Shown: positions 1-64,000 of the stretch, in pieces
How positions within the stretch are numbered: the first letter of the stretch is position 1
How the letters are laid out: the number at the start of each line of letters is the position of its first letter
Source: a virus
Lineage: Duplodnaviria; Heunggongvirae; Uroviricota; Caudoviricetes
Virus record (IMG/VR): IMGVR_UViG_3300021400_004456
Length of the DNA stretch: 64,000 nucleotides
Direction: 5' to 3' (one strand)
Program-made: the position numbers and the translations under genes
The notes under the pieces: generated by a model
Databases searched by the model: none
What the model was told of the DNA's origin: nothing
The model's input: only the letters and a program-made list of their open reading frames with translations

Positions 1-601
1 TTATATAAGAGAGACATTAAAACCCTTGGATGTGAATTCAAGGTCAGAGTTAGAGACAAAAGCTTCTTTAGCTTTGAGTGGAACAAAATTAACATATAAT
101 ACTTTCAGAGTATTGTTAAATGTTATAAACTAATAGCCTAATAAATCAGATAGATAATATATGTCTCTAAAAGACAGGATGTAGGCAACTTATCAAATAT
201 ATTATCTATGCCATTATAGTATCTATAATGTTATTAGGAGTTAGAATCTTATGACTTTAGTCGTAAGAGGTTCAAAGAGTAGAATTTAATCCTTTTATAC
301 TTTCATATAAAGGAAAAAGATATTTACTTTCTCACGAACCTCAATGTGAAATTATAAACAAAGATGGACAAAAAATTTCTATTAAAATAAACACTGGTGA
401 TTATATAAATAAATATGGTCATATTCACGATGAAGGTATTGGCGATAAAAATTGTGTATGCTTAGATGCAAATGATATGTGTCCTTGTGAATTAAAGTAA
501 TTTGAGAACTAGTTATCACTCGTATAAAAGATAACTTGGTGGGCCGGGGATCTATGCTCTAGACAAAATTCGATACAACCAGTTAAATGCTGGTATAAAA
601 G

Positions 602-635
602 ATACTCTACTTTTATGGAGTATTTTTTATTTTTA
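602..635 (+). terminator. Rho-independent terminator
   Basis: Stem atactc/gagtat followed by a T-run. Confidence 0.45.
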
Positions 636-645
636 ATTTGAAATT

Positions 646-658
646 AAACACCTAATAT
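646..658 (+). promoter_or_regulatory. class-A motif AAACACCTAATAT (candidate promoter element)
   Basis: Exact 13-mer, 31 nt before ATG 689. Confidence 0.5.
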
Positions 659-688
659 ATAGGGCAAATACAAAAGGAGTGGAAAGTA

Positions 689-1018
689 ATGTTTATTAAA
701 ACACTTTATAATATTTACGAAGTTGAAAATATTACAACAAGTAAAGATGCCTATTACGTTGGTGAAATGGCCGTTATACGTAAAAATCAAGTTATTGCAA
801 AAGCAAAAAAATTAACTGATTTAATAGATGAATTCGCAATTGAGGATAAAATTTTTTCTTGGAGTGAAATAAATAATCCAGTAAGTGCTATTGATTTTTT
901 TAAAGATTGTTCTGAAACTGCTAAATTGTATGGTATTTTAAATATCAACAACAAAAAGAAAAAAATCATAGAATATAATCGCACTTCGCAAACTTGGAAA
1001 TTATTAAAAAAATATTAG
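689..1018 (+). CDS. hypothetical protein
   Basis: 109-aa ORF with a GGAG RBS about 8 nt upstream. A class-A motif lies at 646-658 and a terminator at 602-635 upstream. Confidence 0.5.
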   Translation: MFIKTLYNIYEVENITTSKDAYYVGEMAVIRKNQVIAKAKKLTDLIDEFAIEDKIFSWSEINNPVSAIDFFKDCSETAKLYGILNINNKKKKIIEYNRTSQTWKLLKKY

Positions 1019-1029
1019 GAGGTTTCAAA

Positions 1030-1401
1030 ATGAATAAAGAAATCAAATTACCTGTTTCAAAAGAAACTTTTGTTGAAATTTTTAAACATATCAAAGAAAA
1101 TAGAAAAAAGTATGGTAAATTACAAGAAGCTTTAGAAGATTTATCTCCTGGTAATTATTGTAATTTCTGGCCACATTTTACAGAAGAGAATTTATTTATT
1201 GACTTATTGATAGAGGTTCTTAATTTAAAACCTTCTGTTACAAAAATAGAAGAATATTATGTTAATATAATTGATTATTATATTGAGGAAATAATTGATA
1301 AAAAACCAAATGAAATTAAAGCAGAAGATAAAGAAATATCTACACCTGCTAAATTATATGACTATATCGTAAAGAATTACGACAAAATAAAAAAGGAGTA
1401 A
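1030..1401 (+). CDS. hypothetical protein
   Basis: AGGAGG RBS lies immediately before ATG 1030. The ORF-track start at 994 overlaps the upstream gene and lacks an RBS. Confidence 0.5.
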   Translation: MNKEIKLPVSKETFVEIFKHIKENRKKYGKLQEALEDLSPGNYCNFWPHFTEENLFIDLLIEVLNLKPSVTKIEEYYVNIIDYYIEEIIDKKPNEIKAEDKEISTPAKLYDYIVKNYDKIKKE

Positions 1402-1405
1402 TAAA

Positions 1406-2215
1406 ATGAGTAAAGAAGCTACAAACGCATTAGGAAAAAGAATGAAAGATTATGAAAAAGAGGCAAGAAGTTATTTAGCTTCTAAGACACCTGTTATCAT
1501 TAGAATTGATGGGAAGGCCTTTCATACTTTTACAAGAGATTTAAATAGACCTTATGATGTAACTTTCCACTATTGTATGACTGAAACAGTAAAATACTTA
1601 TGTAAGAATGTTCAAAACTGTAAATTAGGATACACTCAATCTGATGAAATCACTTTAGTTTTATTAGATGATTTAAATGAAAACAGTTCAACATTCTTTG
1701 ATAATCAAATTGAAAAGATTTGTTCAGTAACTGCATCTATGGCAACCCTTGCATTTAATAAGGCTGTTTATGAAAAAGTTCAAGAATTCAAAAATAGATT
1801 ATTCTTATCACCTAATGATAAAGAATTAAAAGAATTACTTGATGTATGGACAAGTAAAATGTTTAAAGCTGAATTTGATGCAAGATGTTTTAATGTTCCA
1901 AATAGAACTGAGGTATTAAATGCTTTGATCAATAGACAACAAGATGCTATTAAAAATAGCATTACAATGTTAGCCTTAGCTCACTTTTCTACAAAAGAAT
2001 TAAATAAAGTTAATAGTTCACAAAAGCTTGAAATGCTATCAAAGAAAAATATTGATTGGAATACTTACTCTACGCATTCTAAAAGTGGAGTAGTAATTTA
2101 TAAAGAATTCTTTGATAAAGAAGGTGCTTTAAGAAGCCGTTGGACGGTCGATGAAAACACACCAATTTTTGCTGAACATCCATCATATATTTTAAATTTT
2201 CTATCTAATAAGTAA
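1406..2215 (+). CDS. Thg1-like protein (tRNA-His guanylyltransferase family, 3'-5' nucleotidyltransferase)
   Basis: The N-terminal region (..VIIRIDGKAFHTFTRDL..PYD..) resembles the Thg1/TLP catalytic core. AAGGAG RBS. A strong terminator lies at 2219-2250. Confidence 0.55.
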   Translation: MSKEATNALGKRMKDYEKEARSYLASKTPVIIRIDGKAFHTFTRDLNRPYDVTFHYCMTETVKYLCKNVQNCKLGYTQSDEITLVLLDDLNENSSTFFDNQIEKICSVTASMATLAFNKAVYEKVQEFKNRLFLSPNDKELKELLDVWTSKMFKAEFDARCFNVPNRTEVLNALINRQQDAIKNSITMLALAHFSTKELNKVNSSQKLEMLSKKNIDWNTYSTHSKSGVVIYKEFFDKEGALRSRWTVDENTPIFAEHPSYILNFLSNK

Positions 2216-2218
2216 AAA

Positions 2219-2250
2219 AGAAACCTGTATTTCACAGGTTTTTTATTTTT
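2219..2250 (+). terminator. Rho-independent terminator
   Basis: Stem aaacctgt/acaggttt (loop atttc) followed by tttttattttt. Confidence 0.7.
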
Positions 2251-2299
2251 AAACATAAAAAAGTTGTTTAATAATATATTTAATGGAGGAAAAATTCAA

Positions 2300-2911
2300 A
2301 TGGAGAAAACAATAAAAACCATAGATAGAAACAAGGAAGAATATATAAACGATTATTATAATTGTCTTACTTATGCTAAAAGAATTACAATATTGCCTTT
2401 TGCCTCTTTAATAAAAATGAGTGCATCAGCAATTCAAAGCTTATATAACCACGTTAGTGGAGTTCGTCAAGCTTTATATTGGACACGTGAAAAAGATCAC
2501 GAATACCATAGATATGACGAAATGGATGATAATAGACGTTATGACGAAACTCTTGGTGAATATGAAGCAGTTCTTGATAATGCATATTTGCTTGTTGCTA
2601 ACAAACTTAAAGGTGCTACTAAGTATAAATCTTTATGGGTAAGAATATCTGAAACTCAAACTAAAAAGATAGCTTATGCTAAAGAACATAGTGTTAGAAA
2701 TTTTAAAGCTAAGTTGGTAGCTTGTCCTAATTGTGAATCAAAAGTTAATAAGAAATTTGTAAAGTATGATAGATGCCCTGTATGTGATAAGGATCTTAGA
2801 TCAAAAACTACAATTAATACTTTAAGAGGTTATGAAAATAAAATAATAGCACTAAAAAATGAAGCTAATATTGAATATCGTAAACTTTATGAACTTAACT
2901 TTAAGAAGTGA
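2300..2911 (+). CDS. zinc-ribbon protein, function unknown
   Basis: C-terminal CPNC..(n)..CPVC pair. GGAGG RBS 9 nt before ATG 2300. The ORF-track start at 2264 is TTG without an RBS. Confidence 0.5.
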   Translation: MEKTIKTIDRNKEEYINDYYNCLTYAKRITILPFASLIKMSASAIQSLYNHVSGVRQALYWTREKDHEYHRYDEMDDNRRYDETLGEYEAVLDNAYLLVANKLKGATKYKSLWVRISETQTKKIAYAKEHSVRNFKAKLVACPNCESKVNKKFVKYDRCPVCDKDLRSKTTINTLRGYENKIIALKNEANIEYRKLYELNFKK

Positions 2912-2929
2912 GCAATGCTCACTTTTTTT
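2908..2929 (+). terminator. Rho-independent terminator
   Basis: Stem gtgagc/gctcac followed by ttttttt. Overlaps the stop codon. Confidence 0.6.
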
Positions 2930-2976
2930 ATTAAACATAAAGAGAATGTCATTAAATTAATATAGGAGGAAAAAAT

Positions 2977-3422
2977 ATGACAAAATATGAGAAAAGAGAA
3001 AATGGAATTTTAGACAATACAGTTCCTAAGATGACAGAAACAACTAAAAAATTTTAAAGGATTTTTTAGAAGACGCTGAAACTTTTTATTTAGCTGTTAA
3101 AACTCCTCGTAAGGATGAGTGGAAAGAATATCACGGTGTTTATAGAGATTGCAGATTAAAAATCGATAGAGATGTTCTTTTATCAGCAGGTATTCACTTC
3201 TATAATTGTCGTGAAACTGATAGTGGCAGTGATTATTTAGGTTCACTTGAAGATTTTGTAGGAGTTAACTTTAGTGGTACTGTTCTATTATTAGAAGAAA
3301 TTGATTATGGAAAGTGGAAAAATTTCCTTCCATTGAACAACGAAAGAATGGTTCAATGGACTTTCAATGATGATGAAACATTTGAAGCATTAAAGGGAAC
3401 AATATTAGAGCTATCTGAATAA
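2977..3422 (+). CDS. hypothetical protein encoded in two frames (26-aa ORF 2977-3057 plus start-less 125-codon ORF 3048-3422); needs a -1 shift at an A6 run or carries a homopolymer error
   Basis: AGGAGG RBS before ATG 2977, with stop at 3055-3057. The -1 frame is open from 3048 to the TAA at 3420-3422 with clean coding character (..LKDFLEDAETFYLAVKTPRKDEWKEYHGVYRDC..), but has no ATG/GTG/TTG for about 95 codons and no RBS. Confidence 0.4.
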
Positions 3423-3446
3423 TTAAATGAAGAGAGGAATGATAAA

Positions 3447-3995
3447 ATGTCTAAGATTAAAGTAAAATGTGTAATGCCTATCTATACCATTGTAGTCAAT
3501 GGTTCTTGTGATAGAGATAGTTTTTCAGAAAATGTAATAACTTTTGCTGGAAATGAAAAGCTTAAAGAAGTTCGTGAAACTTTTTCAAATATCTACAATG
3601 AAAACTTAAAGTATTATGATTTAACTAATACAAGTTTTATTAAAGATTTTAGTGAAACTCCTAACGGATTAAACTATAGTGCTTCTTTTGAAATGTATTA
3701 TGAAGGTTCTTACGATGATAATCACGTTTCTGGAACAGTTAGCACAACGTTTGTTGATGCCGAAATTGAAGTTGATACTAATGATTTAAATTTAAGTGAT
3801 CAATTTTGGTTTAATGAAGCTAAAGTCTATGCAACTAGATATCTAGAGGATAATAAGCTAACATTACCTGTAGAAACAATTAATGAAATTTGTGAAAAGG
3901 TTGCTAAATCAGCTCCTAATAATGAATATTTATGGGATCAAATTGATTTTGCTTTTGGCTCTGATGTTAGAGAGGCTATCGAAAATAAAATTTAA
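3447..3995 (+). CDS. hypothetical protein
   Basis: 182-aa ORF with AGAGAGG RBS. Terminator at 4002-4030. Confidence 0.5.
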   Translation: MSKIKVKCVMPIYTIVVNGSCDRDSFSENVITFAGNEKLKEVRETFSNIYNENLKYYDLTNTSFIKDFSETPNGLNYSASFEMYYEGSYDDNHVSGTVSTTFVDAEIEVDTNDLNLSDQFWFNEAKVYATRYLEDNKLTLPVETINEICEKVAKSAPNNEYLWDQIDFAFGSDVREAIENKI

Positions 3996-4001
3996 TATAC
4001 G

Positions 4002-4030
4002 AAAAGGGATTTATTCCCTTTTTATTTTTT
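4002..4030 (+). terminator. Rho-independent terminator (22-nt core identical to 41541-41563)
   Basis: aaaagggat tta ttccctttt followed by a T-run. Confidence 0.65.
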
Positions 4031-4036
4031 TTTAAT

Positions 4037-4049
4037 AAACACCTAATAT
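4037..4049 (+). promoter_or_regulatory. class-A motif
   Basis: aaacacctaatat, 39 nt before ATG 4088 and directly after the terminator. Confidence 0.5.
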
Positions 4050-4087
4050 ACCTGTCGTAAATAACATAACAAGGAGGACACTAATAA

Positions 4088-5605
4088 ATGTTATATGCAT
4101 TAATTGCAGTCGGAGTCGCTGTGGCTCTTTTACTTATTTTCTTTTTCGCTGGTTATGTTAAAGCTGCTCCAGATGAGGCTTTAATTATTTCTGGTTTTGG
4201 CAAGAGAAAAATTTTAATTGGTAAGGCAGGATTTAGAATTCCGTTCTTACAAAGATTAGACAGACTTTCATTAAAGGTATTCCAAGTAGATATTAAGACA
4301 GATGAAGCAATTCCAACATCTAATTTCATCAATATTAGAGTTGATGGTGTTGCCAATTTAAAGATTTCATCTAACCCAGAATTACTAGGATTAGCAGCAG
4401 AATCTATTCTTAATATGAATGAAAATGAGTTAATCGCTCAAGTTCAGCAAGTATTACAAGGTAATATGCGTGAAATTATCGGTACTGTTGATATTAAGAA
4501 ACTTGTTCAAGATAGACAAGGTGTAGCACAGTCAGTTAAGGAAAACGTAGTTCCTGATATGGCTAAGATGGGTATTGAGGTAGTTAACTTTAATATTCAA
4601 TCATTCTCAGATGATAATCACGTTATTGAAAATCTAGGTATTGATAACATTTCTCAAATTTCAAAGGATGCAGCTATTGCAAAGGCAAATGCTGATAGAG
4701 ATGTAACAATTGCAAAGTCTTTAGCTGAGGAAGCAGCAAACCGTTCAAGAGTAGAAGCAAATCAAAAGATTATTGAACAAAATACTGAACTTTCATTAAA
4801 GGAATCTTCATTAAAGCAAAAGACAGATACTGCAAAGGCAACAGCTGATGCCGCATATGAAATCGAGGAACAAAAGAGAAAGCAAGAAATCAATATTGCT
4901 CAAATCAATGCTGATATTGCTAAGCGTGAACGTGAAGTTGAACTAGGACAAAAGGAAGTTGAACTTCAAGAAAGAAAACTTCAAGCTCAAATCAATAAGC
5001 AAGCTGAAGCTGAAAAGTATGCTACTGAACAAAAAGCACAAGCTGATTTATTCACACGCCAAAAGGCTGCAGAAGCTAGAAAGTATGAATTAGAGCAAGA
5101 AGCCGAAATGCAAAAGATTAGAGCCGAAGCTGATAAAGTTGCTAAAGAAAAAGCAGCAGAAGCTTTAAAAATTGAAGCTTTAGCTAAAAAAGAAGCAGCA
5201 CTTGCGGAAGCTCAAGGTATTGAAGCGAAGGGTAAGGCTGAAGCTGATGCAATCCTAGCTAAAGCAGAAGCTATGAAGCAATATGGTGAGGCTGCAACAT
5301 TGCAATTAATTCTTGATTCTGATGTATTACCAAAGGTTGTTGAGGCATATTCAAAACCAATGGCTGAAGCTTTATCTCATATTGATTCTATCACTATGTA
5401 TGGCGAAGGTAATACTGCTAAGCTTAATGAAGAAATTACTAGAAATGGTACACAAATCTTCTCAGGTCTTGAAAAGGCTACAGGCTTAGATATTAAATCA
5501 TTACTTGCCGGCTATTTAGGCGGAAAATTAATTTCTAAAGATGCTCAACCAGCTGTAATTAATACTGAAACTCCTAAAGTTCCTAAAACTCCTAATAAAA
5601 AGTAA
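4088..5605 (+). CDS. SPFH/band-7 flotillin-like membrane protein
   Basis: N-terminal TM helix, SPFH-like domain, then a long Ala/Glu/Lys-rich coiled coil (EA repeats) as in bacterial flotillins (FloT/YqiK type). AAGGAGG RBS. Confidence 0.75.
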   Translation: MLYALIAVGVAVALLLIFFFAGYVKAAPDEALIISGFGKRKILIGKAGFRIPFLQRLDRLSLKVFQVDIKTDEAIPTSNFINIRVDGVANLKISSNPELLGLAAESILNMNENELIAQVQQVLQGNMREIIGTVDIKKLVQDRQGVAQSVKENVVPDMAKMGIEVVNFNIQSFSDDNHVIENLGIDNISQISKDAAIAKANADRDVTIAKSLAEEAANRSRVEANQKIIEQNTELSLKESSLKQKTDTAKATADAAYEIEEQKRKQEINIAQINADIAKREREVELGQKEVELQERKLQAQINKQAEAEKYATEQKAQADLFTRQKAAEARKYELEQEAEMQKIRAEADKVAKEKAAEALKIEALAKKEAALAEAQGIEAKGKAEADAILAKAEAMKQYGEAATLQLILDSDVLPKVVEAYSKPMAEALSHIDSITMYGEGNTAKLNEEITRNGTQIFSGLEKATGLDIKSLLAGYLGGKLISKDAQPAVINTETPKVPKTPNKK

Positions 5606-5612
5606 TAAAAAT

Positions 5613-5642
5613 AAAGGTTTGGATTAATTCCAAGCCTTTTTT
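5613..5642 (+). terminator. Rho-independent terminator
   Basis: Stem aaaggtttgga/tccaagccttt followed by tttt. Confidence 0.6.
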
Positions 5643-5684
5643 AAAACATAAAAGAAGCATTGAAAAGTTATCGAGGTGATGTAA

Positions 5685-5885
5685 ATGGCTAAATGGCAAT
5701 CTTATAGACAAGATGCAACAAAGAATGGTCGTGTTAAAAAGAAGAAAGTAAAAGAATATTGTGAAGACGAAAAAACGCCGTCGTTATGGTCTAAACTTCC
5801 AATTTGGTCAAAAATCTTAATTGTTTTTGGTGCAACTACTATTATTTGGCTTATTTATTTTTTAATTTTAAATAATAGTTTTTAA
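5685..5885 (+). CDS. small membrane protein
   Basis: 66 aa with basic N-terminus and C-terminal TM helix. GAGGTG RBS. Confidence 0.4.
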   Translation: MAKWQSYRQDATKNGRVKKKKVKEYCEDEKTPSLWSKLPIWSKILIVFGATTIIWLIYFLILNNSF

Positions 5886-5887
5886 TT

Positions 5888-5900
5888 AAACACCTAATAT
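5888..5900 (+). promoter_or_regulatory. class-A motif
   Basis: aaacacctaatat, 20 nt before ATG 5920. Confidence 0.5.
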
Positions 5901-5919
5901 ATTTAAAGAAGGTGACACT

Positions 5920-6390
5920 ATGTTCCGAAAATTAGTTTCATATTGGTTAGGTTTAGGTGCAGTAGTAATTTCAGCTTTAAGTTTAGCTTCTTGCAAAGAA
6001 ACTGAATTAAATACACCAACAAATTTAGTTTATGATAGAGTTGAAAAAGTAAATGATGTAGATGTTCGTATTTACACAAGAGCTTTAAATAATAAACTAG
6101 TTGCAACAGACACTATTGTTCAATGCAATGATGATTTTAAAGAACTATTTTTAAATGATTTTTCTCTTTATAAAGATTATGATTTTCAAAAGAATTCGTT
6201 GTTAATATTTTCATTAGATGAAGTTAATTATACTAATGCTTTAGGACCTCGTGTTACAGCATTGGATGATGGTCATTTACAAATCACTTTTAATAAAGGA
6301 AAATCTTCTAATTATGTTACTTTCGTAGAATTGTATGATTATAAAATAAATAGCTATGATTTTGATATTATTGAAAACGTATTAAATTAA
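5920..6390 (+). CDS. lipoprotein
   Basis: Signal peptide ending in lipobox LASC. AAGGTGA RBS. Confidence 0.55.
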   Translation: MFRKLVSYWLGLGAVVISALSLASCKETELNTPTNLVYDRVEKVNDVDVRIYTRALNNKLVATDTIVQCNDDFKELFLNDFSLYKDYDFQKNSLLIFSLDEVNYTNALGPRVTALDDGHLQITFNKGKSSNYVTFVELYDYKINSYDFDIIENVLN

Positions 6391-6408
6391 AAAAAGAGGT
6401 GTAGTGAA

Positions 6409-6627
6409 ATGTATTTTTTTGAATCTCCAGCTTATTATGCTCCAGCAGGATTAGGGATTGTTACTCAAATTGTCTTTTTAATTTTAAAATTAACAAATGC
6501 AATTAACTGGGCTTGGCCTGTAGTTTTGATTCCTCTTACTGTTCTTGCTTTTTACACTTTTACTTTTATCGTTGCCTTTCCGTTTATATTAGATTTATGT
6601 AGTAATATTTCTGGCGATGATTATTAA
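6409..6627 (+). CDS. small hydrophobic membrane protein
   Basis: 72 aa with two predicted TM helices. AGAGGTG RBS. Confidence 0.4.
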   Translation: MYFFESPAYYAPAGLGIVTQIVFLILKLTNAINWAWPVVLIPLTVLAFYTFTFIVAFPFILDLCSNISGDDY

Positions 6628-6632
6628 TAATT

Positions 6633-6662
6633 AACCTATTTTTATATAGGTTTTTTATTTTT
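6633..6662 (+). terminator. Rho-independent terminator
   Basis: Stem aacctat/ataggtt followed by a T-run. Confidence 0.5.
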
Positions 6663-6683
6663 TAAGATAAAATTTTATCATTT

Positions 6684-6694
6684 TTAAAACATAA
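6684..6694 (+). promoter_or_regulatory. class-B motif TTAAAACATAA (candidate promoter; CATAAT is a -10-like hexamer)
   Basis: 26 nt before nrdG ATG 6720. Confidence 0.5.
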
Positions 6695-6719
6695 TTTATA
6701 ATATAAAAGAGGTGGAATT

Positions 6720-7241
6720 ATGAATTACCATAATATTACAAAAGAAGATATGCTTAATGGTGAAGGACTACGTGTAGTCTTATGGGTTGCAGGATGCGAA
6801 CACAAATGTAAAAAATGTCATAATCCTGAAACTTGGAAATTAGATAGTGGTATTCCTTTTGACGAAGACGCTAAAAAAGAACTTTTTGATGAATTAGAAA
6901 AAGATTATATATCAGGTATTACATTTAGTGGTGGAGATCCATTGCATACTTTTAATAGATTACCAGTGTCAAAGTTAATCGAAGAAATAAAAGAAAAATT
7001 CCCTACAAAAACAATTTGGGTTTATACAGGATATAAATTTGAAGATGTTAAACATCTACCTTTTATAAAAGATATAGACGTTTTATGCGATGGTGAATTT
7101 GAAATTGATAAATATAAGCCTGATATTCCTTGGGTAGGTTCTACAAATCAAAGAGTAATTGATATTAAAAAGACTTTTGAAAATAACGAAATCGTTTTAA
7201 AAGATGATTTTAAGAGCTATATAGAAAGGAAGGATAAGTAA
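6720..7241 (+). CDS. nrdG: anaerobic ribonucleoside-triphosphate reductase activating protein (radical SAM)
   Basis: Cx3Cx2C cluster CEHKCKKC near the N-terminus, plus size and layout typical of NrdG. AGAGGTGG RBS. Confidence 0.75.
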   Translation: MNYHNITKEDMLNGEGLRVVLWVAGCEHKCKKCHNPETWKLDSGIPFDEDAKKELFDELEKDYISGITFSGGDPLHTFNRLPVSKLIEEIKEKFPTKTIWVYTGYKFEDVKHLPFIKDIDVLCDGEFEIDKYKPDIPWVGSTNQRVIDIKKTFENNEIVLKDDFKSYIERKDK

Positions 7242-7242
7242 A

Positions 7243-7560
7243 ATGCAAATTGAATTTAATAAAATTAAACCTGGAATGAAAGTTATGATTTCTCCGAAGG
7301 ATAGTGATGGAGCGATTTTTGTAAGTGTTTTGCAAATGAAGCCTTCTACTCGTTCACTTTCTTGTAAAGATATTTTTGAAGATAAAGTTTATGAAATAAA
7401 AGAAAGTGATCCTTTTGTTTATTATAAAGAGGGAGACCCTTCTTATGAAAAGGTATTCGAAGTTTTTGCTAAATGTTCATATGTAGATAAGAAAATCAAA
7501 GAAGGACTTACTACAAATGAAAAACTAAAAATTTATGAAGCTTTAACAAAGGTGAACTAA
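7243..7560 (+). CDS. hypothetical protein
   Basis: 105-aa ORF with AAGGAAGG RBS, tightly packed after nrdG. Confidence 0.5.
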   Translation: MQIEFNKIKPGMKVMISPKDSDGAIFVSVLQMKPSTRSLSCKDIFEDKVYEIKESDPFVYYKEGDPSYEKVFEVFAKCSYVDKKIKEGLTTNEKLKIYEALTKVN

Positions 7561-7562
7561 TT

Positions 7563-7865
7563 ATGTCAAGGCCTGCTTATAGATTATGGACAAATAAATT
7601 TGAAGATGATTATAAGAATTTAGGTTTTACTGAGGCTGAAACAACCCGTATAATCAATTTTCTTTATGATGTGGATGAAGATTACACCTCAAAGAAAGAA
7701 TACTTAAAATCAGCCAAAGAATATGCTAAAAGCTTAAAAAAAGAAACAGGATTAACTGTAGGAATTGAAACATTATTTGGAATGCCTGTTTCAGATGGTT
7801 ATAGATATTGTTCTAAATGTCAACAATTTTTTTGGGAAGACGAAAATTGTGGATGTGAAGAATAA
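7563..7865 (+). CDS. hypothetical protein with C-terminal Cys cluster
   Basis: 100 aa ending ..CSKCQQFFWEDENCGC. AAGGTGA RBS. Confidence 0.5.
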   Translation: MSRPAYRLWTNKFEDDYKNLGFTEAETTRIINFLYDVDEDYTSKKEYLKSAKEYAKSLKKETGLTVGIETLFGMPVSDGYRYCSKCQQFFWEDENCGCEE

Positions 7866-7940
7866 TTAGAAAACATAATTTTCTTGAAAACTAAAAATAT
7901 ATTTTTAAATATATGATTAATAAAGGAGAAAAGAAAAATT

Positions 7941-8102
7941 ATGAAAAACATTAAAACTAAGCAAAATAAAAAATTGCCAAACCCTATCAATAGACTATTA
8001 ATTGAAAAAAGAGTTCATATGACAATTACTCCAACTAAAAAAGAAAAACAAAAATGTTTAGATAAAATTCAAAAGCAAAAAGGCTATGACCTTTCTTATT
8101 AA
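7941..8102 (+). CDS. small basic protein
   Basis: 53-aa ORF hand-translated (not in the ORF track, which has a 60-aa floor). AAAGGAG RBS. Terminator at 8102-8130. Confidence 0.35.
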   Translation: MKNIKTKQNKKLPNPINRLLIEKRVHMTITPTKKEKQKCLDKIQKQKGYDLSY

Positions 8103-8130
8103 TCCTCCCACAAAGAGGATTTTTATTTTA
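8102..8130 (+). terminator. Rho-independent terminator
   Basis: Stem atcctc/gaggat followed by ttttatttta. Confidence 0.5.
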
Positions 8131-8149
8131 TTATGAAAGGATGATAAAA

Positions 8150-8353
8150 ATGCAACAAATGACACCAACGCCAACTTCAAATAAAAAATTTATTTTATTT
8201 ATTATTTTAAAAGTTTTCTTTTTAGCTTTAATTTCTGTTGCCATTACAATAGGTTTATATTTCTTAATTAAATCCCATTTGCCAACACCTGTTTATCCTG
8301 GCCCAATAATCGATGATCCAGTTCCAGTAATTCCTTATAATTCATTTTTTTAA
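8150..8353 (+). CDS. small membrane protein
   Basis: ATG 8150 has proper GGA spacing; the ORF-track start 8141 abuts the RBS. One TM helix. Confidence 0.4.
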   Translation: MQQMTPTPTSNKKFILFIILKVFFLALISVAITIGLYFLIKSHLPTPVYPGPIIDDPVPVIPYNSFF

Positions 8354-8482
8354 AAAAACATAAGAAAAATGTATCTTATTAAGCTAGAGGGAATTTTAGT
8401 AGTAAATCTTATTGGCTTTAATATTATCATTTAACTTTTTAATCTTTCCTTTCCGTTGAATGATAATATCAAGATAAACAAA

Positions 8483-8516
8483 AGACACTCACTTTTTCTA
8501 TCGAGTGTCTTTTTTA
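8483..8516 (+). terminator. Rho-independent terminator
   Basis: Stem agacactc/gagtgtct followed by ttttt. Confidence 0.55.
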
Positions 8517-8558
8517 GTTTATATAAAACATAATAAAACAGACAGGAGGCCGATAAAA

Positions 8559-10439
8559 ATGCGAAAAAAAACACTATTATTTTCAAGCTTTTTAATACCT
8601 CTTTTTCTTTTGACATCTTGTAATTTTAATGTGTTCGAACAAAATTTTATTACCGAAGAAACTAATGCTTCAAATATTGATATAAATCCACAAACCAACT
8701 TTGAAATAAAATATAGATTTGTTTATAATAATGAAATAATTAACACTTTTGTTCAAGAATTTGAACAAGAAATTGTATTAAAAAAAGCTGATATTCCGTT
8801 TGAACATTTATCTGAACAATATGAAATAGAAGATTGGTATTCTGATCAAGAATTGGCAACTTTATTTTCGGATACAATAGAGATTAAAACGAATTTAGAA
8901 ATTTTCATCAAATTGAATTTGAAACAAAAAGTAGAATGGAGTGTTTTATCTGCTCCAACTACAACATCTTCCGGTTATGTAGCAAAAAAAGAAGGTGCAA
9001 CTATTAAGTCGTACACTTTGCCTAAACTAAATGAAACTGATTATTTTGTATCTAAAGATGCTACGAATTGTAATGCTAGACAAATAATTACTTATAAAAT
9101 ATATATTGAAGGTAATCCTTTTACTTTTACGGCATTAGGAGAACAAAATTCACATTTATTTAATAATTTTGAAATAATAACAATTCCTACCGAAAACACT
9201 TTAGGAAAATATAGAAGATATTGTGCTAATTGTGATTTTTATGAAGATATTAATTTACCTTCTCTTAATAATTCCGATTATTTAGAAACAGAACTAAGTC
9301 AAAAAAGTTGTACAGAAGATGCAATTTCTAATTATACCTACTTAAATAATTTTGGATTAGACTATTATCCTTTATCCTTTAACTATATAAAAGAAAAAGC
9401 CGGTCATACATTAGAAAAGATTTCTGAAAGTGAAGAATATTATTTAAAATCTGATGGAACATTTTTCAAAGAAGCCGTTTATGTGTGTTCAAAGTGTAAT
9501 GAAGTTGTAAAAAAACAAGAAACTTATGTTCCGCCTAAATTATATGACTTACATTTTATATATTCCGATAAAAGAAATGATTCTACTTTTTTAAGTATTC
9601 CTGATAATAGAGAAATAGATTTTTCTAATTATTTAAATATGGAAGAAATTGAAGGAGTTTATATTGATTCGGCTTATACTCAAAAAGTGCCTCAACAAAT
9701 GTATTTAACTAATAATACTACTTTATATGTAAAAATCAGACGAACTTACAGTTCTGACAATCCGTTTGCTCCTACTGAAAATTATATTCCACAAGTTTAT
9801 GATTTTTCAAATCCATCGTTTAACTTTTATAATTTATCTTTAAATACTAAAACGACAGATATTCAAAATCATTATTCTTATTTTTCTTCTACTGGGGATA
9901 CAAATATAACTTCAACGATAGATGTTGAAACAGATAAAATTAAATTGTCTTTTAATACATTTAAAGAAATAGCTAAATCGTCAACTTTCTCTGGTTCTTA
10001 TTCTTCCGTTGATAATAGAACTATGAATGTTAATGGAAAACAATCTGCTAATTTTAAAGATTCTATGACAATAACGGTAAATAATAAATCTAAAATTATT
10101 GATGCAAATTGTCAAATATCTTTTAATGAAAATGCCGTTGGCTATGACACAGAAACAATTTCTTTAGCTTTAAATGGAACCGTTTATTATACTTTTGACT
10201 ATAAAGATAAGGACGACAATTCTTTTGTGGGTTATTTAAATTTAACTTTTACAACTGATGCCAAAACAGGTAAAATTGAAATTAAAGTTTCGGATTTTTC
10301 AATAAAAGCATCAATGTCAAATTTAGATACTTTTAATTGTCATTTAGAAAACAAACTAATTTCTACAACATCATATCAAGTTAATAATATTTTTGAGGAA
10401 GGATATGCTGAAACTTTCCTAAAATTAAATGTTAAATAA
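8559..10439 (+). CDS. large lipoprotein
   Basis: Signal peptide with lipobox LTSC. ACAGGAGG RBS before ATG 8559. The ORF-track 8505 start is upstream of the RBS and terminator. Confidence 0.6.
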   Translation: MRKKTLLFSSFLIPLFLLTSCNFNVFEQNFITEETNASNIDINPQTNFEIKYRFVYNNEIINTFVQEFEQEIVLKKADIPFEHLSEQYEIEDWYSDQELATLFSDTIEIKTNLEIFIKLNLKQKVEWSVLSAPTTTSSGYVAKKEGATIKSYTLPKLNETDYFVSKDATNCNARQIITYKIYIEGNPFTFTALGEQNSHLFNNFEIITIPTENTLGKYRRYCANCDFYEDINLPSLNNSDYLETELSQKSCTEDAISNYTYLNNFGLDYYPLSFNYIKEKAGHTLEKISESEEYYLKSDGTFFKEAVYVCSKCNEVVKKQETYVPPKLYDLHFIYSDKRNDSTFLSIPDNREIDFSNYLNMEEIEGVYIDSAYTQKVPQQMYLTNNTTLYVKIRRTYSSDNPFAPTENYIPQVYDFSNPSFNFYNLSLNTKTTDIQNHYSYFSSTGDTNITSTIDVETDKIKLSFNTFKEIAKSSTFSGSYSSVDNRTMNVNGKQSANFKDSMTITVNNKSKIIDANCQISFNENAVGYDTETISLALNGTVYYTFDYKDKDDNSFVGYLNLTFTTDAKTGKIEIKVSDFSIKASMSNLDTFNCHLENKLISTTSYQVNNIFEEGYAETFLKLNVK

Positions 10440-10453
10440 GGAGGCATTGAAAA

Positions 10454-11455
10454 ATGAAAAAGAAAATTTATAAATTTTTATCATTGCTTTTAGTTTTCAC
10501 TTTCTTTTTTTCTTTAACTTCTTGTTCACTATTTAATTTTGATGAAACTAAATCTGATATTCCATCAACTACTTTTATTAAAAATACAGATCCTGTTATA
10601 GATATTCCGACTACAGAAGATGGTGGATTATCTGAGGAAGAATTACAAATTAAAAAAGAAGAAATGGAGTTAAAACTTCAATATGAAGAACTAGTAGCTC
10701 AAAGAGATGAATTAAAACAACAATTAAAAGCTCTCGAAGAAAAATATCAAGTAAAGGTTTCTGCTATTGATGAATTAAGACAAAAAATTATAGAATTAGA
10801 AAATGAAATAGAAATTAACTTTTCTAATTTTACTTATTTAGAAAACGTTGTTTTAACTTCTTCTCTTTATATTAAGCATACATCTAAAAGAATTGAAAAT
10901 AGAACAACTATCATTTCTACCTCTCAAGGTTCGGGTTCTATTATAAAAGAAGATGGCGAATATTATTATTGCTTAACTAACAATCACGTAATTGCCGACG
11001 AAGTATTAGTTAGTGAAACATCTACCTCTGTTTATGATTTTTATGGCAACGAATATAAAGCTGAAATAATTATGGCATCGCCTTCTTATGATATGGCAAT
11101 TTTAAAAATCCAAAAAAAGCCAAATGTATCTTTAAATGTAATAAAATTTGCTAAAAACAATCCTGTAAAAGATGATATTGTTATTTCTATTGGTAATCCT
11201 TTAGGCTTAATCAATTCTATTCAATATGGTAAAGTTGTTAGATATTCATCAATATCATCAGTGGCTTATGATGTTATTTGCCATAGTGCAATTATAAAAC
11301 AAGGTTCTTCTGGTGGTATGCTTTTAAATAAAAATTTTGAAGTTATAGGTATAAATACTTGGGGACTTTCATCTGAAACTGAAAGCTATGGTGGAGCTTC
11401 CCCTGTTATGCAAATTTATACATTTTTAGATATGGTTGGAATAGAGGTGAACTAA
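10454..11455 (+). CDS. lipoprotein S1-family (trypsin-fold) serine protease with coiled-coil linker
   Basis: Lipobox LTSC. Catalytic motifs TNNHVIADE (His), D, and GSSGGML (Ser). GGAGG RBS. Confidence 0.65.
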   Translation: MKKKIYKFLSLLLVFTFFFSLTSCSLFNFDETKSDIPSTTFIKNTDPVIDIPTTEDGGLSEEELQIKKEEMELKLQYEELVAQRDELKQQLKALEEKYQVKVSAIDELRQKIIELENEIEINFSNFTYLENVVLTSSLYIKHTSKRIENRTTIISTSQGSGSIIKEDGEYYYCLTNNHVIADEVLVSETSTSVYDFYGNEYKAEIIMASPSYDMAILKIQKKPNVSLNVIKFAKNNPVKDDIVISIGNPLGLINSIQYGKVVRYSSISSVAYDVICHSAIIKQGSSGGMLLNKNFEVIGINTWGLSSETESYGGASPVMQIYTFLDMVGIEVN

Positions 11456-11456
11456 T

Positions 11457-12368
11457 ATGAAAAAGAAAATTATTTTTATCTTATCGTTATTTTCATTTAT
11501 TCTACTTTTTATTCCAGGAAAAGTTTATGCTGTAGATGAAACTGATTATAAAACCGATTATAGAGAATATTATCAAGATCAAATTGATATTGTTAGTAAA
11601 GAAATAGATAAACTTGAAAATCAAATTTCAAATTTAGAAAGTGAATTGAAATCACTTGATGCAATTTATCAAGAGCTTTCTCTTTATACTTTTAGCTATA
11701 CAATGGATGATTTAACTAATTGGTTTAATAAATGCAATGATGCTAAAAAATCAGTAGTTTCTATTACTAGGAAAGAATATAATGTTAATTTTGCTTTAAA
11801 AGAAACAACATCTGATTATAATTATTATAGTGGTGCAATTATAAAATATAATTCAAGTAAAAAATATTATTACGTTTTAACTACTTATGATACAACAAAA
11901 GAAAGTGGTTTATATTTTAAAACCGATTATATAATTACAGATGGCTATAACAATGAATATTCAGCTAGTATATATAATTCTAGTTCAAAATATAATTTAG
12001 CAATCTTATATTTTTCTTCTGGCGATAAAATTAGTGAATTAAATACTATAAATTTATCTCAAACTTCTATTCAGGGAAAACAAACAAATGAATTATTATG
12101 TAATCTTTATTACTTAGATGAAACTAAAATGTCTCATTTAAACTTTTCTAAGTTTTTAACTTACAAAACAGATGAAATCTATTCTTATCCTTATTTTGTT
12201 AGTAATATTGATAAAGAAAATGCTTTAGGCTCTATTGTTTTAGACTATTCTGGCCAAATGATAGGAATAACTGTTAAATCTTATTATATAGATGATATTT
12301 GTTATTCTTATAATATGGATGTTTCTAATGTCAATTCTTATTTAAAATCAATCTCATTTGTAATATAA
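11457..12368 (+). CDS. secreted protease-like protein, catalytically inactive paralog of 10454-11455
   Basis: Same architecture (signal peptide, coiled coil, trypsin-like core), but His is replaced (YYVLTTYD) and GxSGG is replaced (DYSGQ). Confidence 0.5.
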   Translation: MKKKIIFILSLFSFILLFIPGKVYAVDETDYKTDYREYYQDQIDIVSKEIDKLENQISNLESELKSLDAIYQELSLYTFSYTMDDLTNWFNKCNDAKKSVVSITRKEYNVNFALKETTSDYNYYSGAIIKYNSSKKYYYVLTTYDTTKESGLYFKTDYIITDGYNNEYSASIYNSSSKYNLAILYFSSGDKISELNTINLSQTSIQGKQTNELLCNLYYLDETKMSHLNFSKFLTYKTDEIYSYPYFVSNIDKENALGSIVLDYSGQMIGITVKSYYIDDICYSYNMDVSNVNSYLKSISFVI

Positions 12369-12421
12369 TTTTTCTAAAACATAATCAAGATTGTTAAAGT
12401 TAATAACTGGAGGAAATTAAT

Positions 12422-12877
12422 ATGGATAAAATTTATGAATTAAAGAAAGATTATGGTTTAAATGAAGAAGAAATTAAGAATTTAACCATTAATGAAAAAA
12501 GAGCCATTATGGAGGTTGAAGACATCTTTGAAAGAGCAACTAACAAAGCTTTTGCAAAGGCACTTTTCAATATTATTCAAGGCGCAGTTCCAGCTTATAG
12601 TCTACAATCAGAAGTATTAAATAGAATTAATTATTCTTATAGTGAAGGTGAAACTTGTACAATTAAAGAGTTAGCTGAATTAGGGGCTAATAATTTATAT
12701 ATAAAAGTTTCTGATGATATAACTCTTAATATTTATGATGAAGATTATAGTGAATTATCAAAATATAATTTAACTCCTGAAACAGAAGTTGTAATTGACG
12801 AAATTCCTGATACTGATGAAGGATTTACTGTTATTTATGCTAATTTAATTGATGGAGATGAGGAGGACGCTGAATAA
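12422..12877 (+). CDS. hypothetical acidic protein
   Basis: 151 aa with acidic C-terminus. GGAGG RBS. Confidence 0.5.
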   Translation: MDKIYELKKDYGLNEEEIKNLTINEKRAIMEVEDIFERATNKAFAKALFNIIQGAVPAYSLQSEVLNRINYSYSEGETCTIKELAELGANNLYIKVSDDITLNIYDEDYSELSKYNLTPETEVVIDEIPDTDEGFTVIYANLIDGDEEDAE

Positions 12878-12878
12878 T

Positions 12879-13052
12879 ATGTTTGAGAATACATTACGAA
12901 ATAAAAAGAAGTCAAATAAATGGGATGAACCTGCATTTGATACTTCTAATATGACACCTGCCGAAAGATTTTTCTGCCCTACTAGATTAGAGTATGAAAT
13001 TGCATCTGAAATGGTCGATGATGATTTAGAAAGAAGTAAAGGAAGCTACTAA
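12879..13052 (+). CDS. small hypothetical protein
   Basis: GAGGAGGA RBS before ATG 12879 (the ORF-track 12849 start overlaps the upstream gene). Terminator hairpin overlaps the stop. Confidence 0.4.
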   Translation: MFENTLRNKKKSNKWDEPAFDTSNMTPAERFFCPTRLEYEIASEMVDDDLERSKGSY

Positions 13053-13066
13053 AAGCTTCCTTTTTT
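13041..13066 (+). terminator. Rho-independent terminator
   Basis: Stem ggaagct/agcttcc followed by tttttt. Confidence 0.6.
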
Positions 13067-13108
13067 GCTATTTATAAAACATAAAATATATAAAAAGGAG
13101 CGTTTAAT

Positions 13109-14107
13109 ATGTGGACTACATTAAAGATAAAATGGGCATTACTTTCTAAAACAATTAAATTTTTTATTTTATTTTTATTGTTTACTATTATTGGCGGAAC
13201 TGTTTTAACGATAGTTTTAGTTAATAATATTAAAACTCCTGAAAAAACTTTAACTCCTGAGGAAAAAATTTCTTACTTTGAAGCGAATAATGAAGCCTTT
13301 ATTCAAACAAATTACAACTTAGAAGAAACTACAATATCTTTTTCTATAAAAAATAATGAAGGCTCTAAATTTCCTTTATTAAAAGGTCGTTATGTAATTT
13401 TTAAAGATGATTCAAATTTAGAAATTGAAGACACTGATTTTTCTTTAATTCCAGCTAATGATTATTTTTTCAAGAGTAGTTATCAAATAGATAACGATAC
13501 ATCTAAATATCAAATAAGATTTATTATTAAATATGAAGAACCTTCTACACTTTACTCTACACTTTGCGCTTATGAATCCCAAAAGTTTTTCATTAAAGAA
13601 CCTGTTGTAGAAAAGGCTAAAGCTCCTGCATTATTAGGAGACTATATGAACAAACTTGGTGATGAAGCTTATGCTACCACTTATTCTTGTTATCAATTAG
13701 AAGATCAAAAATGGCTATTGTTAGTACTTCAATGTAATAGAATTCCTACATTGACGGCTCAATACTATGTAGGTTCTAATGTTGAATGGACTGCTGTTTA
13801 TAATATTACTCAAACTGATGTAACTAACGAAAATGCCTTCCCTAGCGCTGATGATAGTGAAGGACAGCCAACTCCTTATATATGGAAGGGTTTATCTGGA
13901 AGATTAACAAAAGACTCAAAAAAATATACATTAAAAAATGGTGCTAAATTTGAAAATGGCAAATTCATATTAGGTGCAACCACATCTGAATTTGATTTAG
14001 ATTTTAACATTACTTCTAGAGATACTATGAATAATTTTATAAATGCAATTAAAAAAGCATATTATATTTCTTTACAAAACAAAGATATTTATAAAGCTAA
14101 AAATTAA
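13109..14107 (+). CDS. membrane-anchored protein
   Basis: N-terminal TM/signal-anchor. AAAGGAG RBS. Confidence 0.5.
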   Translation: MWTTLKIKWALLSKTIKFFILFLLFTIIGGTVLTIVLVNNIKTPEKTLTPEEKISYFEANNEAFIQTNYNLEETTISFSIKNNEGSKFPLLKGRYVIFKDDSNLEIEDTDFSLIPANDYFFKSSYQIDNDTSKYQIRFIIKYEEPSTLYSTLCAYESQKFFIKEPVVEKAKAPALLGDYMNKLGDEAYATTYSCYQLEDQKWLLLVLQCNRIPTLTAQYYVGSNVEWTAVYNITQTDVTNENAFPSADDSEGQPTPYIWKGLSGRLTKDSKKYTLKNGAKFENGKFILGATTSEFDLDFNITSRDTMNNFINAIKKAYYISLQNKDIYKAKN

Positions 14108-14108
14108 A

Positions 14109-14119
14109 TTAAAACATAA
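14109..14119 (+). promoter_or_regulatory. class-B motif
   Basis: ttaaaacataa, 35 nt before ATG 14154. Confidence 0.5.
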
Positions 14120-14153
14120 TAACAATGGACTTATTTTTATAGGAGGAATTGAT

Positions 14154-14768
14154 ATGAAGAGCAAAATGATTTTACTTGTTGGAAAATGTGCTGTAGGCAA
14201 AACAACATTTGAAACAGCAATTAGATATGATGATGGTATTCCCGTTAATAATATAATGTCATTAACTACTCGACCTATGAGAGCTAATGAAAAACAAGGA
14301 GTAGATTATCATTTTGTTTCCAACGAAGAATTTGATAAAATTATAGAAGAACAAAAGCCTTATGAGCAAACGGCTTATACAGTTAATGGTGAGTTATATA
14401 GATATGCTCTTGTCCCATCTGCTATTTCAGATGATAAAGTTAATATTGCTGTAGTTAATCCACACGGATTAAAACAATTAATGAAAACTGATTTAAAAGA
14501 TAGAATTATAGTTATTCATATAACGTCAACCACACAAGAAAGAATTGAAAGATATTTGTCTCGTGAAGATTTAACTGATACTAATGTTTATAAGCGATTA
14601 GTTGAACGCATTGTTCAAGATGAAAAAGATTTTGGTTCTTTAGATGACTTTGTAGAAAAACTTTGTAAAGAAAATGGCATTGAATACATTAATTATGTTA
14701 ACTCTAACGTTTTGAATGTGAAAGATGCTATTAATAACTTTAAAAGTTTATTTTGTCAATTTTTATAA
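14154..14768 (+). CDS. gmk: guanylate kinase-like nucleoside monophosphate kinase
   Basis: P-loop GKCAVGKTT. The segment TTRPMRANEKQGVDYHFVSNEEF..NGELYRYAL matches the guanylate kinase signature (TTRxxRxGExDGxDYxFVSxEEF..YGT). AGGAGG RBS before ATG 14154. Confidence 0.65.
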   Translation: MKSKMILLVGKCAVGKTTFETAIRYDDGIPVNNIMSLTTRPMRANEKQGVDYHFVSNEEFDKIIEEQKPYEQTAYTVNGELYRYALVPSAISDDKVNIAVVNPHGLKQLMKTDLKDRIIVIHITSTTQERIERYLSREDLTDTNVYKRLVERIVQDEKDFGSLDDFVEKLCKENGIEYINYVNSNVLNVKDAINNFKSLFCQFL

Positions 14769-14769
14769 A

Positions 14770-14798
14770 AAGAGAGCTTAACGTTCTCTTTTTTCTTT
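14770..14798 (+). terminator. Rho-independent terminator
   Basis: Stem agagagc/gttctct followed by tttttctttt. Confidence 0.5.
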
Positions 14799-14866
14799 TG
14801 TCTCGAATAAAAAAATGTGGGGGAAAAACAGGATTAAAAACCTTTTTAACACATTTTTTGTCATTT

Positions 14867-14877
14867 TTAAAACATAA
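14867..14877 (+). promoter_or_regulatory. class-B motif
   Basis: ttaaaacataa, 33 nt before ATG 14910. Confidence 0.5.
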
Positions 14878-14909
14878 TTGTATTGTGATCATAAGAAAGG
14901 AGAATTTAA

Positions 14910-15761
14910 ATGAAATATTCAATTTTACAATTGGAAAAGAAGAGAAAACAAAGCAGAAATTTAATTATCGTTTTAGATATTCTTTCTTTATTTTTTTTAT
15001 TTGTAGGCTTTACTTTTTTACTGATTTCACATATTTTTAAAGATTATAGTTTAGCTTTTATAAGTTTTGGTCTTTATTTGTTTGGAGCTTTAATTTTAGG
15101 CTATGCTTTTATAACTTCACTTATAATAAAAAAAGAAATAACTTCTCAAAAACTTTTTGAAAGTATTTTAAAAACTAGTTTTCCTGACGGTACTTTTGAA
15201 GAGGTAAATAAACTATCATTTGGCGATTTTAGAAAAATGAAAATTCTTGGTGATTTCAATTTTTTAAATAGTCAAATTAATTTCGGTTATAACAATGATG
15301 ATGAAACACTTAAATTTTGTGATATAGAACTTAAAAATACTAATACCGAAAAAGAAGTTTTTAAAGGACTAGCAATTGAATTTTCTAACAAGAAATCAAA
15401 ATCAATAGATAACTCTACTAAAATTTTAATCAAAACCCCTAATTTTAAGGCTGTAAAACAAAAAGCTTTAAAAGAAAAAATAATTGATACTTTGAATTTT
15501 GGTAATACCTTTATCACTTACGCAAATGATGAAAAAAGTTTAGATTTAATTGATGATGAATTCAAAAAAAGAATTTTAAAAATTTATTCAATTGTTCAAA
15601 AAGAAATGGTTTTTTACTTCTATGAAAATAAATTTGTTTTATTAATATCTGATTATTCTTTTTCTAAGATCAAAACTAAGTATAACATTTCAGACCCTTT
15701 ACAACATTTATACGAGAATATTTATTGTGTTATAGATTTTATTAAAGACTTAAACACCTAA
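14910..15761 (+). CDS. membrane protein
   Basis: Two N-terminal TM helices. AAAGGAG RBS. The coding sequence ends ..tta aac acc taa, which reproduces the class-A motif. Confidence 0.5.
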   Translation: MKYSILQLEKKRKQSRNLIIVLDILSLFFLFVGFTFLLISHIFKDYSLAFISFGLYLFGALILGYAFITSLIIKKEITSQKLFESILKTSFPDGTFEEVNKLSFGDFRKMKILGDFNFLNSQINFGYNNDDETLKFCDIELKNTNTEKEVFKGLAIEFSNKKSKSIDNSTKILIKTPNFKAVKQKALKEKIIDTLNFGNTFITYANDEKSLDLIDDEFKKRILKIYSIVQKEMVFYFYENKFVLLISDYSFSKIKTKYNISDPLQHLYENIYCVIDFIKDLNT

Positions 15762-15762
15762 T
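15751..15762 (+). promoter_or_regulatory. class-A-like motif embedded in the last codons of CDS 14910-15761, immediately followed by a class-B motif (15763-15773)
   Basis: taaacacctaat. Confidence 0.3.
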
Positions 15763-15807
15763 TAAAACATAAAGCATTTTGCAAGAGTTGTGAAAATAAA
15801 AGAATAT

Positions 15808-15834
15808 GAGCTCCTTGTGGAGCTTTGTTTTATT
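15808..15834 (+). terminator. Rho-independent terminator
   Basis: Stem gagctcc/ggagctt followed by a T-rich tail. Confidence 0.5.
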
Positions 15835-15852
15835 AATTTGAGGTGACTTTAA

Positions 15853-17091
15853 ATGAAATTTAAAAATATATTATTATCTGGCTTTGCATTAACTACTTCA
15901 TTGCTTACTTTGGTATCCTGTGGTGAAAAAAATATTGATGATGCTAATTTAATTACTGATGAACCAACAGAAGTTCAGCCGATTAGAAATACCGATAATG
16001 AAATAGTAGATGATGTTGATAATCCTATAAATAACAATGAAAACATTTTCGTTAACAAACATATCCCAAACATTACTTTAGCAACAGATGAAGATAAAAC
16101 AGATCATTCAAACGTTGAACAATCTTTAATAAACGTTTCTAATTTTGCCGAATATTCTTGTGTTCAAGTAATAATTGAAGATGAAAATAACGAATCGACG
16201 GGTTGGGGCTCCGGTGTAATTTATGCTTTCGAAAATGAAGAAACCTACTATGTTTTAACTAACACTCACGTAGTCAAAAACTCAAATAATTTTTCAATTA
16301 AAACTGCTTATGAAACAGTAGATGCCCAATTAATTGGTTATTCGAATTTATATGATGTAGGTTTTTTAAAATTTACATCCGATAAAACCTATAACCTTAC
16401 AAAATTCACGACAGATGTAACTAAGGCATCTTATTGTGTTGCAGTAGGAACTCCATTAAAAAATCAATTCTTCAATTATAATACAGTAGGAAATGTTTCT
16501 TGGTATGATGAAGATAGTATTTATCATACAGCTTCTATTAATTCGGGTAATTCCGGTGGTGGCTTATATAACTTAGATGGTATTTGCCTTGGGCTAGATA
16601 ATCTGAAAGAATCAGGAACAACAACATTGAGTGGTACTTTTATTGAGGACGTTTATCACGCTGTTTCAACAAATGCAATTATTAAAGCTGTAAACGAATT
16701 AACAGCTCCTAAATTAGGCATTACTTCAATTGAAATTTCTTCTGTTGTATCTATTGCAACTGAATTTGAAACTTATGATTTATATGAAGCTTATTTAAGA
16801 CAATATCAAGCCGAACCTATTTCAAAGGAGAGGTTTGATTTCTATAAAAAATTTGTTAAAAATCATCCTGATATTACAGCAGGCGAATTAATTGAAAATG
16901 TAGCCGAAAATACAAATTCCTATAATTTAATTCAAAAAGGAGATATTTTATTAAAAGTAGATGATATAGAAATTTCTTCTATTTCAACCGTGAGAAGTGT
17001 TTTAGCAACTAAAAAGCTTGGAGACACTATTACATTTGAAGTTTTAAGAAATGACAAAACTATTACTGTTTCAGTTCCTTTAAATAAATAA
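15853..17091 (+). CDS. HtrA-like lipoprotein serine protease with C-terminal PDZ-like domain
   Basis: Lipobox LVSC. Trypsin-fold motifs TNTHVV (His) and GNSGGGLY (Ser). C-terminal PDZ-like segment (GDILLKVDD..ITFEVLRNDK). AGGTGA RBS. Confidence 0.65.
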   Translation: MKFKNILLSGFALTTSLLTLVSCGEKNIDDANLITDEPTEVQPIRNTDNEIVDDVDNPINNNENIFVNKHIPNITLATDEDKTDHSNVEQSLINVSNFAEYSCVQVIIEDENNESTGWGSGVIYAFENEETYYVLTNTHVVKNSNNFSIKTAYETVDAQLIGYSNLYDVGFLKFTSDKTYNLTKFTTDVTKASYCVAVGTPLKNQFFNYNTVGNVSWYDEDSIYHTASINSGNSGGGLYNLDGICLGLDNLKESGTTTLSGTFIEDVYHAVSTNAIIKAVNELTAPKLGITSIEISSVVSIATEFETYDLYEAYLRQYQAEPISKERFDFYKKFVKNHPDITAGELIENVAENTNSYNLIQKGDILLKVDDIEISSISTVRSVLATKKLGDTITFEVLRNDKTITVSVPLNK

Positions 17092-17104
17092 TTTATAAAA
17101 ACAG

Positions 17105-17135
17105 GTCTTTTTCTTAAATGAAAAAGACTTTTTTC
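17105..17135 (+). terminator. Rho-independent terminator
   Basis: Stem gtctttttc/gaaaaagac followed by tttttt. Confidence 0.7.
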
Positions 17136-17140
17136 TGTAT

Positions 17141-17151
17141 CAAAACATAAA
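17141..17151 (+). promoter_or_regulatory. class-B motif (first of two in tandem, flanking an 18-bp palindrome)
   Basis: caaaacataaa; a second copy lies at 17207-17217, before the sigma-like gene. Confidence 0.45.
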
Positions 17152-17157
17152 AATAAA

Positions 17158-17175
17158 GTATAATTTAAATTATAC
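17158..17175. promoter_or_regulatory. perfect 18-bp palindrome GTATAATTTAAATTATAC (candidate operator / contains TATAAT)
   Basis: Self-complementary 18-mer located between the two class-B motifs upstream of the sigma-like gene. Confidence 0.35.
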
Positions 17176-17250
17176 CCCTTTAATTAATTCTTTTTCATTT
17201 TTTCTTTAAAACATAAAAATGTCGATATAAAAAAATATGGAGGAAATGTG

Positions 17251-18321
17251 ATGAAAAATACCAATGAAAAAGAATATATAGAAAATGAAGCTGAAGATAT
17301 TGAAACTGAAAATAAAAATGAACAGCTTGATAGTAACGATCCTCGTTATTTAAAGTTAAAACAACGTTCATATAATTTTTTAGTTAATACTATCGAAAAC
17401 TTAAAGATTTCTTCTCGTAAAGACGAAAATGCATCAAAGATTGAAATGTTAGAATTAACACGCAAATTGTTTGATGCGAGAGATTCTGGCGACAAAAATG
17501 CTATTTATAAAGCAACTGAAAATTTGTTAATGTGCAAATATTTCTCTGCTTTTATAAACGATCAAGCTATTAAGTGCCGTCAAATCAAGAAGGACGGGAC
17601 TAATTCCACGGTTTCAATTCAAGATTTTAAGTCTGAAATTTATTTAACTTGCTGGACTTGGCTTAAAAAATATACTGGTGTAACAGATTCCGGATATTTT
17701 TGTAGTCCTATCACTTTCGTAACTTATCCAATTTTAGAATCTTGTAGACAATTGGATAATAGCTTAGGACATCCTATCACTATTAAGTCTAATGCTACTC
17801 GTGTTTCAAAATTCTATAAGAAGATTGGAGAAAGCCTTGATAGTGCATTTGAAAGAGCACTTTTAAGTTATAAGAGAACTCTTGAAGCTAAATTTTCTAA
17901 GGAAACTAAGAATTATATTTCATTAGATTCAACAGTATCTGATACTAATAATCGTTCTTATGGAGAGGTTATTGGAGATACAGTTGCTGATACAATTTCA
18001 GATAATAATAAGACAGACATTTTTGCTAGAATGCAACAAGAAGAAATGATTCAAATTTTAACTAAAGACTTTAGTGAAAAAGAATGTATGATTTTTAAAT
18101 CTTGTTTCTTTGATGGCGGTTTATATATACCTGAGTCTGAAAAACAAAAAACAATGACTGCCGAAGAAGTAAATAAGGCCATTCGTCCAAAATACACTCT
18201 TTTGGAAAGCGAATTAGGCATTTCAAAATCTGATATTAAAACGACTTATACTAACTTAATCAAGAAGATTAAGAATGATCCGTATAAAATGGAATATTTA
18301 AATTCTTTAAGAAAGCACTAA
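17251..18321 (+). CDS. possible divergent sigma-70-family factor
   Basis: The C-terminal HTH (MTAEEVNKAIRPKYTLLESELGISKSDIKTTYTNLIKKIK) resembles sigma region 4, and a central aromatic-rich segment resembles region 2. The assignment is tentative. GGAGG RBS before ATG 17251. Confidence 0.4.
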   Translation: MKNTNEKEYIENEAEDIETENKNEQLDSNDPRYLKLKQRSYNFLVNTIENLKISSRKDENASKIEMLELTRKLFDARDSGDKNAIYKATENLLMCKYFSAFINDQAIKCRQIKKDGTNSTVSIQDFKSEIYLTCWTWLKKYTGVTDSGYFCSPITFVTYPILESCRQLDNSLGHPITIKSNATRVSKFYKKIGESLDSAFERALLSYKRTLEAKFSKETKNYISLDSTVSDTNNRSYGEVIGDTVADTISDNNKTDIFARMQQEEMIQILTKDFSEKECMIFKSCFFDGGLYIPESEKQKTMTAEEVNKAIRPKYTLLESELGISKSDIKTTYTNLIKKIKNDPYKMEYLNSLRKH

Positions 18322-18360
18322 ACGTTAAGGGGAAATTTTAATTTCCTCTTTTTCTTTTAT

Positions 18361-18373
18361 AAACACCTAATAT
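18361..18373 (+). promoter_or_regulatory. class-A motif
   Basis: aaacacctaatat, 28 nt before ATG 18401. Confidence 0.5.
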
Positions 18374-18400
18374 TTTTAATTTAAAAAGGAGATTTTGCCA

Positions 18401-20596
18401 ATGAAAAAGAAACATTTATTTTTAGGAGTATCCTTACTTTCGTTAGGATTCTTATCATTAACCTCTTGCGGTGGTAATAGTACACTTTCTAAAACTCAAA
18501 ATGTGGAACCGACTATTGCAGAAACTGATATTCCGTCAATTGAAGATCCATCTACAATAAATTCTGACCAACCTGAAAATGAACTTTGCGTAGTAACTTT
18601 TTATTTAAACGGTGAAAAATATCATACAGAAAGTTTTGTAAAAAATGATTATCTTGTTTTTCCAACAATCACTCCTGCCGAAGGGGAAGTTTTATCTGAT
18701 TGGCAAGATGCAACCGGAAAAATAATTACTGCAAAGCGTATTAGAGTAACTGATGATGCAGAGTATTATATTTTCTCTTATGAAGCAACTGAAACAACCA
18801 AATTTTTAGTAACTTATGTAGTCGATGTTCCTTCAAATACTACTTTAACAAGAAAGATTAAAGAAGGATTATATGCTCCTAAGTTAGTTCCAACAAGACC
18901 ATATTATGAATTAGAAGGTTGGTATACTGATAAAGAATGTACTAAGGCTTATGATTTTGCCACTCCTGTTACTTCTGCTATAACATTGTATGCAAAGTGG
19001 ACACAAACATCTTGGACACTTTTTATGTGTAATGGAACTACTGAAGAAAATGTGGTTGTAGATAAAATTGAACACATTAATAAAATTCCAACTTTAACCG
19101 CTCTTGAAAAAGATGGATACATTTTTAATGGCTGGGTTTATGCAGATGGAACTCCTGTTTTAAAAGATGAAGCCATAACAAAAGATACTTATATTTACGC
19201 CGATTGGCTTGAAATTGTAGAAGGTATGGATGTTTCTTATGACGATTGGCTAAGAGTTTCTTATGATGAAGCAGCAACTACAAATTATTTCAACACTTTA
19301 AATGCTCCTGCTTATAGTTATACTAATTATGAAGTTGCTAATTCAATCACTCCAAAGTTCGAAATAATTAGAAGTGAAATGAAAGTAAGAATATATTTTG
19401 ATGGTGATATTTTAGCAGATAGAATTAAATCTATTACTCAATTAAATTCTAATTCAACAACAAAAATAACAGACTTTAGTGTTTATTCAAATTATATTGA
19501 ATTCATTTCTGATGGAACATCATTAGATTTTACTGTTACATTAAGTAATAACAAATCTAAAACTTATTTCTTACCAGAGCCATCTAAGAATGAAAATATT
19601 TCTTTTGCTATTGAAGATTTAATAGTTAATAATCAAATGGTCAATCAATATCAATATTACACAATTAAAACATCTTTAATTAAAGATTTACCCGATGATG
19701 CTATTTTAACAGTAGAATGTGAAAATGAAAATTTCTCTTATGATATAGAAACACAATCTTTTAAAATCCCGGTTTCTTACTTAATTGAAAATAGTAAAGA
19801 ATTAACTCTAAATTATAAAATGGTTGTTTCTACCAATGATTATTGTATTAAAAAGTCTTGTTCCAATACCTTAAAGAATGTTCCTTATACATTAACTCCG
19901 TCTAAAGCTGTAGTTTCTGATAAAATGTACAGCTCTACAACAGGAAAATATATTGGCAAAACTTTGTCTTATACATTTGACGTTGAATTACCAGCAGATG
20001 CTTTTTCTATTACAGATTTAAAAGTATCTTTAACAATAGATGGTCAAGTTTATACTGAAAATAATATTAAAACAATTTCAATCTCTGATGATAAAAAGAC
20101 TGTTCATCTTACTTTCTATAATTCATTTATTCCTAAATCACACGATGGTAATATTGAATATGAAATAACATCATCTAAATTCAAATTAAATTCGGGAGAT
20201 AATGTTTTTGAATTTGAATTACCTCAAACCTATAAATTTGTAGCATATCCTTATAACGATTATATATATGATATATATAATATTCATTTAGGAACAGATG
20301 GCTATTTATATTTTGATACAACTGTATATGATGAAAATTATATTTTAGCAAAACTCGCAATTTATTTCTATAAAGACGATGATTCAAATCGCATCGTTTA
20401 TATAACTGAATTAAATACTGAATTAAAAAATTTCGAGTTTAATACCGAATATAGAATTTATTCTTCAAAATTTAAAGATACTAGATATTCATCATTCTCA
20501 TTAGGCGATGTCGTTATTTTAAATAAAGAAACTAATGAAACTGTTAAAGTTAATGATACTTATGGTAATTATGGAACAACACTTGAAATAAAATAA
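18401..20596 (+). CDS. large lipoprotein
   Basis: Lipobox LTSC. GGAG RBS 10 nt before ATG 18401; the ORF-track start at 18395 is TTG. Confidence 0.6.
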   Translation: MKKKHLFLGVSLLSLGFLSLTSCGGNSTLSKTQNVEPTIAETDIPSIEDPSTINSDQPENELCVVTFYLNGEKYHTESFVKNDYLVFPTITPAEGEVLSDWQDATGKIITAKRIRVTDDAEYYIFSYEATETTKFLVTYVVDVPSNTTLTRKIKEGLYAPKLVPTRPYYELEGWYTDKECTKAYDFATPVTSAITLYAKWTQTSWTLFMCNGTTEENVVVDKIEHINKIPTLTALEKDGYIFNGWVYADGTPVLKDEAITKDTYIYADWLEIVEGMDVSYDDWLRVSYDEAATTNYFNTLNAPAYSYTNYEVANSITPKFEIIRSEMKVRIYFDGDILADRIKSITQLNSNSTTKITDFSVYSNYIEFISDGTSLDFTVTLSNNKSKTYFLPEPSKNENISFAIEDLIVNNQMVNQYQYYTIKTSLIKDLPDDAILTVECENENFSYDIETQSFKIPVSYLIENSKELTLNYKMVVSTNDYCIKKSCSNTLKNVPYTLTPSKAVVSDKMYSSTTGKYIGKTLSYTFDVELPADAFSITDLKVSLTIDGQVYTENNIKTISISDDKKTVHLTFYNSFIPKSHDGNIEYEITSSKFKLNSGDNVFEFELPQTYKFVAYPYNDYIYDIYNIHLGTDGYLYFDTTVYDENYILAKLAIYFYKDDDSNRIVYITELNTELKNFEFNTEYRIYSSKFKDTRYSSFSLGDVVILNKETNETVKVNDTYGNYGTTLEIK

Positions 20597-20600
20597 TAGA

Positions 20601-20626
20601 AACTCGCTTCTTGCGAGTTTTTTTAT
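20601..20626 (+). terminator. Rho-independent terminator
   Basis: Stem aactcgc/gcgagtt followed by ttttttt. Confidence 0.7.
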
Positions 20627-20711
20627 GCATTAGGAAATTCTATTTGCATATTTATGTAAAACTCTACTAATTTTTCTCAATTTTTTTAAAAAAAGCCATC
20701 ATTTTTACCCT

Positions 20712-20735
20712 ATTTATCATAAATTTGATAAAATT
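20712..20735. promoter_or_regulatory. palindromic site tttatca-taaat-tgataaa in long non-coding region
   Basis: 7-bp arms TTTATCA/TGATAAA around a 5-nt centre. Coordinates are approximate within the 20597-21019 gap. Confidence 0.25.
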
Positions 20736-21019
20736 AAAAAATAGCTTACCTAATGGATTTTATTTTATTTTTGTGATACATAAATGCCGCTTTGAATATA
20801 ATAAAAAAATATAAACGTAACTCAAATGATACTGTAATAAAGTATTTGGTGAGTAGTGGTCTAGCAATGCCTTATAGAGTATATGTAAATATGTAGAAAT
20901 ACATAATTATATATAAATTCGTTAAAATATGAGTATACTCATAGAGTGAATTGAAAATTCACTTTTGTTCTAAAACATAAGATTAATGTATTCAAAATTT
21001 AATGGAGGAAATATTTAAA

Positions 21020-21364
21020 ATGAAGAAATTTATTAACAAGACTAATAAGGGATACTACAATGCTAGAATTGCTGAAATCAAGGAAAAGATTTCTGATGAT
21101 AATGTAGATGCTATGACATTGTTAGATACGCTTGCAGATGAACTCGCTAAAGACGCTCAAAAGGCAACTGCTTCAATGTGGGGCACTTTTGTAGGACAAG
21201 ATCCGACACAGTCTTTTATAGTTGTTGCAAAGAATGAAAAAGAGGCTCAAGAATTAACTCGTAAGTATTTAGGTATTACTGAAAATAGCGAACAAGTTGA
21301 TATTGTTGTAGTTCAAATTAAGGAAACCGTTGTTCCTCGTTCTGAATTAGTTCCTCAAAAGTAA
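21020..21364 (+). CDS. hypothetical protein
   Basis: GGAGG RBS before ATG 21020. Follows a 420-bp non-coding region. Confidence 0.5.
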   Translation: MKKFINKTNKGYYNARIAEIKEKISDDNVDAMTLLDTLADELAKDAQKATASMWGTFVGQDPTQSFIVVAKNEKEAQELTRKYLGITENSEQVDIVVVQIKETVVPRSELVPQK

Positions 21365-21376
21365 TTTAAATAGTTA

Positions 21377-21410
21377 AAAGAGCTTTACGGCTCTTTTTTC
21401 TTTTTTTATT
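21377..21410 (+). terminator. Rho-independent terminator
   Basis: Stem aagagc/gctctt followed by a long T-run. Confidence 0.55.
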
Positions 21411-21451
21411 TTTACTAAACATAATAATAATGAAAAAAGGAGGTTGATATT

Positions 21452-22711
21452 GTGAAAACTGCATTTGCAAAATTATTCTTTGCTACTCTTGTCGCTTCAA
21501 TCGGAACAATAGAAGCAACGACTGTAATGGAAAATTTAAACAATTCAGCAGAAAAAACCTCAGCTTATCTTTCTGAAAATCTTGATATTTTAAATTCGAT
21601 AAACCAACAAATGGGAAACGAAAATTCAATTTCATCTGTTGAAAATATTTTTAAAGTTACAGCTATAAACGAAGATGAAACAACTGAAACAGCGTATTTA
21701 TCAGATTTTAAAAATAATGAAGGATATTATCTTTTAGCTGATGAATATAACTTATTAGATTGGCAAATAAATGTAGAACAACCATTTCATCAATATATGA
21801 ATACCAATTATGAATTTTATTTTGATGTTGCTAATGCAAGCTACTACATAAAAAAAGATGACATCTTTGTTTCGGTTCTAGGAGAAGATGATTCTTTAAA
21901 CACATTAGAAGCAAATAATCCTGTATGGAAGTCTCAAGACACAAATTATGCTGGATACGGTTCATTAATAAATGCTGATGAATATATTAAAGAAGCTTAT
22001 GATGATAAATATAAAATGGTATCTAGTTCTAGTTTAAATTATATACCTAACGAAGGACAATTTGAATTGTCTGTTTATATTCATAAAGGAAAAGACGGAG
22101 TTTATTCTGAAGGAAATTGCGGTGTTGTTAGTGTTTATAACGCTTTAAATTGTTATAAAAGAAACGGTAAAATGAGTCAATTGCCTTCTGAAACCGAAAA
22201 AGTTAAATATGTTGCTTCAAAAGAAGAACCTACTTTATATAATAAATATTTATCAAAAGATAATTATTTTGTGAATACAAGTTCGACTTTTCCTAAATTA
22301 TATTTAGATGCAAGAGCATCTGCTATAGATATAAAAGGCAAAAGTGAAGGCTTGACAATTTTCCAATCAGCAAGAACATTTGAAAAAACTGCCAAAAAAT
22401 ATGGTTATACTGTAGATTGTGATACTTATCCCGGATATTGGAAATTTTATACCAATAAAGTTAAAAAGAAAATAGATGATGGTTACGCTTCTTTGTTCTC
22501 TACAGGAACCGGTTCTTATAATTCTCATACAATGTGTGTAACGGGTTATAAAGTGTATGAAAAAACCGAAAATTTTGCATTTTTAACTTATACTAAAAAA
22601 GTAAATTTATTAGAAATTTCTGATGGACATCACAAAAATCCAAGATATTATGATGTTACTGCCTACAATTCATTAATTGCAGGTTATGTTATTATCTCTA
22701 GTATAAATTAG
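21452..22711 (+). CDS. secreted papain/NlpC-like cysteine peptidase candidate
   Basis: Signal peptide. A GNCGVVSVYNALN segment (candidate catalytic Cys) and a downstream HTMCVTGY segment (candidate His). GTG start with AAAGGAGG RBS. Confidence 0.45.
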   Translation: MKTAFAKLFFATLVASIGTIEATTVMENLNNSAEKTSAYLSENLDILNSINQQMGNENSISSVENIFKVTAINEDETTETAYLSDFKNNEGYYLLADEYNLLDWQINVEQPFHQYMNTNYEFYFDVANASYYIKKDDIFVSVLGEDDSLNTLEANNPVWKSQDTNYAGYGSLINADEYIKEAYDDKYKMVSSSSLNYIPNEGQFELSVYIHKGKDGVYSEGNCGVVSVYNALNCYKRNGKMSQLPSETEKVKYVASKEEPTLYNKYLSKDNYFVNTSSTFPKLYLDARASAIDIKGKSEGLTIFQSARTFEKTAKKYGYTVDCDTYPGYWKFYTNKVKKKIDDGYASLFSTGTGSYNSHTMCVTGYKVYEKTENFAFLTYTKKVNLLEISDGHHKNPRYYDVTAYNSLIAGYVIISSIN

Positions 22712-22761
22712 TTTTAAATGAGATTTTAAATCTCTTTTAAAAAGATAGGAGGAAATAAAAA

Positions 22762-23031
22762 ATGAAAAGAAAACTGTTGATTATATTTTCAATGGTTTTC
22801 GTTTTAGCCGGAGTAGTTCTTACTTTAACTTCTTGCAATTCAGTTGGCGATGGCGCTAATGGATATGTTTCACAAGAGGTTGCAGAAAAAGAATTCGGTC
22901 AAGGAGGAAACCGAGAACCTGCTGTTAATCATATCGCAAAGCTCATTGACAAAAATGACGATGATCCTAAAGACGATGACAATAAAACAATTAAAACAGG
23001 CTCAATTACAACTGAATATAAACAAGATTAA
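22762..23031 (+). CDS. small lipoprotein
   Basis: Lipobox LTSC. AGGAGG RBS. Confidence 0.45.
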   Translation: MKRKLLIIFSMVFVLAGVVLTLTSCNSVGDGANGYVSQEVAEKEFGQGGNREPAVNHIAKLIDKNDDDPKDDDNKTIKTGSITTEYKQD

Positions 23032-23076
23032 ATGGACAAGACGGTCCATTTTTTCTTTAACTTCTAAATATTTTTA

Positions 23077-23088
23077 TTTAAAACATAA
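23077..23088 (+). promoter_or_regulatory. class-B motif
   Basis: tttaaaacataa, 26 nt before ATG 23114. Confidence 0.5.
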
Positions 23089-23113
23089 TTTATTATGAAA
23101 AGGAGTTGATATT

Positions 23114-24655
23114 ATGAAAATTAAAAAAGTTTTATCAGTTGCAGGCTTTGCATTAGCTGGCTTATTTACAATAACACTAGCTTCTTGCAATAGCAAATAT
23201 ATAGGTGATAAAGATACAGCCACTATTCCAATTACTAATGTTGAACCGAGTGGCTCAAATATAACCCCTGTAACTCCACCAGTAGAAGAGCAACCGGTGG
23301 ATAATTCTAATGTTACAGAAACTCCAGTTGTTCAAACAACAGAAAACCATATTCATAAAACTTTCGCTACAATGAAAACCAAGTGGCCTGGATGTGGTGT
23401 TGAGGGTGAAGGTTATAAATATTGTACAACCTGTGGTGCTAGATTAGAAAATGTAACATTCCCAAGTTTAGGAGAACACAATTATCAATATTTAGTGTCT
23501 AAAATTCCTACTAAGACTTCCACTGGTATTTTAACAAAACACTGTACTAAATGTTATGACACAACAACAGTTGTTTTGCCGAAAGTAGATGAAGAAAATT
23601 ATACTTCGTACACAAAATCCGAATCGGTATCGCCTTGTACAACAAGTGGTATTATAGGCTATACTTATGAAGTTGATAATCAAACTATTGATATTGGCTA
23701 TGTTTCAATGGAAACTTTTGATCATCATAATTGGTCAAATTATACAATTGCAATTAATCCATCAAGTTCACTTAATGGTATTGCTCAAAGAAAATGTTTA
23801 ACTTGTGGTGCTTTTGAAAACTATGTATTACCTGCATTTAATGAAGCTGGTAATGATGTTTATGAATTAACAGTTACAGTTGAACCAACTTGTATTTCTA
23901 CCGGTAAAGGTTATTATACTTTAAAAACTGAGACTGGTTTAGAATTTGAAGCCGAATACGAAATTCCGACAAGTGATCACACTTATGGCCCATATTATAT
24001 AATTTCTAAACCTACAATGTTTGAAACAACATCGTTAGAAAATCCTGGAGATACAACTGAAATGCATTCAAATGCTGGTCAAGCTGTAGCATATTGTACA
24101 TATTGTGGCTTTGCAAATGGTATAACTTTACCACCACTTAATAGTGGATATTATACTGTTGAAAATGTTTCAGATGCTACTTGTACAGCAACAGGCTTAG
24201 CTAAGTATTCAATTACACTAAAAGGCGAAACATTTACAATCGATTATGAGGTTCCAAAGTTAGGTCACGAACCTGTGGCTAAATTTGATTATACATTTAC
24301 TTATACATATTCTTATAGTTATACTGATAATGACAATGTTTTAACTGGTTCTAATACTTTCACTGTTGATTTAACCAATGTTAATGAGACAACGGCTAGT
24401 GAATATTTAGCAGTACACGCTGATGAATTAAATGCACTTGCAACTTCTAAGTTAAGCGATGGTCAAACATTAATCAATGTTTCAGTTGCTGATACAAACA
24501 GTGATGAAGCATCTGCTTATGTAATTGTATGCAGTCGCTGTGGTGCAAGTAAAGAACAAATGATTAAAGATATGGACAATCGAGAACTTACAGATTACTT
24601 AAAGAAATGGGTAAATGAAAAATATAAAGAAGCCATCGAAAAAGGCGAAATTTAA
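23114..24655 (+). CDS. lipoprotein with repeated CxxC zinc-ribbon-like modules
   Basis: Lipobox LASC. At least five spaced CxxC(G) pairs (CTTCGA, CTKCYD, CLTCGA, CTYCGF, CSRCGA) suggest repeated Zn-ribbon modules. AGGAG RBS. Confidence 0.55.
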   Translation: MKIKKVLSVAGFALAGLFTITLASCNSKYIGDKDTATIPITNVEPSGSNITPVTPPVEEQPVDNSNVTETPVVQTTENHIHKTFATMKTKWPGCGVEGEGYKYCTTCGARLENVTFPSLGEHNYQYLVSKIPTKTSTGILTKHCTKCYDTTTVVLPKVDEENYTSYTKSESVSPCTTSGIIGYTYEVDNQTIDIGYVSMETFDHHNWSNYTIAINPSSSLNGIAQRKCLTCGAFENYVLPAFNEAGNDVYELTVTVEPTCISTGKGYYTLKTETGLEFEAEYEIPTSDHTYGPYYIISKPTMFETTSLENPGDTTEMHSNAGQAVAYCTYCGFANGITLPPLNSGYYTVENVSDATCTATGLAKYSITLKGETFTIDYEVPKLGHEPVAKFDYTFTYTYSYSYTDNDNVLTGSNTFTVDLTNVNETTASEYLAVHADELNALATSKLSDGQTLINVSVADTNSDEASAYVIVCSRCGASKEQMIKDMDNRELTDYLKKWVNEKYKEAIEKGEI

Positions 24656-24664
24656 TTTTAAAAA

Positions 24665-24692
24665 TAAGGCTATTGAAAAAATAGCCTTTTTT
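24665..24692 (+). terminator. Rho-independent terminator
   Basis: Stem aaggcta/tagcctt followed by tttttt. Confidence 0.65.
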
Positions 24693-24703
24693 CTTTCACT
24701 TAA

Positions 24704-24716
24704 AAAACACCTAATA
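24704..24716 (+). promoter_or_regulatory. class-A motif (variant ..TAATAA) followed by class-B-like aaaaacataa at 24737-24748
   Basis: aaacacctaataa. Confidence 0.45.
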
Positions 24717-24770
24717 AATATTAACACAGGGCGTATTAAAAACATAAAAATTAATAGAGGTGTATAAAAT

Positions 24771-25532
24771 ATGTCAATGAATTATGTAGAACATTTAGAT
24801 AAAAGAAAAGTAAAACCCAAAATTGGAAAAGTAGTTTACGCAATCTATGATAATATTATTATAGAAGAAGAAGTAATTGCTTTAGCCAATGATTTTTTTA
24901 TTAGTAAAAATTACAAAAACACCGATGTAGCACCTGTCGATAAGATATTATATGATGACTTTGAAACTCAATGGTTCAATACTTTAAGCAAAGCTAAAGA
25001 ATATTTATCTCAAAAATTTGATATGAATATTTTCAAAGTAAGTGAACGTGAAGGGGACAAAGGAGAAAGATATTGGATTTTTGTTGATAAAAATGAACGA
25101 AAGCCAAGAAAGACTAAAAATAATGATGCGACTGTTTCTAATACCACAAGTGAACCTCAAGTGGTAGAAAAAGTGGTAGAAAAAATTGTTGAAGTTCCTG
25201 TTGAAAAAATTAAAGAAGTAATCAAGGAAGTTCCAGTTGTTCCTGAAAATATGATTTCGTTAGAAGAGGTAAATGCTAAATTTCAAAATCAGAAAGAATA
25301 TAACATTAAGATTACAGAATTAAAAATTCTTACCGAAAAAGAAACTATTTATACTTCAATCTATAAAGAATATGCAGAACTTTCAAATATGAAGCCTGCT
25401 CAATGCATAGAAACGATTAAGAAAACTATTTTGCCTAAATATCTAAGTTTGCAAGATATAACAATGCAAAATAAAGTTCGAGCTCAAAAAGAATTAAAAG
25501 AAATAACAAATAAAAATAAAAGGAAAAAGTAG
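24771..25532 (+). CDS. hypothetical protein
   Basis: 253 aa with an internal VVEK/VPVEKIKEV repeat. AGAGGTG RBS. Confidence 0.5.
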   Translation: MSMNYVEHLDKRKVKPKIGKVVYAIYDNIIIEEEVIALANDFFISKNYKNTDVAPVDKILYDDFETQWFNTLSKAKEYLSQKFDMNIFKVSEREGDKGERYWIFVDKNERKPRKTKNNDATVSNTTSEPQVVEKVVEKIVEVPVEKIKEVIKEVPVVPENMISLEEVNAKFQNQKEYNIKITELKILTEKETIYTSIYKEYAELSNMKPAQCIETIKKTILPKYLSLQDITMQNKVRAQKELKEITNKNKRKK

Positions 25533-25537
25533 TAATT

Positions 25538-26989
25538 ATGCCATTTAGAATTATAAATATTGCTCCTGAACCTGTAAAAATTGGTGAAGGATTATATCAA
25601 GAAATTGAATATGAGGATTCAAATTTTAAGAAAAGAAATCCAAACTTTGAAACCATTGGATATTATCCGTTTTCAACTTCTTTACAAGAAATGCTTGTTA
25701 CTCCTCCCCTTTTTACAAAAGTTTTCAATAGAAATCAACCTAAAGCTATTAAATTATTTTTTTCTCAATATAATAACTTGTTAGTTTCTTGTAATACTGA
25801 AAATAGAAGTGAACTATCATTTTCTTTCACAAAACCAATAAAGCAAGATGAAATTAATCGTTTTTGTGATTATTTTTTCAAGACGTTAGAAATACTTTCT
25901 GCGTCAAAAATATATTATTCAATTCTTGATTTTGTGAGAAATAAAATTTCAAAAAATGCTGATGAATTACAAGAAATGGTAATTGCTCAATTTCAGGCAA
26001 ATGCTTATTATGTAGAACTTCATTATGCAACCTATACCTTGGGTTATAGTTTAATTGATAATGGTAATGACATTTTAGCAAACGATGAATCTTACTATTC
26101 TAAAATCAAAAATGAATTTAAATATTCTTTTGCAAATGATAATTATACAAGAAAATTCTCAAGTTTCTACAATCGAAAAAAATCTTGCTATGAAGCTATT
26201 TTAACAGTTGCTTCCAAAGATAATAAGCTTAATATTACAAGAAAGTTTTACAATTCAACTGATTTACAAAATCCTGATGCTGATTTCAAAGAAGAAAGAA
26301 CAATTGTTGATGCAGATAATAATTTAATAACCGAAAAAGTTTTCGGAACCATTAAAAGCTTAGAGGGAACTAAAATTTTAACTTCTCATTTTGGTTCTTT
26401 AATAGATTTAGCTCTTAAAAACGATAAAGAACAAAACTTATATTCTCTATTAAGCGCTATAACTCAAGATCCTGAAAAGACATTAACTTACAAATTTGCA
26501 GATGAAAAAAACGTAATGGTTTCTCTTATAGAAAGTGAATTAAAAGCGGATTTTAATCCTATATATAAATCAGAATTAAGATGTGATAAAGAATATACTT
26601 ATTCGCCTTCCGATTTTGATGAACAATGGGTTCAGCAAATAAATGAAAAATATTACAATTTAAAAAATGAATTATGCATAGTAAGAGATGTTTATTTTTA
26701 TGAAAAATCTACTAATGTTTCACGTTTAGTTCAAGTTGATTACAAAAATGTTCCTGATAATGTTGAAAGAATAGAATTTGAAAAAATAGCTGTTTCAAAT
26801 GGTAGAAGTGATCAAAAAGAAACCTATTTCTTTAAGAATGGTTGCTATGAAATCGTTACGTTATCAGAAGGTAATTTTATGTTAAATCATACTATATATG
26901 ATGCTGATGGATTTGAATTAAAAAAATTTCAAACTCCTGTTCCCGGAGATCTTTATCAAGAAGAGCCTTCTGCTGATTTTGTTTCATAG
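25538..26989 (+). CDS. hypothetical protein
   Basis: 483-aa ORF, translationally coupled to the upstream gene. Confidence 0.5.
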   Translation: MPFRIINIAPEPVKIGEGLYQEIEYEDSNFKKRNPNFETIGYYPFSTSLQEMLVTPPLFTKVFNRNQPKAIKLFFSQYNNLLVSCNTENRSELSFSFTKPIKQDEINRFCDYFFKTLEILSASKIYYSILDFVRNKISKNADELQEMVIAQFQANAYYVELHYATYTLGYSLIDNGNDILANDESYYSKIKNEFKYSFANDNYTRKFSSFYNRKKSCYEAILTVASKDNKLNITRKFYNSTDLQNPDADFKEERTIVDADNNLITEKVFGTIKSLEGTKILTSHFGSLIDLALKNDKEQNLYSLLSAITQDPEKTLTYKFADEKNVMVSLIESELKADFNPIYKSELRCDKEYTYSPSDFDEQWVQQINEKYYNLKNELCIVRDVYFYEKSTNVSRLVQVDYKNVPDNVERIEFEKIAVSNGRSDQKETYFFKNGCYEIVTLSEGNFMLNHTIYDADGFELKKFQTPVPGDLYQEEPSADFVS

Positions 26990-27000
26990 GAGGTATAAAT

Positions 27001-27357
27001 ATGAATGATAAAAATTTTAAGTTAGCAAATGATTATTTATTTTTATCAAGGCTGATTTATAACGATTCTAATCCCGATTTAAATCTTTTTACATTAGAAG
27101 AATTAGATGTATGGGAAAATGATATTAAAAATAATTTTGAAAAAGCAAAAGAATTCATAGATTTATACAATGAACGTTTTAATGAAAAAGTAAAAAATGG
27201 CACTTATGTTCAAGTTTGCGCTTCTACCGAAATGCTTGATTCCTTAATTGAAAATATTATTGAAATCAAAGAAACTCCGTTAGAAAATAATGAAAATAAG
27301 CAAGAAAATAAATTAGAACAAAATCTAGAATTCTCAAGTGATAAAATAGAAGGGTAA
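27001..27357 (+). CDS. hypothetical protein
   Basis: AGGAGG RBS. Confidence 0.5.
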   Translation: MNDKNFKLANDYLFLSRLIYNDSNPDLNLFTLEELDVWENDIKNNFEKAKEFIDLYNERFNEKVKNGTYVQVCASTEMLDSLIENIIEIKETPLENNENKQENKLEQNLEFSSDKIEG

Positions 27358-27373
27358 AGCCTTCTTTTTTATT

Positions 27374-27384
27374 TTAAAACATAA
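27374..27384 (+). promoter_or_regulatory. class-B motif
   Basis: ttaaaacataa, before the primase gene. Confidence 0.5.
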
Positions 27385-27423
27385 TCATATTGGTTTAATT
27401 GAAATATGGAGGAAATATTGATT

Positions 27424-28635
27424 ATGGAAAAAAAGAATGAGAAGAATGCTTTTTTTGAAAGCTCTGCTTTTATGGATAATTATATTACCACTCGCTCAAG
27501 ATTTTTTAACGGTAGAGAAAAAAGGATGATGCACTGTTTAAATCCCGCTCACACTGATGATAATCCATCAATGAGTTTTTATGAAAAGAATGGAAAGGCT
27601 AAAGTTCATTGCTTTAGTTGCGGATGTTCTTTTGATATTTATAATGTTGCAGCTCTTGATTTACTTACCAAAAAAGAATTAAAAGATGTTGAAGATGCTG
27701 GTTTAACAGGCGCTCAGCAAAAAATAAAGGAATACACTAAAAATAATTTCAAAAAGATATATAAATATTTAGAGGCTTTAAATACAGATCCAAATGTCAA
27801 AGCTGAAACATTCAAATTTGTGGAAGCAAAAAAAGAGGTTAAGGACTATACTTCTTACTACAAAAAATTAGAAGAAGAAGGTTCTTATGCTATAGATTAT
27901 ATGGCTTCTCGTGGTATTTCAGAAAAAGTAGTGCGTAATGCAAAAATATTCTCTAATAAAGCTAAAAAACTAATAATTATCCCTCAATCACCAACCCATT
28001 ATTCCGTAAGAAATATTACTCCTGGTATTCCTAAGTCCAAGAGATATGTTCATTATGGAACTGGTCTTTACGATCCATCAAATATTTTTGGTGAAGGGAT
28101 TTTAGAGGCAAAACATTCGGGCAATTTATTATTCGATAATGAAAACGATATAGTCGAAAGACTTACATATTCTCAGATGTTGATTGTTCTTAGCGAGGGA
28201 GAAATTAATACACTTTCTATTTTTGAAGCAATTAAAGATGATAATGACTTGAATAAAGGTCAAATAACAGGCTTAGGTATTGGCGGAGCCACTAAAATTC
28301 GTCTTGTTATCGATTTGCTTACAAAAATTTGGAAGTTTGTAAAAAATAAATATGGTTTCAAAGACGACGATAAATCTGAAGCTGTACAAAAAGAATTTTA
28401 TAAGCTGATGTCAAACTTTCATTTTTGTATTGCTTTTGATAATGATGAAGCTGGTCGTGCTGCAACTTTCGAGTTAACAAATTTGTTAAACCATTTTGGT
28501 TGCAATGTATATTCATTATACATACCTTCTAGTTATAACGATACTAATGATTATCTATTGGCTGATAAAAAATCTTTAGCTTTACGTCTTAGAACATTAT
28601 ATATGAGCTTTGTAAAGAAAGAGGAGACTAAATAG
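27424..28635 (+). CDS. DnaG-like DNA primase (CHC2 zinc finger + Toprim)
   Basis: CHC2 finger CLNPAHTD..HCFSCGCSFD, and a Toprim acidic motif FDNDEAGRAA. GGAGG RBS; ATG 27424 is preferred over 27406. Confidence 0.65.
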   Translation: MEKKNEKNAFFESSAFMDNYITTRSRFFNGREKRMMHCLNPAHTDDNPSMSFYEKNGKAKVHCFSCGCSFDIYNVAALDLLTKKELKDVEDAGLTGAQQKIKEYTKNNFKKIYKYLEALNTDPNVKAETFKFVEAKKEVKDYTSYYKKLEEEGSYAIDYMASRGISEKVVRNAKIFSNKAKKLIIIPQSPTHYSVRNITPGIPKSKRYVHYGTGLYDPSNIFGEGILEAKHSGNLLFDNENDIVERLTYSQMLIVLSEGEINTLSIFEAIKDDNDLNKGQITGLGIGGATKIRLVIDLLTKIWKFVKNKYGFKDDDKSEAVQKEFYKLMSNFHFCIAFDNDEAGRAATFELTNLLNHFGCNVYSLYIPSSYNDTNDYLLADKKSLALRLRTLYMSFVKKEETK

Positions 28636-28695
28636 TCTTCTCTTTTATTTTATTTAAACATAAAAAAAGAAATAATATATTAGGAGAGTGATAAT

Positions 28696-30225
28696 ATGGC
28701 GAAGATCAAATTAAGAAACGGAAAAGAATTTGAAGATAGTGATTTAGTTGTTAAAAACGTTTTCAATGTGACACTAGACTTTGCAAAAGAAAATTGTGGT
28801 AAGAGAGTTCCTCAAAATCTTATGGAATATATTGTCAATACCCTTTTAATAAATTCATCCAGCGAAGCATTTGAAAGAACGCATTTATTTAAAAAGCTAA
28901 AAGATAGATTGCCTGAAGCTATTCAATATAAAAATGGTTATCTTGATAAAACAAAAACTTTTGAAACCATTGCGAATATGATATACGAAGGTTCTAAAAA
29001 AGAAATCGCTTATTTCAATACGGATGGTTCTGTTAATGTAGCAATATCAAAAGATAGATATTTTGTAATTGAATTAGAAAAAGAATGTTGGGTATTAAAA
29101 ACATTTAAAGAGCCTTCTTATAATGGCATTGATATATACGAAAAACAAAAGTTAGCTGCTATGGGTATTGGTCGTGACGACAGTAAAGATAAGATGTTCA
29201 AAGATGCAGAGCAAGAAGTTTTTAAAACAAAAAACTTTACTGCTGAAATGACAGAAGATAGAAAGCGACTTTTATCTAAAGTTGAAGCCGAATTTTCAGC
29301 CGAAAAAAATAATTTAATAAGCAATGTTTCAAAACATTATAATGAAAAAATCAATTTTGAAAAAAATAATCGTTTAAAACTATACGATGAAAAAATTAAA
29401 TTTTATAAAGAAAATGAAAAAGAAATTTTCAAAATTTTATTTAAAGATGAATCCGAAGAAAGGAGTGTTTTACAAAAGGAAATAATTAAATTAATTGAAG
29501 AAAAGAAAACACTTCCTGTTGATGGTAAAACAAAAAGTGAAATTATAAATGCTAAAAAAGAATATGAAAACAAGATTGCAGAATTAAATAGTAAAATTGA
29601 AGAAATTAAAAATAATATTACATTAAAATCAAAAGCAAAATATCATTTGTATGATACATCTCCTAAAAATATAGACAAAATCTTTTTTGAAATTGAAAAG
29701 AAAAACCCTTCTTCATCTTTAGTTGAAGCCAATAAACAAACCACTTTACAAATTGAAAACATTACGGCTAATATCGATGAATTATATAAGAATAAAAAAG
29801 TTATCATTCAAGAAATAAGAGATAACCTTTTAGAAGCAAAAACAAAATATTCTTCTTTTTTGGATAGTCTTGTTGAAGAATTCCCATCCGAGGAACCATC
29901 TAAAATGTCAGCTTTGGTTAAAGAATTAAAAACTATCTATTCCACTGAATTTGCTAATGAAGACGAAAAAACGTCCGCTTTAAAAGATAAATACAAAGAA
30001 ATATATGAAGAAAGCAAAACTACAAAATCTAAATTGGATAAACTATGTAATTATTTAAATTTCCTTGATAAAAACGGTGATAAAGATTATGATGATGTTT
30101 ATGCCGATATCGTTATTTTTTTAAATGAAAATAAAGACATTGAAAACAAAGATAAAATCTGGGAAAAATTAAATGAAATAAATGATAGACACACTCGTTA
30201 TGACGACTATGATCCACCGGAATAA
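28696..30225 (+). CDS. coiled-coil protein
   Basis: 509 aa, Lys/Glu-rich with heptad-like stretches. AGGAGAG RBS. Confidence 0.5.
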   Translation: MAKIKLRNGKEFEDSDLVVKNVFNVTLDFAKENCGKRVPQNLMEYIVNTLLINSSSEAFERTHLFKKLKDRLPEAIQYKNGYLDKTKTFETIANMIYEGSKKEIAYFNTDGSVNVAISKDRYFVIELEKECWVLKTFKEPSYNGIDIYEKQKLAAMGIGRDDSKDKMFKDAEQEVFKTKNFTAEMTEDRKRLLSKVEAEFSAEKNNLISNVSKHYNEKINFEKNNRLKLYDEKIKFYKENEKEIFKILFKDESEERSVLQKEIIKLIEEKKTLPVDGKTKSEIINAKKEYENKIAELNSKIEEIKNNITLKSKAKYHLYDTSPKNIDKIFFEIEKKNPSSSLVEANKQTTLQIENITANIDELYKNKKVIIQEIRDNLLEAKTKYSSFLDSLVEEFPSEEPSKMSALVKELKTIYSTEFANEDEKTSALKDKYKEIYEESKTTKSKLDKLCNYLNFLDKNGDKDYDDVYADIVIFLNENKDIENKDKIWEKLNEINDRHTRYDDYDPPE

Positions 30226-30244
30226 AAAAACGACATTTAAAAAG

Positions 30245-30274
30245 CTAGGATAAAAATATCCTAGTTTTTCTTTT
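30245..30274 (+). terminator. Rho-independent terminator
   Basis: Stem ctaggata/tatcctag followed by ttttt. Confidence 0.7.
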
Positions 30275-30278
30275 AAAT

Positions 30279-30290
30279 AAACACCTAATA
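30279..30290 (+). promoter_or_regulatory. class-A motif
   Basis: aaacacctaata(c), 23 nt before ATG 30313. Confidence 0.45.
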
Positions 30291-30312
30291 CAAGCTATAA
30301 GGAGTAGCATCT

Positions 30313-31239
30313 ATGGAATTAAATAACAATTTTACTTTAAGCGAACAAGCAGTAATAGGCTTAATGCTTAAATTTAATGAATATAAATATAAAACAATTG
30401 ACAATACACTTTCTAATGTTGTATTAATTAATAAAAAACTTAGAAAGAAACTTACTTTACAACCAGAAATAGACAAGGTTCTTTTATCTGTATATGAAAA
30501 AGAAAACAAAAAAAGCGATTATGAACTTTCTTTTACAAATGAATACAAATGCTTTAAAGATGGTTCGATGAGAATTTTTAATTATAGCTGTTACGAAAGC
30601 GATGAAAAAACTTTAAATTTACAATATTTTTATCCTGAGAATGAGGATTGTCCTAATAAAATCGTTCTTAATTTTTTTGACGAAGATGAAATTTTTAAAG
30701 GCGAATTTGAATATGATGGTTATTTTCCTAAAGTTAAAGAAACTTTAACATTTTCTAAAAGCCAATTATTAAGTTTGATTGAAAAGTTAGAAGACGAAGA
30801 AAGAAAAGAAATTGCTTGCAAAAAGGTTGCAGAAAGCACTTTAAATAGTTTTTTTCTTGAAAACAATATCTATTATGATGATGATAAATTTGGTATAGTA
30901 TTTGAAAGAAAAATTTCAGAATTAAATTTTATTATAGAAGATGCTGTCTTGAATCGTAATATTTTTGATTATATTACAAAGCAAGCTGAATTTGATGTCA
31001 TTGCACGACACTATGAAAAAGAAATAGAGCTTTTTATGCATCTTTATATGCCGATTTTTCTTATAATTGCTAATTATATTTTAGAAACAAATAATACATT
31101 AGAACAGTCTTTAATTAAAAAGAAAATATATCCGGTTGATGCCGTTAACAAAGTTGCTTTCGTTTGTGATTTCTTTAATTTTTCATCTCCTGATTTTCAT
31201 AAAATCTTAGAAATGGTTGCCGATGAACTTGGCCTCTAA
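30313..31239 (+). CDS. hypothetical protein
   Basis: AAGGAG RBS. Class-A motif at 30279-30290. Confidence 0.5.
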   Translation: MELNNNFTLSEQAVIGLMLKFNEYKYKTIDNTLSNVVLINKKLRKKLTLQPEIDKVLLSVYEKENKKSDYELSFTNEYKCFKDGSMRIFNYSCYESDEKTLNLQYFYPENEDCPNKIVLNFFDEDEIFKGEFEYDGYFPKVKETLTFSKSQLLSLIEKLEDEERKEIACKKVAESTLNSFFLENNIYYDDDKFGIVFERKISELNFIIEDAVLNRNIFDYITKQAEFDVIARHYEKEIELFMHLYMPIFLIIANYILETNNTLEQSLIKKKIYPVDAVNKVAFVCDFFNFSSPDFHKILEMVADELGL

Positions 31240-31250
31240 TTTTTGTAGCA

Positions 31251-31287
31251 AATAAAAAAAGACACACTTTGTGTCTTTTATTTTTTA
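31251..31287. terminator. bidirectional Rho-independent terminator between convergent genes
   Basis: Stem agacac/gtgtct is flanked by an A-run on the 5' side and a T-run on the 3' side, serving both the plus gene ending at 31239 and the minus gene ending at 31285. Confidence 0.6.
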
Positions 31288-31698
31288 AATTACTTCATTC
31301 CAATAATTTGAAATCAAATGGAAATCTCGAGGACTATAATTAGGACAATCATAATTGTCATTAATCATAACATTATATAATTCTTTTTTTAATACACGAC
31401 GAATTTTGCGATTACATTTTTGTCTTATCTTTTTATCGTTACAAGAATACCTTTTTAATCTAATAACTTCATCATTACTATTTCTCAATAATCCCTTAGA
31501 AGTTAAAAATAACTTTTCTATATAATCACGTCTGTAAGGCTCTGGTAAATCATAAACTTTAACATCATTGATATACCAATCGTTAATGTTTTTAAGTTTA
31601 ACACCAGTAAGACTTATATCTCTGTGCTTTGTTTTTAAAAATAATTTCTTTAGTTTGATTTTTTCTACGAGTTTAGATTTTTTATTCATTTTCCTCAC
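31285..31698 (-). CDS. hypothetical basic protein (only minus-strand gene in window)
   Basis: 137 aa, Lys/Arg-rich. GAGGTGAGG RBS on the minus strand. It shares a bidirectional terminator with the upstream plus-strand gene. Confidence 0.5.
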   Translation of the reverse strand: MRKMNKKSKLVEKIKLKKLFLKTKHRDISLTGVKLKNINDWYINDVKVYDLPEPYRRDYIEKLFLTSKGLLRNSNDEVIRLKRYSCNDKKIRQKCNRKIRRVLKKELYNVMINDNYDCPNYSPRDFHLISNYWNEVI

Positions 31699-31730
31699 CT
31701 CTTAAATCTTTCTAATCCTCTTATGTTTTC

Positions 31731-31742
31731 TTTAAAACATAA
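31731..31742 (+). promoter_or_regulatory. class-B motif
   Basis: tttaaaacataa, 38 nt before ligA ATG. Confidence 0.5.
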
Positions 31743-31779
31743 CAATTGTTGTATTTCAAATATATAGAAGGAGAAAAAT

Positions 31780-33759
31780 ATGTTAGAAGAAATTAAACAA
31801 AAAATTGAATTATTAACAAAATATTTAAATAAGGCTGCTATGGATTATTACACTTATGATAATCCGACTATCAGTGATGATGAATATGATAGATGCTATG
31901 CTGAATTAGTGGAACTTGAAAAGAAGTATCCACAATTTAAGGTGCCTGGTTCACCAACTGAACGTGTTGGAGATAAAGTCTTAACAAAGTTTGAAAAGGT
32001 TGAACATAAGCAAAAGATGTTATCTATTTCAGATGTATTTAATACTACTGAAGTTGAAGATTGGCAAAAAAATATGGAAAAGGAATATCCTGATATTACT
32101 TATTGTGCCGAACTTAAAATTGACGGTTTATCAGTATCTGCAATTTATAAGGATGGTGTATTAGTTCAAGCTTCTACAAGAGGTAATGGTGCTGTAGGAG
32201 AAGATATTACTAATAATGTAAAAATGATAAACTCTATTCCATTAGTTTTAAATGAACCTTTAAATATTGAAGTTAGAGGTGAAATTTATATGCCAAAAGC
32301 ATCTTTTGAAGAAGTTAACGCTTCAAGATTCGCTCAAGGTTTAGAATTATTTGCAAATCCTAGAAACTGTGCTTCTGGAACTATTAAGTCTTTAGATCCT
32401 AGAATTGTTAAGGAAAGAAAATTAGATAATTTTATGTATCAAATTATTGATCCTGAAAATTATGGTTTAAAAACTCAACACGATGCTGTAATGTATTTAA
32501 AGAAGTTAGGTTTTAAGATTTCAAGTGAACCATTTGAAACTAAGAACTTAGAAGAGCTTATGAATTATATTGAACGTTTTAGAACAGAAAAAGATACTTT
32601 ATCTTATCCTGTAGATGGTATGGTTGTCAAAGTAAATGAATTCAATGTTTACAATGATATTGGCTATACATCTAAAACTCCAAAGTTTTATATAGCTTAT
32701 AAGTATCCTGCTCCAATGGCTGAAACAATTTTAAATAGTATTACTTATCAAGTTGGAAGAACTGGTAAAGTAACTCCTGTAGCAAACTTTAATACAGTTA
32801 ATATTTCCGGAACTGATGTTTCTCGTGCAACTTTAAATAATGAAGATTATATCATTATGAAAGACATTCGTGTAGGTGATACAATTAGAGTTAGAAAATC
32901 TGGCGAAATTATTCCAGAAGTTGCAGAAGTTGTTTTAGAAAAAAGACCTGTTTCATCTAAACCATTTGAGTTTATAAAAATGTGTCCTTGTTGTAATCAA
33001 CCTCTTCATAAAAAAGAAGATATGTCTGATTATTTTTGCTTGAACGAAAATTGTTCATCAAGAAGAGTAAATTCTTTAATTCATTTTGCTTCTAGAGAGG
33101 CGATGAATATTGAAGGCTTAGGAGATAGAACTTGTGAAATGTTCTATGAACTAGGCTTACTTACAGACATTCTATCTATTTTTAAGTTAAAAGAAAAGCG
33201 TGAAACTTTACTTAGAATAGAAGGCTTTGGTGAAAAGTCTGTTAATAATTTATTACAGGCTATTGAAGATTGTAAGAAGCGTGATGGAGCAAACGTATTA
33301 TTTGCATTAGGAATTAAAAATGTAGGATTATCAACAGCTAAAGACTTATTAGATGTCTTTGAAAATATTCCCGCCTTATCTACTGCAACTTATGATGAAT
33401 TAATTTCAATTGATGGAATTGGTGAAACTGTAGCAAATAGTATTATTGAATATTTCCATAAGAATACTTTTATTTTAGGTGATTTAATGGATTTAAATAT
33501 CAATTTACATCATCAAATTAAAAAGGCTGAAAGTAATGCTTTAAATGGTGCTACATTTGTAATAACTGGAACATTAAGTAAGCCTAGAAAAGAAATTGAA
33601 GATTTAATCACTAGTCACGGTGGTAAGATTTCAGGTTCTGTTTCTAAAAAGACAAATTATTTAGTTTGTGGTGAGGCTGCCGGTTCAAAGCTTGCTAAAG
33701 CTCAAGAGTTAGGAGTTAAAATTCTTTCCGAACAAGAATTACTAGATTTGACTCGATAA
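31780..33759 (+). CDS. ligA: NAD-dependent DNA ligase
   Basis: Adenylation motif ELKIDGLS (KxDG), OB domain, Cys4 zinc finger (CPCC..C..C), HhH repeats and C-terminal BRCT-like domain. 659 aa. Confidence 0.9.
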   Translation: MLEEIKQKIELLTKYLNKAAMDYYTYDNPTISDDEYDRCYAELVELEKKYPQFKVPGSPTERVGDKVLTKFEKVEHKQKMLSISDVFNTTEVEDWQKNMEKEYPDITYCAELKIDGLSVSAIYKDGVLVQASTRGNGAVGEDITNNVKMINSIPLVLNEPLNIEVRGEIYMPKASFEEVNASRFAQGLELFANPRNCASGTIKSLDPRIVKERKLDNFMYQIIDPENYGLKTQHDAVMYLKKLGFKISSEPFETKNLEELMNYIERFRTEKDTLSYPVDGMVVKVNEFNVYNDIGYTSKTPKFYIAYKYPAPMAETILNSITYQVGRTGKVTPVANFNTVNISGTDVSRATLNNEDYIIMKDIRVGDTIRVRKSGEIIPEVAEVVLEKRPVSSKPFEFIKMCPCCNQPLHKKEDMSDYFCLNENCSSRRVNSLIHFASREAMNIEGLGDRTCEMFYELGLLTDILSIFKLKEKRETLLRIEGFGEKSVNNLLQAIEDCKKRDGANVLFALGIKNVGLSTAKDLLDVFENIPALSTATYDELISIDGIGETVANSIIEYFHKNTFILGDLMDLNINLHHQIKKAESNALNGATFVITGTLSKPRKEIEDLITSHGGKISGSVSKKTNYLVCGEAAGSKLAKAQELGVKILSEQELLDLTR

Positions 33760-33765
33760 AAAATT

Positions 33766-33790
33766 AAAGTCCTTTCGAGGACTTTTTTTG
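33766..33790 (+). terminator. Rho-independent terminator after ligA
   Basis: Stem aaagtcct/aggacttt (loop ttcg) followed by ttttttt. Confidence 0.7.
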
Positions 33791-33801
33791 TTAAAACATA
33801 A
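33791..33801 (+). promoter_or_regulatory. class-B motif opening the ORF-free island
   Basis: ttaaaacataa directly after the ligA terminator. There is no protein gene downstream. Confidence 0.45.
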
Positions 33802-33914
33802 TGGTAGTAGATATTTTCTAATAAAGAGGAAATGTTTAGAGAAAACGTTAGTTTATAAAAACAAAGGTTATTTATTTTAAGAGATTCATAAACGTCTTTA
33901 AATAATGTTAGTTT

Positions 33915-33980
33915 CATCTTTGCTGACGCAGCAAAGATGATCCTGCGTAATGGTCGCAGGATCGAGTGGTTTTTCTCGTA
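33915..33980 (+). ncRNA. structured RNA-like module M1 (hairpin A + GATC-closed hairpin B + GAGT)
   Basis: Stem A is catctttgctg/cagcaaagatg (11 bp). Stem B is gatcctgcg/cgcaggatc (9 bp). These are followed by gagtgg and ttttt. Confidence 0.35.
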
Positions 33981-34067
33981 ATTCAAAAAGAAACTTTAAT
34001 TCTACAATGAATGAAAGCTTATTATTATTAAAAAGTTTGTAGAAGCTTATAATAAGTGTTAATTTAA

Positions 34068-34160
34068 AATTCATTTACGCAGAACGTATAAGCTTCCAGC
34101 TTCTACGAGCTGAGTAAATGAATTTGATCTTATCCTTCAGATAAGATCGAGTTCATTTTC
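34068..34160 (+). ncRNA. structured RNA-like module M2
   Basis: Stem A is aattcattta/taaatgaatt (10 bp, long interior). Stem B is gatcttatc/gataagatc (9 bp). These are followed by gagttc and tttt. The terminator at 34181-34209 follows. Confidence 0.35.
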
Positions 34161-34180
34161 TTTTTGAGTTTTAAAAAATA

Positions 34181-34209
34181 AGATTGCTTAACGGCAATCT
34201 TTTTATTTT
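34181..34209 (+). terminator. Rho-independent terminator inside the ORF-free island
   Basis: Stem agattgc/gcaatct (loop ttaacg) followed by ttttatttt. Confidence 0.6.
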
Positions 34210-34214
34210 GTGTA

Positions 34215-34227
34215 AAACACCTAATAT
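34215..34227 (+). promoter_or_regulatory. class-A motif inside the ORF-free island (no protein gene downstream for about 540 nt)
   Basis: aaacacctaatat directly after terminator 34181-34209. Confidence 0.45.
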
Positions 34228-34399
34228 TATATAGAAAACAAACATTTTGTTTAAAAATATTTGCAAAAATGTAAGGGCTTGATATGAAAAAATAAGTGCG
34301 TAAATGCTTTTATCAAGTGTTAACATTAACCCGATCCTTCAAAGAAGGAGTCGGGTTGATTGACCAACGGTCAATCGATTTCCTTTTGTTTTCTAGAAA

Positions 34400-34432
34400 G
34401 TCATCTTTTATTTTTATAAAGGTGACTTTTTT
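34400..34432 (+). terminator. terminator-like hairpin
   Basis: Stem gtcatcttt/aaaggtgac followed by tttttt. Confidence 0.4.
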
Positions 34433-34579
34433 CTTTTTCAAAAATAAAAAATAAACATAATTAAATTGTTAATTTTTCATTTAGAAAAAAATAACTTGAG
34501 AAAAATTTATAATAGTCAAAATGACAAAAGGCATAAAACATTAAATAGGTTCTTGACTACTTGCTTTATGTGTATAGTC

Positions 34580-34670
34580 CAGATTTCAGTAACATATGAA
34601 ATTTATTTCATAAATTTCATAAGTAACAGAAATCTGATCTTTATCATTCTGATAAAGATCGAGTTACTTT
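34580..34670 (+). ncRNA. structured RNA-like module M3 (candidate sRNA about 34585-34711)
   Basis: TTGACT (34553-58) and TATAGT (34573-78) lie upstream. Stem A is cagatttc/gaaatctg. Stem B is gatctttatc/gataaagatc (10 bp). These are followed by gagtta, and a terminator at 34684-34711. Confidence 0.35.
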
Positions 34671-34683
34671 CTCAAAAACAAAA

Positions 34684-34711
34684 AAGATTATCATATGATA
34701 GTCTTTTTTTT
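34684..34711 (+). terminator. Rho-independent terminator closing candidate sRNA unit M3
   Basis: Near-palindrome agattatca-tatgatagtct followed by T8. Confidence 0.55.
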
Positions 34712-34769
34712 ATGAAAACATAACAAAATTGTTTTAAAATAAATTAAGAGAAAAAATACGGAGGAATTT

Positions 34770-35648
34770 ATGAATGGTATTTTAAATATAAAAGAACTTG
34801 AAAAAGTATTTACTAAAAATGGTGCATACACTTTCTTACTATCGTTAAAAAATAAAGGTTTATATGCAGGTTCATTAACTGCATCGATGACAAAAAAGGA
34901 ATTAATATATATTATTTTTGAATCATTCTGCCAAGAGTGGATTCCAACTATAAGGGAAGCATTTGAAGCTTCTGAAAAATACAAGACTTATAGTTCTTCA
35001 TACGTTAAGAGATATATTAATTCGGTTCAAAAGGAATGTAAGAAATTAAATATTGATCTGAATGAAAAATATGCTCAGTTCGATACAATTAATTCTACTT
35101 GTTTCCCGCCAAAAACGATGTCGGTTACAAGAAAGTCATTCAGGGATACAATAAAGAAGACTAAGCGTGAAGCTGAAATTGCTTGTTGTCATAAGAATTG
35201 GGCAATGGCTAGAAGTTTAGCAGCTGAAAGTTTGCTTTATAAAAACATTCCTGACTTAATTCCAAGTTTTGGAAATGTAGCTGGTGCGGATGTTTGGTTA
35301 AACTGTATGTCATTTGATGTAAAGAATTGTGGATATATACCTCAAGATTTTATTGATACACATACAACTAAGGAATTATCCGGAGTTGAATATGCTAAAA
35401 AACATCCTGCTGAATTAGCAAAATTCTTATACGAAAATCAAAATGTTTTAAGAACTAATGGACTTGATCCAAATAAAATTAAGAATTATAGAATTTTTAT
35501 TGTTTCAACTAATCCAGATAAGAATCAGATAGATTTAGATGCTATGAATGAAGCAATTAAAAACACTGATTTTAGTAAATTAATTAATATTAAATTTGAA
35601 TATGCTAATCAGATACATAACACAAGTTGTTACGTAATATTCTACTAA
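34770..35648 (+). CDS. hypothetical protein
   Basis: 292-aa ORF with CGGAGG RBS. Confidence 0.5.
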   Translation: MNGILNIKELEKVFTKNGAYTFLLSLKNKGLYAGSLTASMTKKELIYIIFESFCQEWIPTIREAFEASEKYKTYSSSYVKRYINSVQKECKKLNIDLNEKYAQFDTINSTCFPPKTMSVTRKSFRDTIKKTKREAEIACCHKNWAMARSLAAESLLYKNIPDLIPSFGNVAGADVWLNCMSFDVKNCGYIPQDFIDTHTTKELSGVEYAKKHPAELAKFLYENQNVLRTNGLDPNKIKNYRIFIVSTNPDKNQIDLDAMNEAIKNTDFSKLINIKFEYANQIHNTSCYVIFY

Positions 35649-35654
35649 AAATGA

Positions 35655-35680
35655 ACGAGAGACTTCTCTCGTTTTTCTTT
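35655..35680 (+). terminator. Rho-independent terminator
   Basis: Stem cgagag/ctctcg followed by tttttc. Confidence 0.55.
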
Positions 35681-35706
35681 TCTAAAAAGAAGTTAAAATG
35701 AACTTT

Positions 35707-35717
35707 CAAAAACATAA
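35707..35717 (+). promoter_or_regulatory. class-B motif
   Basis: caaaaacataa, 45 nt before nrdD ATG. Confidence 0.5.
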
Positions 35718-35761
35718 AATGATAGCAAACCGAAAAATAAAACATAGGAGGATTTTAAATT

Positions 35762-37957
35762 ATGAATGACATTTTTGTTATAAAGAAAAATGGTGCTTTA
35801 GAACCTTTTTCTAACGAGAAAATTATTAAAGCGGTTAATAAAGCTCAAGCTAGAGTTGATGTTGAATTAACAAAAGCAGAGCAAGATTTTATTTGTTCTT
35901 ATGTAGTTAAAAAAATTGAAAATAACTGCCCCGAAATAGAAGGACAAATTAGAATGGGCGTGTATGAATTACATCCAATTGTAGAAGAAGCCCTTGAACA
36001 AGTTAATAAAAAAGTTGCAAAATCTTATAAAGAATATCGTGATTATAAAAAGCAAAATAATGAAATGCTTGAAACTATCTTATCTGAAAATGAAACTTTA
36101 GAAACTGAGGGTAATAAAGATAACGCAAATGCGGATTCAAGACTTATTACAACAAAACGTTTCTTAGAGGGTTGTGCTTTATCAAAGGCATCATATCAAA
36201 GATTTTATTTATCTCCAAAAGAAGTTCAAGCTAATAATGATGGATATATTTATATTCACGATTTAGCATTAAGAAAATATACTTTTAACTGTTGTGTTGC
36301 GAATTTTCAAAATATTTTAAATGGCGGATTTATGATGGGTTCCATTCATTATGTAGAACCTAAAACATTAGAGGCATTTTTTAACGTTGCTGGAGACGTT
36401 ACTTTATCTGCCTCATCTCAGCAATACGGTGGTTTCAGTATTCCTGAATTTGATACTCTTTCTGCAAAGTATGCAAAATTAAGTTTTGATAAATATTTTG
36501 AAGAAGAGAAAACAAATATTGAAAAGAAATTAGCTCGTAGAGGGTTATCTTTAACCGAAGAAGATATCGAAGATTGTCGTCAAACGGCTTTAGATAAAGT
36601 TCGTGCTGATTATAGACAAGGTTTCCAAGGATTAGAATGTATGTTAAATTCTTGTGCTAATGCTAAAGGCGACTATTCCTTCGTATCTTTAAGCTTTGGA
36701 CTAGGCGAAGGTATTTTTGAGCAAATGGCAACAGAAGAAATATTAAAAGTAAGAATGGAAGGTCAAGGCCCAAAAGGTCATAAAAAACCTGTATTATTCC
36801 CTAAATTAATTTTCTTATATGATGAAAAGAAACACGCAGAAGGTTGTCCTTTACATCATTTATTCTTAATGGCTCGTGATTGTTCTTGCGTTTGTATGTA
36901 TCCTGACTACTTTAATGTAAGACAAGTTGAAGAAGAAACAGCAAGAAATTATGAAAAATATGGAAAAGCAGTTACCCCAATGGGTTGTCGTTCTGCTGTA
37001 TCACCATTCTATGAAAGTGGAAATTATACTCAAGTAGATGAAAATGATATTCCTGTTACCCAAGGAAGATTTAATATTGGAGTTGTTTCTTTAAATCTAC
37101 CAATGATTTTAGCTAAGGCTCGTAAGAATAAAAAGGATTTCTATCAAGTATTAGACTATTACCTAGATATTATTCGTGGTATTCATAAAAAAACTAGAGC
37201 TCAATTATCTAAACTTAAAGCATCTTCTAACCCATTAATGTTTATGGAAGGTGGTTTATGGCACGGTAATTTACAAGCAAACGATACTATCGAACCTATT
37301 ATGAAAGCGGCAACAGCTTCGTTTGGTATTACGGCTTTAAATGAACTTCAAAGATTATATAATGGTAAATCTTTAATTGAAGATAATCAATTTGCACTTG
37401 AAGTTAGCCAGTATATTTTCAATAAATTAAAGGAATTTAAAGCAGAAGATGGCATAGCTTATTCAATCTACGGTACGCCTGCAGAAAGCCTTTCGGGAAA
37501 ACAAGTTCTTCAATTTAGAAACAAATTTGGAATAATTGAAGGCGTATCAGATAGAGATTATTTCTCTAACTCATTCCATTGTCACGTTTCAGAAAATATT
37601 ACTCCAATTGAAAAGCAAAAATATGAAGAACAATTCTGGCCATATTTTTCTGGTGGTAGAATTCAATACAATAGAATTGCAAGACCTGATATAAACAAGG
37701 ATGCAGTTTTAACTTGTATAAATGAAGCTATGAAAAGAAAATTCTATTATGGTGTAAATTTCCCTGCATCATATTGTGAAAAATGTGGAAAATCGTTTAC
37801 TGAACCAGTTAATTATTGTCCACATTGTGGTGCTCCTGAAAAATTCATTACTACTTATGATAGAGTATGTGGATACTTAGGACAAACTAGAGTTGCTGGT
37901 GATACAAGATTAAATAAAGCAAAATTATGCGAAATCAAAGATCGTAAATCTATGTAA
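35762..37957 (+). CDS. nrdD: anaerobic ribonucleoside-triphosphate reductase (class III)
   Basis: N-terminal ATP-cone (VIKKNGALEPFSNEKI), C-terminal Zn ribbon (CEKCG..CPHCG) and glycyl-radical motif RVCGYLG. 731 aa. Confidence 0.9.
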   Translation: MNDIFVIKKNGALEPFSNEKIIKAVNKAQARVDVELTKAEQDFICSYVVKKIENNCPEIEGQIRMGVYELHPIVEEALEQVNKKVAKSYKEYRDYKKQNNEMLETILSENETLETEGNKDNANADSRLITTKRFLEGCALSKASYQRFYLSPKEVQANNDGYIYIHDLALRKYTFNCCVANFQNILNGGFMMGSIHYVEPKTLEAFFNVAGDVTLSASSQQYGGFSIPEFDTLSAKYAKLSFDKYFEEEKTNIEKKLARRGLSLTEEDIEDCRQTALDKVRADYRQGFQGLECMLNSCANAKGDYSFVSLSFGLGEGIFEQMATEEILKVRMEGQGPKGHKKPVLFPKLIFLYDEKKHAEGCPLHHLFLMARDCSCVCMYPDYFNVRQVEEETARNYEKYGKAVTPMGCRSAVSPFYESGNYTQVDENDIPVTQGRFNIGVVSLNLPMILAKARKNKKDFYQVLDYYLDIIRGIHKKTRAQLSKLKASSNPLMFMEGGLWHGNLQANDTIEPIMKAATASFGITALNELQRLYNGKSLIEDNQFALEVSQYIFNKLKEFKAEDGIAYSIYGTPAESLSGKQVLQFRNKFGIIEGVSDRDYFSNSFHCHVSENITPIEKQKYEEQFWPYFSGGRIQYNRIARPDINKDAVLTCINEAMKRKFYYGVNFPASYCEKCGKSFTEPVNYCPHCGAPEKFITTYDRVCGYLGQTRVAGDTRLNKAKLCEIKDRKSM

Positions 37958-38010
37958 AGGGATAAAAGAGTTGTTTGTTTTAGCAGGCAACTTTTTTATT
38001 CAAAAAAATT

Positions 38011-38023
38011 AAACACCTAATAT
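38011..38023 (+). promoter_or_regulatory. class-A motif
   Basis: aaacacctaatat, 36 nt before ATG 38059. Confidence 0.5.
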
Positions 38024-38058
38024 TTATAATAATTTTTAATATATTCAAGGAGAAAGAA

Positions 38059-38325
38059 ATGAAAGTCAAATATACAGATGAAAATAATTTTGCTTATACT
38101 AAAGGATTAACCTTAAACAAAGAATATGAGGCAACTTTATGCGAAATTCATAACTCTATGTCTTATGTTCACCTTATAAATGATGAAGGAAAAGAAGCGT
38201 CTTACACTAGTGTATTGTTTGACGAAGAATTTCAAAACGAGTTTCATAAAGCAATTTATGATTTCAACAGAAATCAAAGACCTGTCGGCTATCGTTATGG
38301 AATTTTCGAAAAAAATTATTTATGA
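38059..38325 (+). CDS. hypothetical protein
   Basis: 88 aa with AAGGAG RBS. Confidence 0.45.
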   Translation: MKVKYTDENNFAYTKGLTLNKEYEATLCEIHNSMSYVHLINDEGKEASYTSVLFDEEFQNEFHKAIYDFNRNQRPVGYRYGIFEKNYL

Positions 38326-38407
38326 TAAAGTTTGAACTTGAAGAAAACACTGAGAAAAAGCATAGCTAAAATGTAGTAAAGTGAACTATTAAAAAGGAGA
38401 TGTTGTA

Positions 38408-38614
38408 ATGCAAATTACTTTAAAATTTGAAGGCATTGACTGTGCGAGTTGTGCTAGTAAACTGGAAAATAAATTAAATAAAATTAAAGGCGTAGAAGCT
38501 AATATTAGCTTTATTGCAGGCAAGATTTTATTGAATTTAGAAACAGAAGAACTTTTAGAAGTAGTTAAAAAAACTTGTTATAAAGTTGAACCAGATATAA
38601 AATTATCTTTATAA
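38408..38614 (+). CDS. heavy-metal-associated (HMA) domain protein, CopZ-like metallochaperone fold
   Basis: GIDCASCA (the MxCxxC-type metal-binding loop) followed by ..IKGVEANISFIAGKILLNLE.., the ferredoxin-like HMA pattern. 68 aa. Confidence 0.6.
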   Translation: MQITLKFEGIDCASCASKLENKLNKIKGVEANISFIAGKILLNLETEELLEVVKKTCYKVEPDIKLSL

Positions 38615-38637
38615 AATAAAACCAGAGGTAAATATTA

Positions 38638-39270
38638 ATGAGAAAAATGCTTATATATGTTCCTAAAGAAAAACCTTATTTATATGTTAATCCTGATGTG
38701 TTAAAAACATCTTATGATAGATATATTCTTTCTAATGAAAAATATTTTTCTGCATTCGGAGAATCATTAATACCTTTAAATGGAAAAATTATGGGTGAGT
38801 TTGAATATGAAATTGAACACGTTATGACTAATGGATTATATGATAGATTTAGCACTTCTAAAACCGAGCAAGAAGAATTGTTAAAAAAGTCTTGCTTAAC
38901 TTTAGAAGAAATGCACAATTATCTTTTAGGAAATAAAGATGGTGGTTGGTCAATCAAAATTAAAAATCTTAATATATATGACCGGCCTAAAGAATTAAGT
39001 GATTTTTATAAAGACGATAAAGGCTTCCAAACTGCTGTTGAATATTATAATTGGTATTTACCTGCTGATTGTAAATTTATTCATCCTATAGATAGAGCTC
39101 CTCAAAATATGATGTATGCAAGAGATAGGATGCTTAATGAATATATTTTAATCTCAATCAGATCTAAGTGGTCTTATGAAATTGCTAAAGGCAATAAAAC
39201 ATTTGAAATTCGTAGAAAAATTTTAAATGAAATGTATAAACGATATTGTTCAGGAGAGTTTTATGAGTAA
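38638..39270 (+). CDS. hypothetical protein with C-terminal ASCH-like segment
   Basis: ILISIRSKWSYEIAKGNKTFEIRRK resembles the ASCH-domain core (..SIKP.YA..I..G.KT.ELRR). The assignment is tentative. Confidence 0.45.
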   Translation: MRKMLIYVPKEKPYLYVNPDVLKTSYDRYILSNEKYFSAFGESLIPLNGKIMGEFEYEIEHVMTNGLYDRFSTSKTEQEELLKKSCLTLEEMHNYLLGNKDGGWSIKIKNLNIYDRPKELSDFYKDDKGFQTAVEYYNWYLPADCKFIHPIDRAPQNMMYARDRMLNEYILISIRSKWSYEIAKGNKTFEIRRKILNEMYKRYCSGEFYE

Positions 39271-39347
39271 AAAAAATAATTTGTGATATTGATTATGCCG
39301 GTGGTAAACATTTCCCTGTTGGTGAAACTAAAAATAAAATATGGGAA

Positions 39348-39620
39348 ATGTTAGATAACAAACTTGTTAAAGGTGAAGATGTTCATATTACTTTAAATTC
39401 ACCTTTGCAATTATTAGCTGTAGATTATTACGCTATAAAAAATAATTGTATTCTCGAAGTAAAAATTCCTACAGAAACTAATGGTTTTAAAGTAGTTTCT
39501 GGAGAAAATTTGTATGAAGCTCATTATTATTTAAATAAAGAATATATAGATTTAGAAAATGAGTTTTCAAAATTTGAAATTGAATTAGAAGAACAAACTA
39601 AAAAACTAAAAAGGAGTTGA
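39348..39620 (+). CDS. hypothetical protein (may begin upstream at ATG 39263 via a frame change at an A8 run)
   Basis: The reading frame is open from 39267 and coding-like (..IICDIDYAGGKHFPVGETKNKIWE) before the first ATG at 39348. Confidence 0.45.
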   Translation: MLDNKLVKGEDVHITLNSPLQLLAVDYYAIKNNCILEVKIPTETNGFKVVSGENLYEAHYYLNKEYIDLENEFSKFEIELEEQTKKLKRS

Positions 39621-39624
39621 AATA

Positions 39625-40335
39625 ATGAATAAAGAACTTTTTGATTATATCGCTTTTGAACATAAGCGATATTATTTGAATAATCAAGATTATGCTGCCA
39701 ATCTCAAATCAATTGAAGAATATAATAAAGAAATTTATTCTAATTTTGATGAAAATATAACATTAACTGATGAAGAAAAGGCTTTTGCATTATGGAATTG
39801 GAATATAGGCTATGAAAGAATTCAGTCTCTATCTTCTGTTTTAAGATTCCCTATTAAAGATGAAGAATTTCTCGAATCCGAAAAGCAAATTTTAGATATT
39901 TTTTCTAAAATAGATGCAAAGGAAGTTTATATTTATTCTAAAAGAACAGCCAATTATTTTTATCTTTTTTCTTCTGATAATATAAATTTAAATGTTGAAA
40001 ATAAAGAAATTGTCAATGATTTTAAAGAAGAAGTTTCATCTGATAATATTGTAACGTCGAATATAAATTCAAATATAAGTCAAAAAAATAATCAAGCAAT
40101 TTTCAATTCATCCGATTTAGATACTGCTTTACATAACAATGATTACAAATTAGCATTTATTTTAATTCATAAAGAAATCAAAAAAATTGATGAATTAATT
40201 AGTCGTAAAAAGACTTCACAGTTAGTAATAGATGATGTAAAATTTGAGCTTTCTCCTTTAGAAACAGAAATGTATCTTACTAGAAAGAAAAAACTTCTAG
40301 AAAAACAGGCTCAAAATCTTTTAACTAAAATATAA
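39625..40335 (+). CDS. hypothetical protein
   Basis: 236 aa with AAGGAG RBS. Terminator at 40347-40370. Confidence 0.5.
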   Translation: MNKELFDYIAFEHKRYYLNNQDYAANLKSIEEYNKEIYSNFDENITLTDEEKAFALWNWNIGYERIQSLSSVLRFPIKDEEFLESEKQILDIFSKIDAKEVYIYSKRTANYFYLFSSDNINLNVENKEIVNDFKEEVSSDNIVTSNINSNISQKNNQAIFNSSDLDTALHNNDYKLAFILIHKEIKKIDELISRKKTSQLVIDDVKFELSPLETEMYLTRKKKLLEKQAQNLLTKI

Positions 40336-40346
40336 TATTAAAAAAA

Positions 40347-40370
40347 CAGGCTTAATGCCTGCTTTTTTGT
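40347..40370 (+). terminator. Rho-independent terminator
   Basis: Stem caggc/gcctg followed by tttttt. Confidence 0.55.
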
Positions 40371-40419
40371 TTTTAAACATAAAAATTATGAAACATTTTA
40401 AAAGCGAGGGATATTTTAT

Positions 40420-40857
40420 ATGATAAAAACAAGTTATTTTGCTAAATATAAGAAACCTAATGGTGTAGCAATAACTCTTTATCCACCTAAGTGGTATGAT
40501 GGCCCTGTATATAAAGATTTAGCTCCTACTGAAAAAATTTTAGCTTGGTTTAAAGGCTTACCTAAAGAAGAACAAGAAACTCCTAAAACTGCTAGAATTT
40601 ATGAGACTCTTTATAGAAGAGATGTATTAGCTCACTTAGATGTTCATAAAGTTGCTAATGATTTAGAAAATAAAGTTTTACTTTGTTATGAAACATCAGA
40701 TAAATTTTGTCATAGACACGTTGTAGCTAAATGGCTACGTGAAAATGGATATGAATGCCGTGAAACTGAAATGAATGATCAAGATTTATATTTGTATTAT
40801 GGTAAACTTTATGAAATGTTTGGTGATAAATTACAAATCTTAGAAAAAGAAAAATAA
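40420..40857 (+). CDS. DUF488-family protein
   Basis: The C-terminal ..VLLCYETSDKFCHRHVVAKWL matches the DUF488 signature (LLCxE..xxCHR..IA.WL). Confidence 0.55.
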   Translation: MIKTSYFAKYKKPNGVAITLYPPKWYDGPVYKDLAPTEKILAWFKGLPKEEQETPKTARIYETLYRRDVLAHLDVHKVANDLENKVLLCYETSDKFCHRHVVAKWLRENGYECRETEMNDQDLYLYYGKLYEMFGDKLQILEKEK

Positions 40858-40880
40858 GGAAGTTCATCTTCCTTTTTCTT
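40857..40880 (+). terminator. Rho-independent terminator
   Basis: Stem aggaag/cttcct followed by ttttt. Confidence 0.6.
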
Positions 40881-40896
40881 TTGCAATGGTTGTTTT

Positions 40897-40909
40897 AAAT
40901 ACCTAATGT
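40897..40909 (+). promoter_or_regulatory. degenerate class-A motif
   Basis: taaatacctaatg; followed by a class-B motif at 40933-40943. Confidence 0.3.
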
Positions 40910-41088
40910 GGATGCTCAAAAATTATTATTTTTTTAAAACATAATACAAGTGTAATTAATTTTACTGATGAGCTTATCACTCATTAAAAAACACAGATCT
41001 GAGGAAAGGATTCTATTCAAAAAGCTTGATAACCTTTTTCGAATAGACTGTGCCACTTATTTCCAGGCACATCGAGGAATATAAAAAT

Positions 41089-41538
41089 ATGGAAATGAAA
41101 AATTTAATTTTAATTGCAAATATAATTCTTGCAGTAGTTTTATTGATCGCTGGTGCTGTATTACTTTTAAATAAGAAAAGAAAGCATCGTGTTATTAAGA
41201 GAATCGCTGGTGCATTCTCAATTGCTGCTGCTATATGTGCAGTAGCTCTTGGTGTAGTCGGCTCTCGTGCTGCTTCTTACAATACTACAAATGTAGTTAT
41301 TGAAGATGCAGCTGAAGTAGTTCCTACATCAGAACTTTATAGAGGTTCTATCACAGTAGGAACAGAATTGGCCGTTTGTTCTTACAAAGGAAAGACTGTA
41401 GCTGTTGCTGCTTTCACCCCTGTTACTGACGGTTCTAAAACAGTATATTTCGAAGTATTTTCAAATGATACTGTTAAGGTAACAATTGAAGGCACTTCAT
41501 ACACTGCTCCTGCAGAATTAGTAGCATTATTTAGATGA
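41089..41538 (+). CDS. membrane-anchored protein with beta-rich ectodomain; atypical codon usage
   Basis: Two N-terminal TM helices. The C-terminal part is Val/Thr/Ala/Gly-rich and uses GC-richer codons (gct, gta, ggt) than its neighbours. It has a long structured leader. Confidence 0.5.
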   Translation: MEMKNLILIANIILAVVLLIAGAVLLLNKKRKHRVIKRIAGAFSIAAAICAVALGVVGSRAASYNTTNVVIEDAAEVVPTSELYRGSITVGTELAVCSYKGKTVAVAAFTPVTDGSKTVYFEVFSNDTVKVTIEGTSYTAPAELVALFR

Positions 41539-41540
41539 TT

Positions 41541-41570
41541 AAAAGGGATTTATTCCCTTTTTTTCTTTTT
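41541..41570 (+). terminator. Rho-independent terminator (copy of the 4002 hairpin)
   Basis: aaaagggatttattcccttttttt. Confidence 0.65.
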
Positions 41571-41586
41571 TCTCAAAATTTTCCTA

Positions 41587-41599
41587 TTTTAAAACATAA
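41587..41599 (+). promoter_or_regulatory. class-B motif
   Basis: ttttaaaacataa, 31 nt before ATG 41630. Confidence 0.5.
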
Positions 41600-41629
41600 T
41601 TGAATTATTCTGGCAAGAGGTGAATGGAA

Positions 41630-42268
41630 ATGCTTTTGGAACAAACTCAAAAAAATCTACAATATTTTCAAGAAAGATTTTCAAATTTTTTTGATGTAAA
41701 AGAATATTTAAGAATTAAATCTTGTTTTAAAGAAGAAACAGTTATAACTAAAATTGTTTATACCGATTCAGATTTTAATATGGTTACAATTTATTGTTAT
41801 ATAGATGAAGATGATATTTTTCATATTGAAGATGAAAATGGCAATTCTTATATTGACGAATTAAGATTAAATCACTTTAAAGATGAAGATTTGATTCATT
41901 TTATTAAAACAGGTGAAACCAAATTTTATGAAATTAACAAAGTTTTAGGCTTAAAAGTTTATTGTAGAAAAAATGACAATCAAAAATATTATAAAGTATC
42001 TTTTTGTGATTGTGACGGAAAAAGCATTTTATCTTTTAAGCCAAAAGATGATAAACAATGTAATAAAGTAGATGACTTGTGGTATTTTCTTTCTTCGATA
42101 GGTTCTAAAAACGAGTTTATAGATTATTTATCTTGCTTTGGCAAAATCAAAGAAATTTCAAAGCCATCAGAAGCTTCTTTTTCTTACAAGCTTAACGATT
42201 TTTATTTCACTTTTGAATTAGATTTAGAAAAAGCATTCACTAATAATTTTTATTTCGTAGAAAAGTAG
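41630..42268 (+). CDS. hypothetical protein
   Basis: AGAGGTG RBS is properly spaced to ATG 41630. Confidence 0.5.
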   Translation: MLLEQTQKNLQYFQERFSNFFDVKEYLRIKSCFKEETVITKIVYTDSDFNMVTIYCYIDEDDIFHIEDENGNSYIDELRLNHFKDEDLIHFIKTGETKFYEINKVLGLKVYCRKNDNQKYYKVSFCDCDGKSILSFKPKDDKQCNKVDDLWYFLSSIGSKNEFIDYLSCFGKIKEISKPSEASFSYKLNDFYFTFELDLEKAFTNNFYFVEK

Positions 42269-42333
42269 TTATATTCGTAAAACATAAGTTTAAATGTAAA
42301 GTATAAAAATTAGAGGAAGGAATAAATGGAGAA

Positions 42334-42948
42334 ATGATAAAATTTAAACTTAAAAAATACAAAGATGGTTCTGGCATTTTGTGTATTGGAACCAAAGAAG
42401 TTCTTTCTTTTTCTAATGATGGTGAAAAATATGAGTTATTATGTGAAGAAAAATATAACAAACAATTTTTAACGGATTGTTGTTCTAAAATTAAATATAC
42501 TTATGAGCCATCTGTTTACAATTTAATTAATTTCATTTGTAAACTTGAAATAGTAAAAAATAACATCAAGAAATTTAAAGATTCAGATAATCCTGATGAT
42601 AAGCAAAGAAATGGTCATTTTCATTTATTTCATATTGGAAAAGTCTTTCGTAAAAATTTAAATAAAAATGGTTATGCAACTTTTGCTTCAAGAAAGTTTA
42701 CCACTAATACTAAAAATGGAGAAAAAGTAATTACTCAAGTAGATCCTGCTCATTCTAAGCAAGCTTTTGTTGAATGGCTTACTCAAAATAATGCTGAATT
42801 ATTAGAAGACTATATTACTTTTGAAACTAAAGAAGATATTGATGCTTGGTTAACAATTTCTGATGATGTTGAGAATAAAGAACTTAAAACTACTCAACCT
42901 AAAACTGCTCAACCTCAACAAATGAGTTTGTTTGACTGGTTCTTATAG
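42334..42948 (+). CDS. hypothetical protein
   Basis: 204-aa ORF. Confidence 0.5.
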   Translation: MIKFKLKKYKDGSGILCIGTKEVLSFSNDGEKYELLCEEKYNKQFLTDCCSKIKYTYEPSVYNLINFICKLEIVKNNIKKFKDSDNPDDKQRNGHFHLFHIGKVFRKNLNKNGYATFASRKFTTNTKNGEKVITQVDPAHSKQAFVEWLTQNNAELLEDYITFETKEDIDAWLTISDDVENKELKTTQPKTAQPQQMSLFDWFL

Positions 42949-42976
42949 TGGATACTTGGCTATCCACTTTTTTTAT
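42949..42976 (+). terminator. Rho-independent terminator
   Basis: Stem gtggata/tatccac followed by ttttttt. Confidence 0.7.
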
Positions 42977-43012
42977 TATAATCCGCTTTTATTTAGTAAA
43001 ATGATTATATAA

Positions 43013-43025
43013 AAACACCTAATAT
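43013..43025 (+). promoter_or_regulatory. class-A motif
   Basis: aaacacctaatat, 25 nt before ATG 43050. Confidence 0.5.
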
Positions 43026-43049
43026 AATAATAACAAGGAGTTTGTAATA

Positions 43050-43811
43050 ATGTCTAATAATAAGGTTTATACTCATCTAAAAAGATTAATATATTTAAGT
43101 TTCTTCATCACATTAGTTATTTTTTGTTTTAACTTGGATATGTTTTCATCGTATAGTGTGTATCAAAAGATCTTTGAATGTCCATTCTTACTTGTTTTTT
43201 ATGGACTTACTAAGATAATGTCATTCCAGTTAGCATATGTTCTAATGTACATTTTAACATTTATTTTGTTAGCGGATTCATCGTCGCTAATTGGATTGTC
43301 AAAAAAATATGTTGTTCTTTTAAAAAAATTAATAGATATAAAAAAAGAACCAACATCTAGCGATGAAGAATACATAGCTCAAACTAATAAAATGATAGAT
43401 TTAATGGAAAAAGAACAATTTTCTTTAACAACAATCTTTTTATCATTATTGTCAACATTCTTATATGTTAATTTTATGATTGTAATGCTAAGTGAAATAA
43501 AGACTTTCGAACCACTTTCACAAATAGAAAAAACATTCTTATGGTTCAATTTTAATGAAAGTAATTTATTGTTGTTTATCTTAACAATATTTTTTGTTAT
43601 AGTAAGCCATATAGTTTTAATCTTAACTTCCAAAAAAGAAAAGAATATTAAAATATTAAAAATATTATTTTATTTAGCCGGTATTTCTTTATTATTAAAT
43701 CCTATTTATAATTATCCAGCGTTTGATTTATTCTTTATTTTCTTAACTCTAAAAACTATTATTGTAAAACTATTTAACACTTTTATCAAAAAAGGAGGAC
43801 GCTTTAAATGA
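43050..43811 (+). CDS. polytopic membrane protein
   Basis: At least five hydrophobic helices. AAGGAG RBS. Class-A motif at 43013-43025. Confidence 0.5.
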   Translation: MSNNKVYTHLKRLIYLSFFITLVIFCFNLDMFSSYSVYQKIFECPFLLVFYGLTKIMSFQLAYVLMYILTFILLADSSSLIGLSKKYVVLLKKLIDIKKEPTSSDEEYIAQTNKMIDLMEKEQFSLTTIFLSLLSTFLYVNFMIVMLSEIKTFEPLSQIEKTFLWFNFNESNLLLFILTIFFVIVSHIVLILTSKKEKNIKILKILFYLAGISLLLNPIYNYPAFDLFFIFLTLKTIIVKLFNTFIKKGGRFK

Positions 43812-46800
43812 AAAGAATTCTTTCTAAAATTAACAATCCTATTTTAAATACAGTATTTGCTAATGTTCAAGCTTCATATAAAGCTGACACTGAATGTCCA
43901 AATCTTTTCTGTATTAGTTTTGATAGCGATAATATCAATTCTAAAACATTATCTCTATTAGCCACTGAATTATCTAAAACTTTTGATAAAACTAAGTATT
44001 CTTATTTCACTTTTGCTACAAATAATAAATCAATTGAATTGTTAAACACTTTAGTTTCATTAAATTTTCCTGATTATAATACTTATGGAAGCAACAATCA
44101 TTTAAATATTGATTTTAATAATCATTTTACTTCCCCTGATGATAAAGTTATCATTGAAAGAATGGCTGTTTTATTAGGCTTTAAAGCATCCGTTATTAAG
44201 CCATCTAATAGTTACAATAAAGAACAAGAATTTGATAAATGGGTTCCTAATAAATATAACAACAATAATGTTTTCAAAAACTCTAATGCAGGCTATTTTG
44301 CTCTTACAGAATTACCTAGAACAAAACAAGAATTAGAAGATTTTACGTTCTCAAGAGTTACTGTTGAAGGTGAAATCTTTTCTATTGATGCAAGAGAAAC
44401 TAAAAACGGTAAAATTATGACTGTTGTTAAAATTACCAATTATCAAGAAAGTGCTTTAGTTCGTTTCTTTACATCTAAACCATTAAACTTAAAAAATCAT
44501 ATGAATATAAAAGTTGCTGGTAAAATCGTTTATGATGAATATTTGCAAACTATTTGTATTCAAGGAGAAGAAAAAAATCTAGAACTTGACACAATGGGTT
44601 CTTATACTTCTGAACTTGATTTAGAAGGTGAAGACTCTAAATTACAAAGAGTTGAATTAAATGTTCATACAAACTTTTCTACTCAAGATGGTATGTCTCA
44701 CGCCGAAGATTACTTTAAGGTAGCAAAACATTTTGGTATCAATGCATTAACTATTACTGACAATGATGGCGTTCAGGCGTTTCCAGAAGTTGAAAAATTG
44801 GCGAAGAAATATAATATCACTGCCAACTATGGTGTTGAAATGAATGTTATCAACACCGATGAATACAAAATTTTCTATAATAGAACTAATATTAAAGATA
44901 CTTCTAAAGTAAATTTTGTTGCTGTCGATATTGAAACAACAGGCTTCTCTGGTATTTATGATAGAATTATTGAAATTGGTGCAGTTAATTTATCAACAGG
45001 TGAAACATTTGATAAGTTAATTAAAATTGATGATCCTGAAAGATTAACTGATAAAATTATTGAATTAACTGGTATCACTCCAAAGCTATTAGAAGCCGAA
45101 GGTGAAGATTACGAAGAAGTAATGAAAGCCTTTGTTGAATTTGCAGGTGATAGCGTTCTTATTGGTCACAATGCCACATTCGACGTTTATTTTATAGAAA
45201 ATCAATATAAAATTTTATTCAATAAAACTATTAAATATTCATTTGTAGATACATTAAATATGTCTCGTTCTTTATTAAGAGATAAAATGAAATTATTTGG
45301 TCTTGATAAGGTTTGTAAAAAATGTGGTGTTGAATTAGAAACTCACCATAGAGCTTACTGTGATGCTAAGGCCTCTGGTGGCATTTTTACAACTTTAAAG
45401 AAAGAATTAAGCACTACTGAAGGTGAGGTAGGTTCTGCTGATTTGTTAAACTATGAAGTTAGAACAAGTTCAAAGACTTCAAAAGAAGCTATGGAAAATT
45501 ATTTAAATGAAAATAATGTTTCTTATACTGCTGATGGTAATAAAACAATTACTTTCTCTTTTGCTATGAAAAACTTCAATCCAGGAGACTTTAAGTATAA
45601 AGTAGTTTCTTGCTTAAAGCATAGAGAATTCGATTTAAATGAATTAAATGAATTGATTACTATGGAAGATATTTTAAATCACGCTAGAGGAACACATTAT
45701 AATTTTATTGCTAAAAATCAAAAAGGTTTAAAAGCAATGTATAAAATGATTTCATTAGCTAGTACTGAAAGAATTACTTCTCGTGGTGTAGCAATTTTTG
45801 AAAGTGACATTGTTAATAACAAAGAATTATTAGATAACTGTTTCATTGGAACATCTGGTAATTTGGGTATGTTCAAAACATTATTCGAAAAAGGTTTTGA
45901 TCACATTGGTTCTATGCTAAACGTAATCAATTATATTGAATTACAATCATTAGAAGCTTATGCCTCAGTATCCGATTCACCTTTTAAGTATCATCATATT
46001 AAAGATTGTGTATTATCTCTTTATGAATACTCAAAGAAAAATAAAATTCCTATGTGCTATACTTCAAATGTTCACTATGCATATCCTAAAATCGGACAAT
46101 ATAGAAACATTTTAGTTAATACATTAAGAGTAGGTCATATTTCTCACGACTTAAAGGGTGTAGATAATATTGGTTTTGCTGGTTTTATAAAAACTGATGA
46201 TTTAGTAAAAACTTTAAAAGATGATTATGGTTTTATTGCTCCTACTGCTCAAAAAATGATTTTTGATAATCCTCAATCTTTACAATCTCAAATTGAGCCT
46301 ATAGTTATTATTCCTAATAAGTTATTCGTTCCTTCTGATGATTTCTTAAAAGATAAGGTATTGGATGTAGTTGGACATAAAGTAGCATCTATTAAAGAAG
46401 AATTCTTATCTATTCTAGCTGAATCATTAAAGAAATATGAAATTGACGGTAAATTGCCTGAATATATTCAAAATCGTTATGATAAAGAAGTTAACGCTTT
46501 ATTATCTACTGGTTACTATATCATTTATTATATTTGTTACTTATTAGTTAAGAAATCTAATGATGATGGCTATGTTGTAGGTTCAAGAGGCTCTGTTGGT
46601 TCATCATTTATTGCTAACCTTTTACATATTTCTGATGTTAATTCATTAGCTCCTCATTATAGATGTCCTAAATGTAATTATCAAATGTATAAGGGTGTAA
46701 AAGATTTATTTGTTGAAGAAGATATTTTTGGCGATTTAACAAGTAAATATAATGATAGTAAATTAAGAAAGAATATTAATAGTGTTCAAGATGGTTACGA

Positions 46801-48319
46801 TTTACCAAAAGCAAAATGTCCTTGCTGTGGTGAAGAGTTAATTAGAGATGGACACGATATTCCATTTGAAACATTCTTAGGATTTAATGGAGATAAAGTT
46901 CCTGATATCGACTTAAACTTTAGTGGTGAATATCAAGGAAAGGCCCATAATTTCTGTAAAGAGGTTTTTGGTGCCGAATATTCTTTTAGAGCCGGAACTG
47001 TTCAAACTATTGCAGAAAAAACTGCTGAAAATTTTACAAAAGATTATTATGCTTCAATAGGACAAAAAGTATCAGATACTGAATGTTCTCGCAGAAGTGT
47101 TTATATTACTGATATTAAAAAAACAACTGGACAACATCCGGCAGGTATTGTTGTAATTCCAGAAGGATATGAAATTGAAGATTTTACTCCAGTTCAATAT
47201 CCGGCAAATGATCCTAATAATGATTTCAAAACAACTCACTTTGATTATCACGGAGCCTTAGATGAAGTATTATTAAAGTTCGATATTCTAGGACACGATG
47301 ATCCAACATTATTAAAATTTTTAATGGATAATGTAAAAGCTAATCCTTCAAATTATCCTTTTGATAATGTAGCCGATATTCCCGTAGTCGATAAAGAAAC
47401 TTATGACTTCTTACGAACTAATGATAAAGGTAAAGTTAATTCTTGGGGTATTTCTGAATTCGGAACTAATTTCGTTCAAGGTATGTTGAAGAAAACTAAT
47501 CCTCAATCCTTTGCAGAACTAGTTAAAATATCTGGTTTATCACACGGAACTGATGTATGGCAAACCAATGCCGAAGCTTTAGTTGAGGGTTCTACTAAAT
47601 ATGGTAAAATCCCATTTGAGCAAACAATCGGATGTCGTGATGATATTATGGTTCAATTAATCGAATACGGTTTAGAACCTAAAATGGCTTTTGATATTAT
47701 GGAATTTGTAAGAAAAGGTAAATTACACAAAGAACCTGAAACTTCTAAAGAAAAATGGGAAAAGTATCAAACTGTTATGAGAGAACACAAAGTTCCTGAA
47801 TGGTATATTTGGTCTTTATCAAGAATTAAATATATGTTCCCTAAAGGTCACGCTGTTGCTTATGTAACATCGGCATTAAAGATTGCTTGGTTTAAAGCTC
47901 ATAGGCCTATGGATTATTATCAAGCATATTTCTCAATTCGTGCTGAAGGTTCGATGGATGCACATATAATGTCTTCTAATGATGTTGAAAAACTTAAAGC
48001 TGAAATTGAAAGAATTAAAAAAGATAAAAATGCAACTATCACTGAAAAAGATAGAGTTACTTTCCTTGAAGTTGAAATTGAAATGTTAGAGCGTGGTATT
48101 AAATTTGCTGCCCCTGATATTAACAAGAGTCATTATTCTAAATTTATTCCATTAGATGATAATACATTATTAATGCCTTTATCTTCTATTTCTGGAGTTG
48201 GTTTAGCAATTGCTCAAAGTGTATATGAAAACAGACCTTACAATTCTATTGAAGAATTAAAAGAAAAAGGAAAAGCTAATAAAACCTTTATTGAAGGATA
48301 TCAGCAATTAAATCACTAA
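43808..48319 (+). CDS. polC: DNA polymerase III alpha subunit, PolC type
   Basis: 1503 aa. A DEDD 3'-5' exonuclease (VAVDIETTGFS ... HNATFD ... HRAYCD) is inserted in the PHP/polymerase region, which is the PolC-specific layout. OB-like N-terminal region. GGAGG RBS. Confidence 0.9.
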   Translation: MKRILSKINNPILNTVFANVQASYKADTECPNLFCISFDSDNINSKTLSLLATELSKTFDKTKYSYFTFATNNKSIELLNTLVSLNFPDYNTYGSNNHLNIDFNNHFTSPDDKVIIERMAVLLGFKASVIKPSNSYNKEQEFDKWVPNKYNNNNVFKNSNAGYFALTELPRTKQELEDFTFSRVTVEGEIFSIDARETKNGKIMTVVKITNYQESALVRFFTSKPLNLKNHMNIKVAGKIVYDEYLQTICIQGEEKNLELDTMGSYTSELDLEGEDSKLQRVELNVHTNFSTQDGMSHAEDYFKVAKHFGINALTITDNDGVQAFPEVEKLAKKYNITANYGVEMNVINTDEYKIFYNRTNIKDTSKVNFVAVDIETTGFSGIYDRIIEIGAVNLSTGETFDKLIKIDDPERLTDKIIELTGITPKLLEAEGEDYEEVMKAFVEFAGDSVLIGHNATFDVYFIENQYKILFNKTIKYSFVDTLNMSRSLLRDKMKLFGLDKVCKKCGVELETHHRAYCDAKASGGIFTTLKKELSTTEGEVGSADLLNYEVRTSSKTSKEAMENYLNENNVSYTADGNKTITFSFAMKNFNPGDFKYKVVSCLKHREFDLNELNELITMEDILNHARGTHYNFIAKNQKGLKAMYKMISLASTERITSRGVAIFESDIVNNKELLDNCFIGTSGNLGMFKTLFEKGFDHIGSMLNVINYIELQSLEAYASVSDSPFKYHHIKDCVLSLYEYSKKNKIPMCYTSNVHYAYPKIGQYRNILVNTLRVGHISHDLKGVDNIGFAGFIKTDDLVKTLKDDYGFIAPTAQKMIFDNPQSLQSQIEPIVIIPNKLFVPSDDFLKDKVLDVVGHKVASIKEEFLSILAESLKKYEIDGKLPEYIQNRYDKEVNALLSTGYYIIYYICYLLVKKSNDDGYVVGSRGSVGSSFIANLLHISDVNSLAPHYRCPKCNYQMYKGVKDLFVEEDIFGDLTSKYNDSKLRKNINSVQDGYDLPKAKCPCCGEELIRDGHDIPFETFLGFNGDKVPDIDLNFSGEYQGKAHNFCKEVFGAEYSFRAGTVQTIAEKTAENFTKDYYASIGQKVSDTECSRRSVYITDIKKTTGQHPAGIVVIPEGYEIEDFTPVQYPANDPNNDFKTTHFDYHGALDEVLLKFDILGHDDPTLLKFLMDNVKANPSNYPFDNVADIPVVDKETYDFLRTNDKGKVNSWGISEFGTNFVQGMLKKTNPQSFAELVKISGLSHGTDVWQTNAEALVEGSTKYGKIPFEQTIGCRDDIMVQLIEYGLEPKMAFDIMEFVRKGKLHKEPETSKEKWEKYQTVMREHKVPEWYIWSLSRIKYMFPKGHAVAYVTSALKIAWFKAHRPMDYYQAYFSIRAEGSMDAHIMSSNDVEKLKAEIERIKKDKNATITEKDRVTFLEVEIEMLERGIKFAAPDINKSHYSKFIPLDDNTLLMPLSSISGVGLAIAQSVYENRPYNSIEELKEKGKANKTFIEGYQQLNH

Positions 48320-48382
48320 AAATATCACCTTAATTAGTTTTTTCTAAAAATCGCTTTTTAAGGTAATATATTACTTTTAATA

Positions 48383-48395
48383 AACACCTAATATA
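48383..48395 (+). promoter_or_regulatory. class-A motif
   Basis: aaacacctaatat; a class-B motif follows at 48442-48452. Confidence 0.5.
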
Positions 48396-48534
48396 ATCAA
48401 CGATAATTTTTATTATTATCTTTTGTGATATTTTGCCACTTCAAAAACATAAAATAAATAGATTATCAAAAAAACAAAATAGCCTAATTTTTGTTTGATA
48501 ACTATTTTATTATTTTTAAAAGGAGATGGATTTT

Positions 48535-48783
48535 GTGGGTAATTTAAATAAGACAAGTACACCTGAAGATTTAAAGAAAGCGTTGAACAAAGTTACAGCA
48601 TTAAAAGCAAAGTTTACTGCTGAATTAGAGGCTACAAAGAGAGATAAAGAAGCGTTAGTTGTTACAACACCAGCTGACGAGCTATTATTATCTGGTCTTG
48701 AGCAAGAAATTTCCGTTTATCTTTTCACGCTTGAAAGTTTTGATAGAATGATTAAACGCATCAATGAATTATTGAATGCTTAA
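48535..48783 (+). CDS. small hypothetical protein
   Basis: GTG 48535 sits 9 nt after AGGAG; the ATG at 48526 abuts the RBS. Confidence 0.4.
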   Translation: MGNLNKTSTPEDLKKALNKVTALKAKFTAELEATKRDKEALVVTTPADELLLSGLEQEISVYLFTLESFDRMIKRINELLNA

Positions 48784-48798
48784 TAAAGGAGAAAACAA

Positions 48799-49416
48799 AT
48801 GCAATATAAAATAAAACGTACAATACTAAATGATGAATTAGCATATCAAATTGAAAATCTAGAAACAAAAAAAATAGTTGACATTTTCTATGTAGAATAT
48901 GGAAAGGATGTTCCCGTTATTGAACGTGCTTTGATTAACGCTATAGTAGATGAATTCAAAAGCAAGTATGGCTCTGGTGAATTAGTATATGATAAAACTA
49001 ATTTCCGTGTAAGATTATCAGTATTGTTAGGTTTATCTATTGAGGATACTCCTGATGGAACTTCAATAATTAGAACAAGCACTTTTGATCCTATTAGAGA
49101 ATGTTATATGCAACTAAGATATACTGAATTTTCAACTGCTCTATACATTATGAAAAGAACAGTATCTGAAAAATCATTAAAAACAACTTTTAACCTTCTT
49201 TTGAATAAAGATATAAAGGAATTATCACCAAAGGTTAAAGAAACATTTGATAAAGCTTGTTCAAAAATCAAAAATGAAACAGATGAGCAAAAAATATTTA
49301 GAGATATCGCATTTTTAGCCTCAGCTCGTGAATACAAAGAGGGACTTTCTAATTGCAATCTTACATCTTCTATGATTAATGAAATTGACAATGTTTTAAT
49401 TGAAGAAAATCTATAA
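48799..49416 (+). CDS. hypothetical protein
   Basis: AAAGGAG RBS. Confidence 0.5.
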   Translation: MQYKIKRTILNDELAYQIENLETKKIVDIFYVEYGKDVPVIERALINAIVDEFKSKYGSGELVYDKTNFRVRLSVLLGLSIEDTPDGTSIIRTSTFDPIRECYMQLRYTEFSTALYIMKRTVSEKSLKTTFNLLLNKDIKELSPKVKETFDKACSKIKNETDEQKIFRDIAFLASAREYKEGLSNCNLTSSMINEIDNVLIEENL

Positions 49417-49436
49417 AATTCATTTCAAATATATTA

Positions 49437-49472
49437 AGAGACTTATAAAAAGTCTCTTTTTTCTTTTTTTTG
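49437..49472 (+). terminator. Rho-independent terminator
   Basis: Stem aagagactt/aagtctctt followed by a long T-run. Confidence 0.7.
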
Positions 49473-49482
49473 TAAAACATAA
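49472..49482 (+). promoter_or_regulatory. class-B motif
   Basis: gtaaaacataa, directly before the giant ORF. Confidence 0.45.
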
Positions 49483-49487
49483 GGAAA

Positions 49488-52400
49488 ATGAAAATTATGA
49501 AAGGACGTGGTTATATGCCAAAATCAATTTTAAATAAAGAATTAGGAGTTATGATTACTCCATCAAATCCTAATCAAATTGATACACTTGCTGATGGCTC
49601 ACTAGAAGTCGGTAATAAAAAGAATCATATGTATTTAAATGGTGAACATTGGAAGGTAATAGATACTGCATCATTAAGTTTAACAGAAAATAATGGTCAA
49701 AGAATTTCCGCTTCTCATTTTGTTGAAAGTTATTTTGCAAAAGTTTACGAAGTTGATATAAAATCAGTTTTATCAAATGAATTAATGAATGACTTCCAAT
49801 CATCTCCGGAAGTAAATCAAAATTCAAATGATAAAAAAGAAAAAACAATTGAAGTAGGCGCAAAATTTAGTAAAGAATATGACGATTTAATTACTCAAAT
49901 TAAAAAAGAATTGTCTAAATCCGATGATAAAAAAGCTAATTTTCAATTAGAAGAAACTATTATAGCGGGCCTAATTGAAAAAATTGAAAATTCTAATTTC
50001 CCTGCTTATGCTGTTGCTTACGATAAGATTCAAAAAGTTTCCGAAATTGAATTACAAGATTTGCAAGCACCTGAAAACTTTGTTTCTGATGCCATAGATA
50101 ATGCAGTTGAAACTACATCTGCTTCAATTCTTGAAATGGTTGTATCAAAATCTGATGAAGAATGCTCTGAGACTGAAAAAGAATATAAAACATTAAACGC
50201 AATTGTAGATAAAAATGAGCAAGTTACTTCTAAACTTGATACTCTTAAAACAGAAATTTTAAAATTTTATTCAGAAGAAATTCAAGATGCTAAAGATAAA
50301 GCCGAAATCTATGCAAAAGAACATTTGATCGAATTAAAAGACGCTTTAGTCGAAAGAATTAATGACTCTCGTTATGCAGTAGGAACTAGAACAGAAAAAT
50401 TCAATGTTGATGTTGAAGGAACCAATAAAATTAAAGAAGGTAAATTCCAATCTGCTAAAGCACAATATGAACAAGATATAGAAAAAATAAGTAAAAATAT
50501 ACGTGAAAATGGTTCTTCTAAGAGAGTTTCCTTTAGAAGAATGGCATCTGTACTTTTACTTCCAATAGGTCTTGTAACAGGTGTTGCTATTTCATCAGCC
50601 TTCACTCCTTTAGTTGGTTTGCCATTAGGCGCTACAATAGTTGGTATGATTGCTAAAGGCCAAATTCGTAATATGCAAGCTATGAAAGGCGAAAATTTAC
50701 CTAAAACCTTTAAACTTTTAAAATTCTCTAATCCTGATGAAGCTCAAAAAATCAAAGCTGATTTTGTTGCAGCTCAAGCAAATTACGAAGCTAGAACATC
50801 TATTGAAAATGAACGTTATGATGCGCTTCAAGACTGTTTGTATGAAATCGATATGGACGCTTCCGATCTTGGAATCGAAAGTAAAAAAGATTATAGAGAA
50901 TTCTTAGATAATAATGTTGAAAAAAGTCAATTAGACGAAGCTCGTAATAAAATCGCTGCTCGTCATTCTCAGAAATTTGAGAATGTAAAACAAGCATTCA
51001 AATCTATCGATGAAGTTGCTGCTAATTTAGGTGACGAAAAGATTTCTCAAATTCTATCTGAAACTGAAACTGGCCTTGACAAAATGACTGGTGAAAAAGG
51101 TAAAATTGAATATTTACTTGAAGCCGAGTTACGTTTTAGAAAGAAAATTGTAGACTTAAAAGCTGATGCAATAGAAAAAAATACTCACAAAAAAATTGAT
51201 GATAAATTCGTTGAAAAATACAAAGCTACAATTGAAAAGATTTCAGACAAGATTTCTAATTTAAAAAATAAATTAAAAGAAACAACTTCTAAAGAAGACA
51301 AGGATAAGTTTAAGAAACAAATTAAAGAATTGGAAAAAATCGAAAAGAACTGCGAAAATAAAGCTAAACAACTTGAAAAGAGTATAGATAGAAACGATAA
51401 AGACATTTCTAAAAATAAAGCAAAAATCGAAAGATTTGCTGAAGCAATAGAAGGTTTAGGAAGTAAAATAAAAACTGATGCCGATTTCTCTAAAAAATTA
51501 GAGAAAGAAAACGATATCGAAAGCTTAAAGAAAGCAGATGAAAAATATTTTGCTTCTAAAGAAGATGAATTCAATGCTTTAGAAAAAGAAATTGATAATG
51601 TTGAAAAAGGTGAGGCTGTTGATACTGATACTGAAAATCAAGAAGAAGTAGCTTACGAATCATCCGAAGAACAATCAACAGAAGAGGATGCTGAAGAAGA
51701 TGCTGAAACCGAAACTGAAACAGAGACTGAAGACGAAAGTTTAGAAGAAGAAACAACCGATGAAGTACCTGATGAAGCGGTAGAGGAAGCATTTACTGAC
51801 GAAGCTGAAGAAGAGGCTATTGAAGATGTTTCTAACGAATTAGAATCCGAAGTAGAAGATACTCAAGCCGAGGAAACACAAGAGCAACCTCAAGAAGCAC
51901 AAGACGAGTTATTTACTGAAACAACTGATAATTCTAAAGATATAGAAGCAATTAAAGCCGAACTTCGTAAAGAATATGAAGCCAAATTAGAAGAAGCAAA
52001 AGCTGAGATTAGAAAAGAATATGAAGCTAAGCTAGAGGCATACGACAACAAGTTTGCTGAAAAAGAAAAAGAAATTCAGGAATTAAAAGCCGAAAATAAA
52101 GTTGAAAATCAACCAGAACCTACAGTTGAAACAAAACAGCCCGAAAAGCGTAATTTTTCTGATAGTGCCGAAAAGAAATTTACTAATAATATAATTACTA
52201 AAGGTATTATAGCTAAATTGTCCGGTGACGTTTCTACAAGTGAAAATAGTGTATTCAAAATTGCTCAAAATAGTGAAGCTCGTGAAACATTACTAGATGC
52301 TTTCTATCAAACTAAAAGTTTCAAAAATGAAAATGATTTCCCTGGTGAAACATATGCTAACTTCCGTGCAACCTTAGATACTGTAAGTGCCATTCAAGAT

Positions 52401-53657
52401 AGTTATGCAATTCATCAAGGAAATGTAGGAACACAATTTGCTTTAACATCTATGTCTCCTACCGAATTTGCTGGTGAATTAATGTCTGGCGATTTTACAA
52501 GCGAAGGTGAAGCTAGTAGCACTCCAGTGGAAATTAGATTTGAACAAAATCCTGAAACTAGCGAAAAACTTCTTGTTTTCGAAGTAAATGGCAAAGCTAT
52601 AGAAATTCCTATGAGCAAATATGAAAAATTATCTGATGCTCAAGGCAAACTATTAGAAAAAATTAAAGATGGAATTGATAAGGCTGAAAATAATTCAGAA
52701 AATTCAATTGAGCCATTCTACGAAGCAATTAGTGATATGATAATCGATGCTTATCCTGAGGGTTCACCTGAAGCTACAGAAAAACTTGATGAATTTGAAA
52801 AACTTATAGATAACATTGATGCTAAACCTGAAACATTGGAAAATGTCGAAAAGAAAATAGATGATGTTGAAAAAGCCGGAGAACCTCATTATGAAATTAC
52901 TGATGATGGTAATATCGAGTATTCTGAAAAGGGTGAAACAACAACTTATACACCTGAAGAGTTTGCTAAAGAACTTAAAACAGATCCTCAATTACAATCT
53001 GATTTACAATCTTTAGAACAAACTACTGAGCAAGCAAATACTGAACAACAACAAACTCTTGAAGAGCAAAATGTTGCACAACCAGTTGAAGCTCAAAAAT
53101 CAGATATTCCTGTTGCACAAAATCCTATTGAACAACAACCTGCTATGGAAAGACAACCTGGTCACCTTAGAGGATTATTAAATCAAATGGTTGAAAATCA
53201 AAAAGCTGCAATTTTACAACCTGTTGAAGCTTTTAAAACTCAATTTAAGGATGACAAATTTAGTTTTGCACACCCTATCGAAGCTAAGAAAGCATCAAAT
53301 GGTTCTGATTTCCAAAAGATGGGCGCATTACTAGAAGCTCTCGGAAAAGCAATTGGTTCTGATAAACTTCAAGGTATCGGCGAAAAGTTATATAAAAAGG
53401 GTTCTAAAATGAAAGATGAAGTTGATACTTTCAAGAAAGAACTTGCAGAAAAAGGTGCAGATACTGAAGCTAAAGCAGATAATGGTGAAGATATTCAAAA
53501 GGCAGATGCTGAATTACAACAAGATGCTATGGATACTCTTAACGAAATTCCTACTGATACAGACACAGATAATAATGCTGAAAATCAAGTTGAAAGTCCT
53601 ACCGATGTGGACACTGACGACTTTGATGCTGGTGAGTCATTCGCTGCTTTACTATAA
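49488..53657 (+). CDS. giant acidic coiled-coil membrane protein
   Basis: 1389 aa. Two adjacent TM helices (~aa 345-390). Long Lys/Glu coiled coils. Poly-acidic Glu/Asp/Thr block. Tandem protein repeat RKEYEAKLEEAKAEI/RKEYEAKLEAY. The start could be 49515. Confidence 0.55.
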   Translation: MKIMKGRGYMPKSILNKELGVMITPSNPNQIDTLADGSLEVGNKKNHMYLNGEHWKVIDTASLSLTENNGQRISASHFVESYFAKVYEVDIKSVLSNELMNDFQSSPEVNQNSNDKKEKTIEVGAKFSKEYDDLITQIKKELSKSDDKKANFQLEETIIAGLIEKIENSNFPAYAVAYDKIQKVSEIELQDLQAPENFVSDAIDNAVETTSASILEMVVSKSDEECSETEKEYKTLNAIVDKNEQVTSKLDTLKTEILKFYSEEIQDAKDKAEIYAKEHLIELKDALVERINDSRYAVGTRTEKFNVDVEGTNKIKEGKFQSAKAQYEQDIEKISKNIRENGSSKRVSFRRMASVLLLPIGLVTGVAISSAFTPLVGLPLGATIVGMIAKGQIRNMQAMKGENLPKTFKLLKFSNPDEAQKIKADFVAAQANYEARTSIENERYDALQDCLYEIDMDASDLGIESKKDYREFLDNNVEKSQLDEARNKIAARHSQKFENVKQAFKSIDEVAANLGDEKISQILSETETGLDKMTGEKGKIEYLLEAELRFRKKIVDLKADAIEKNTHKKIDDKFVEKYKATIEKISDKISNLKNKLKETTSKEDKDKFKKQIKELEKIEKNCENKAKQLEKSIDRNDKDISKNKAKIERFAEAIEGLGSKIKTDADFSKKLEKENDIESLKKADEKYFASKEDEFNALEKEIDNVEKGEAVDTDTENQEEVAYESSEEQSTEEDAEEDAETETETETEDESLEEETTDEVPDEAVEEAFTDEAEEEAIEDVSNELESEVEDTQAEETQEQPQEAQDELFTETTDNSKDIEAIKAELRKEYEAKLEEAKAEIRKEYEAKLEAYDNKFAEKEKEIQELKAENKVENQPEPTVETKQPEKRNFSDSAEKKFTNNIITKGIIAKLSGDVSTSENSVFKIAQNSEARETLLDAFYQTKSFKNENDFPGETYANFRATLDTVSAIQDSYAIHQGNVGTQFALTSMSPTEFAGELMSGDFTSEGEASSTPVEIRFEQNPETSEKLLVFEVNGKAIEIPMSKYEKLSDAQGKLLEKIKDGIDKAENNSENSIEPFYEAISDMIIDAYPEGSPEATEKLDEFEKLIDNIDAKPETLENVEKKIDDVEKAGEPHYEITDDGNIEYSEKGETTTYTPEEFAKELKTDPQLQSDLQSLEQTTEQANTEQQQTLEEQNVAQPVEAQKSDIPVAQNPIEQQPAMERQPGHLRGLLNQMVENQKAAILQPVEAFKTQFKDDKFSFAHPIEAKKASNGSDFQKMGALLEALGKAIGSDKLQGIGEKLYKKGSKMKDEVDTFKKELAEKGADTEAKADNGEDIQKADAELQQDAMDTLNEIPTDTDTDNNAENQVESPTDVDTDDFDAGESFAALL
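51955..52045 (+). repeat. imperfect tandem repeat (~63 nt unit) inside the giant ORF
   Basis: cgtaaagaatatgaagccaaattagaa..agaaaagaatatgaagctaagctagag encodes RKEYEAKLE twice. Confidence 0.5.
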
Positions 53658-53662
53658 TAAGA

Positions 53663-53695
53663 AAACTTCCCCTAAAAAGGAAGTTTTTTTCTTTT
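53663..53695 (+). terminator. Rho-independent terminator
   Basis: Stem aaacttcc/ggaagttt followed by ttttttt. Confidence 0.7.
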
Positions 53696-53698
53696 GTT

Positions 53699-53711
53699 AA
53701 ACACCTAATAT
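53699..53711 (+). promoter_or_regulatory. class-A motif
   Basis: aaacacctaatat; a class-B motif follows at 53741-53751, before erf. Confidence 0.5.
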
Positions 53712-53787
53712 AAGCATAATAAAAATAATAAGTTTTTTTGTTAAAACATAATAAAAATGACTTCAATAAATATTAGGAGGAAATGTA

Positions 53788-54576
53788 ATGGAAAATAAGG
53801 TAATGGAAAATAAGAAGACGTTTTATGAGAAGTTCAATGAGGTTCAAATGAAGCTTAGCGCTCCAAAGAATCAAACAAACGATTTTGGTAAGTATCAATA
53901 TCGTAGTTGTGAAGATATTTATGAAGGCTTAAAACAAGTTCTACCTGGCACAGGTTTAGTTGTGACTGTATCTGATGACTTAATGATTGAGCGATCAGCT
54001 ACTGATCCTAATAGACTTATATTTATTATTAAGGCTGTAGCAACTGTTTCAGATGGCTCTGATAATTCTTTATCATCAACAAGCTATGCTCAAGTTGATC
54101 AACACAAGGGTATGTCAGCTGAACAAACGTTTGGTACTGCATCATCTTATGCACGTAAATATGCTTTAAATGGTTTATTTATGATCGATGACAATAAAGA
54201 TGCTGATAGCACTGAAGTAACGAAAAATGATGCTGTAAAGAGTAATACTCCTACTAAGCAACCTGCTAAGAATGTTGTTCAAAATAAGAACAATACTCAA
54301 AAACCAGCTAGTGCCCCTGCTCAAAAACCAGCTAGTGCCCCTGCTCAAAAACCAACTAATAATCCTAAAAAGTCTGAAGGTGGAGCAAATAATGCTAAGA
54401 AACCTACTCTTGATAAGGAACTAGTAGCAAAGGCTAAGAAATTAGGAATTGCTGCTGATAAGTTAGCTGCTTTCTTAAAAAAGAAGCCTAATGAATTAAC
54501 AGATGCTGATTTACTATATGCTGTCAATGCTAAGGAACAAGAATTAGCAAAGAAACCTCAAGAAACTAAAAAGTAA
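53788..54576 (+). CDS. erf: ERF-family single-strand annealing protein
   Basis: The N-terminal domain resembles phage Erf proteins (..FYEKFNEVQMKLSAPKNQTNDFGKYQYRSCEDIYEGLK.. and ..SSYARKYALNGLFMIDDNKDAD..). The C-terminal tail is low-complexity with a KPASAPAQ tandem repeat. Confidence 0.7.
   Translation: MENKVMENKKTFYEKFNEVQMKLSAPKNQTNDFGKYQYRSCEDIYEGLKQVLPGTGLVVTVSDDLMIERSATDPNRLIFIIKAVATVSDGSDNSLSSTSYAQVDQHKGMSAEQTFGTASSYARKYALNGLFMIDDNKDADSTEVTKNDAVKSNTPTKQPAKNVVQNKNNTQKPASAPAQKPASAPAQKPTNNPKKSEGGANNAKKPTLDKELVAKAKKLGIAADKLAAFLKKKPNELTDADLLYAVNAKEQELAKKPQETKK
54301..54348 (+). repeat. perfect tandem duplication of a 24-nt unit (aaaccagctagtgcccctgctcaa) inside erf
   Basis: Two identical consecutive copies encode KPASAPAQ twice in the low-complexity tail. 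Confidence 0.7.
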
Positions 54577-54583
54577 TTTTAAA

Positions 54584-54610
54584 GTCTCTCTAATTGAGAG
54601 GCTTTTTTCT
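54584..54610 (+). terminator. Rho-independent terminator
   Basis: Stem ctctc/gagag (extended with a mismatch) followed by tttttt. Confidence 0.5.
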
Positions 54611-54645
54611 TTCAAAAAAATAGGCATTTTAAAACATAAAGTAAT

Positions 54646-54658
54646 AAACACCTAATAA
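54646..54658 (+). promoter_or_regulatory. class-A motif (variant ..TAATAA)
   Basis: Preceded by a class-B motif at 54627-54639, before the topoisomerase gene. Confidence 0.45.
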
Positions 54659-54685
54659 TAGTATTAGTTGTCTTAGGAGGTCTTT

Positions 54686-56818
54686 ATGGGACTTATTTTA
54701 ATTATAGCAGAAAAGCCCAGTGTAGCTAAAAAAATTGCACACGCTTTAAATGTCAAGTTTGATAATAAAGCAAGTTTGTGGCAAGATGATGAATATATTG
54801 TAACAAATTGTGTAGGTCATCTTTTTAGAACTAAAATGCCTGAAAACATTGATGAAAAATATAAAAAATGGAGTTTAGAAACATTACCTTTCTTTTTTGA
54901 AACATTACCATTAGAAATTAATCCAAGTGTTAAAGATCAATGGTCAATTATCAAAAAGTGTATGAAAACTCCTGATATAGAAGAAATAGTTAATGCTTGT
55001 GACCCTGATGATGAAGGCGAACGTATTTTTAGAGAAGTATATTACGAAAGTGGCTTTAATCGTAAAATAAAAGCAACTAGAATGTGGCTAGAATCTGTAG
55101 CATCAGATAATGCTATATTAGATGCTTTCAATAATAGAAAAGCTTTAAATCTTTATGATGGAATGTATAATTATTCTTTAGCTCGTAATAGTGACGATTA
55201 TCATAGAGGTACAAATATTACTCGTGCATTAACTGTCAAAAATGGAAATGGAGTATTGCTTTCTCAAGGACGTGTTCAAACTCCTACTGTTAATCACGTG
55301 GTAGAACTAGAACTAGCGATTAGAAATTTCAAATCCACAAAGTTTTATAAATTATTAGCTAACACTAATAAAGGGTTTGTTGGAAGTTATATAAATTCTA
55401 ATCTTGATAATAATCGTTTTAAAACACTACAAGAAGCTCAAGAAATATCCAAAAAAATTGGAACAGGTGAAGCTTTAGTAACCTTTGCTGAAAATAAAAT
55501 AGTTAAAGAAAGTCCTAAAAATCTATACAATCTTTCAGATTTACAAACAGAAGCAAATAAAAGATTTAAGTATAGTCCATTAGAAGTTTTAAACATTTGT
55601 CAAGCATTATATGAAACTCACGGATTAACTACTTATCCTAGAACAGACGAAAATAGAATTTCTCCTGCGCTTGCAGAAAAGTGTCCGACAATTTTAAAGG
55701 GATTGCCTTCTATTTTTAAAGATAAAATACAACCTATTTTTGACAATTCTTATAAATTAAGAGAGCGTTGTATTGCTAAAAAGGATATTGGAGCCCACGA
55801 AGCAATTACTCCAGTTCCCGAAAAAATTAGCGATGATAAAATTTCTAAGTTATCAACTAAAGAATTAAATATTTATAAAATGATAGTTGAAAGACTATTA
55901 GAAAATTATTATCCTGATGCAGTTTATGAAACTCAAAAAATTAAATTTGTAAGAAATGATGAAACCTTTGAAACTAATAGCAAGGTATTAAAATCTTTAG
56001 GTTTTAAATCCGTTTCTTCTAGTAAAACTGATGATGAAAAGAACGATAATAACACTATTGCTGTTTCACAAGGTGAAAAGATAAATATTACTAAACTCGA
56101 AATTAAAGAAGGCAATACAGAACCACCAAAACGTCTTACAGAAGGTTCTTTAATTGCTTGGATGGCTTCTCCATTGTCTAGCGTTGAAAATAAAGAAGAC
56201 AAAGAAATTTTAAAAGAAATTCAAGGCATTGGAACCGAGGCAACTCGTGGTGCCATTATAGAAGAAATGAAAAATCGTGGTTATATAAAATCTGAAAAAG
56301 GGACTTTATATGCAACTGATTTAGGAATAGATCTTATTGATAGAACACCTGCCTCAATGAAATCAGTTATGCTTACCGTTGAAAACGAAAAAGAGCTAAC
56401 TAAAATTAAAAAAGGTTCTTTAACACTTGAGAAACATTTTGAAAAAACAAAACAAGATGTTACTCAAATTGTGGAAGAAATAAAAAACTCAAGAAAGGAG
56501 GGCATTACAAAAGTGGCCGAAAGCTTATGTAAGTGTCCACATTGCGATGGTAACATTTTAAAAGGTCAATATGGCTTTTATTGTGATAAGAAATGTGGAG
56601 TAAGTATCAATCCTGAAAGAGCCTTTTCTGCGCTTGGTTTAAAGAGATTAACTGACAATCAAGTAAAGCAAATGTTTACAAAGGGAGTTACTTCTAAAAA
56701 AGCTAAATTAGTTTCACCAAAATCTGGTAAAGAATTTGAAGCTTTCCTTACTTATGAATTTAATCCTGATGGCGAAAAGCCTTGGGAGAAAAATAAGACA
56801 GGTTTTAAATTCGACTAA
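54686..56818 (+). CDS. type IA DNA topoisomerase (Topo I/III family)
   Basis: N-terminal Toprim (LILIIAEKPS). Active-site tyrosine motif GLTTYPRTD. C-terminal zinc ribbons (CKCPHC..C..C). Confidence 0.85.
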   Translation: MGLILIIAEKPSVAKKIAHALNVKFDNKASLWQDDEYIVTNCVGHLFRTKMPENIDEKYKKWSLETLPFFFETLPLEINPSVKDQWSIIKKCMKTPDIEEIVNACDPDDEGERIFREVYYESGFNRKIKATRMWLESVASDNAILDAFNNRKALNLYDGMYNYSLARNSDDYHRGTNITRALTVKNGNGVLLSQGRVQTPTVNHVVELELAIRNFKSTKFYKLLANTNKGFVGSYINSNLDNNRFKTLQEAQEISKKIGTGEALVTFAENKIVKESPKNLYNLSDLQTEANKRFKYSPLEVLNICQALYETHGLTTYPRTDENRISPALAEKCPTILKGLPSIFKDKIQPIFDNSYKLRERCIAKKDIGAHEAITPVPEKISDDKISKLSTKELNIYKMIVERLLENYYPDAVYETQKIKFVRNDETFETNSKVLKSLGFKSVSSSKTDDEKNDNNTIAVSQGEKINITKLEIKEGNTEPPKRLTEGSLIAWMASPLSSVENKEDKEILKEIQGIGTEATRGAIIEEMKNRGYIKSEKGTLYATDLGIDLIDRTPASMKSVMLTVENEKELTKIKKGSLTLEKHFEKTKQDVTQIVEEIKNSRKEGITKVAESLCKCPHCDGNILKGQYGFYCDKKCGVSINPERAFSALGLKRLTDNQVKQMFTKGVTSKKAKLVSPKSGKEFEAFLTYEFNPDGEKPWEKNKTGFKFD

Positions 56819-56830
56819 TTTATAAGAAAA

Positions 56831-56856
56831 AGGAGGTTTAATACCTCTTTTTTTAT
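56831..56856 (+). terminator. Rho-independent terminator
   Basis: Stem gaggt/acctc followed by ttttttt. Confidence 0.55.
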
Positions 56857-56964
56857 TGTCTAAACGTTTAATTAACGAAAATATTAGAAAATCTTTTAAT
56901 AAAAAAACATAATTAAAAGCGATTAAATCAATGTGTTTAATTAAGAAAAGTAAAAATGAGGTGA

Positions 56965-57366
56965 ATGAAATTGTCAAGAAAACGTAAAACAAAACAAAGA
57001 ACTGCTAAAGTTGAAATTGACAAATTTTTCGAAGAGCTTCGTGAAACATTAAATATTTATGCATTTCAAAATGAAAGTGATCTTAAATATGATTGTTTGG
57101 TGAAGGCTAAAGTACCTTGTGTTGTTACTAGATTTCCCAAAAGGGATTACTTTGAAAAAGATGATGATAATACTTTAATGTCTAGTGGTTTTACAATCTT
57201 TTATAACAATTTATCTAATGATGTGTTAGATGAATTAAAGACAAAAGTTTATTTTCACTTCAAAAGTGTATTCTGGATAAAGTTTTCAAGTGAAGACATA
57301 AGGAAAAACGAAGACAAGACTTTATGTAGTGGTACAATAACTTTTAAAAATATTATAAAAAAATAA
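56965..57366 (+). CDS. hypothetical protein
   Basis: ORF-track coordinates were kept. My hand translation near the start disagreed by one nucleotide and I could not resolve it. Confidence 0.4.
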   Translation: MKLSRKRKTKQRTAKVEIDKFFEELRETLNIYAFQNESDLKYDCLVKAKVPCVVTRFPKRDYFEKDDDNTLMSSGFTIFYNNLSNDVLDELKTKVYFHFKSVFWIKFSSEDIRKNEDKTLCSGTITFKNIIKK

Positions 57367-57394
57367 AAATTAAGGAAAACGGAGATTAAAAAGA

Positions 57395-57862
57395 ATGAAA
57401 TTAAGAACAATCGATACTCCTAGAGTTGCTAAGGAGTTTATTAGAGTATCAGCAAAAGAAAATTTTGACAGCAACAATGGAAAGGTGGCTTCTCGTATTT
57501 TAAAGTCCCTTATTTGTGAAGATAAGGTAGTATTCTTAAAGTATATTGATGAAGGCCCTGCTGGTGCTACAATTAATACAAAAGTTAAGAAGATTTTAAC
57601 TATTATGGGTAGAATGTTAAATGAACCGCTTTTAAATATTTGTGGTTCAGCCGATAAGATTCCTGCAAAGTATGCAGAACTATATAAGCAAGGTTCTAAA
57701 TTAACAGTATTAGCATTCCCACCTGTATTAAAGGATACAACAATGTCACGCTTCGTTGTAGAAAACGATGAACACGTTAAGGTTGCAACTGAAGATGAAC
57801 AAAGTACAATTAAAAAGGCAACAGTTATCCGATTAGAATTAATGATCCTAGATGAAGATTAA
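57395..57862 (+). CDS. hypothetical protein
   Basis: 155 aa with ACGGAG RBS. Confidence 0.5.
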   Translation: MKLRTIDTPRVAKEFIRVSAKENFDSNNGKVASRILKSLICEDKVVFLKYIDEGPAGATINTKVKKILTIMGRMLNEPLLNICGSADKIPAKYAELYKQGSKLTVLAFPPVLKDTTMSRFVVENDEHVKVATEDEQSTIKKATVIRLELMILDED

Positions 57863-57905
57863 TTTTAATATGGATGTTGTAATACAAGAGAGGAGTTAGA
57901 TATTT

Positions 57906-58568
57906 ATGACAAACAAAGTTTTAACCGATGAAGACATCATCATTCCGGGTGAAGAAAAACAAGAAGCTCCTAAGACTTCTAAAAGAGGCCGTAAATCTAA
58001 GAAAACTGTGTCAGTTGAAGAAATTAAAACTGAAACAACTGAGGCCTCTGCCGAAGAAACTAAAACTGAACCAGTCAAAGAAGAAACTTCTGAAGCTGTT
58101 TCTACCGAAGCTCCTGTGTCTGCAGTAGTTGAAGAAAAGCCTAAAGATGTTGAAAAAGTAGAAGAAAAGGTTGAGGAACCTTCTGCACTTTCAGGTGAAA
58201 GAACAACATCTATTGAAGATTTAACTTTGGAAAAAGATGAAACTGTAGAACAAAAAATCATTAAAATCTATAATGAATTAGATGATATTGATTTACCCGA
58301 ATTACAAGATGAAATTACAAAATTAAAGGAAGGATTACAACAATTAGAAGCAAGATTGGCCGTTGTTAGAGCACAAAAAGAAGCTCTAGCTGAAGAAGAA
58401 TATGACAAGGATAATGTTTCTCCATTAGTTGAAGGTGTTCATAAAGAAGAACCTTTAGTGTATGAAACTGTCCCTAATAACAATCTTTTATCTTGGATTT
58501 TCCTTGGTGTTATTGGTGTGTCCTTAATTGCTCTTATCATCTTGTTATCTATTGTTATTATGAAATAA
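57906..58568 (+). CDS. acidic, tail-anchored membrane protein
   Basis: Glu/Thr/Lys-rich low-complexity N-terminal region, a coiled coil, and a single C-terminal TM helix. Confidence 0.5.
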   Translation: MTNKVLTDEDIIIPGEEKQEAPKTSKRGRKSKKTVSVEEIKTETTEASAEETKTEPVKEETSEAVSTEAPVSAVVEEKPKDVEKVEEKVEEPSALSGERTTSIEDLTLEKDETVEQKIIKIYNELDDIDLPELQDEITKLKEGLQQLEARLAVVRAQKEALAEEEYDKDNVSPLVEGVHKEEPLVYETVPNNNLLSWIFLGVIGVSLIALIILLSIVIMK

Positions 58569-58570
58569 TA

Positions 58571-59065
58571 ATGGAATTTACTAATATTAATTATGACAGT
58601 TATATAAAAACTGATGAAGTTAAATTTGTGCTTACAAAATCAACTCCGTTAACTCATAGCGTAAAGCATATAGTTGATGATGCTAAACGTGTTGGAAAAT
58701 ATATTCCTTCATATGTTAGAAAAGCAACTAATGCTTACGTTGTAACGGACAAGGGTTTTGTATATGAATCTTACCTTTCCATAGAGTTATTATTGAAAAG
58801 ATTTAAGGAATGTGGAAAGGACTTTGTAACGTTGTCAAGCGGAAATTATATTTCTGCTGGACATATAAGTGCTGTTCTGGCTTATACTCAGACTTTAGTG
58901 GTTAAGTATGGGGAAAAGACTGGAATCACAAACAACGTCTTGCAGTTTGTGCGTCAATCAGGAGGAAAAAACAGTGTGATTTTGACAACTGATAATGAAA
59001 TGATTTGTTTGAGTGAAGACACATCAACTGTTGTTAAGGAATTAAAAGCCTTAAGCAAACAATAG
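58571..59065 (+). CDS. hypothetical protein
   Basis: ATG 58571 follows the stop of the upstream gene. The ORF-track 58493 start overlaps it. Confidence 0.5.
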   Translation: MEFTNINYDSYIKTDEVKFVLTKSTPLTHSVKHIVDDAKRVGKYIPSYVRKATNAYVVTDKGFVYESYLSIELLLKRFKECGKDFVTLSSGNYISAGHISAVLAYTQTLVVKYGEKTGITNNVLQFVRQSGGKNSVILTTDNEMICLSEDTSTVVKELKALSKQ

Positions 59066-59334
59066 TTGATCGGTCAAGTCAACTTTCAATGAAATATTAA
59101 GTAAAGTTAGATAAAAAACAATGGGTTTTCTGATAGTTTGGTCGTTGCAATTGTGTAGTGATTAAGTTCGCTATACAAGATAGGTTTCGATTGTTATTAA
59201 GATATTTGAAACATAGTAAGAATAAGCCAAAGCCAGTCAAATAATGATTGATATGGTTTACAAGAGATGTCTTGTTTTTGGACTAAAATTGCCTTGTTTT
59301 GTAATATTTCTTAAATTATTAAAAAGGGTGTGTT

Positions 59335-59347
59335 AAACACCTAATAT
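59335..59347 (+). promoter_or_regulatory. class-A motif
   Basis: aaacacctaatat, 66 nt before ATG 59413. Confidence 0.5.
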
Positions 59348-59412
59348 AGTATATCAATATTTGGTTTTGATAAAAACCACTTATTTTTATTGCCTGAGAA
59401 AAGGAGATTTGT

Positions 59413-59988
59413 ATGTCAAAACAATTTAAAAACTTAAAAACAGCTTTTAATATGCTAGACGCTCTTGAAAAAGAGTTGAATAGCAAAAAAGAATTAAAAA
59501 GACACACTAAAATCAAAGATGCATTCAAACAAAACTTTGATAGACTATACACTCTAGCTTATTATGATTTAAAATTCAATTTAGCGAATACTAATAAGCT
59601 TGTATCTGACCTTGATGATCCTAATATAATTGCAAATAGATTAATTTTTATTGATGCGACTAAATTCTTTGATCAATATTCATTAGGAAACACTCAACCA
59701 TTTACTGATTTTGAAAATAAAATAAAGTCAATTATTAAAAAATATAAAACTAAAAATTTATATATTTGTAATAATTATTTAATTATCTTAGCAGATAAAA
59801 AGATAGTTAAGGAACTTTATTATGATATAAAGAATATGAAAACAAAATCACCGTTTGATTTTGGAATTACATATATTAAGTATAAAAAATTAAGAAAAAC
59901 TCAAAAGAGTTTCAATTTATGCTTAGACCGTGCTACTAAGATTTTTAATGGCACTGAGGAAACTGGAGATGAAGAAAATGATGATTAA
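59413..59988 (+). CDS. hypothetical protein
   Basis: AAAGGAG RBS. Class-A motif at 59335-59347. Confidence 0.5.
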   Translation: MSKQFKNLKTAFNMLDALEKELNSKKELKRHTKIKDAFKQNFDRLYTLAYYDLKFNLANTNKLVSDLDDPNIIANRLIFIDATKFFDQYSLGNTQPFTDFENKIKSIIKKYKTKNLYICNNYLIILADKKIVKELYYDIKNMKTKSPFDFGITYIKYKKLRKTQKSFNLCLDRATKIFNGTEETGDEENDD

Positions 59989-61006
59989 AATACAAACATT
60001 TTTCAAAGAAACATTTATACCTTTTGTTAAAGGAAATCTTTTAAAATTGATAGTTGCTGGGGTAGGTATTATTTCAGCTATCGTTTTATGGATTGTTTTA
60101 GGGGTTAACGATGTTTCTTTTAATTATGTAAATCCTAAAACAGCATCCGATTTATATAATTTGAGTGGAGAGACTTATGTGGTTATCCCTTACACTCCTG
60201 ATATTGACGGTACTGTTTTTTTATTAAATGAGGCTAAAACCTTAAAAAGTAAATATAATGTTAATTATTACTTATTAGATTATTATCTTTATAAGAATGA
60301 TTTAATAAATAATATGGGAATGACAAATGTTCCTTGCTATTATGTATTTCATAGAACTGATAAATCAGATAAGTCTGCTGAATTCATTTATACATCTTAT
60401 GGAGAAATTCCTGCTAAATATTGGAATGAACAAATTAATTTAGCAATTACTTATGGTCTTCCAGTAACAGACAGTGCTACTGGCTCAAAAACAGTAGGAA
60501 ATTACGCTTTTAATTTAACGTCTTATAAAAATCTTAAGGATGAAACGAAAATCGTTTATACGCAAATCACTGATGAAAACGCATTAGTAGAAGAAGGAAA
60601 AGAATATTATGAATTTACAAACAATATTTATCAATTAAAAGAGTTAGAAGTTGGTTCATCCGCTTTAAATTATTATTTAAAAGGAGAACAAACTATTGAT
60701 AACGATGAAAATGATATTGTTTTTACATTTACAACTTCTTCATTAACTATTGTAGAATTAAATGAATTAGGAATATCTGCCGATTGGTTCGAAGTGCATC
60801 GTTACAATTCTACTGAAAAATATGAAATATTAGATGTATCTTATGAAAATAATTCCTCTGGCGGTGCAACCATTTATTTAACAATAGATGGAACATCGGC
60901 TGATGATATTAATCATTGGGTTTTATATTTTTATGCCGATAGTGAAAAACAAGTTTTCCAATATTGGAAATATAATTATTGGAAAGTAAGTGTAGAGAAA
61001 AACTAA
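59969..61006 (+). CDS. membrane-anchored protein
   Basis: GAGGA RBS 8 nt before ATG 59969. One N-terminal TM helix. Overlaps the upstream gene by 20 nt. Confidence 0.5.
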   Translation: MKKMMIKIQTFFKETFIPFVKGNLLKLIVAGVGIISAIVLWIVLGVNDVSFNYVNPKTASDLYNLSGETYVVIPYTPDIDGTVFLLNEAKTLKSKYNVNYYLLDYYLYKNDLINNMGMTNVPCYYVFHRTDKSDKSAEFIYTSYGEIPAKYWNEQINLAITYGLPVTDSATGSKTVGNYAFNLTSYKNLKDETKIVYTQITDENALVEEGKEYYEFTNNIYQLKELEVGSSALNYYLKGEQTIDNDENDIVFTFTTSSLTIVELNELGISADWFEVHRYNSTEKYEILDVSYENNSSGGATIYLTIDGTSADDINHWVLYFYADSEKQVFQYWKYNYWKVSVEKN

Positions 61007-61038
61007 AGTAAGTTTTAATAACTTACTTTTTCTTTTTT
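61006..61038 (+). terminator. Rho-independent terminator
   Basis: Stem aagtaagt/acttactt followed by a T-run. Confidence 0.6.
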
Positions 61039-61042
61039 AATA

Positions 61043-61055
61043 AACACCTAATGTT
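61043..61055 (+). promoter_or_regulatory. class-A motif (variant ..TAATGT)
   Basis: A class-B motif follows at 61081-61091, before ssb. Confidence 0.4.
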
Positions 61056-61158
61056 AATGCAACGAAAAATGTTTTTTATTTAAAAACATAATTCAACTGT
61101 ATATAAAATTATATATAGATAAAATATTCATTTAAAAATAATTTAGGAGGAAATAAAA

Positions 61159-61548
61159 ATGAATAATGTAGTTTTAATTGGAAGAATCACAAAGGATTTA
61201 GAAATCAGAGAAGCTGGTACATCTAAGGTAGTTAATTTTACTTTGGCAGTTGATAGAGGTATTAAGGATAAACAAGGCAACAAGCAAACTGACTTTATTA
61301 ATTGTCAAGCTTGGAATGCAACAGCAACTTATATGGGCACTTATTTAAAGAAGGGCAATTTAGTAGCTTTGGAAGGACGTATTCAAACTCGTCAATATCA
61401 AGATAACCAAGGTCAAACTCGTTATGTAACTGAGGTTGTTGCTGATCAAGTTAATAATTTAACTCCAAGATCAGCTGATGCTGGCTCAGCAAATGAAACT
61501 GAGGCTCCTGCTGATGTCGAAGTTACTGATGATGATTTACCATTCTAA
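61159..61548 (+). CDS. ssb: single-stranded DNA-binding protein
   Basis: OB-fold SSB N-terminus (MNNVVLIGRITKDLEIRE..) and acidic C-terminal tail ending DDDLPF. Confidence 0.85.
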   Translation: MNNVVLIGRITKDLEIREAGTSKVVNFTLAVDRGIKDKQGNKQTDFINCQAWNATATYMGTYLKKGNLVALEGRIQTRQYQDNQGQTRYVTEVVADQVNNLTPRSADAGSANETEAPADVEVTDDDLPF

Positions 61549-61565
61549 TCTTAAACTGAAAAATA

Positions 61566-61593
61566 AAGAACCTTTTAAAAGGTTCTTTTTTTC
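61566..61593 (+). terminator. Rho-independent terminator after ssb
   Basis: Stem agaacc/ggttct followed by tttttt. Confidence 0.7.
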
Positions 61594-61844
61594 TTAAAAA
61601 AAATTTTTTTCTTAAAAACATAAGAGTATCGTATATTCAAAGGGCTTACCGTAAGGAACCCGAATATTTAATATAGAGGAAATTATTAAATGAAGCGAGA
61701 AAATAAATATTTCGTGAAAACTACACTAATGTGTAGATGAATTTTGGTTCAGTCTACACATAACGGAAAGATATGTAGTAGGCTTTTATTATATAGATTA
61801 AAAAACCTATTGCTTTTCTCTCCTTTCGGCAAATAGATTTTTAA

Positions 61845-61876
61845 GAAACATCGTCAAAAGATGTTTCTTTTTTTAT
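61845..61876 (+). terminator. Rho-independent terminator
   Basis: Stem gaaacatc/gatgtttc followed by ttttttt. Confidence 0.7.
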
Positions 61877-61890
61877 TTATACATTTTTAG

Positions 61891-61901
61891 CAAAAACATA
61901 A
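61891..61901 (+). promoter_or_regulatory. class-B motif
   Basis: caaaaacataa, 41 nt before the helicase ATG 61942. Confidence 0.5.
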
Positions 61902-61941
61902 TAGACTTGAAAGAATTTATATAGAAGTGGAGAAAAAAATT

Positions 61942-64000
61942 ATGACTCAAATTAGAGGAAAAATTAAGAAAATTTTCCGTGGAAATGAAATGGAGCTTTG
62001 CTCTAATGTTTTCTTTTCATTGGAAGATGAAAATAAAAAGTTAATAAAATGTAGTGGTTTTGCTACAATTTATCTTGGTGAATATTGCATCATCGAAGGT
62101 GAAATGAATGCCAAAGAAATTTTTCAATTTTCATCATTTATGCCAGATTTCGAAAATATTTCCTCTAAAGAGGATATTTTGAAAAAGATTTTTGGCAAAG
62201 AAGCTAATTATAATTATATTAAAAGTATAATCATTGAAAAGTCTGGTAAGAAATTTGCCAATAAACTTGAACAAAACATTTATGTAATTAGAACAATTGT
62301 TAAAGCTTTTACTGATGGAAATAAAAAATTATTTACATCTACTGGTAAAATAAAAGCAACACTTGTTGACAAATATTTTACTAAGTGGAATAAAAACTTT
62401 GGCTTTTATACTTTCTTTGAAAGAATGTGTTCTTTAAAAATTCAATTGGATACGAAAGCTTGTTATTCTATTTATGCAAATAAAGCATTTCAAAGCAATG
62501 TTGATAATAATTTTGCTAGATTAGAAGCCAATCCATTTGAATTACTTTGCTTATCAAAAGTAAAGTTTGAGGCTATCGATATGTCATTTTGTAAAAATAA
62601 CGGCAATCCTAATGATCCTCGTAGAATTTATGGAGCTATTCTTTCTGTAATTAAAGATGATTTTGAAGCTGGAAATAACTACAATACTTATGATTTCTTT
62701 GTTGAAAAAGCAATGGCCAAATTAAAATCTCCTTTATATCCATCTATTGAAATTTCAAAAGAAGATGTTGCTAATGGTTTCAAAAAACTATATCAAAATC
62801 AAATAATTTCAGTAGATAAAGATAAGAATGTTTATCTTTACGAAAACTTTAAAAAGGAAGAATTTATTCGTTCTTATGTTTTAAAGAATAAGGATATTAC
62901 TTATCCAGGACATAATTATGATAAAATTATTATGGATTATGAAGAAGAAAAACATATAAAATTTGGTCGTGATCAAAAGAAAGGAATTATAAATTGTTTA
63001 AACAACAAATTATCAATTCTTACGGGAGGTGCTGGAACAGGTAAGACATCAACCTTATCTGCAATTTTGTACTTCCTAATTCACAATTTTGGTATTGAAC
63101 CAAAAAGAATTGCTTTAGCTGCCCCTACTGGTAAAGCCGCTCAGCGTATGACAGCAACTATCAGAAAAAATTTAGGAACAGATGAAATGATAGCATCTAC
63201 AATTCACGTTTTGTTAAAACCAAGACTTGAATATGTTGGAGATGAAGACAACTTCTATTACAATGAAAATAATAAATTAGAAAATTATGATTTATTTGTA
63301 GTAGATGAAACTTCAATGTTAGACCATAACATTGCTTATCATTATTTGGCTGCAATTCCCTCACACGCAAGAGTTATTTTTATGGGTGATACTGAACAAT
63401 TACCGCCAGTTAAAAACGGATATTTCTTACGTGATTTAATGGAATCAGGCGTAGCTCAAGTAGACTTAAAGGAAACATTCCGTCAAAAAGGTGATTCAAC
63501 AATTCTCGAAATTGCAACAGGTGTAAGAAATTGTAAACTTACTACTGGTGTATTTAATAAGAAGAGTGATTACTTATTTGTAGAATTTCCTAAAACTATG
63601 ACTTTCCAACAAAAAGTTAGTAAGATTGTTGATTTCTACTGTGCTTCTGTAAAGAAAACATCTACAGAAGAAAAGCCAATGAACTTAGATGATACAATGA
63701 TATTATGTCCAACTAAATCACTTTCAAAAACAAGAGATACTTTTAATACTAAAATCATTAATGCGGAAGTACAAAAACGTCTTCTTCCAGATAAAGAAGG
63801 AGAATACAAATTTCAAAAGAATGATGAATGGTTTAAGGTTGGTAGTAAAGTAATTATTACTAAAAATAATTATGCTATCAACTGTATCAATGGTGATATT
63901 GGATATATCAAAGAAATCAATCAAGAAGAAAAACAAGTTACTATTCAAATTGATGATGGTAGAGTTGTTACTCTTGAAGCTGATGATTTGAACCATTTAC
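61942..64000 (+). CDS. RecD-like SF1 DNA helicase with N-terminal extension (3' end truncated by window)
   Basis: Walker A LTGGAGTGKT, Walker B VVDETSM, and GDTEQLPPV motifs. There is no stop before the window end, so it is absent from the ORF track. Confidence 0.7.
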   Translation, partial: MTQIRGKIKKIFRGNEMELCSNVFFSLEDENKKLIKCSGFATIYLGEYCIIEGEMNAKEIFQFSSFMPDFENISSKEDILKKIFGKEANYNYIKSIIIEKSGKKFANKLEQNIYVIRTIVKAFTDGNKKLFTSTGKIKATLVDKYFTKWNKNFGFYTFFERMCSLKIQLDTKACYSIYANKAFQSNVDNNFARLEANPFELLCLSKVKFEAIDMSFCKNNGNPNDPRRIYGAILSVIKDDFEAGNNYNTYDFFVEKAMAKLKSPLYPSIEISKEDVANGFKKLYQNQIISVDKDKNVYLYENFKKEEFIRSYVLKNKDITYPGHNYDKIIMDYEEEKHIKFGRDQKKGIINCLNNKLSILTGGAGTGKTSTLSAILYFLIHNFGIEPKRIALAAPTGKAAQRMTATIRKNLGTDEMIASTIHVLLKPRLEYVGDEDNFYYNENNKLENYDLFVVDETSMLDHNIAYHYLAAIPSHARVIFMGDTEQLPPVKNGYFLRDLMESGVAQVDLKETFRQKGDSTILEIATGVRNCKLTTGVFNKKSDYLFVEFPKTMTFQQKVSKIVDFYCASVKKTSTEEKPMNLDDTMILCPTKSLSKTRDTFNTKIINAEVQKRLLPDKEGEYKFQKNDEWFKVGSKVIITKNNYAINCINGDIGYIKEINQEEKQVTIQIDDGRVVTLEADDLNHL

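Follow-up and report, generated by a model that had tools for sequence, protein, structure and literature searches.

Two adjacent genes in the 64,000-nucleotide stretch of DNA analysed here (the window) encode a predicted surface serine protease and, immediately downstream, a paralog that has kept the trypsin fold and lost the catalytic triad. Gene A (10454..11455; 333 aa, stop TAA) encodes an exported serine protease of the S1C (HtrA-like) type that lacks a PDZ domain, and gene B (11457..12368; 303 aa, stop TAA) encodes an exported HtrA/trypsin-fold pseudoprotease; these and all other features located below lie on the + strand. Together they constitute a newly defined, compact two-gene cassette, with products of about 300 aa each, that occurs in several lineages and whose dead member falls outside the families of Pfam, NCBIfam and PHROG. 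It is probable, if by no means secure, that B serves as a non-catalytic subunit of an A-B hetero-oligomer within this conserved and co-inherited cell-surface cassette.

A Shine-Dalgarno sequence, GGAGG (10440..10444), can be read 9 nt 5' of the ATG of gene A. The product begins with a signal peptide and lipobox (aa 1-24, MKKKIYKFLSLLLVFTFFFSLTS-C24; 10454..10525), which were identified by pattern match: the lipobox SLTS-C24 (…FFFSL-T-S-C24) fits [LVI][ASTVI][GAS]C, and an N-terminal helix is predicted at residues 3-24. By its signal peptide and lipobox A would be a lipoprotein, as a preliminary description of this DNA had proposed, with lipidation being a prediction. The AF2 model of A (pLDDT 89.9) contains two barrels, preceded by a single long helix (aa 61-136, 10634..10861; pLDDT >90) that forms a coiled-coil-like stalk and passes directly into the first beta strand; several weak matches to coiled-coil families cover residues 56-135. 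The protease domain (aa 137-333, 10862..11452), delimited by column extraction against 57 relatives, continues nearly to the C-terminus, with only a helix (aa 318-328) following the last strand. Gene A matched Trypsin_2 (E 2.3e-19) and Trypsin (E 2.4e-13) in Pfam, and its PDB matches were HtrA/DegP chains (best E 4.9e-15). In the alignment with the 57 relatives, the motifs LTNNH178VIA, SYD213MAIL and QGSS286GGML fell in the triad columns of more than 40 active relatives, columns that are also common to window gene C. The intact triad previously attributed to A is thereby confirmed as H178 (10985-10987, cac), D213 (11090-11092, gat) and S286 (11309-11311, tct).

A is nonetheless an S1C-type protease domain and not a canonical HtrA, because a Pfam scan found no PDZ domain in it at E<=1 and because its match to the NCBIfam Do family (TIGR02037), made at the level of the domain, scored 94.5 bits, far under the full-length cut-off of 416.2 bits. 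The match to DUF31 (PF01732) was sub-threshold (E 9e-4, 19.4 bits against a 27-bit cut-off), and the models for MamE and MamO gave generic matches of 63 and 33 bits, respectively, against cut-offs of 800 bits. The match in PADLOC was confined to the protease portion of RT-Protease_XI (profile positions 322-489 of 506), and a tblastn search of phages with A returned only generic DegP/DegS-like matches, many of them in host-contaminated records.

The signal peptide of B (aa 1-25, MKKKIIFILSLFSFILLFIPGKVYA / VDE; 11457..11531; helix 4-17 in the model) is of the SPase-I type, has no Cys and ends …PGKVYA/VDE without a lipobox; in some members of the B family (P0132, P0135, P0137, P0141 and the partner at L009) a lipobox takes the place of the SPase-I signal. 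It is followed by a helical stalk composed of a helix at residues 35-75 and another at 83-99 (11559..11753, from AF2 secondary structure), and by the pseudoprotease domain (aa 100-303, 11754..12365), which was delimited by alignments and by comparison of the B-family profile with the PDB. B and A are related at 29% identity over 150 aa in BLASTP (E 3e-8), and hhalign of the B-family profile against A gave a probability of 99.4 (E 2e-21), while the same profile matched HtrA/DegP in the PDB at E 3.6e-10. The AF2 model of B (pLDDT 90, pTM 0.76) is composed solely of signal peptide, helices and barrels, and Foldseek matched it to HTRA1, Deg1, AlgW, DegQ and DegP (E ~2e-11, probability 1.00, target-normalised TM-score ~0.8). 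Its loops align to those of A without large indels and include no recognisable inhibitor-like insertion. As a single sequence, B gave no protease match in Pfam, PHROG, NCBIfam or PADLOC, only weak coiled-coil noise, and no transporter family match in Pfam or NCBIfam; a fold search of BFVD gave generic viral trypsin-like matches only. The model and the Foldseek matches bear out the earlier view that B retains a signal peptide, a helical region and a trypsin-fold layout, and the chymotrypsin fold was found in both proteins when AF2 models and PDB/Foldseek matches were examined.

All three triad columns are replaced in B: the His by D145 (LTTYD; 11889-11891, gat), the Asp by N180 (KYNLAIL; 11994-11996, aat) and the Ser by L257 (ENALGS; 12225-12227, tta). 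The preliminary description had correctly recognised the loss of the His and the Ser, but had taken DYSGQ for the equivalent of GxSGG; the true equivalent is N-A-L-G-S (aa 255-259), and DYSGQ (aa 263-267) aligns to NKNFE of A, in the turn past the active-site strand. The loss of the Asp is additional to those described before. Across the family the canonical His and Asp columns hold variable, non-catalytic residues, and the nucleophile column, L257 in B, holds Y, A, E, F or N in its relatives. A shifted triad is also unsupported, because the whole B protein contains a single His (H227) and no Ser is conserved family-wide among the 20 members; a shifted but complete triad was rejected on these grounds. 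With the fold kept, the triad gone and no alternative conserved set in its place, B is a pseudoprotease that is predicted to be inactive.

The B family has conserved motifs of its own: W-F-N-x-C, P-V-C-N-I-Y and N-H-M-N-F-S. The first of these, W89-F-N91-K-C93 in B, is borne by the second stalk helix (W in 18/20 members, N in 17/20 and C in 17/20), and two further residues, C215 (12099-12101; kept in 18/20) and H227 (12135-12137; 15/20), occupy adjacent strands in the second barrel of the AF2 model. C93, C215, H227, W89, N91 and N226 are conserved in B and absent from A. In one member, P0136, both Cys are lost together, a pattern that could mark a disulfide or metal site. The family was recovered by an exhaustive phmmer run of B against 1.84 billion representatives, which returned 37 matches at E<=1e-3 and 9 at E<=1e-10, including about 20 full-length B-type proteins, all without the triad; a word-indexed homology search returned only B itself, or five proteins when the B profile was used. 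Pfam, NCBIfam and PHROG have no family into which the B proteins fall, and these could be annotated as 'S1C-like pseudoprotease, partner of a coiled-coil S1C protease' where they would otherwise be labelled 'hypothetical'.

B-type loci were sought using a 7-sequence B alignment as a profile. A coiled-coil A-type gene directly followed by a B-type gene was found in the window and at L003, L007, L008, L009/L010, L012 and L016/L017, which amount to six distinct lineages (L003 and L012 are ~97% identical), and the pair was present at every evaluable locus. L012, where the pair is present, is a Clostridium sp. CAG:307 MAG; in an Anaeroplasma MAG only B was seen. The flanks of the pair vary by locus and include defence-like ATPases, a two-component system with a Mur ligase, GH2, and MiaB-like and YlbF genes. 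As the pair recurs as a unit across lineages, B is better regarded as a maintained partner than as a decaying duplicate. No B-type gene was adjacent to the non-coiled-coil relatives of A at L021 and L023, and a dead partner as a general trait of the wider clade was rejected, since no dead copy lies beside the Flg_new-type or the non-coiled-coil relatives. To judge by the titles of two MAG records, Anaeroplasma and CAG:307, the cassette is native to poorly studied lineages of low-GC bacteria; A proteins of the type seen in the CAG:307 MAG form a cluster that by itself numbers 827 sequences in the protein collection.

The two genes are tightly joined. The TAA of A (11453-11455) is followed by one nucleotide and then by the ATG of B, and a Shine-Dalgarno sequence for B, GAGGTG (11444..11449), can be read within the last codons of A. 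The 1-nt gap is shared by the window and L016/L017, a GAGGTG/GGAGGT junction is also found in L003/L012, L007, L009 and L016, and the A and B genes overlap in L008. Pattern matching identified terminator-like hairpins upstream (8101..8121) and downstream (13038..13063; 10-bp stem and T-run) of the pair, and a terminator consensus scan gave 4 sites against 1.0 expected from shuffles. The probable transcription unit containing A and B, bounded by the two hairpins, is 8141-13052; A and B would be co-transcribed and are probably translationally coupled. An alternative code with TGA as a sense codon was rejected: TGA ends 6 of the 61 + strand ORFs, and read-through adds few codons.

The divergence of A and B is correlated. 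Pairwise identities among A proteins and among B proteins across loci gave a Spearman coefficient of 0.88 (p 2e-7), and B evolves faster, at ~30% identity between lineages compared with ~41% for A; the main ligand of B could be something more variable than A. In a simple NJ tree built on 192 columns, with moderate bootstrap values for both clades, all B proteins grouped in a single clade (68% of 200 bootstraps) and a second clade comprised the paired A proteins (66.5%). Because the B clade stands apart from A and, in every lineage, the A and B of one locus are 22-28% identical, the duplication is ancient; a recent local duplication is ruled out by the same identities and clades, and the pair was not formed on this element, as the earlier notion of a local paralog pair would have had it.

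Proteases partnered by pseudoproteases are well known from eukaryotes, iRhom/ADAM17 and cFLIP/caspase-8 being examples. In bacteria, HtrA, DegP, DegQ and DegS (MEROPS S1C) share with A and B the S1C two-barrel fold and an exported or membrane-associated location, and both proteins found their best matches, in sequence and in structure, among HtrA-family chains. The motifs TNxHV, D[LM]A[IV]L and G[NS]SGG are common to HtrA/DegP and A, whereas B lacks the whole triad of the canonical HtrAs; the latter have PDZ domains and no long N-terminal helical stalk, and in A and B the reverse is true. A literature search for bacterial trypsin-fold pseudoproteases returned a single case, MamE/MamO, which is the closest known analogue of the A/B cassette: in both, an active HtrA-like protease and a retained degenerate paralog occur in one gene cluster. 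MamE carries PDZ domains, in contrast to A, and A has no specific sequence relationship to MamE or MamO. MamO is an HtrA-like pseudoprotease that is required non-catalytically for MamE-dependent proteolysis, although its authors detected no physical interaction between the two; it keeps the His and Asp of the triad with Thr at the nucleophile position, binds transition metals via surface histidines (a di-His motif), and has fused to it a TauE-like transporter domain, which activation requires (PMC4794232). B, a soluble or anchored protein of 303 aa, differs in that it lacks a transporter domain, contains one His and has substitutions at all three triad positions.

Two other systems show more limited likeness. 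The S1C-like domain of RsgI9 from Clostridium thermocellum is protease-like and has been described as cellulose-binding (PMC12203970), and its structure (7sjy) was matched by B in Foldseek (E 1.7e-10). Like B, it is an S1C fold in an extracytoplasmic protein of a Firmicute; unlike B, it belongs to an anti-sigma factor that also contains an NTF2 domain and has neither a paired active protease nor a stalk. The MIB-MIP system of Mycoplasma pairs in tandem an Ig-binding protein, which is Protein-M-like with arm, M1 and M2 domains, and a thrombin-like Ig serine protease (PMC7935358). It resembles A/B as a tandem surface system, in Mollicutes, of a protease and a non-catalytic partner, but the analogy is functional only: MIP is a large DUF31-type protease, a family for which the match of A was below the cut-off. 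Membership of A and B in MIB-MIP was rejected: the trypsin fold of B is not the architecture of MIB, which is no pseudoprotease, and the DUF31 match of A is sub-threshold.

Several explanations for the role of B were weighed. The adjacency of the genes, their common architecture and the loss of every catalytic residue could all be produced if B were a recent tandem duplicate of A, now decaying and without function, but this is barely credible: dN/dS between the window contig and a 94%-identical variant was 0.12 for B, no higher than for A (0.17) and most of the neighbouring genes (0.04-0.18), the B ORF is intact in every lineage, orthologs only 21-31% identical to the window's B retain the family motifs, and the single B clade and the uniform within-locus divergence place the duplication far back. 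B is under purifying selection and is maintained, not a pseudogene. The pseudoenzyme next to an active enzyme that had been described is real, with about 20 diverged representatives that are all triad-less. A continuing proteolytic function based on a shifted or non-canonical set, such as Cys215/His227, is highly implausible. Chymotrypsin-fold cysteine proteases exist, and C215 and H227 are conserved and on adjoining strands in the model; however, the nucleophile position is taken by L257 and not by C215, 5 of the 20 members have S, Y, A or C in place of H227, the only His available, and the canonical His/Asp columns vary across the family. A partner role does fit, because B is maintained and co-inherited with an active gene. 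In the hetero-oligomer that we favour, A would be a lipid-anchored S1C serine protease held on a long helical stalk at the cell surface, and B an exported non-catalytic paralog with a stalk and trypsin fold like those of A. B would have arisen once, via ancient duplication, dropped the His, Asp and Ser, acquired its own conserved motifs and later been inherited with A. It would join A through the helical stalks or an HtrA-type trimer interface, and either tune the activity of A or deliver substrates to it, with activation and restraint both possible. The physical association, its effect on activity and its biological target are what we infer; co-assembly is not self-evident, because the stalks are of unequal length (an unbroken 76 aa in A, two helices of 41 and 17 aa in B) and the anchoring differs (lipobox and SPase-I signal, respectively).

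Two further explanations accept that B is maintained and assign it other work. B may be an independent non-enzymatic binder of a peptide, polysaccharide or metal, using the old cleft or a new surface and merely co-expressed with A, so that their linkage would reflect a shared pathway or location and not a complex. This is possible but rather unlikely. Repurposed S1C-like domains do exist, as illustrated by metal binding in MamO (PMC4794232) and cellulose binding in RsgI9 (PMC12203970), B has conserved residues absent from A, including the two Cys that P0136 lost jointly, and B diverges faster than A. An independent binder would nevertheless leave unexplained the strict adjacency, the Shine-Dalgarno-in-stop junction, the correlated divergence and the helical stalk common to both proteins, and no ligand is suggested by the neighbours, because these differ between loci. 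Alternatively, B could be a dedicated restraint, a dead subunit or decoy at the interface or active site of A that keeps it latent until a signal is received; it would in effect be an in-trans inhibitor or immunity partner guarding the producer's own surface proteins. Synteny, coupling and co-divergence support this as they do the hetero-oligomer. HtrA activity relies on protomer-protomer contacts, and dead subunits could for this reason damp it (compare the title of PDB 3mh6, a Foldseek match of B). Anaeroplasma is wall-less, and its own surface proteins would for that reason be open to a surface protease. We consider restraint improbable all the same, as the data fit inhibition, activation or targeting equally well, B has no inhibitor-like insertion, its loops aligning to A without large indels, and MamO, the one experimentally studied bacterial case, promotes its partner's proteolysis and does not block it (PMC4794232).

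The mobile element that carries the window's A/B copy spans at least 164 kb and is phage-like in appearance; the segment around the pair is rich in lipoproteins. The 71.6 kb of the element inspected contained no structural phage genes, tblastn of B found no match in INPHARED phages or PLSDB plasmids, and no relatives turned up in IMG/VR when the query was the B-family alignment, B by itself or a 1389-aa orphan protein. A and B were rejected as a known anti-phage defence component, as neither gave a full-length PADLOC match (A partially to RT-Protease_XI, B only through coiled coil). Of the two other peptidases proposed earlier, the HtrA-like PDZ protease at 15853-17091 was corroborated by matches to Trypsin_2 (2.4e-15) and PDZ_2 (2.6e-11), an intact triad and a lipobox; the papain-like candidate at 21452-22711 was not, having a sub-threshold match to Peptidase_C39_2 (E 1.2e-3, 19.8 bits against a 24-bit cut-off) and none in the PDB, NCBIfam, PHROG or PADLOC. 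The cassette is probably an accessory module acting on the host cell surface. Its position in a lipoprotein-rich block beside a second S1C-PDZ protease suggests that surface proteolysis is an accessory function of this large element.

A bolder composite, which we regard as decidedly improbable, is that B represents a new class of stalked pseudoprotease with a Cys93/Cys215/His227 sensing site, and that an A-B surface heteromer was captured by a jumbo-phage-like element. The C93/C215/H227 cluster would then be metal-, redox- or ligand-sensing, and the hosts gut and rumen bacteria of the Anaeroplasma/CAG:307 type; the element might use the captured heteromer to re-cut host surface proteins, with superinfection exclusion by receptor destruction or the maturation of the element's seven lipoproteins as examples of what this would achieve. 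Both proteins are small enough for direct biochemistry, which could reveal how a dead subunit controls an HtrA-like enzyme. A tblastn search of phages with PolC was uninformative, showing ~36% identity to Firmicute-type PolC.

The protein encoded by gene A (10454-11455; 333 aa) matched Trypsin_2 (E 2.3e-19) and HtrA/DegP chains of the PDB (best E 4.9e-15). The Do family matched at the domain level, with a score far under the full-length cut-off because A lacks a PDZ domain. A signal peptide ending in a lipobox pattern (L-T-S-C24) was found at the N-terminus, and the AF2 model (pLDDT 89.9) comprised a disordered linker, a single 76-residue helix (61-136) and two barrels. When A was aligned with its relatives, H178, D213 and S286 fell in columns common to all active members, which bears out the intact His/Asp/Ser triad proposed in the preliminary description. 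A is clearly predicted to be an S1C-type serine protease and, by its sequence, should be catalytically competent.

Gene B (11457-12368; 303 aa) has its start codon 1 nt past the TAA of A, and its GAGGTG Shine-Dalgarno sequence sits within the final codons of A. As a single sequence, B matched no protease family in Pfam, PHROG, NCBIfam or PADLOC. It was 29% identical to A over 150 aligned residues (E 3e-8), and a profile of the B family (triad-less proteins related to B) was aligned with the whole domain of A (hhalign, E 2e-21) and with PDB HtrA/DegP chains (E 3.6e-10). An AF2 model from a 47-sequence alignment (pLDDT 90, pTM 0.76) contained a signal helix, helices 35-75 and 83-99, and two beta barrels, and Foldseek matched this model to HTRA1, Deg1, AlgW, DegQ and DegP (E ~2e-11, target-normalised TM-score ~0.8). 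The earlier proposal that B keeps the signal peptide, coiled coil and trypsin-fold layout was thus upheld by model, structural search and profile alignments. Sequence and models together predict that A and B are both exported and that both place a helical stalk before an S1C fold.

In every alignment, the triad columns of B held D145 in place of His, N180 in place of Asp and L257 in place of Ser. The preliminary description had recognized the His and Ser losses and overlooked that of Asp; the DYSGQ motif that it had taken as the GxSGG counterpart aligns with NKNFE of A, past the active-site strand, and the true counterpart is N-A-L-G-S. The possibility that B keeps a shifted but complete triad was also checked. 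B contains a single histidine and no serine is conserved across the B family, and a complete triad at shifted positions is therefore not supported. Judged by its residues, B cannot be catalytically active.

The nearest relatives of A (250-320 aa; E 1e-46 to 1e-31) share its layout of lipobox, coiled coil and protease domain, and wherever contigs were long enough the next gene encoded a B-type protein. Such pairs were found at loci L003 and L007, whose partners matched window B with E-values of 3e-29 and 7e-35, at L009/L010 and L016/L017, in a Clostridium sp. CAG:307 MAG (L012), and at L008, where a more divergent partner of 259 aa was aligned to the B profile by hhalign (E 4.8e-10). The first bases of an Anaeroplasma sp. 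MAG contig are already inside a B gene. The genes flanking the cassette vary between loci, and A and B therefore travel as a unit. A GAGGTG or GGAGGT Shine-Dalgarno sequence lies over or beside the A stop codon at every locus examined, and the 1-nt gap of the window recurs in L016/L017. No dead neighbor was found beside the distant active relatives at L023 (without the coiled coil) and L021 (with Flg_new repeats).

Across seven loci, A-A and B-B identities were correlated (Spearman 0.88, p 2e-7), and the A-B identity within a locus was only 22-28% in all lineages. An NJ tree built on 192 domain columns (200 bootstraps) placed the B proteins in a single clade (68% bootstrap) and the paired A proteins, together with the homolog P0013, in another (66.5%); A and B from one locus never clustered. 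These observations imply that A and B arose in a single old duplication and have been inherited jointly since. Between lineages B evolves faster, with ~30% identity vs ~41% for A. When the window contig was compared with a 94%-identical variant (JGI 3300028591, L013), dN/dS was 0.12 for B, 0.17 for A and 0.04-0.18 for seven neighboring genes; purifying selection on B is thus no weaker than on the active enzyme. A and B are co-inherited, and both are under selection. The window copies lie at roughly equal distances from all of the bacterial ones, which fits an old transfer of the entire cassette between the element and the lineage of its host.

An exhaustive phmmer search of 1.84 billion representatives with B returned 37 proteins at E<=1e-3, about 20 of them full-length B-type proteins. 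All of these lack His and Asp in the triad columns, and all except P0133 lack Ser. The family has motifs without an A-type counterpart: W-[FL]-N-x-C in the helix preceding the first strand, P-[VI]-C-N-I-[YF], and N-H-M-N-F-S on strands one and two of the second barrel. C93 (11733-11735), C215 (12099-12101) and H227 (12135-12137) are kept in the B family and absent from active proteases, and in the family member P0136 both conserved cysteines are gone together; the cysteine pair and histidine may form a disulfide or metal site. A second triad-less set (P0142, P0143, P0151 and P0162; 390-450 aa) differs in its N-terminal domain and is similar to active Flg_new-type proteases (P0147 and P0161, for example). 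Within this wider clade, the triad may have been lost more than once. No model of Pfam, NCBIfam, PHROGs or PADLOC covers the stalked, PDZ-less cassette or the B family, and literature searches found neither.

Pairings of an enzyme with a dead paralog are known, as are pseudoproteases of the HtrA fold (MamO, RsgI9). Most likely, B serves the A protease at the cell surface as a subunit or adaptor without catalysis of its own, assembled with it via the helical stalks and/or an HtrA-type trimer interface, where it would tune the activity of A, by activation or by restraint, or pick its substrates. The only well-studied bacterial analog found is MamE/MamO, in which MamE-dependent proteolysis requires MamO, a dead HtrA-like protein, in a non-catalytic role, with no detectable physical interaction between the two (PMC4794232). 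Alternatively, B may have a binding role independent of A, for which the precedents are the metal site of MamO (PMC4794232) and an S1C-like domain of RsgI9 that is described as binding cellulose (PMC12203970), and to which the conserved C93/C215/H227 cluster might lend itself; this role is considered less likely.

The subunit or adaptor reading concerns two genes that are probably co-transcribed in an operon, with a coupling-type junction. A pattern scan placed terminator-like hairpins at 8101-8121 and 13038-13063 (both +), with four such sites in 5.2 kb vs 1.0 expected from shuffles; a scan for sigma-70-like promoters did not exceed the shuffled expectation. The six genes between the hairpins, encoding a 70-aa membrane ORF, a 626-aa lipoprotein, A, B, an acidic 151-aa ORF and a small ORF, probably form this operon. 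The seven ORFs of the window that combine a signal peptide with a lipobox (starts 5920, 8559, 10454, 15853, 18395, 22762 and 23114) all lie in a 19-kb stretch (5920-24655, +) upstream of the replication genes, which can reasonably be read as a surface-remodeling accessory block. The large lipoproteins encoded at 8559-10439 and 23114-24655 (+), neither of which has a family match, have in common a ~60-aa repeat module with a CxxC pair (BLASTP E 8e-8; YCANCDFYEDINLPSLN and KCLTCGAFENYVLPAFN, respectively), present in several repeats in the latter.

The HtrA-like PDZ protease previously proposed at 15853-17091 (+) was confirmed as a second exported S1C protease: its lipobox reads LVS-C, its triad is intact (LTNTH, LYD, GNSGG), and a PDZ domain lies at the C-terminus. 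Closer than A to a canonical HtrA, it shares 30% identity with A across the domain (E 5e-11) and has no dead partner beside it. The proposed papain-like product of 21452-22711 (+) stands as a C39-like candidate, with a sub-threshold Peptidase_C39_2 match (E 1.2e-3, 19.8 vs 24 bits) and no match in PDB, NCBIfam, PHROG or PADLOC; by eye, GNCGVVSVYNAL and NSHTMCVTGY look like C39-type Cys/His motifs. The orphan at 17248-18321 (+; 357 aa) has only a weak Colicin_immun family match (E 1.4e-3), and its C-terminus (ELGISKSDIKTTYTNLIKKIK) resembles a sigma-factor region 4 helix-turn-helix.

The window covers the opening 64 kb of a metagenomic scaffold of 163,889 bp (ENA ERZ1756080), has ~27% GC and carries almost every gene on the plus strand. 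Its genes with assignable function are of replication and nucleotide-metabolism type, and include a Toprim primase-like protein, NAD-dependent ligase, NrdD, PolC, type IA topoisomerase, SSB, NrdG and a Band7/flotillin protein; most remaining ORFs had no match. A Thg1-like tRNA-His guanylyltransferase (1406-2215), a DUF488-N3a protein (40420-40857) and an ERF recombinase (53788-54576) are accessory genes that are unusual within a replication module. Just beyond the window end are genes for a UvrD/RecD-like helicase, an AAA protein, a DHH protein and an MPTase-PolyVal domain protein (locus L019, 13618-14139); MPTase-PolyVal domains typically occur in polyvalent proteins of phages and conjugative elements. 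No tRNA genes were found in the window, no structural genes in the 71.6 kb inspected, and nothing similar in INPHARED or PLSDB with B as query, or in IMG/VR with B, its family alignment or a 1389-aa orphan protein as query. The scaffold resembles a large mobile element, perhaps a jumbo phage. The mechanical start of ORF 14043-14768 (+) runs into the preceding gene, and the source-contig call, starting near 14154, gives a guanylate-kinase-like protein of 204 aa (E 4e-15); this nucleotide-kinase gene is flanked by lipoprotein genes.

Follow-up and report, generated by a model that had tools for sequence, protein, structure and literature searches.

To our knowledge, the fold is known for few non-coding RNAs of virulent phages and the function for almost none. 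The "species 1/2" stable RNAs of T4 are phage small RNAs comparable to those described here. The put RNAs act in cis on RNA polymerase (beta' zinc-binding domain), suppressing downstream terminators. In HK022 they are about 70 nt long, form two stem-loops and are found as two per genome, 3' of promoters; the copies share their structure, differ partly in sequence and require no protein (PMC9378689). RNA-only antiterminators of Bacillota mobile elements include canT (Tn916) and EAR (Bacillus) (PMC11658703). ToxI and abiF-motif RNAs bind a protein and occur on Bacillota phages and prophages (bioRxiv 10.1101/2025.04.15.648962). Here we found, in an uncultured rumen/gut phage whose host is probably a member of the Bacillota, four diverged copies of an elaborately folded RNA of about 140-190 nt, and its architecture is previously undescribed.

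The window, i.e. the whole stretch of 64,000 nucleotides that was analysed, comes from a genome of 27% GC with a long co-directional gene array. Its replication and nucleotide-metabolism module includes primase, ligA, nrdD and a PolC-like polymerase, and the largest non-coding stretch of this module is an ORF-free gap of about 1 kb (33760-34769) after the DNA ligase gene ligA. An ORF-free island between ligA and nrdD had been proposed here. The island was borne out, since the ORF comparison revealed no conserved ORF common to the haplotypes, and its 5' border was right, but on the 3' side a 292-aa ORF adjoins the gap. The neighbouring proteins received no PADLOC, Pfam or PHROG assignment and matched no defence family. 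Homologues of the 292-aa and 150-aa neighbours outside the phage species were absent among 5.8 billion proteins, and the single-sequence AlphaFold model of the 292-aa protein (pLDDT 44.6) was unusable, with no detectable family. The ligA gene was a poor guide to relatives, because its nearest homologues are bacterial at 54% identity and it has no relatives in IMG/VR.

Helix P1 closes each unit and surrounds the three-tier hairpin H0, helix A, which is variable, and helix B with the GA(G)U that follows it (Table 1). P1 pairs a purine-rich 5' segment with a U/C-rich stretch after GAGU, 130-170 nt apart. H0 contains in order an outer helix, a 1x1 mismatch, AA/UU, a second 1x1 mismatch, an inner helix closed by a conserved G-U, and a loop with GUAAAUGCUU. 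Helix A varies two-fold in length among the copies, and helix B sits flush on it with an invariant GAU/AUC base. The features that define the new family (H0 G/UU/A opposite R/AA/G, A flush with B through GAU...AUC, and GA(G)U) were found in U1, U1' (the counterpart of U1 in a relative), U2 and U4, and the covariance-model matches of U1 and U4 scored 54.4 and 48.4 bits. In U3 the H0 is reduced but keeps its AA/UU tier, and the unit has both helix A and helix B as well as the tail.

Table 1. Predicted features of the gap and of its 3' border, by position in the window
Feature	Position	Strand	Parts and remarks
Intrinsic terminator of ligA	33766-33785	+	T-run runs into class-B promoter motif
Class-B promoter-like motif TTTTTGTTAAAACATAA	33785-33801	+	presumed promoter of transcription unit 1 (U1+U2)
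5'-proximal leader hairpin, transcription unit 1	33808-33838	+	12 bp
Unit U1 (M1)	33839-33977	+	P1 33839-45/33971-77; H0 33859-33914; A 33916-33938; B 33939-33963 (gatcctgcg/cgcaggatc); GAGU 33964-67; without own terminator, presumably co-transcribed with U2
Unit U2 (M2)	33980-34170	+	P1 33980-93/34157-70; P1b 33998-34002/34149-53 (AAUUC/GAGUU); H0 34008-34066; long A 34067-34125; B 34126-34148 (gatcttatc/gataagatc)
Intrinsic terminator T2	34180-34208	+	predicted end of transcription unit 1
Class-A promoter-like motif	34209-34234	+	AAACACCTAATA at 34215-34226; presumed promoter of transcription unit 2
Unit U4 (fourth copy)	34232-34395	+	P1 34232-42/34385-95; extra hairpin 34246-67; H0 34268-34327; A 34328-57; B 34358-76 (gattgacc/ggtcaatc); then GAUUUCC
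Intrinsic terminator T4	34396-34436	+	
Class-B-like promoter motif AAATAAACATAA	34447-34461	+	putative transcription unit 3; present in all haplotypes
5' leader hairpin, transcription unit 3	34468-34495	+	3' of AAATAAACATAA motif
Unit U3 (M3)	34496-34675	+	P1 34496-503/34668-75; P1b 34504-08/34661-65; reduced H0 34530-34579; A 34581-34635, 25 bp with three A-A mismatches; B 34636-60 (gatctttatc(a)/(t)gataaagatc)
Intrinsic terminator T3	34680-34712	+	
Class-B promoter motif of 292-aa ORF	34707-34723	+	
292-aa ORF	34770-35648		ATG at 34770
nrdD	start 35762		

The original prediction was of three covarying copies of a two-hairpin module. The family and the three B hairpins (M1, M2 and M3) were confirmed, but there are four copies, the fourth at 34358-34376 having been overlooked, and the module is actually a multi-helix unit of 140-190 nt. 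A hairpin at 34330-34355, listed as a separate element, is present but is helix A of U4. The pairing of 34039-47 with 34098-106, proposed as a pseudoknot or alternative pairing, is real (9 bp, P~0.001) and confined to the U2 copy. A pseudoknot between linker and H0 loop was overall not significant, with two compensated changes at homologous columns in U1/U1' and a suggestive case in U3. The T-rich stretch after GAGT probably belongs to the closing helix, as its 3' strand, and would then be neither free tail nor terminator: the T-run after the B stem is predicted to pair upstream as P1. The terminator scan does flag the B hairpins, but we rejected them as intrinsic terminators because the U-run begins 6-7 nt past the stem, behind GAGUNN (0-2 nt in terminators), and the true terminators lie 20-30 nt further 3'.

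Several lines of evidence support the fold. The sequence GATCGAGT occurs three times in the 64 kb, every time in the gap. When both strands of the window were scanned for hairpins of at least 7 bp that end in ATC and are followed by GA, exactly four sites were found, all on the + strand and in the gap (mean of shuffles 0.44). The fold stability z-scores of the units were -5.5 to -11, and five independent MFE folds (U1-U4 and U1') gave the same P1/H0/A/B architecture. MAFFT alignments of whole units were structurally inconsistent, and therefore hand-registered, loop-trimmed cores were used. In H0, 14 pairs (67 cells) were 100% paired and 11 of them changed on both sides; in helix B, 5 of 8 pairs changed on both sides. 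The whole core of 29 pairs was 100% paired, with 21 changed on both sides and 30-43% pairing in slid controls, in an alignment that is a curated seed rather than an unbiased one, with structures derived from the same sequences and paralogues recognised partly by being hairpins (an ascertainment bias in the covariation). Nearly all of this covariation comes from paralogues, because the family is in one phage species only (three haplotypes). The G-U that closes the H0 inner helix is present in 4/4 copies, where the opposite strand would have a C-A mismatch, and in 3/4 units folding is better for the + strand.

The complementary runs of P1 were 11, 11, 8, 7 and 7 nt (combined P~0.003, Fisher's method by hand). 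The runs of U2 (11 nt, P=0.027) and U4 (11 nt, P=0.007) contribute to this value, and those of U1 and U1' are weak (P~0.39 each). When U3 was left out of the training of covariance model R1, it was the best non-training match (21.2 bits, E~0.015; best match outside the gap 15.1 bits). The H0 columns of the model were aligned to helix A of U3, so this match is carried by B, the tail and the long hairpin and does not support the H0 of U3. The units share one fold and this fold is under selection; the predicted covarying family with selection on secondary structure holds for the transcribed strand, with 29/29 core pairs kept and 21 changed on both sides.

The comparison covered three strain haplotypes of one phage species, including the relatives L122 and L127, and a metagenome scan revealed two further contigs of the L122-type locus. 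In U2, U3 and U4 all differences between haplotypes lie in loops or spacers or are compensated; in the neighbouring genes 7-11% of third codon positions differ. U2 orthologues changed by only one loop substitution and one loop indel and U4 orthologues in loops only, a low divergence that could in part come from recent recombination rather than constraint. In L122 and L127, helix A of U3 shows compensated flips of two neighbouring pairs (UU/AA to AA/UU), which could be a single template-switch event. U1 was replaced in L122 by U1' (3128-3316), a unit of about 60% identity with the same fold, and between the two we counted at least 10 compensated pair changes and 0 disruptive ones.

Protein-gene cassettes (94-, 150- and 149-aa genes) were gained and lost between units, while the units keep their place. 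In relatives, 0.9-1.4 kb of genes is inserted in the very AT-rich stretch of the gap (34432-34545), and the cassette joints lie in terminator and class-B promoter sequences outside the units. An ordinary gene at this place in homologous genomes had been named as a sign against structured RNAs; the extra genes found there sit between units, and 4/4 units are kept.

The two promoter-like motif classes noticed earlier, class B at 33792-33801 and class A at 34215-34226, were substantiated as strand-specific motifs of the whole genome. The class-B motif TAAAACATAA has 20 occurrences on the + strand (1.5 expected in a genome-wide count), located 25-45 nt upstream of SD+ATG, and the class-A motif has 16, on the + strand only (0.9 expected in a genome-wide count). 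All four units are on the coding strand 3' of class-A or class-B motifs, and 3/4 are then followed by an intrinsic terminator. The three terminators predicted before (34180-34201, 34396-34430 and 34680-34709, the one after M3 being T3) were confirmed, together with ligA's own, and 13 terminator-like sites were counted in 2.5 kb versus 0.7 in shuffles. From motif positions we infer three transcription units, each ended by a terminator: U1+U2 from a class-B, U4 from a class-A and U3 from a class-B-like motif. This layout of promoter motif and terminator is that of the phage protein genes, and the polymerase acting here may be the phage's own. The leader hairpin of transcription unit 1 is 14 bp in L122, through compensated insertions.

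Two other promoter candidates were rejected. The TTGACT and TATAGT elements proposed as a sigma-70/SigA promoter for a small RNA with M3 are 14 nt apart, versus the required 16-18, and both lie inside hairpin H0 of U3. The conserved 24-nt "box" in front of the other copies corresponds to the loop and 3' strand of H0, a hairpin with 14 covarying pairs; this H0 box does not occur elsewhere in the window.

No known RNA family was recognised. None of the 4227 covariance models of Rfam 15 matched the whole window at gathering thresholds, including riboswitches, ribozymes, 6S, Y RNA, pRNA, C4, EAR, abiF, ROOL and GOLLD. At E<=10 the region 33600-34900 gave chance-level matches only, the best of which, PyrR, was rejected for its sub-threshold score (30.4 bits, gathering score 54) and the absence of the PyrR loop motif. 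ARAGORN found 0 tRNA or tmRNA genes in the window, and a tRNA-like identity was rejected despite the multi-helix junction, as the arms are 8-25 bp and the T-loop motif is absent. A CRISPR repeat mimic or mini-array was judged improbable, as helix B differs at 5/8 pairs and no direct repeats exceed 76-81% identity. CsrA-type GGA loops, a hammerhead core, a k-turn and anticodon-loop mimicry did not fit by eye. A type III toxin-antitoxin or AbiF antitoxin was rejected with no abiF match and with neighbours in which no toxin (ToxN, AbiF or Abi_2) or other defence family was recognised.

Relatives were also sought by sequence. The gap had no blastn match among 50,697 phage records. Four pattern scans of IMG/VR and one of 185,579 bacterial and archaeal genomes (patterns GATC...GATCGAGT...TTTC, GATCCTG...CAGGATCGAGT, GATCTT...AAGATCGAGTT and the H0 box) gave chance matches only, none with the hairpins or neighbouring helices, and model R1 found nothing in 844 kb of pattern-match loci. 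The family and module searches suggested by the original prediction thus ended with no family match and no relatives beyond the phage species, so that a single uncultured phage species is at present the family's only known carrier.

As a tentative best explanation, the units would be discrete, structured non-coding RNAs of a new family, with a conserved junction to which a common partner binds, and the earlier idea of structured small RNAs is retained in this form. Since the nucleotides at the multi-helix junction are invariant, while the helices covary freely and helix A differs two-fold in length, the junction is most likely the docking surface. It may dock a single partner shared by the copies, and this partner is probably a protein, from either host or phage; the RNAs would act in trans as scaffold, decoy or sponge, and several diverged copies could raise dosage or tune affinity. 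It is unlikely, though worth stating, that they are a new RNA class with tertiary structure (junction, possible pseudoknot) that serves as an anti-host decoy, for example of a host defence or RNA-processing protein, or reprograms RNA polymerase independently of protein; if true, either would be a phage RNA mechanism without a described family.

The main rival, which we regard as possible if somewhat doubtful, is that the units are cis-acting elements, either processive antiterminators or ligand- or protein-sensing leaders controlling the following terminator. As an antiterminator, the nascent unit would modify its own RNA polymerase, with read-through of T2, T4 and T3 into the 292-aa gene, nrdD and beyond. 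On the strand of the co-directional array, each unit does have a promoter motif on its 5' side and an intrinsic terminator on its 3' side, the 3' strand of P1 in U4 adjoins the terminator stem (34395/34396), the genome, with a terminator at the 3' side of almost every gene, is one that would profit from such a device, and put, canT and EAR are precedents (PMC9378689, PMC11658703). However, read-through is unnecessary, because each downstream gene is preceded by a class-B promoter of its own immediately after the terminator, and in the window haplotype nothing but a further non-coding unit comes after U4 and its terminator. Four tandem copies exceed any known put, EAR or canT arrangement, no antiterminator pairing with the 5' arms of the terminators was found by inspection, and Rfam gave no match to EAR or any riboswitch.

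LhrC1-5 and the csRNAs of Bacillota are sibling sRNAs that resemble the layout of the gap. By analogy, the U/C-rich stretch (UUUUCUC, UUUCCUUUU) or the loops would have host or phage mRNAs as targets and base-pair with their purine-rich ribosome-binding regions, which we consider quite unlikely. The diverged copies, each with promoter and terminator, the pyrimidine-rich stretch between structured domain and terminator, and the purine-rich SD regions of the phage genes agree with base pairing, but SD complementarity is expected by chance at 27% GC, 4/5 folds place the pyrimidine stretch in P1, where it would be sequestered, the loops are the least conserved parts, and GA(G)U, the most conserved single-stranded nucleotides, is too few for a seed.

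It is very improbable that hairpin-forming DNA makes the gap a signal at DNA level, such as a replication origin or a priming, packaging or recombination site. No other non-coding stretch in the replication module is as large, the gap contains the AT-rich stretch and is a hot spot of cassette gain and loss, and GATC, depleted two-fold in the window (73 found versus 157 expected), is clustered in it (7 sites in 1 kb, P=1.6e-4). The signal is nevertheless on one strand: the four copies have asymmetric flanks, with GA(G)U and the U-rich run one-sided, and the conserved G-U pairs become C-A mismatches on the other strand. The repeat search found no iteron family, and cumulative GC skew rises monotonically through the region with no turning point. 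The genes inserted in relatives interrupt the AT-rich stretch, with their joints outside the units, and the origin or packaging idea of the original prediction was accordingly dropped.

Least probable of all is that the region has no function, as a relic of decayed genes or a build-up of terminator-like hairpins or selfish repeats, since, although transcription unit 1 begins with an SD-like AAGAGGAAATG and an 8-codon ORF (2 codons in L122) that may be a relic of a lost gene at a locus that gains and loses cassettes, every haplotype has 4/4 units while the surrounding genes vary, substitutions avoid helices or are compensated, the copies have an ordered multi-helix architecture and conserved unpaired nucleotides in common and are too diverged and too clustered for a MITE-like repeat, and a conserved ORF is absent.

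This one locus provides four naturally occurring versions of an elaborate fold, in which the conserved junction nucleotides are clearly apart from the freely covarying helices, and the variation among natural haplotypes amounts to ready-made compensatory-mutation experiments. Should the units prove to bind a protein of host or phage, or to modify RNA polymerase, phage takeover or anti-defence in gut or rumen Bacillota would gain an RNA tool.

Among known systems, the units resemble put, and more loosely EAR and canT, in being phage-encoded, on the transcribed strand and between promoter and terminator, with adjacent stem-loops, a structure kept while sequence differs, and more than one copy per genome. 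They differ in size and build, put being about 70 nt long and consisting of two stem-loops plus an RNA triplex, the units measuring 140-190 nt, with three or four helices inside a closing one. The units also have no sequence similarity to these RNAs, are present as four copies in tandem and have downstream genes with their own promoters. ROOL, GOLLD and HEARO are likewise RNAs of complex fold in ORF-free gaps of phage, prophage, rumen or gut metagenome DNA, but they are Rfam families with single units of 300-800 nt versus four of 140-190 nt, and none matched at E<=10. Arbiol et al. reportedly described in 2010 the PeSL (promoter-early stem-loop) cassettes of T4-type phages, where joints of terminator and promoter flank small shuffled cassettes. 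This fits the turnover of the 94-, 150- and 149-aa genes and the swap of U1, but it concerns the surrounding cassette architecture rather than the structured units.

The type III toxin-antitoxin (ToxI) and AbiF (abiF-motif RNA RCd22, bioRxiv 10.1101/2025.04.15.648962) systems share the order of promoter, repeated structured RNA, terminator and protein gene; they have short near-identical repeats or the abiF motif beside a recognisable toxin, whereas the units are long and diverged. The PAK_P3 sRNAs (PMC4933390) and the phiKZ RNAs found by Grad-seq (PMC8545117), detected in virulent phages through transcriptomics, are, as proposed for the units, discrete RNA genes running from promoter to terminator in an ORF-free island of a large lytic-type phage. 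The PAK_P3, phiKZ and T4 RNAs are single-copy or tRNA-linked and none has P1/H0/A/B, whereas the gap holds four paralogues with a shared core.

The window covers the initial 64 kb of an uncultured phage's 163,889-bp contig (ENA ERZ1756080). It has 27% GC and carries essentially all genes on the + strand. The gap after the ligase gene ligA sits within the replication and nucleotide-metabolism module, and no ORF in it is conserved between haplotypes, in agreement with the original prediction, whose sequences and coordinates match the DNA. The ligase is a full-length, bacterial-type NAD-dependent enzyme. Its nearest homologues, 51-54% identical, are unnamed metagenome proteins, and the few matches with a named source come from gut Bacillota. 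This suggests that ligA was captured from the host lineage, a hint at host identity.

Some 4-bp palindromes are strongly avoided in the window: CATG (137 expected) and CGCG (8.4 expected) are absent, GTAC occurs 36 times versus 88 expected, and GATC is depleted two-fold (73 found versus 157 expected); AATT and TGCA are among the palindromes at the expected level. This suggests avoidance of restriction by host NlaIII-, DpnII/MboI- and RsaI-type systems. Seven GATC sites lie in the 1-kb gap (P=1.6e-4).

Features of the gap and its surroundings, with counterparts in the same-species contigs L122 and L127
Feature	Window position	Strand	Counterpart or remark
Primase-like gene, then two orphan genes			upstream of ligA; same module
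ligA, NAD-dependent	31780-33759		before gap
ORF-free gap	33760-34769		after ligA
Leader + U1 block	33802-33977		L122 3128-3316
SD-like sequence and 8-codon ORF MFRENVSL	33829-33868		
RNA unit U1	33839-33977		
RNA unit U2	33980-34170		
U2 helix A 5' strand, CAUUUACGC	34071-34079		
RNA unit U4	34232-34395		
U4 H0 loop, GCGUAAAUG	34298-34306		
Fourth B hairpin, GAUUGACC/GGUCAAUC	34358-34376		then GAUUUCC
Cassette site	34432-34462		L122 3765-4700; L127 40-1520
RNA unit U3	34496-34675		
U3 helix A	34581-34635		
Orphan ORF, 292 aa	34770-35648		after gap
nrdD	35762-37957		same module
Gap after nrdD	37957-38638		L122 8188-9200
PolC-like polymerase gene			same module as gap
Class A motif, examples	646-657, 4037-4048, 18361-18372, 30279-30290, 34215-34226	+	
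Class B motif, examples	5642-5651, 17207-17216, 31733-31742, 33792-33801, 53742-53751	+	

The two classes of promoter-like motif proposed earlier are real, strand-specific and genome-wide. Class A, AAACACCTAATA, has 16 copies in the window, on the + strand only (0.9 expected), and class B, TAAAACATAA, has 20 on the + strand (1.5 expected). Terminators are also strongly enriched, with 13 sites in 2.5 kb versus 0.7 expected. Typically the motifs stand just after a terminator T-run and 25-45 nt upstream of a strong SD and ATG, giving almost every gene the look of an insulated terminator-promoter-gene unit. Neither class resembles a sigma-70 promoter; the polymerase is likely phage-encoded or phage-modified. 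The units of the gap are laid out as promoter motif, 5' hairpin or closing helix, folded unit, intrinsic terminator and next promoter. Since this is the layout of every protein gene here, the simplest reading is three independent non-coding transcription units, U1+U2, U4 and U3, with presumed ends. An SD-like sequence, AAGAGGAA, directly precedes the ATG of the 8-codon ORF, which has 2 codons in L122. The region is the predicted 3' arm of the leader hairpin, so translation is probably absent; the ORF could be what is left of the start of a lost gene.

A search of both window strands for hairpins with 7 bp or more, ATC at the end and GA next gave four sites, all on the + strand in the gap, versus 0.44 in shuffles; likewise, every one of the three copies of GATCGAGT in the 64 kb lies inside the gap. 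Folding each presumed transcription unit as a whole recovered one architecture five times, in the four window units and in U1', the divergent U1 of L122. The closing helix P1 joins a purine-rich segment to the U/C-rich tail behind GAGU, 130-170 nt downstream of it, for example UAGAAAACAAA/UUUGUUUUCUA in U4 and, in U2, an 11-nt perfectly complementary run (TCAAAAAGAAA) inside a predicted 14-bp helix. GAGUU of U2 and U3 pairs with upstream AAUUC or AAUUU, lengthening P1. The three-tier hairpin H0 is built of an outer helix (4-5 bp), a 1x1 mismatch, an AA/UU (or AG/UU) step, a second 1x1 mismatch and an inner helix (8-9 bp) with a G-U closing pair and a loop containing GUAAAUGCUU. Helix A, very variable at 9-25 bp, follows after 0-3 nt; helix B abuts it with 0 nt between, starts with three invariant pairs, GAU/AUC, and is followed by GA(G)U. 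The z-scores of the folds are -5.5 to -11. P1 runs exceed those that the same tails find in random 200-nt phage windows (P values per unit 0.385, 0.027, 0.007, 0.074 and 0.395; about 0.003 when combined by hand with Fisher's method), and P1 is supported overall, weakly for U1.

This fold revises several details of the original prediction. A repeated structured element is present, but as four multi-helix units instead of three two-hairpin GATC modules. The fourth B hairpin had been missed, and the hairpin noticed at 34330-34355 is not separate but its partner. TTGACT/TATAGT, taken for a promoter of U3, fail the sigma-70 spacing rule and are located in H0 of U3; the B hairpins do not fit the definition of a terminator, their U-run spacing being wrong, and the details of a proposed pseudoknot found no support. 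A 24-nt "box", GTAAATGCTTTTATCAAGTGTTAA, first read as a promoter, is actually the loop and 3' strand of H0.

Two further observations concern helix A. In U3 its 25-bp hairpin contains three symmetric A-A mismatches 2 bp apart (C-A-GU-A-AC-A-UAUG...), a regular motif that is the same in all three haplotypes except for compensated flips. The 5' strand of U2 helix A forms a perfect complement to the conserved loop of H0 in U4 and a near-perfect one to the corresponding U1' loop; the units might pair with each other.

Because whole-unit MAFFT alignments were inconsistent, helices were registered on conserved unpaired landmarks and loops were trimmed. All 67 of 67 cells are paired over the 14 pairs of H0, 11 of which changed on both sides (0/500 shuffles as good; slid partner 33-46% paired), helix B is 100% paired over 8 pairs with 5 changed on both sides, and the H0+A+B core of four copies is 100% paired over 29 pairs with 21 changed on both sides; these figures describe a shared architecture rather than an unbiased test, since the structures were read from the same sequences and hairpins helped find the copies. 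A covariance model, R1, was built from the cores of U1, U1', U2 and U4, with U3 left out. Within the window, its five best matches all fall in the gap, on the + strand. U3 is the best non-training match (21.2 bits, E~0.015), with the H0 columns of the model falling on helix A and the score carried by B, the tail and the long hairpin. The best match outside the gap reaches 15.1 bits, so these 64 kb hold no further copies.

Same-species contigs from other rumen or gut samples, reached via the 292-aa ORF, gave three haplotypes; between them, the flanking genes show 3.1-5.1% divergence overall, and 7-11% at third codon positions. U2 differs by one substitution and a 3-nt indel, both in the helix-B loop only, and its terminator T2 by one further change in the loop. 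Differences in U4 are confined to a helix-B loop change and a 3-nt insertion in the helix-A loop, and U3 shows two adjacent helix-A pair flips (UU/AA to AA/UU) plus spacer changes behind P1. No stem change in U2, U3 or U4 lacks a compensating one among the three haplotypes. Recent recombination may account in part for the low divergence of U2 and U4, and one template-switch event could have produced the double flip in U3. The leader + U1 block is swapped in L122: roughly 40% of aligned positions differ, between flanks that are 95-100% identical. U1' folds like U1: in H0, A and B, 10 or more pair changes are compensated, and compensated insertions extend the leader hairpin from 12 to 14 bp. The swap implies that a more distant relative, itself unsampled, recombined with this phage and also carries the RNA family. 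The fold and selection on it are demonstrated, and the structured-RNA interpretation is supported; the transcript ends we infer.

The gap doubles as a hot spot of cassette gain and loss. In relatives, orphan genes of 94 and 150 aa stand between the U4 terminator and the U3 promoter; L126, another relative, carries a premature stop in its 94-aa gene, and L127 adds a 149-aa paralogue. Joints fall within the T-run and the class B motif, much like PeSL-mediated shuffling in T4-type phages. An ordinary gene in place of the units was looked for in the relatives; extra genes are present, and the units are retained in every haplotype. The gap after nrdD differs between haplotypes too: the window has just two ORFs there, of 88 and 68 aa, and L122 has genes of 88 aa, 138 aa (weak acetyltransferase match) and 68 aa (HMA domain).

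All copies lie on the transcribed strand with asymmetric flanks, a conserved G-U pair closes the inner helix of H0 in 4/4 copies, and the + strand folds better in 3/4 units. These features point to action via RNA, or at least via the + strand only. The invariant parts (GAU/AUC at the base of helix B, GA(G)U, the internal loop of H0 and a portion of the H0 loop) cluster around the junction, the helices covary, and helix A varies two-fold in length. As an invariant junction with covarying helices is typical of RNAs that one partner recognises by the folded core, we tentatively favour a trans-acting protein-binding RNA: the units would bind one partner protein through the core at the junction and, so bound, could act as scaffold, decoy or sponge. 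Their place between promoter and terminator, in a co-directional genome rich in terminators, would also suit a cis-acting element of the put/EAR/canT kind or an attenuating leader (PMC9378689, PMC11658703). This main rival is rather unlikely, however, as every downstream gene has its own promoter, only another non-coding unit follows U4, there are four tandem copies, and no alternative pairing with the terminators was found. Base-pairing sRNAs are improbable, since P1 is predicted to sequester the pyrimidine tail and conservation is lowest in the loops. An origin, suggested earlier, or a packaging signal at the DNA level fits poorly and is very unlikely; no iterons were found, and cumulative GC skew has no turning point here. 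Non-functional remnants fit poorly as well and are the least probable explanation.

In Rfam, no family passed the gathering thresholds, and a cut-off of E<=10 added nothing credible; no tRNA or tmRNA was found, and none of the records in the phage collection matched the gap. Relatives elsewhere were sought with pattern scans of IMG/VR (four) and of 185,579 genomes (one), with a metagenome scan and by running R1 over 844 kb of candidate loci, all of which returned chance matches only; these searches demanded exact motifs and could have missed diverged relatives. By function, the nearest analogues would be HK022 put RNAs, phage small RNAs of unknown function, and the protein-neutralising RNAs of type III toxin-antitoxin and AbiF systems; the units do not qualify as members of the last group. 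They appear to form a new family of a known kind, structured non-coding RNA encoded by phages, with good structural evidence and a very narrow known distribution.
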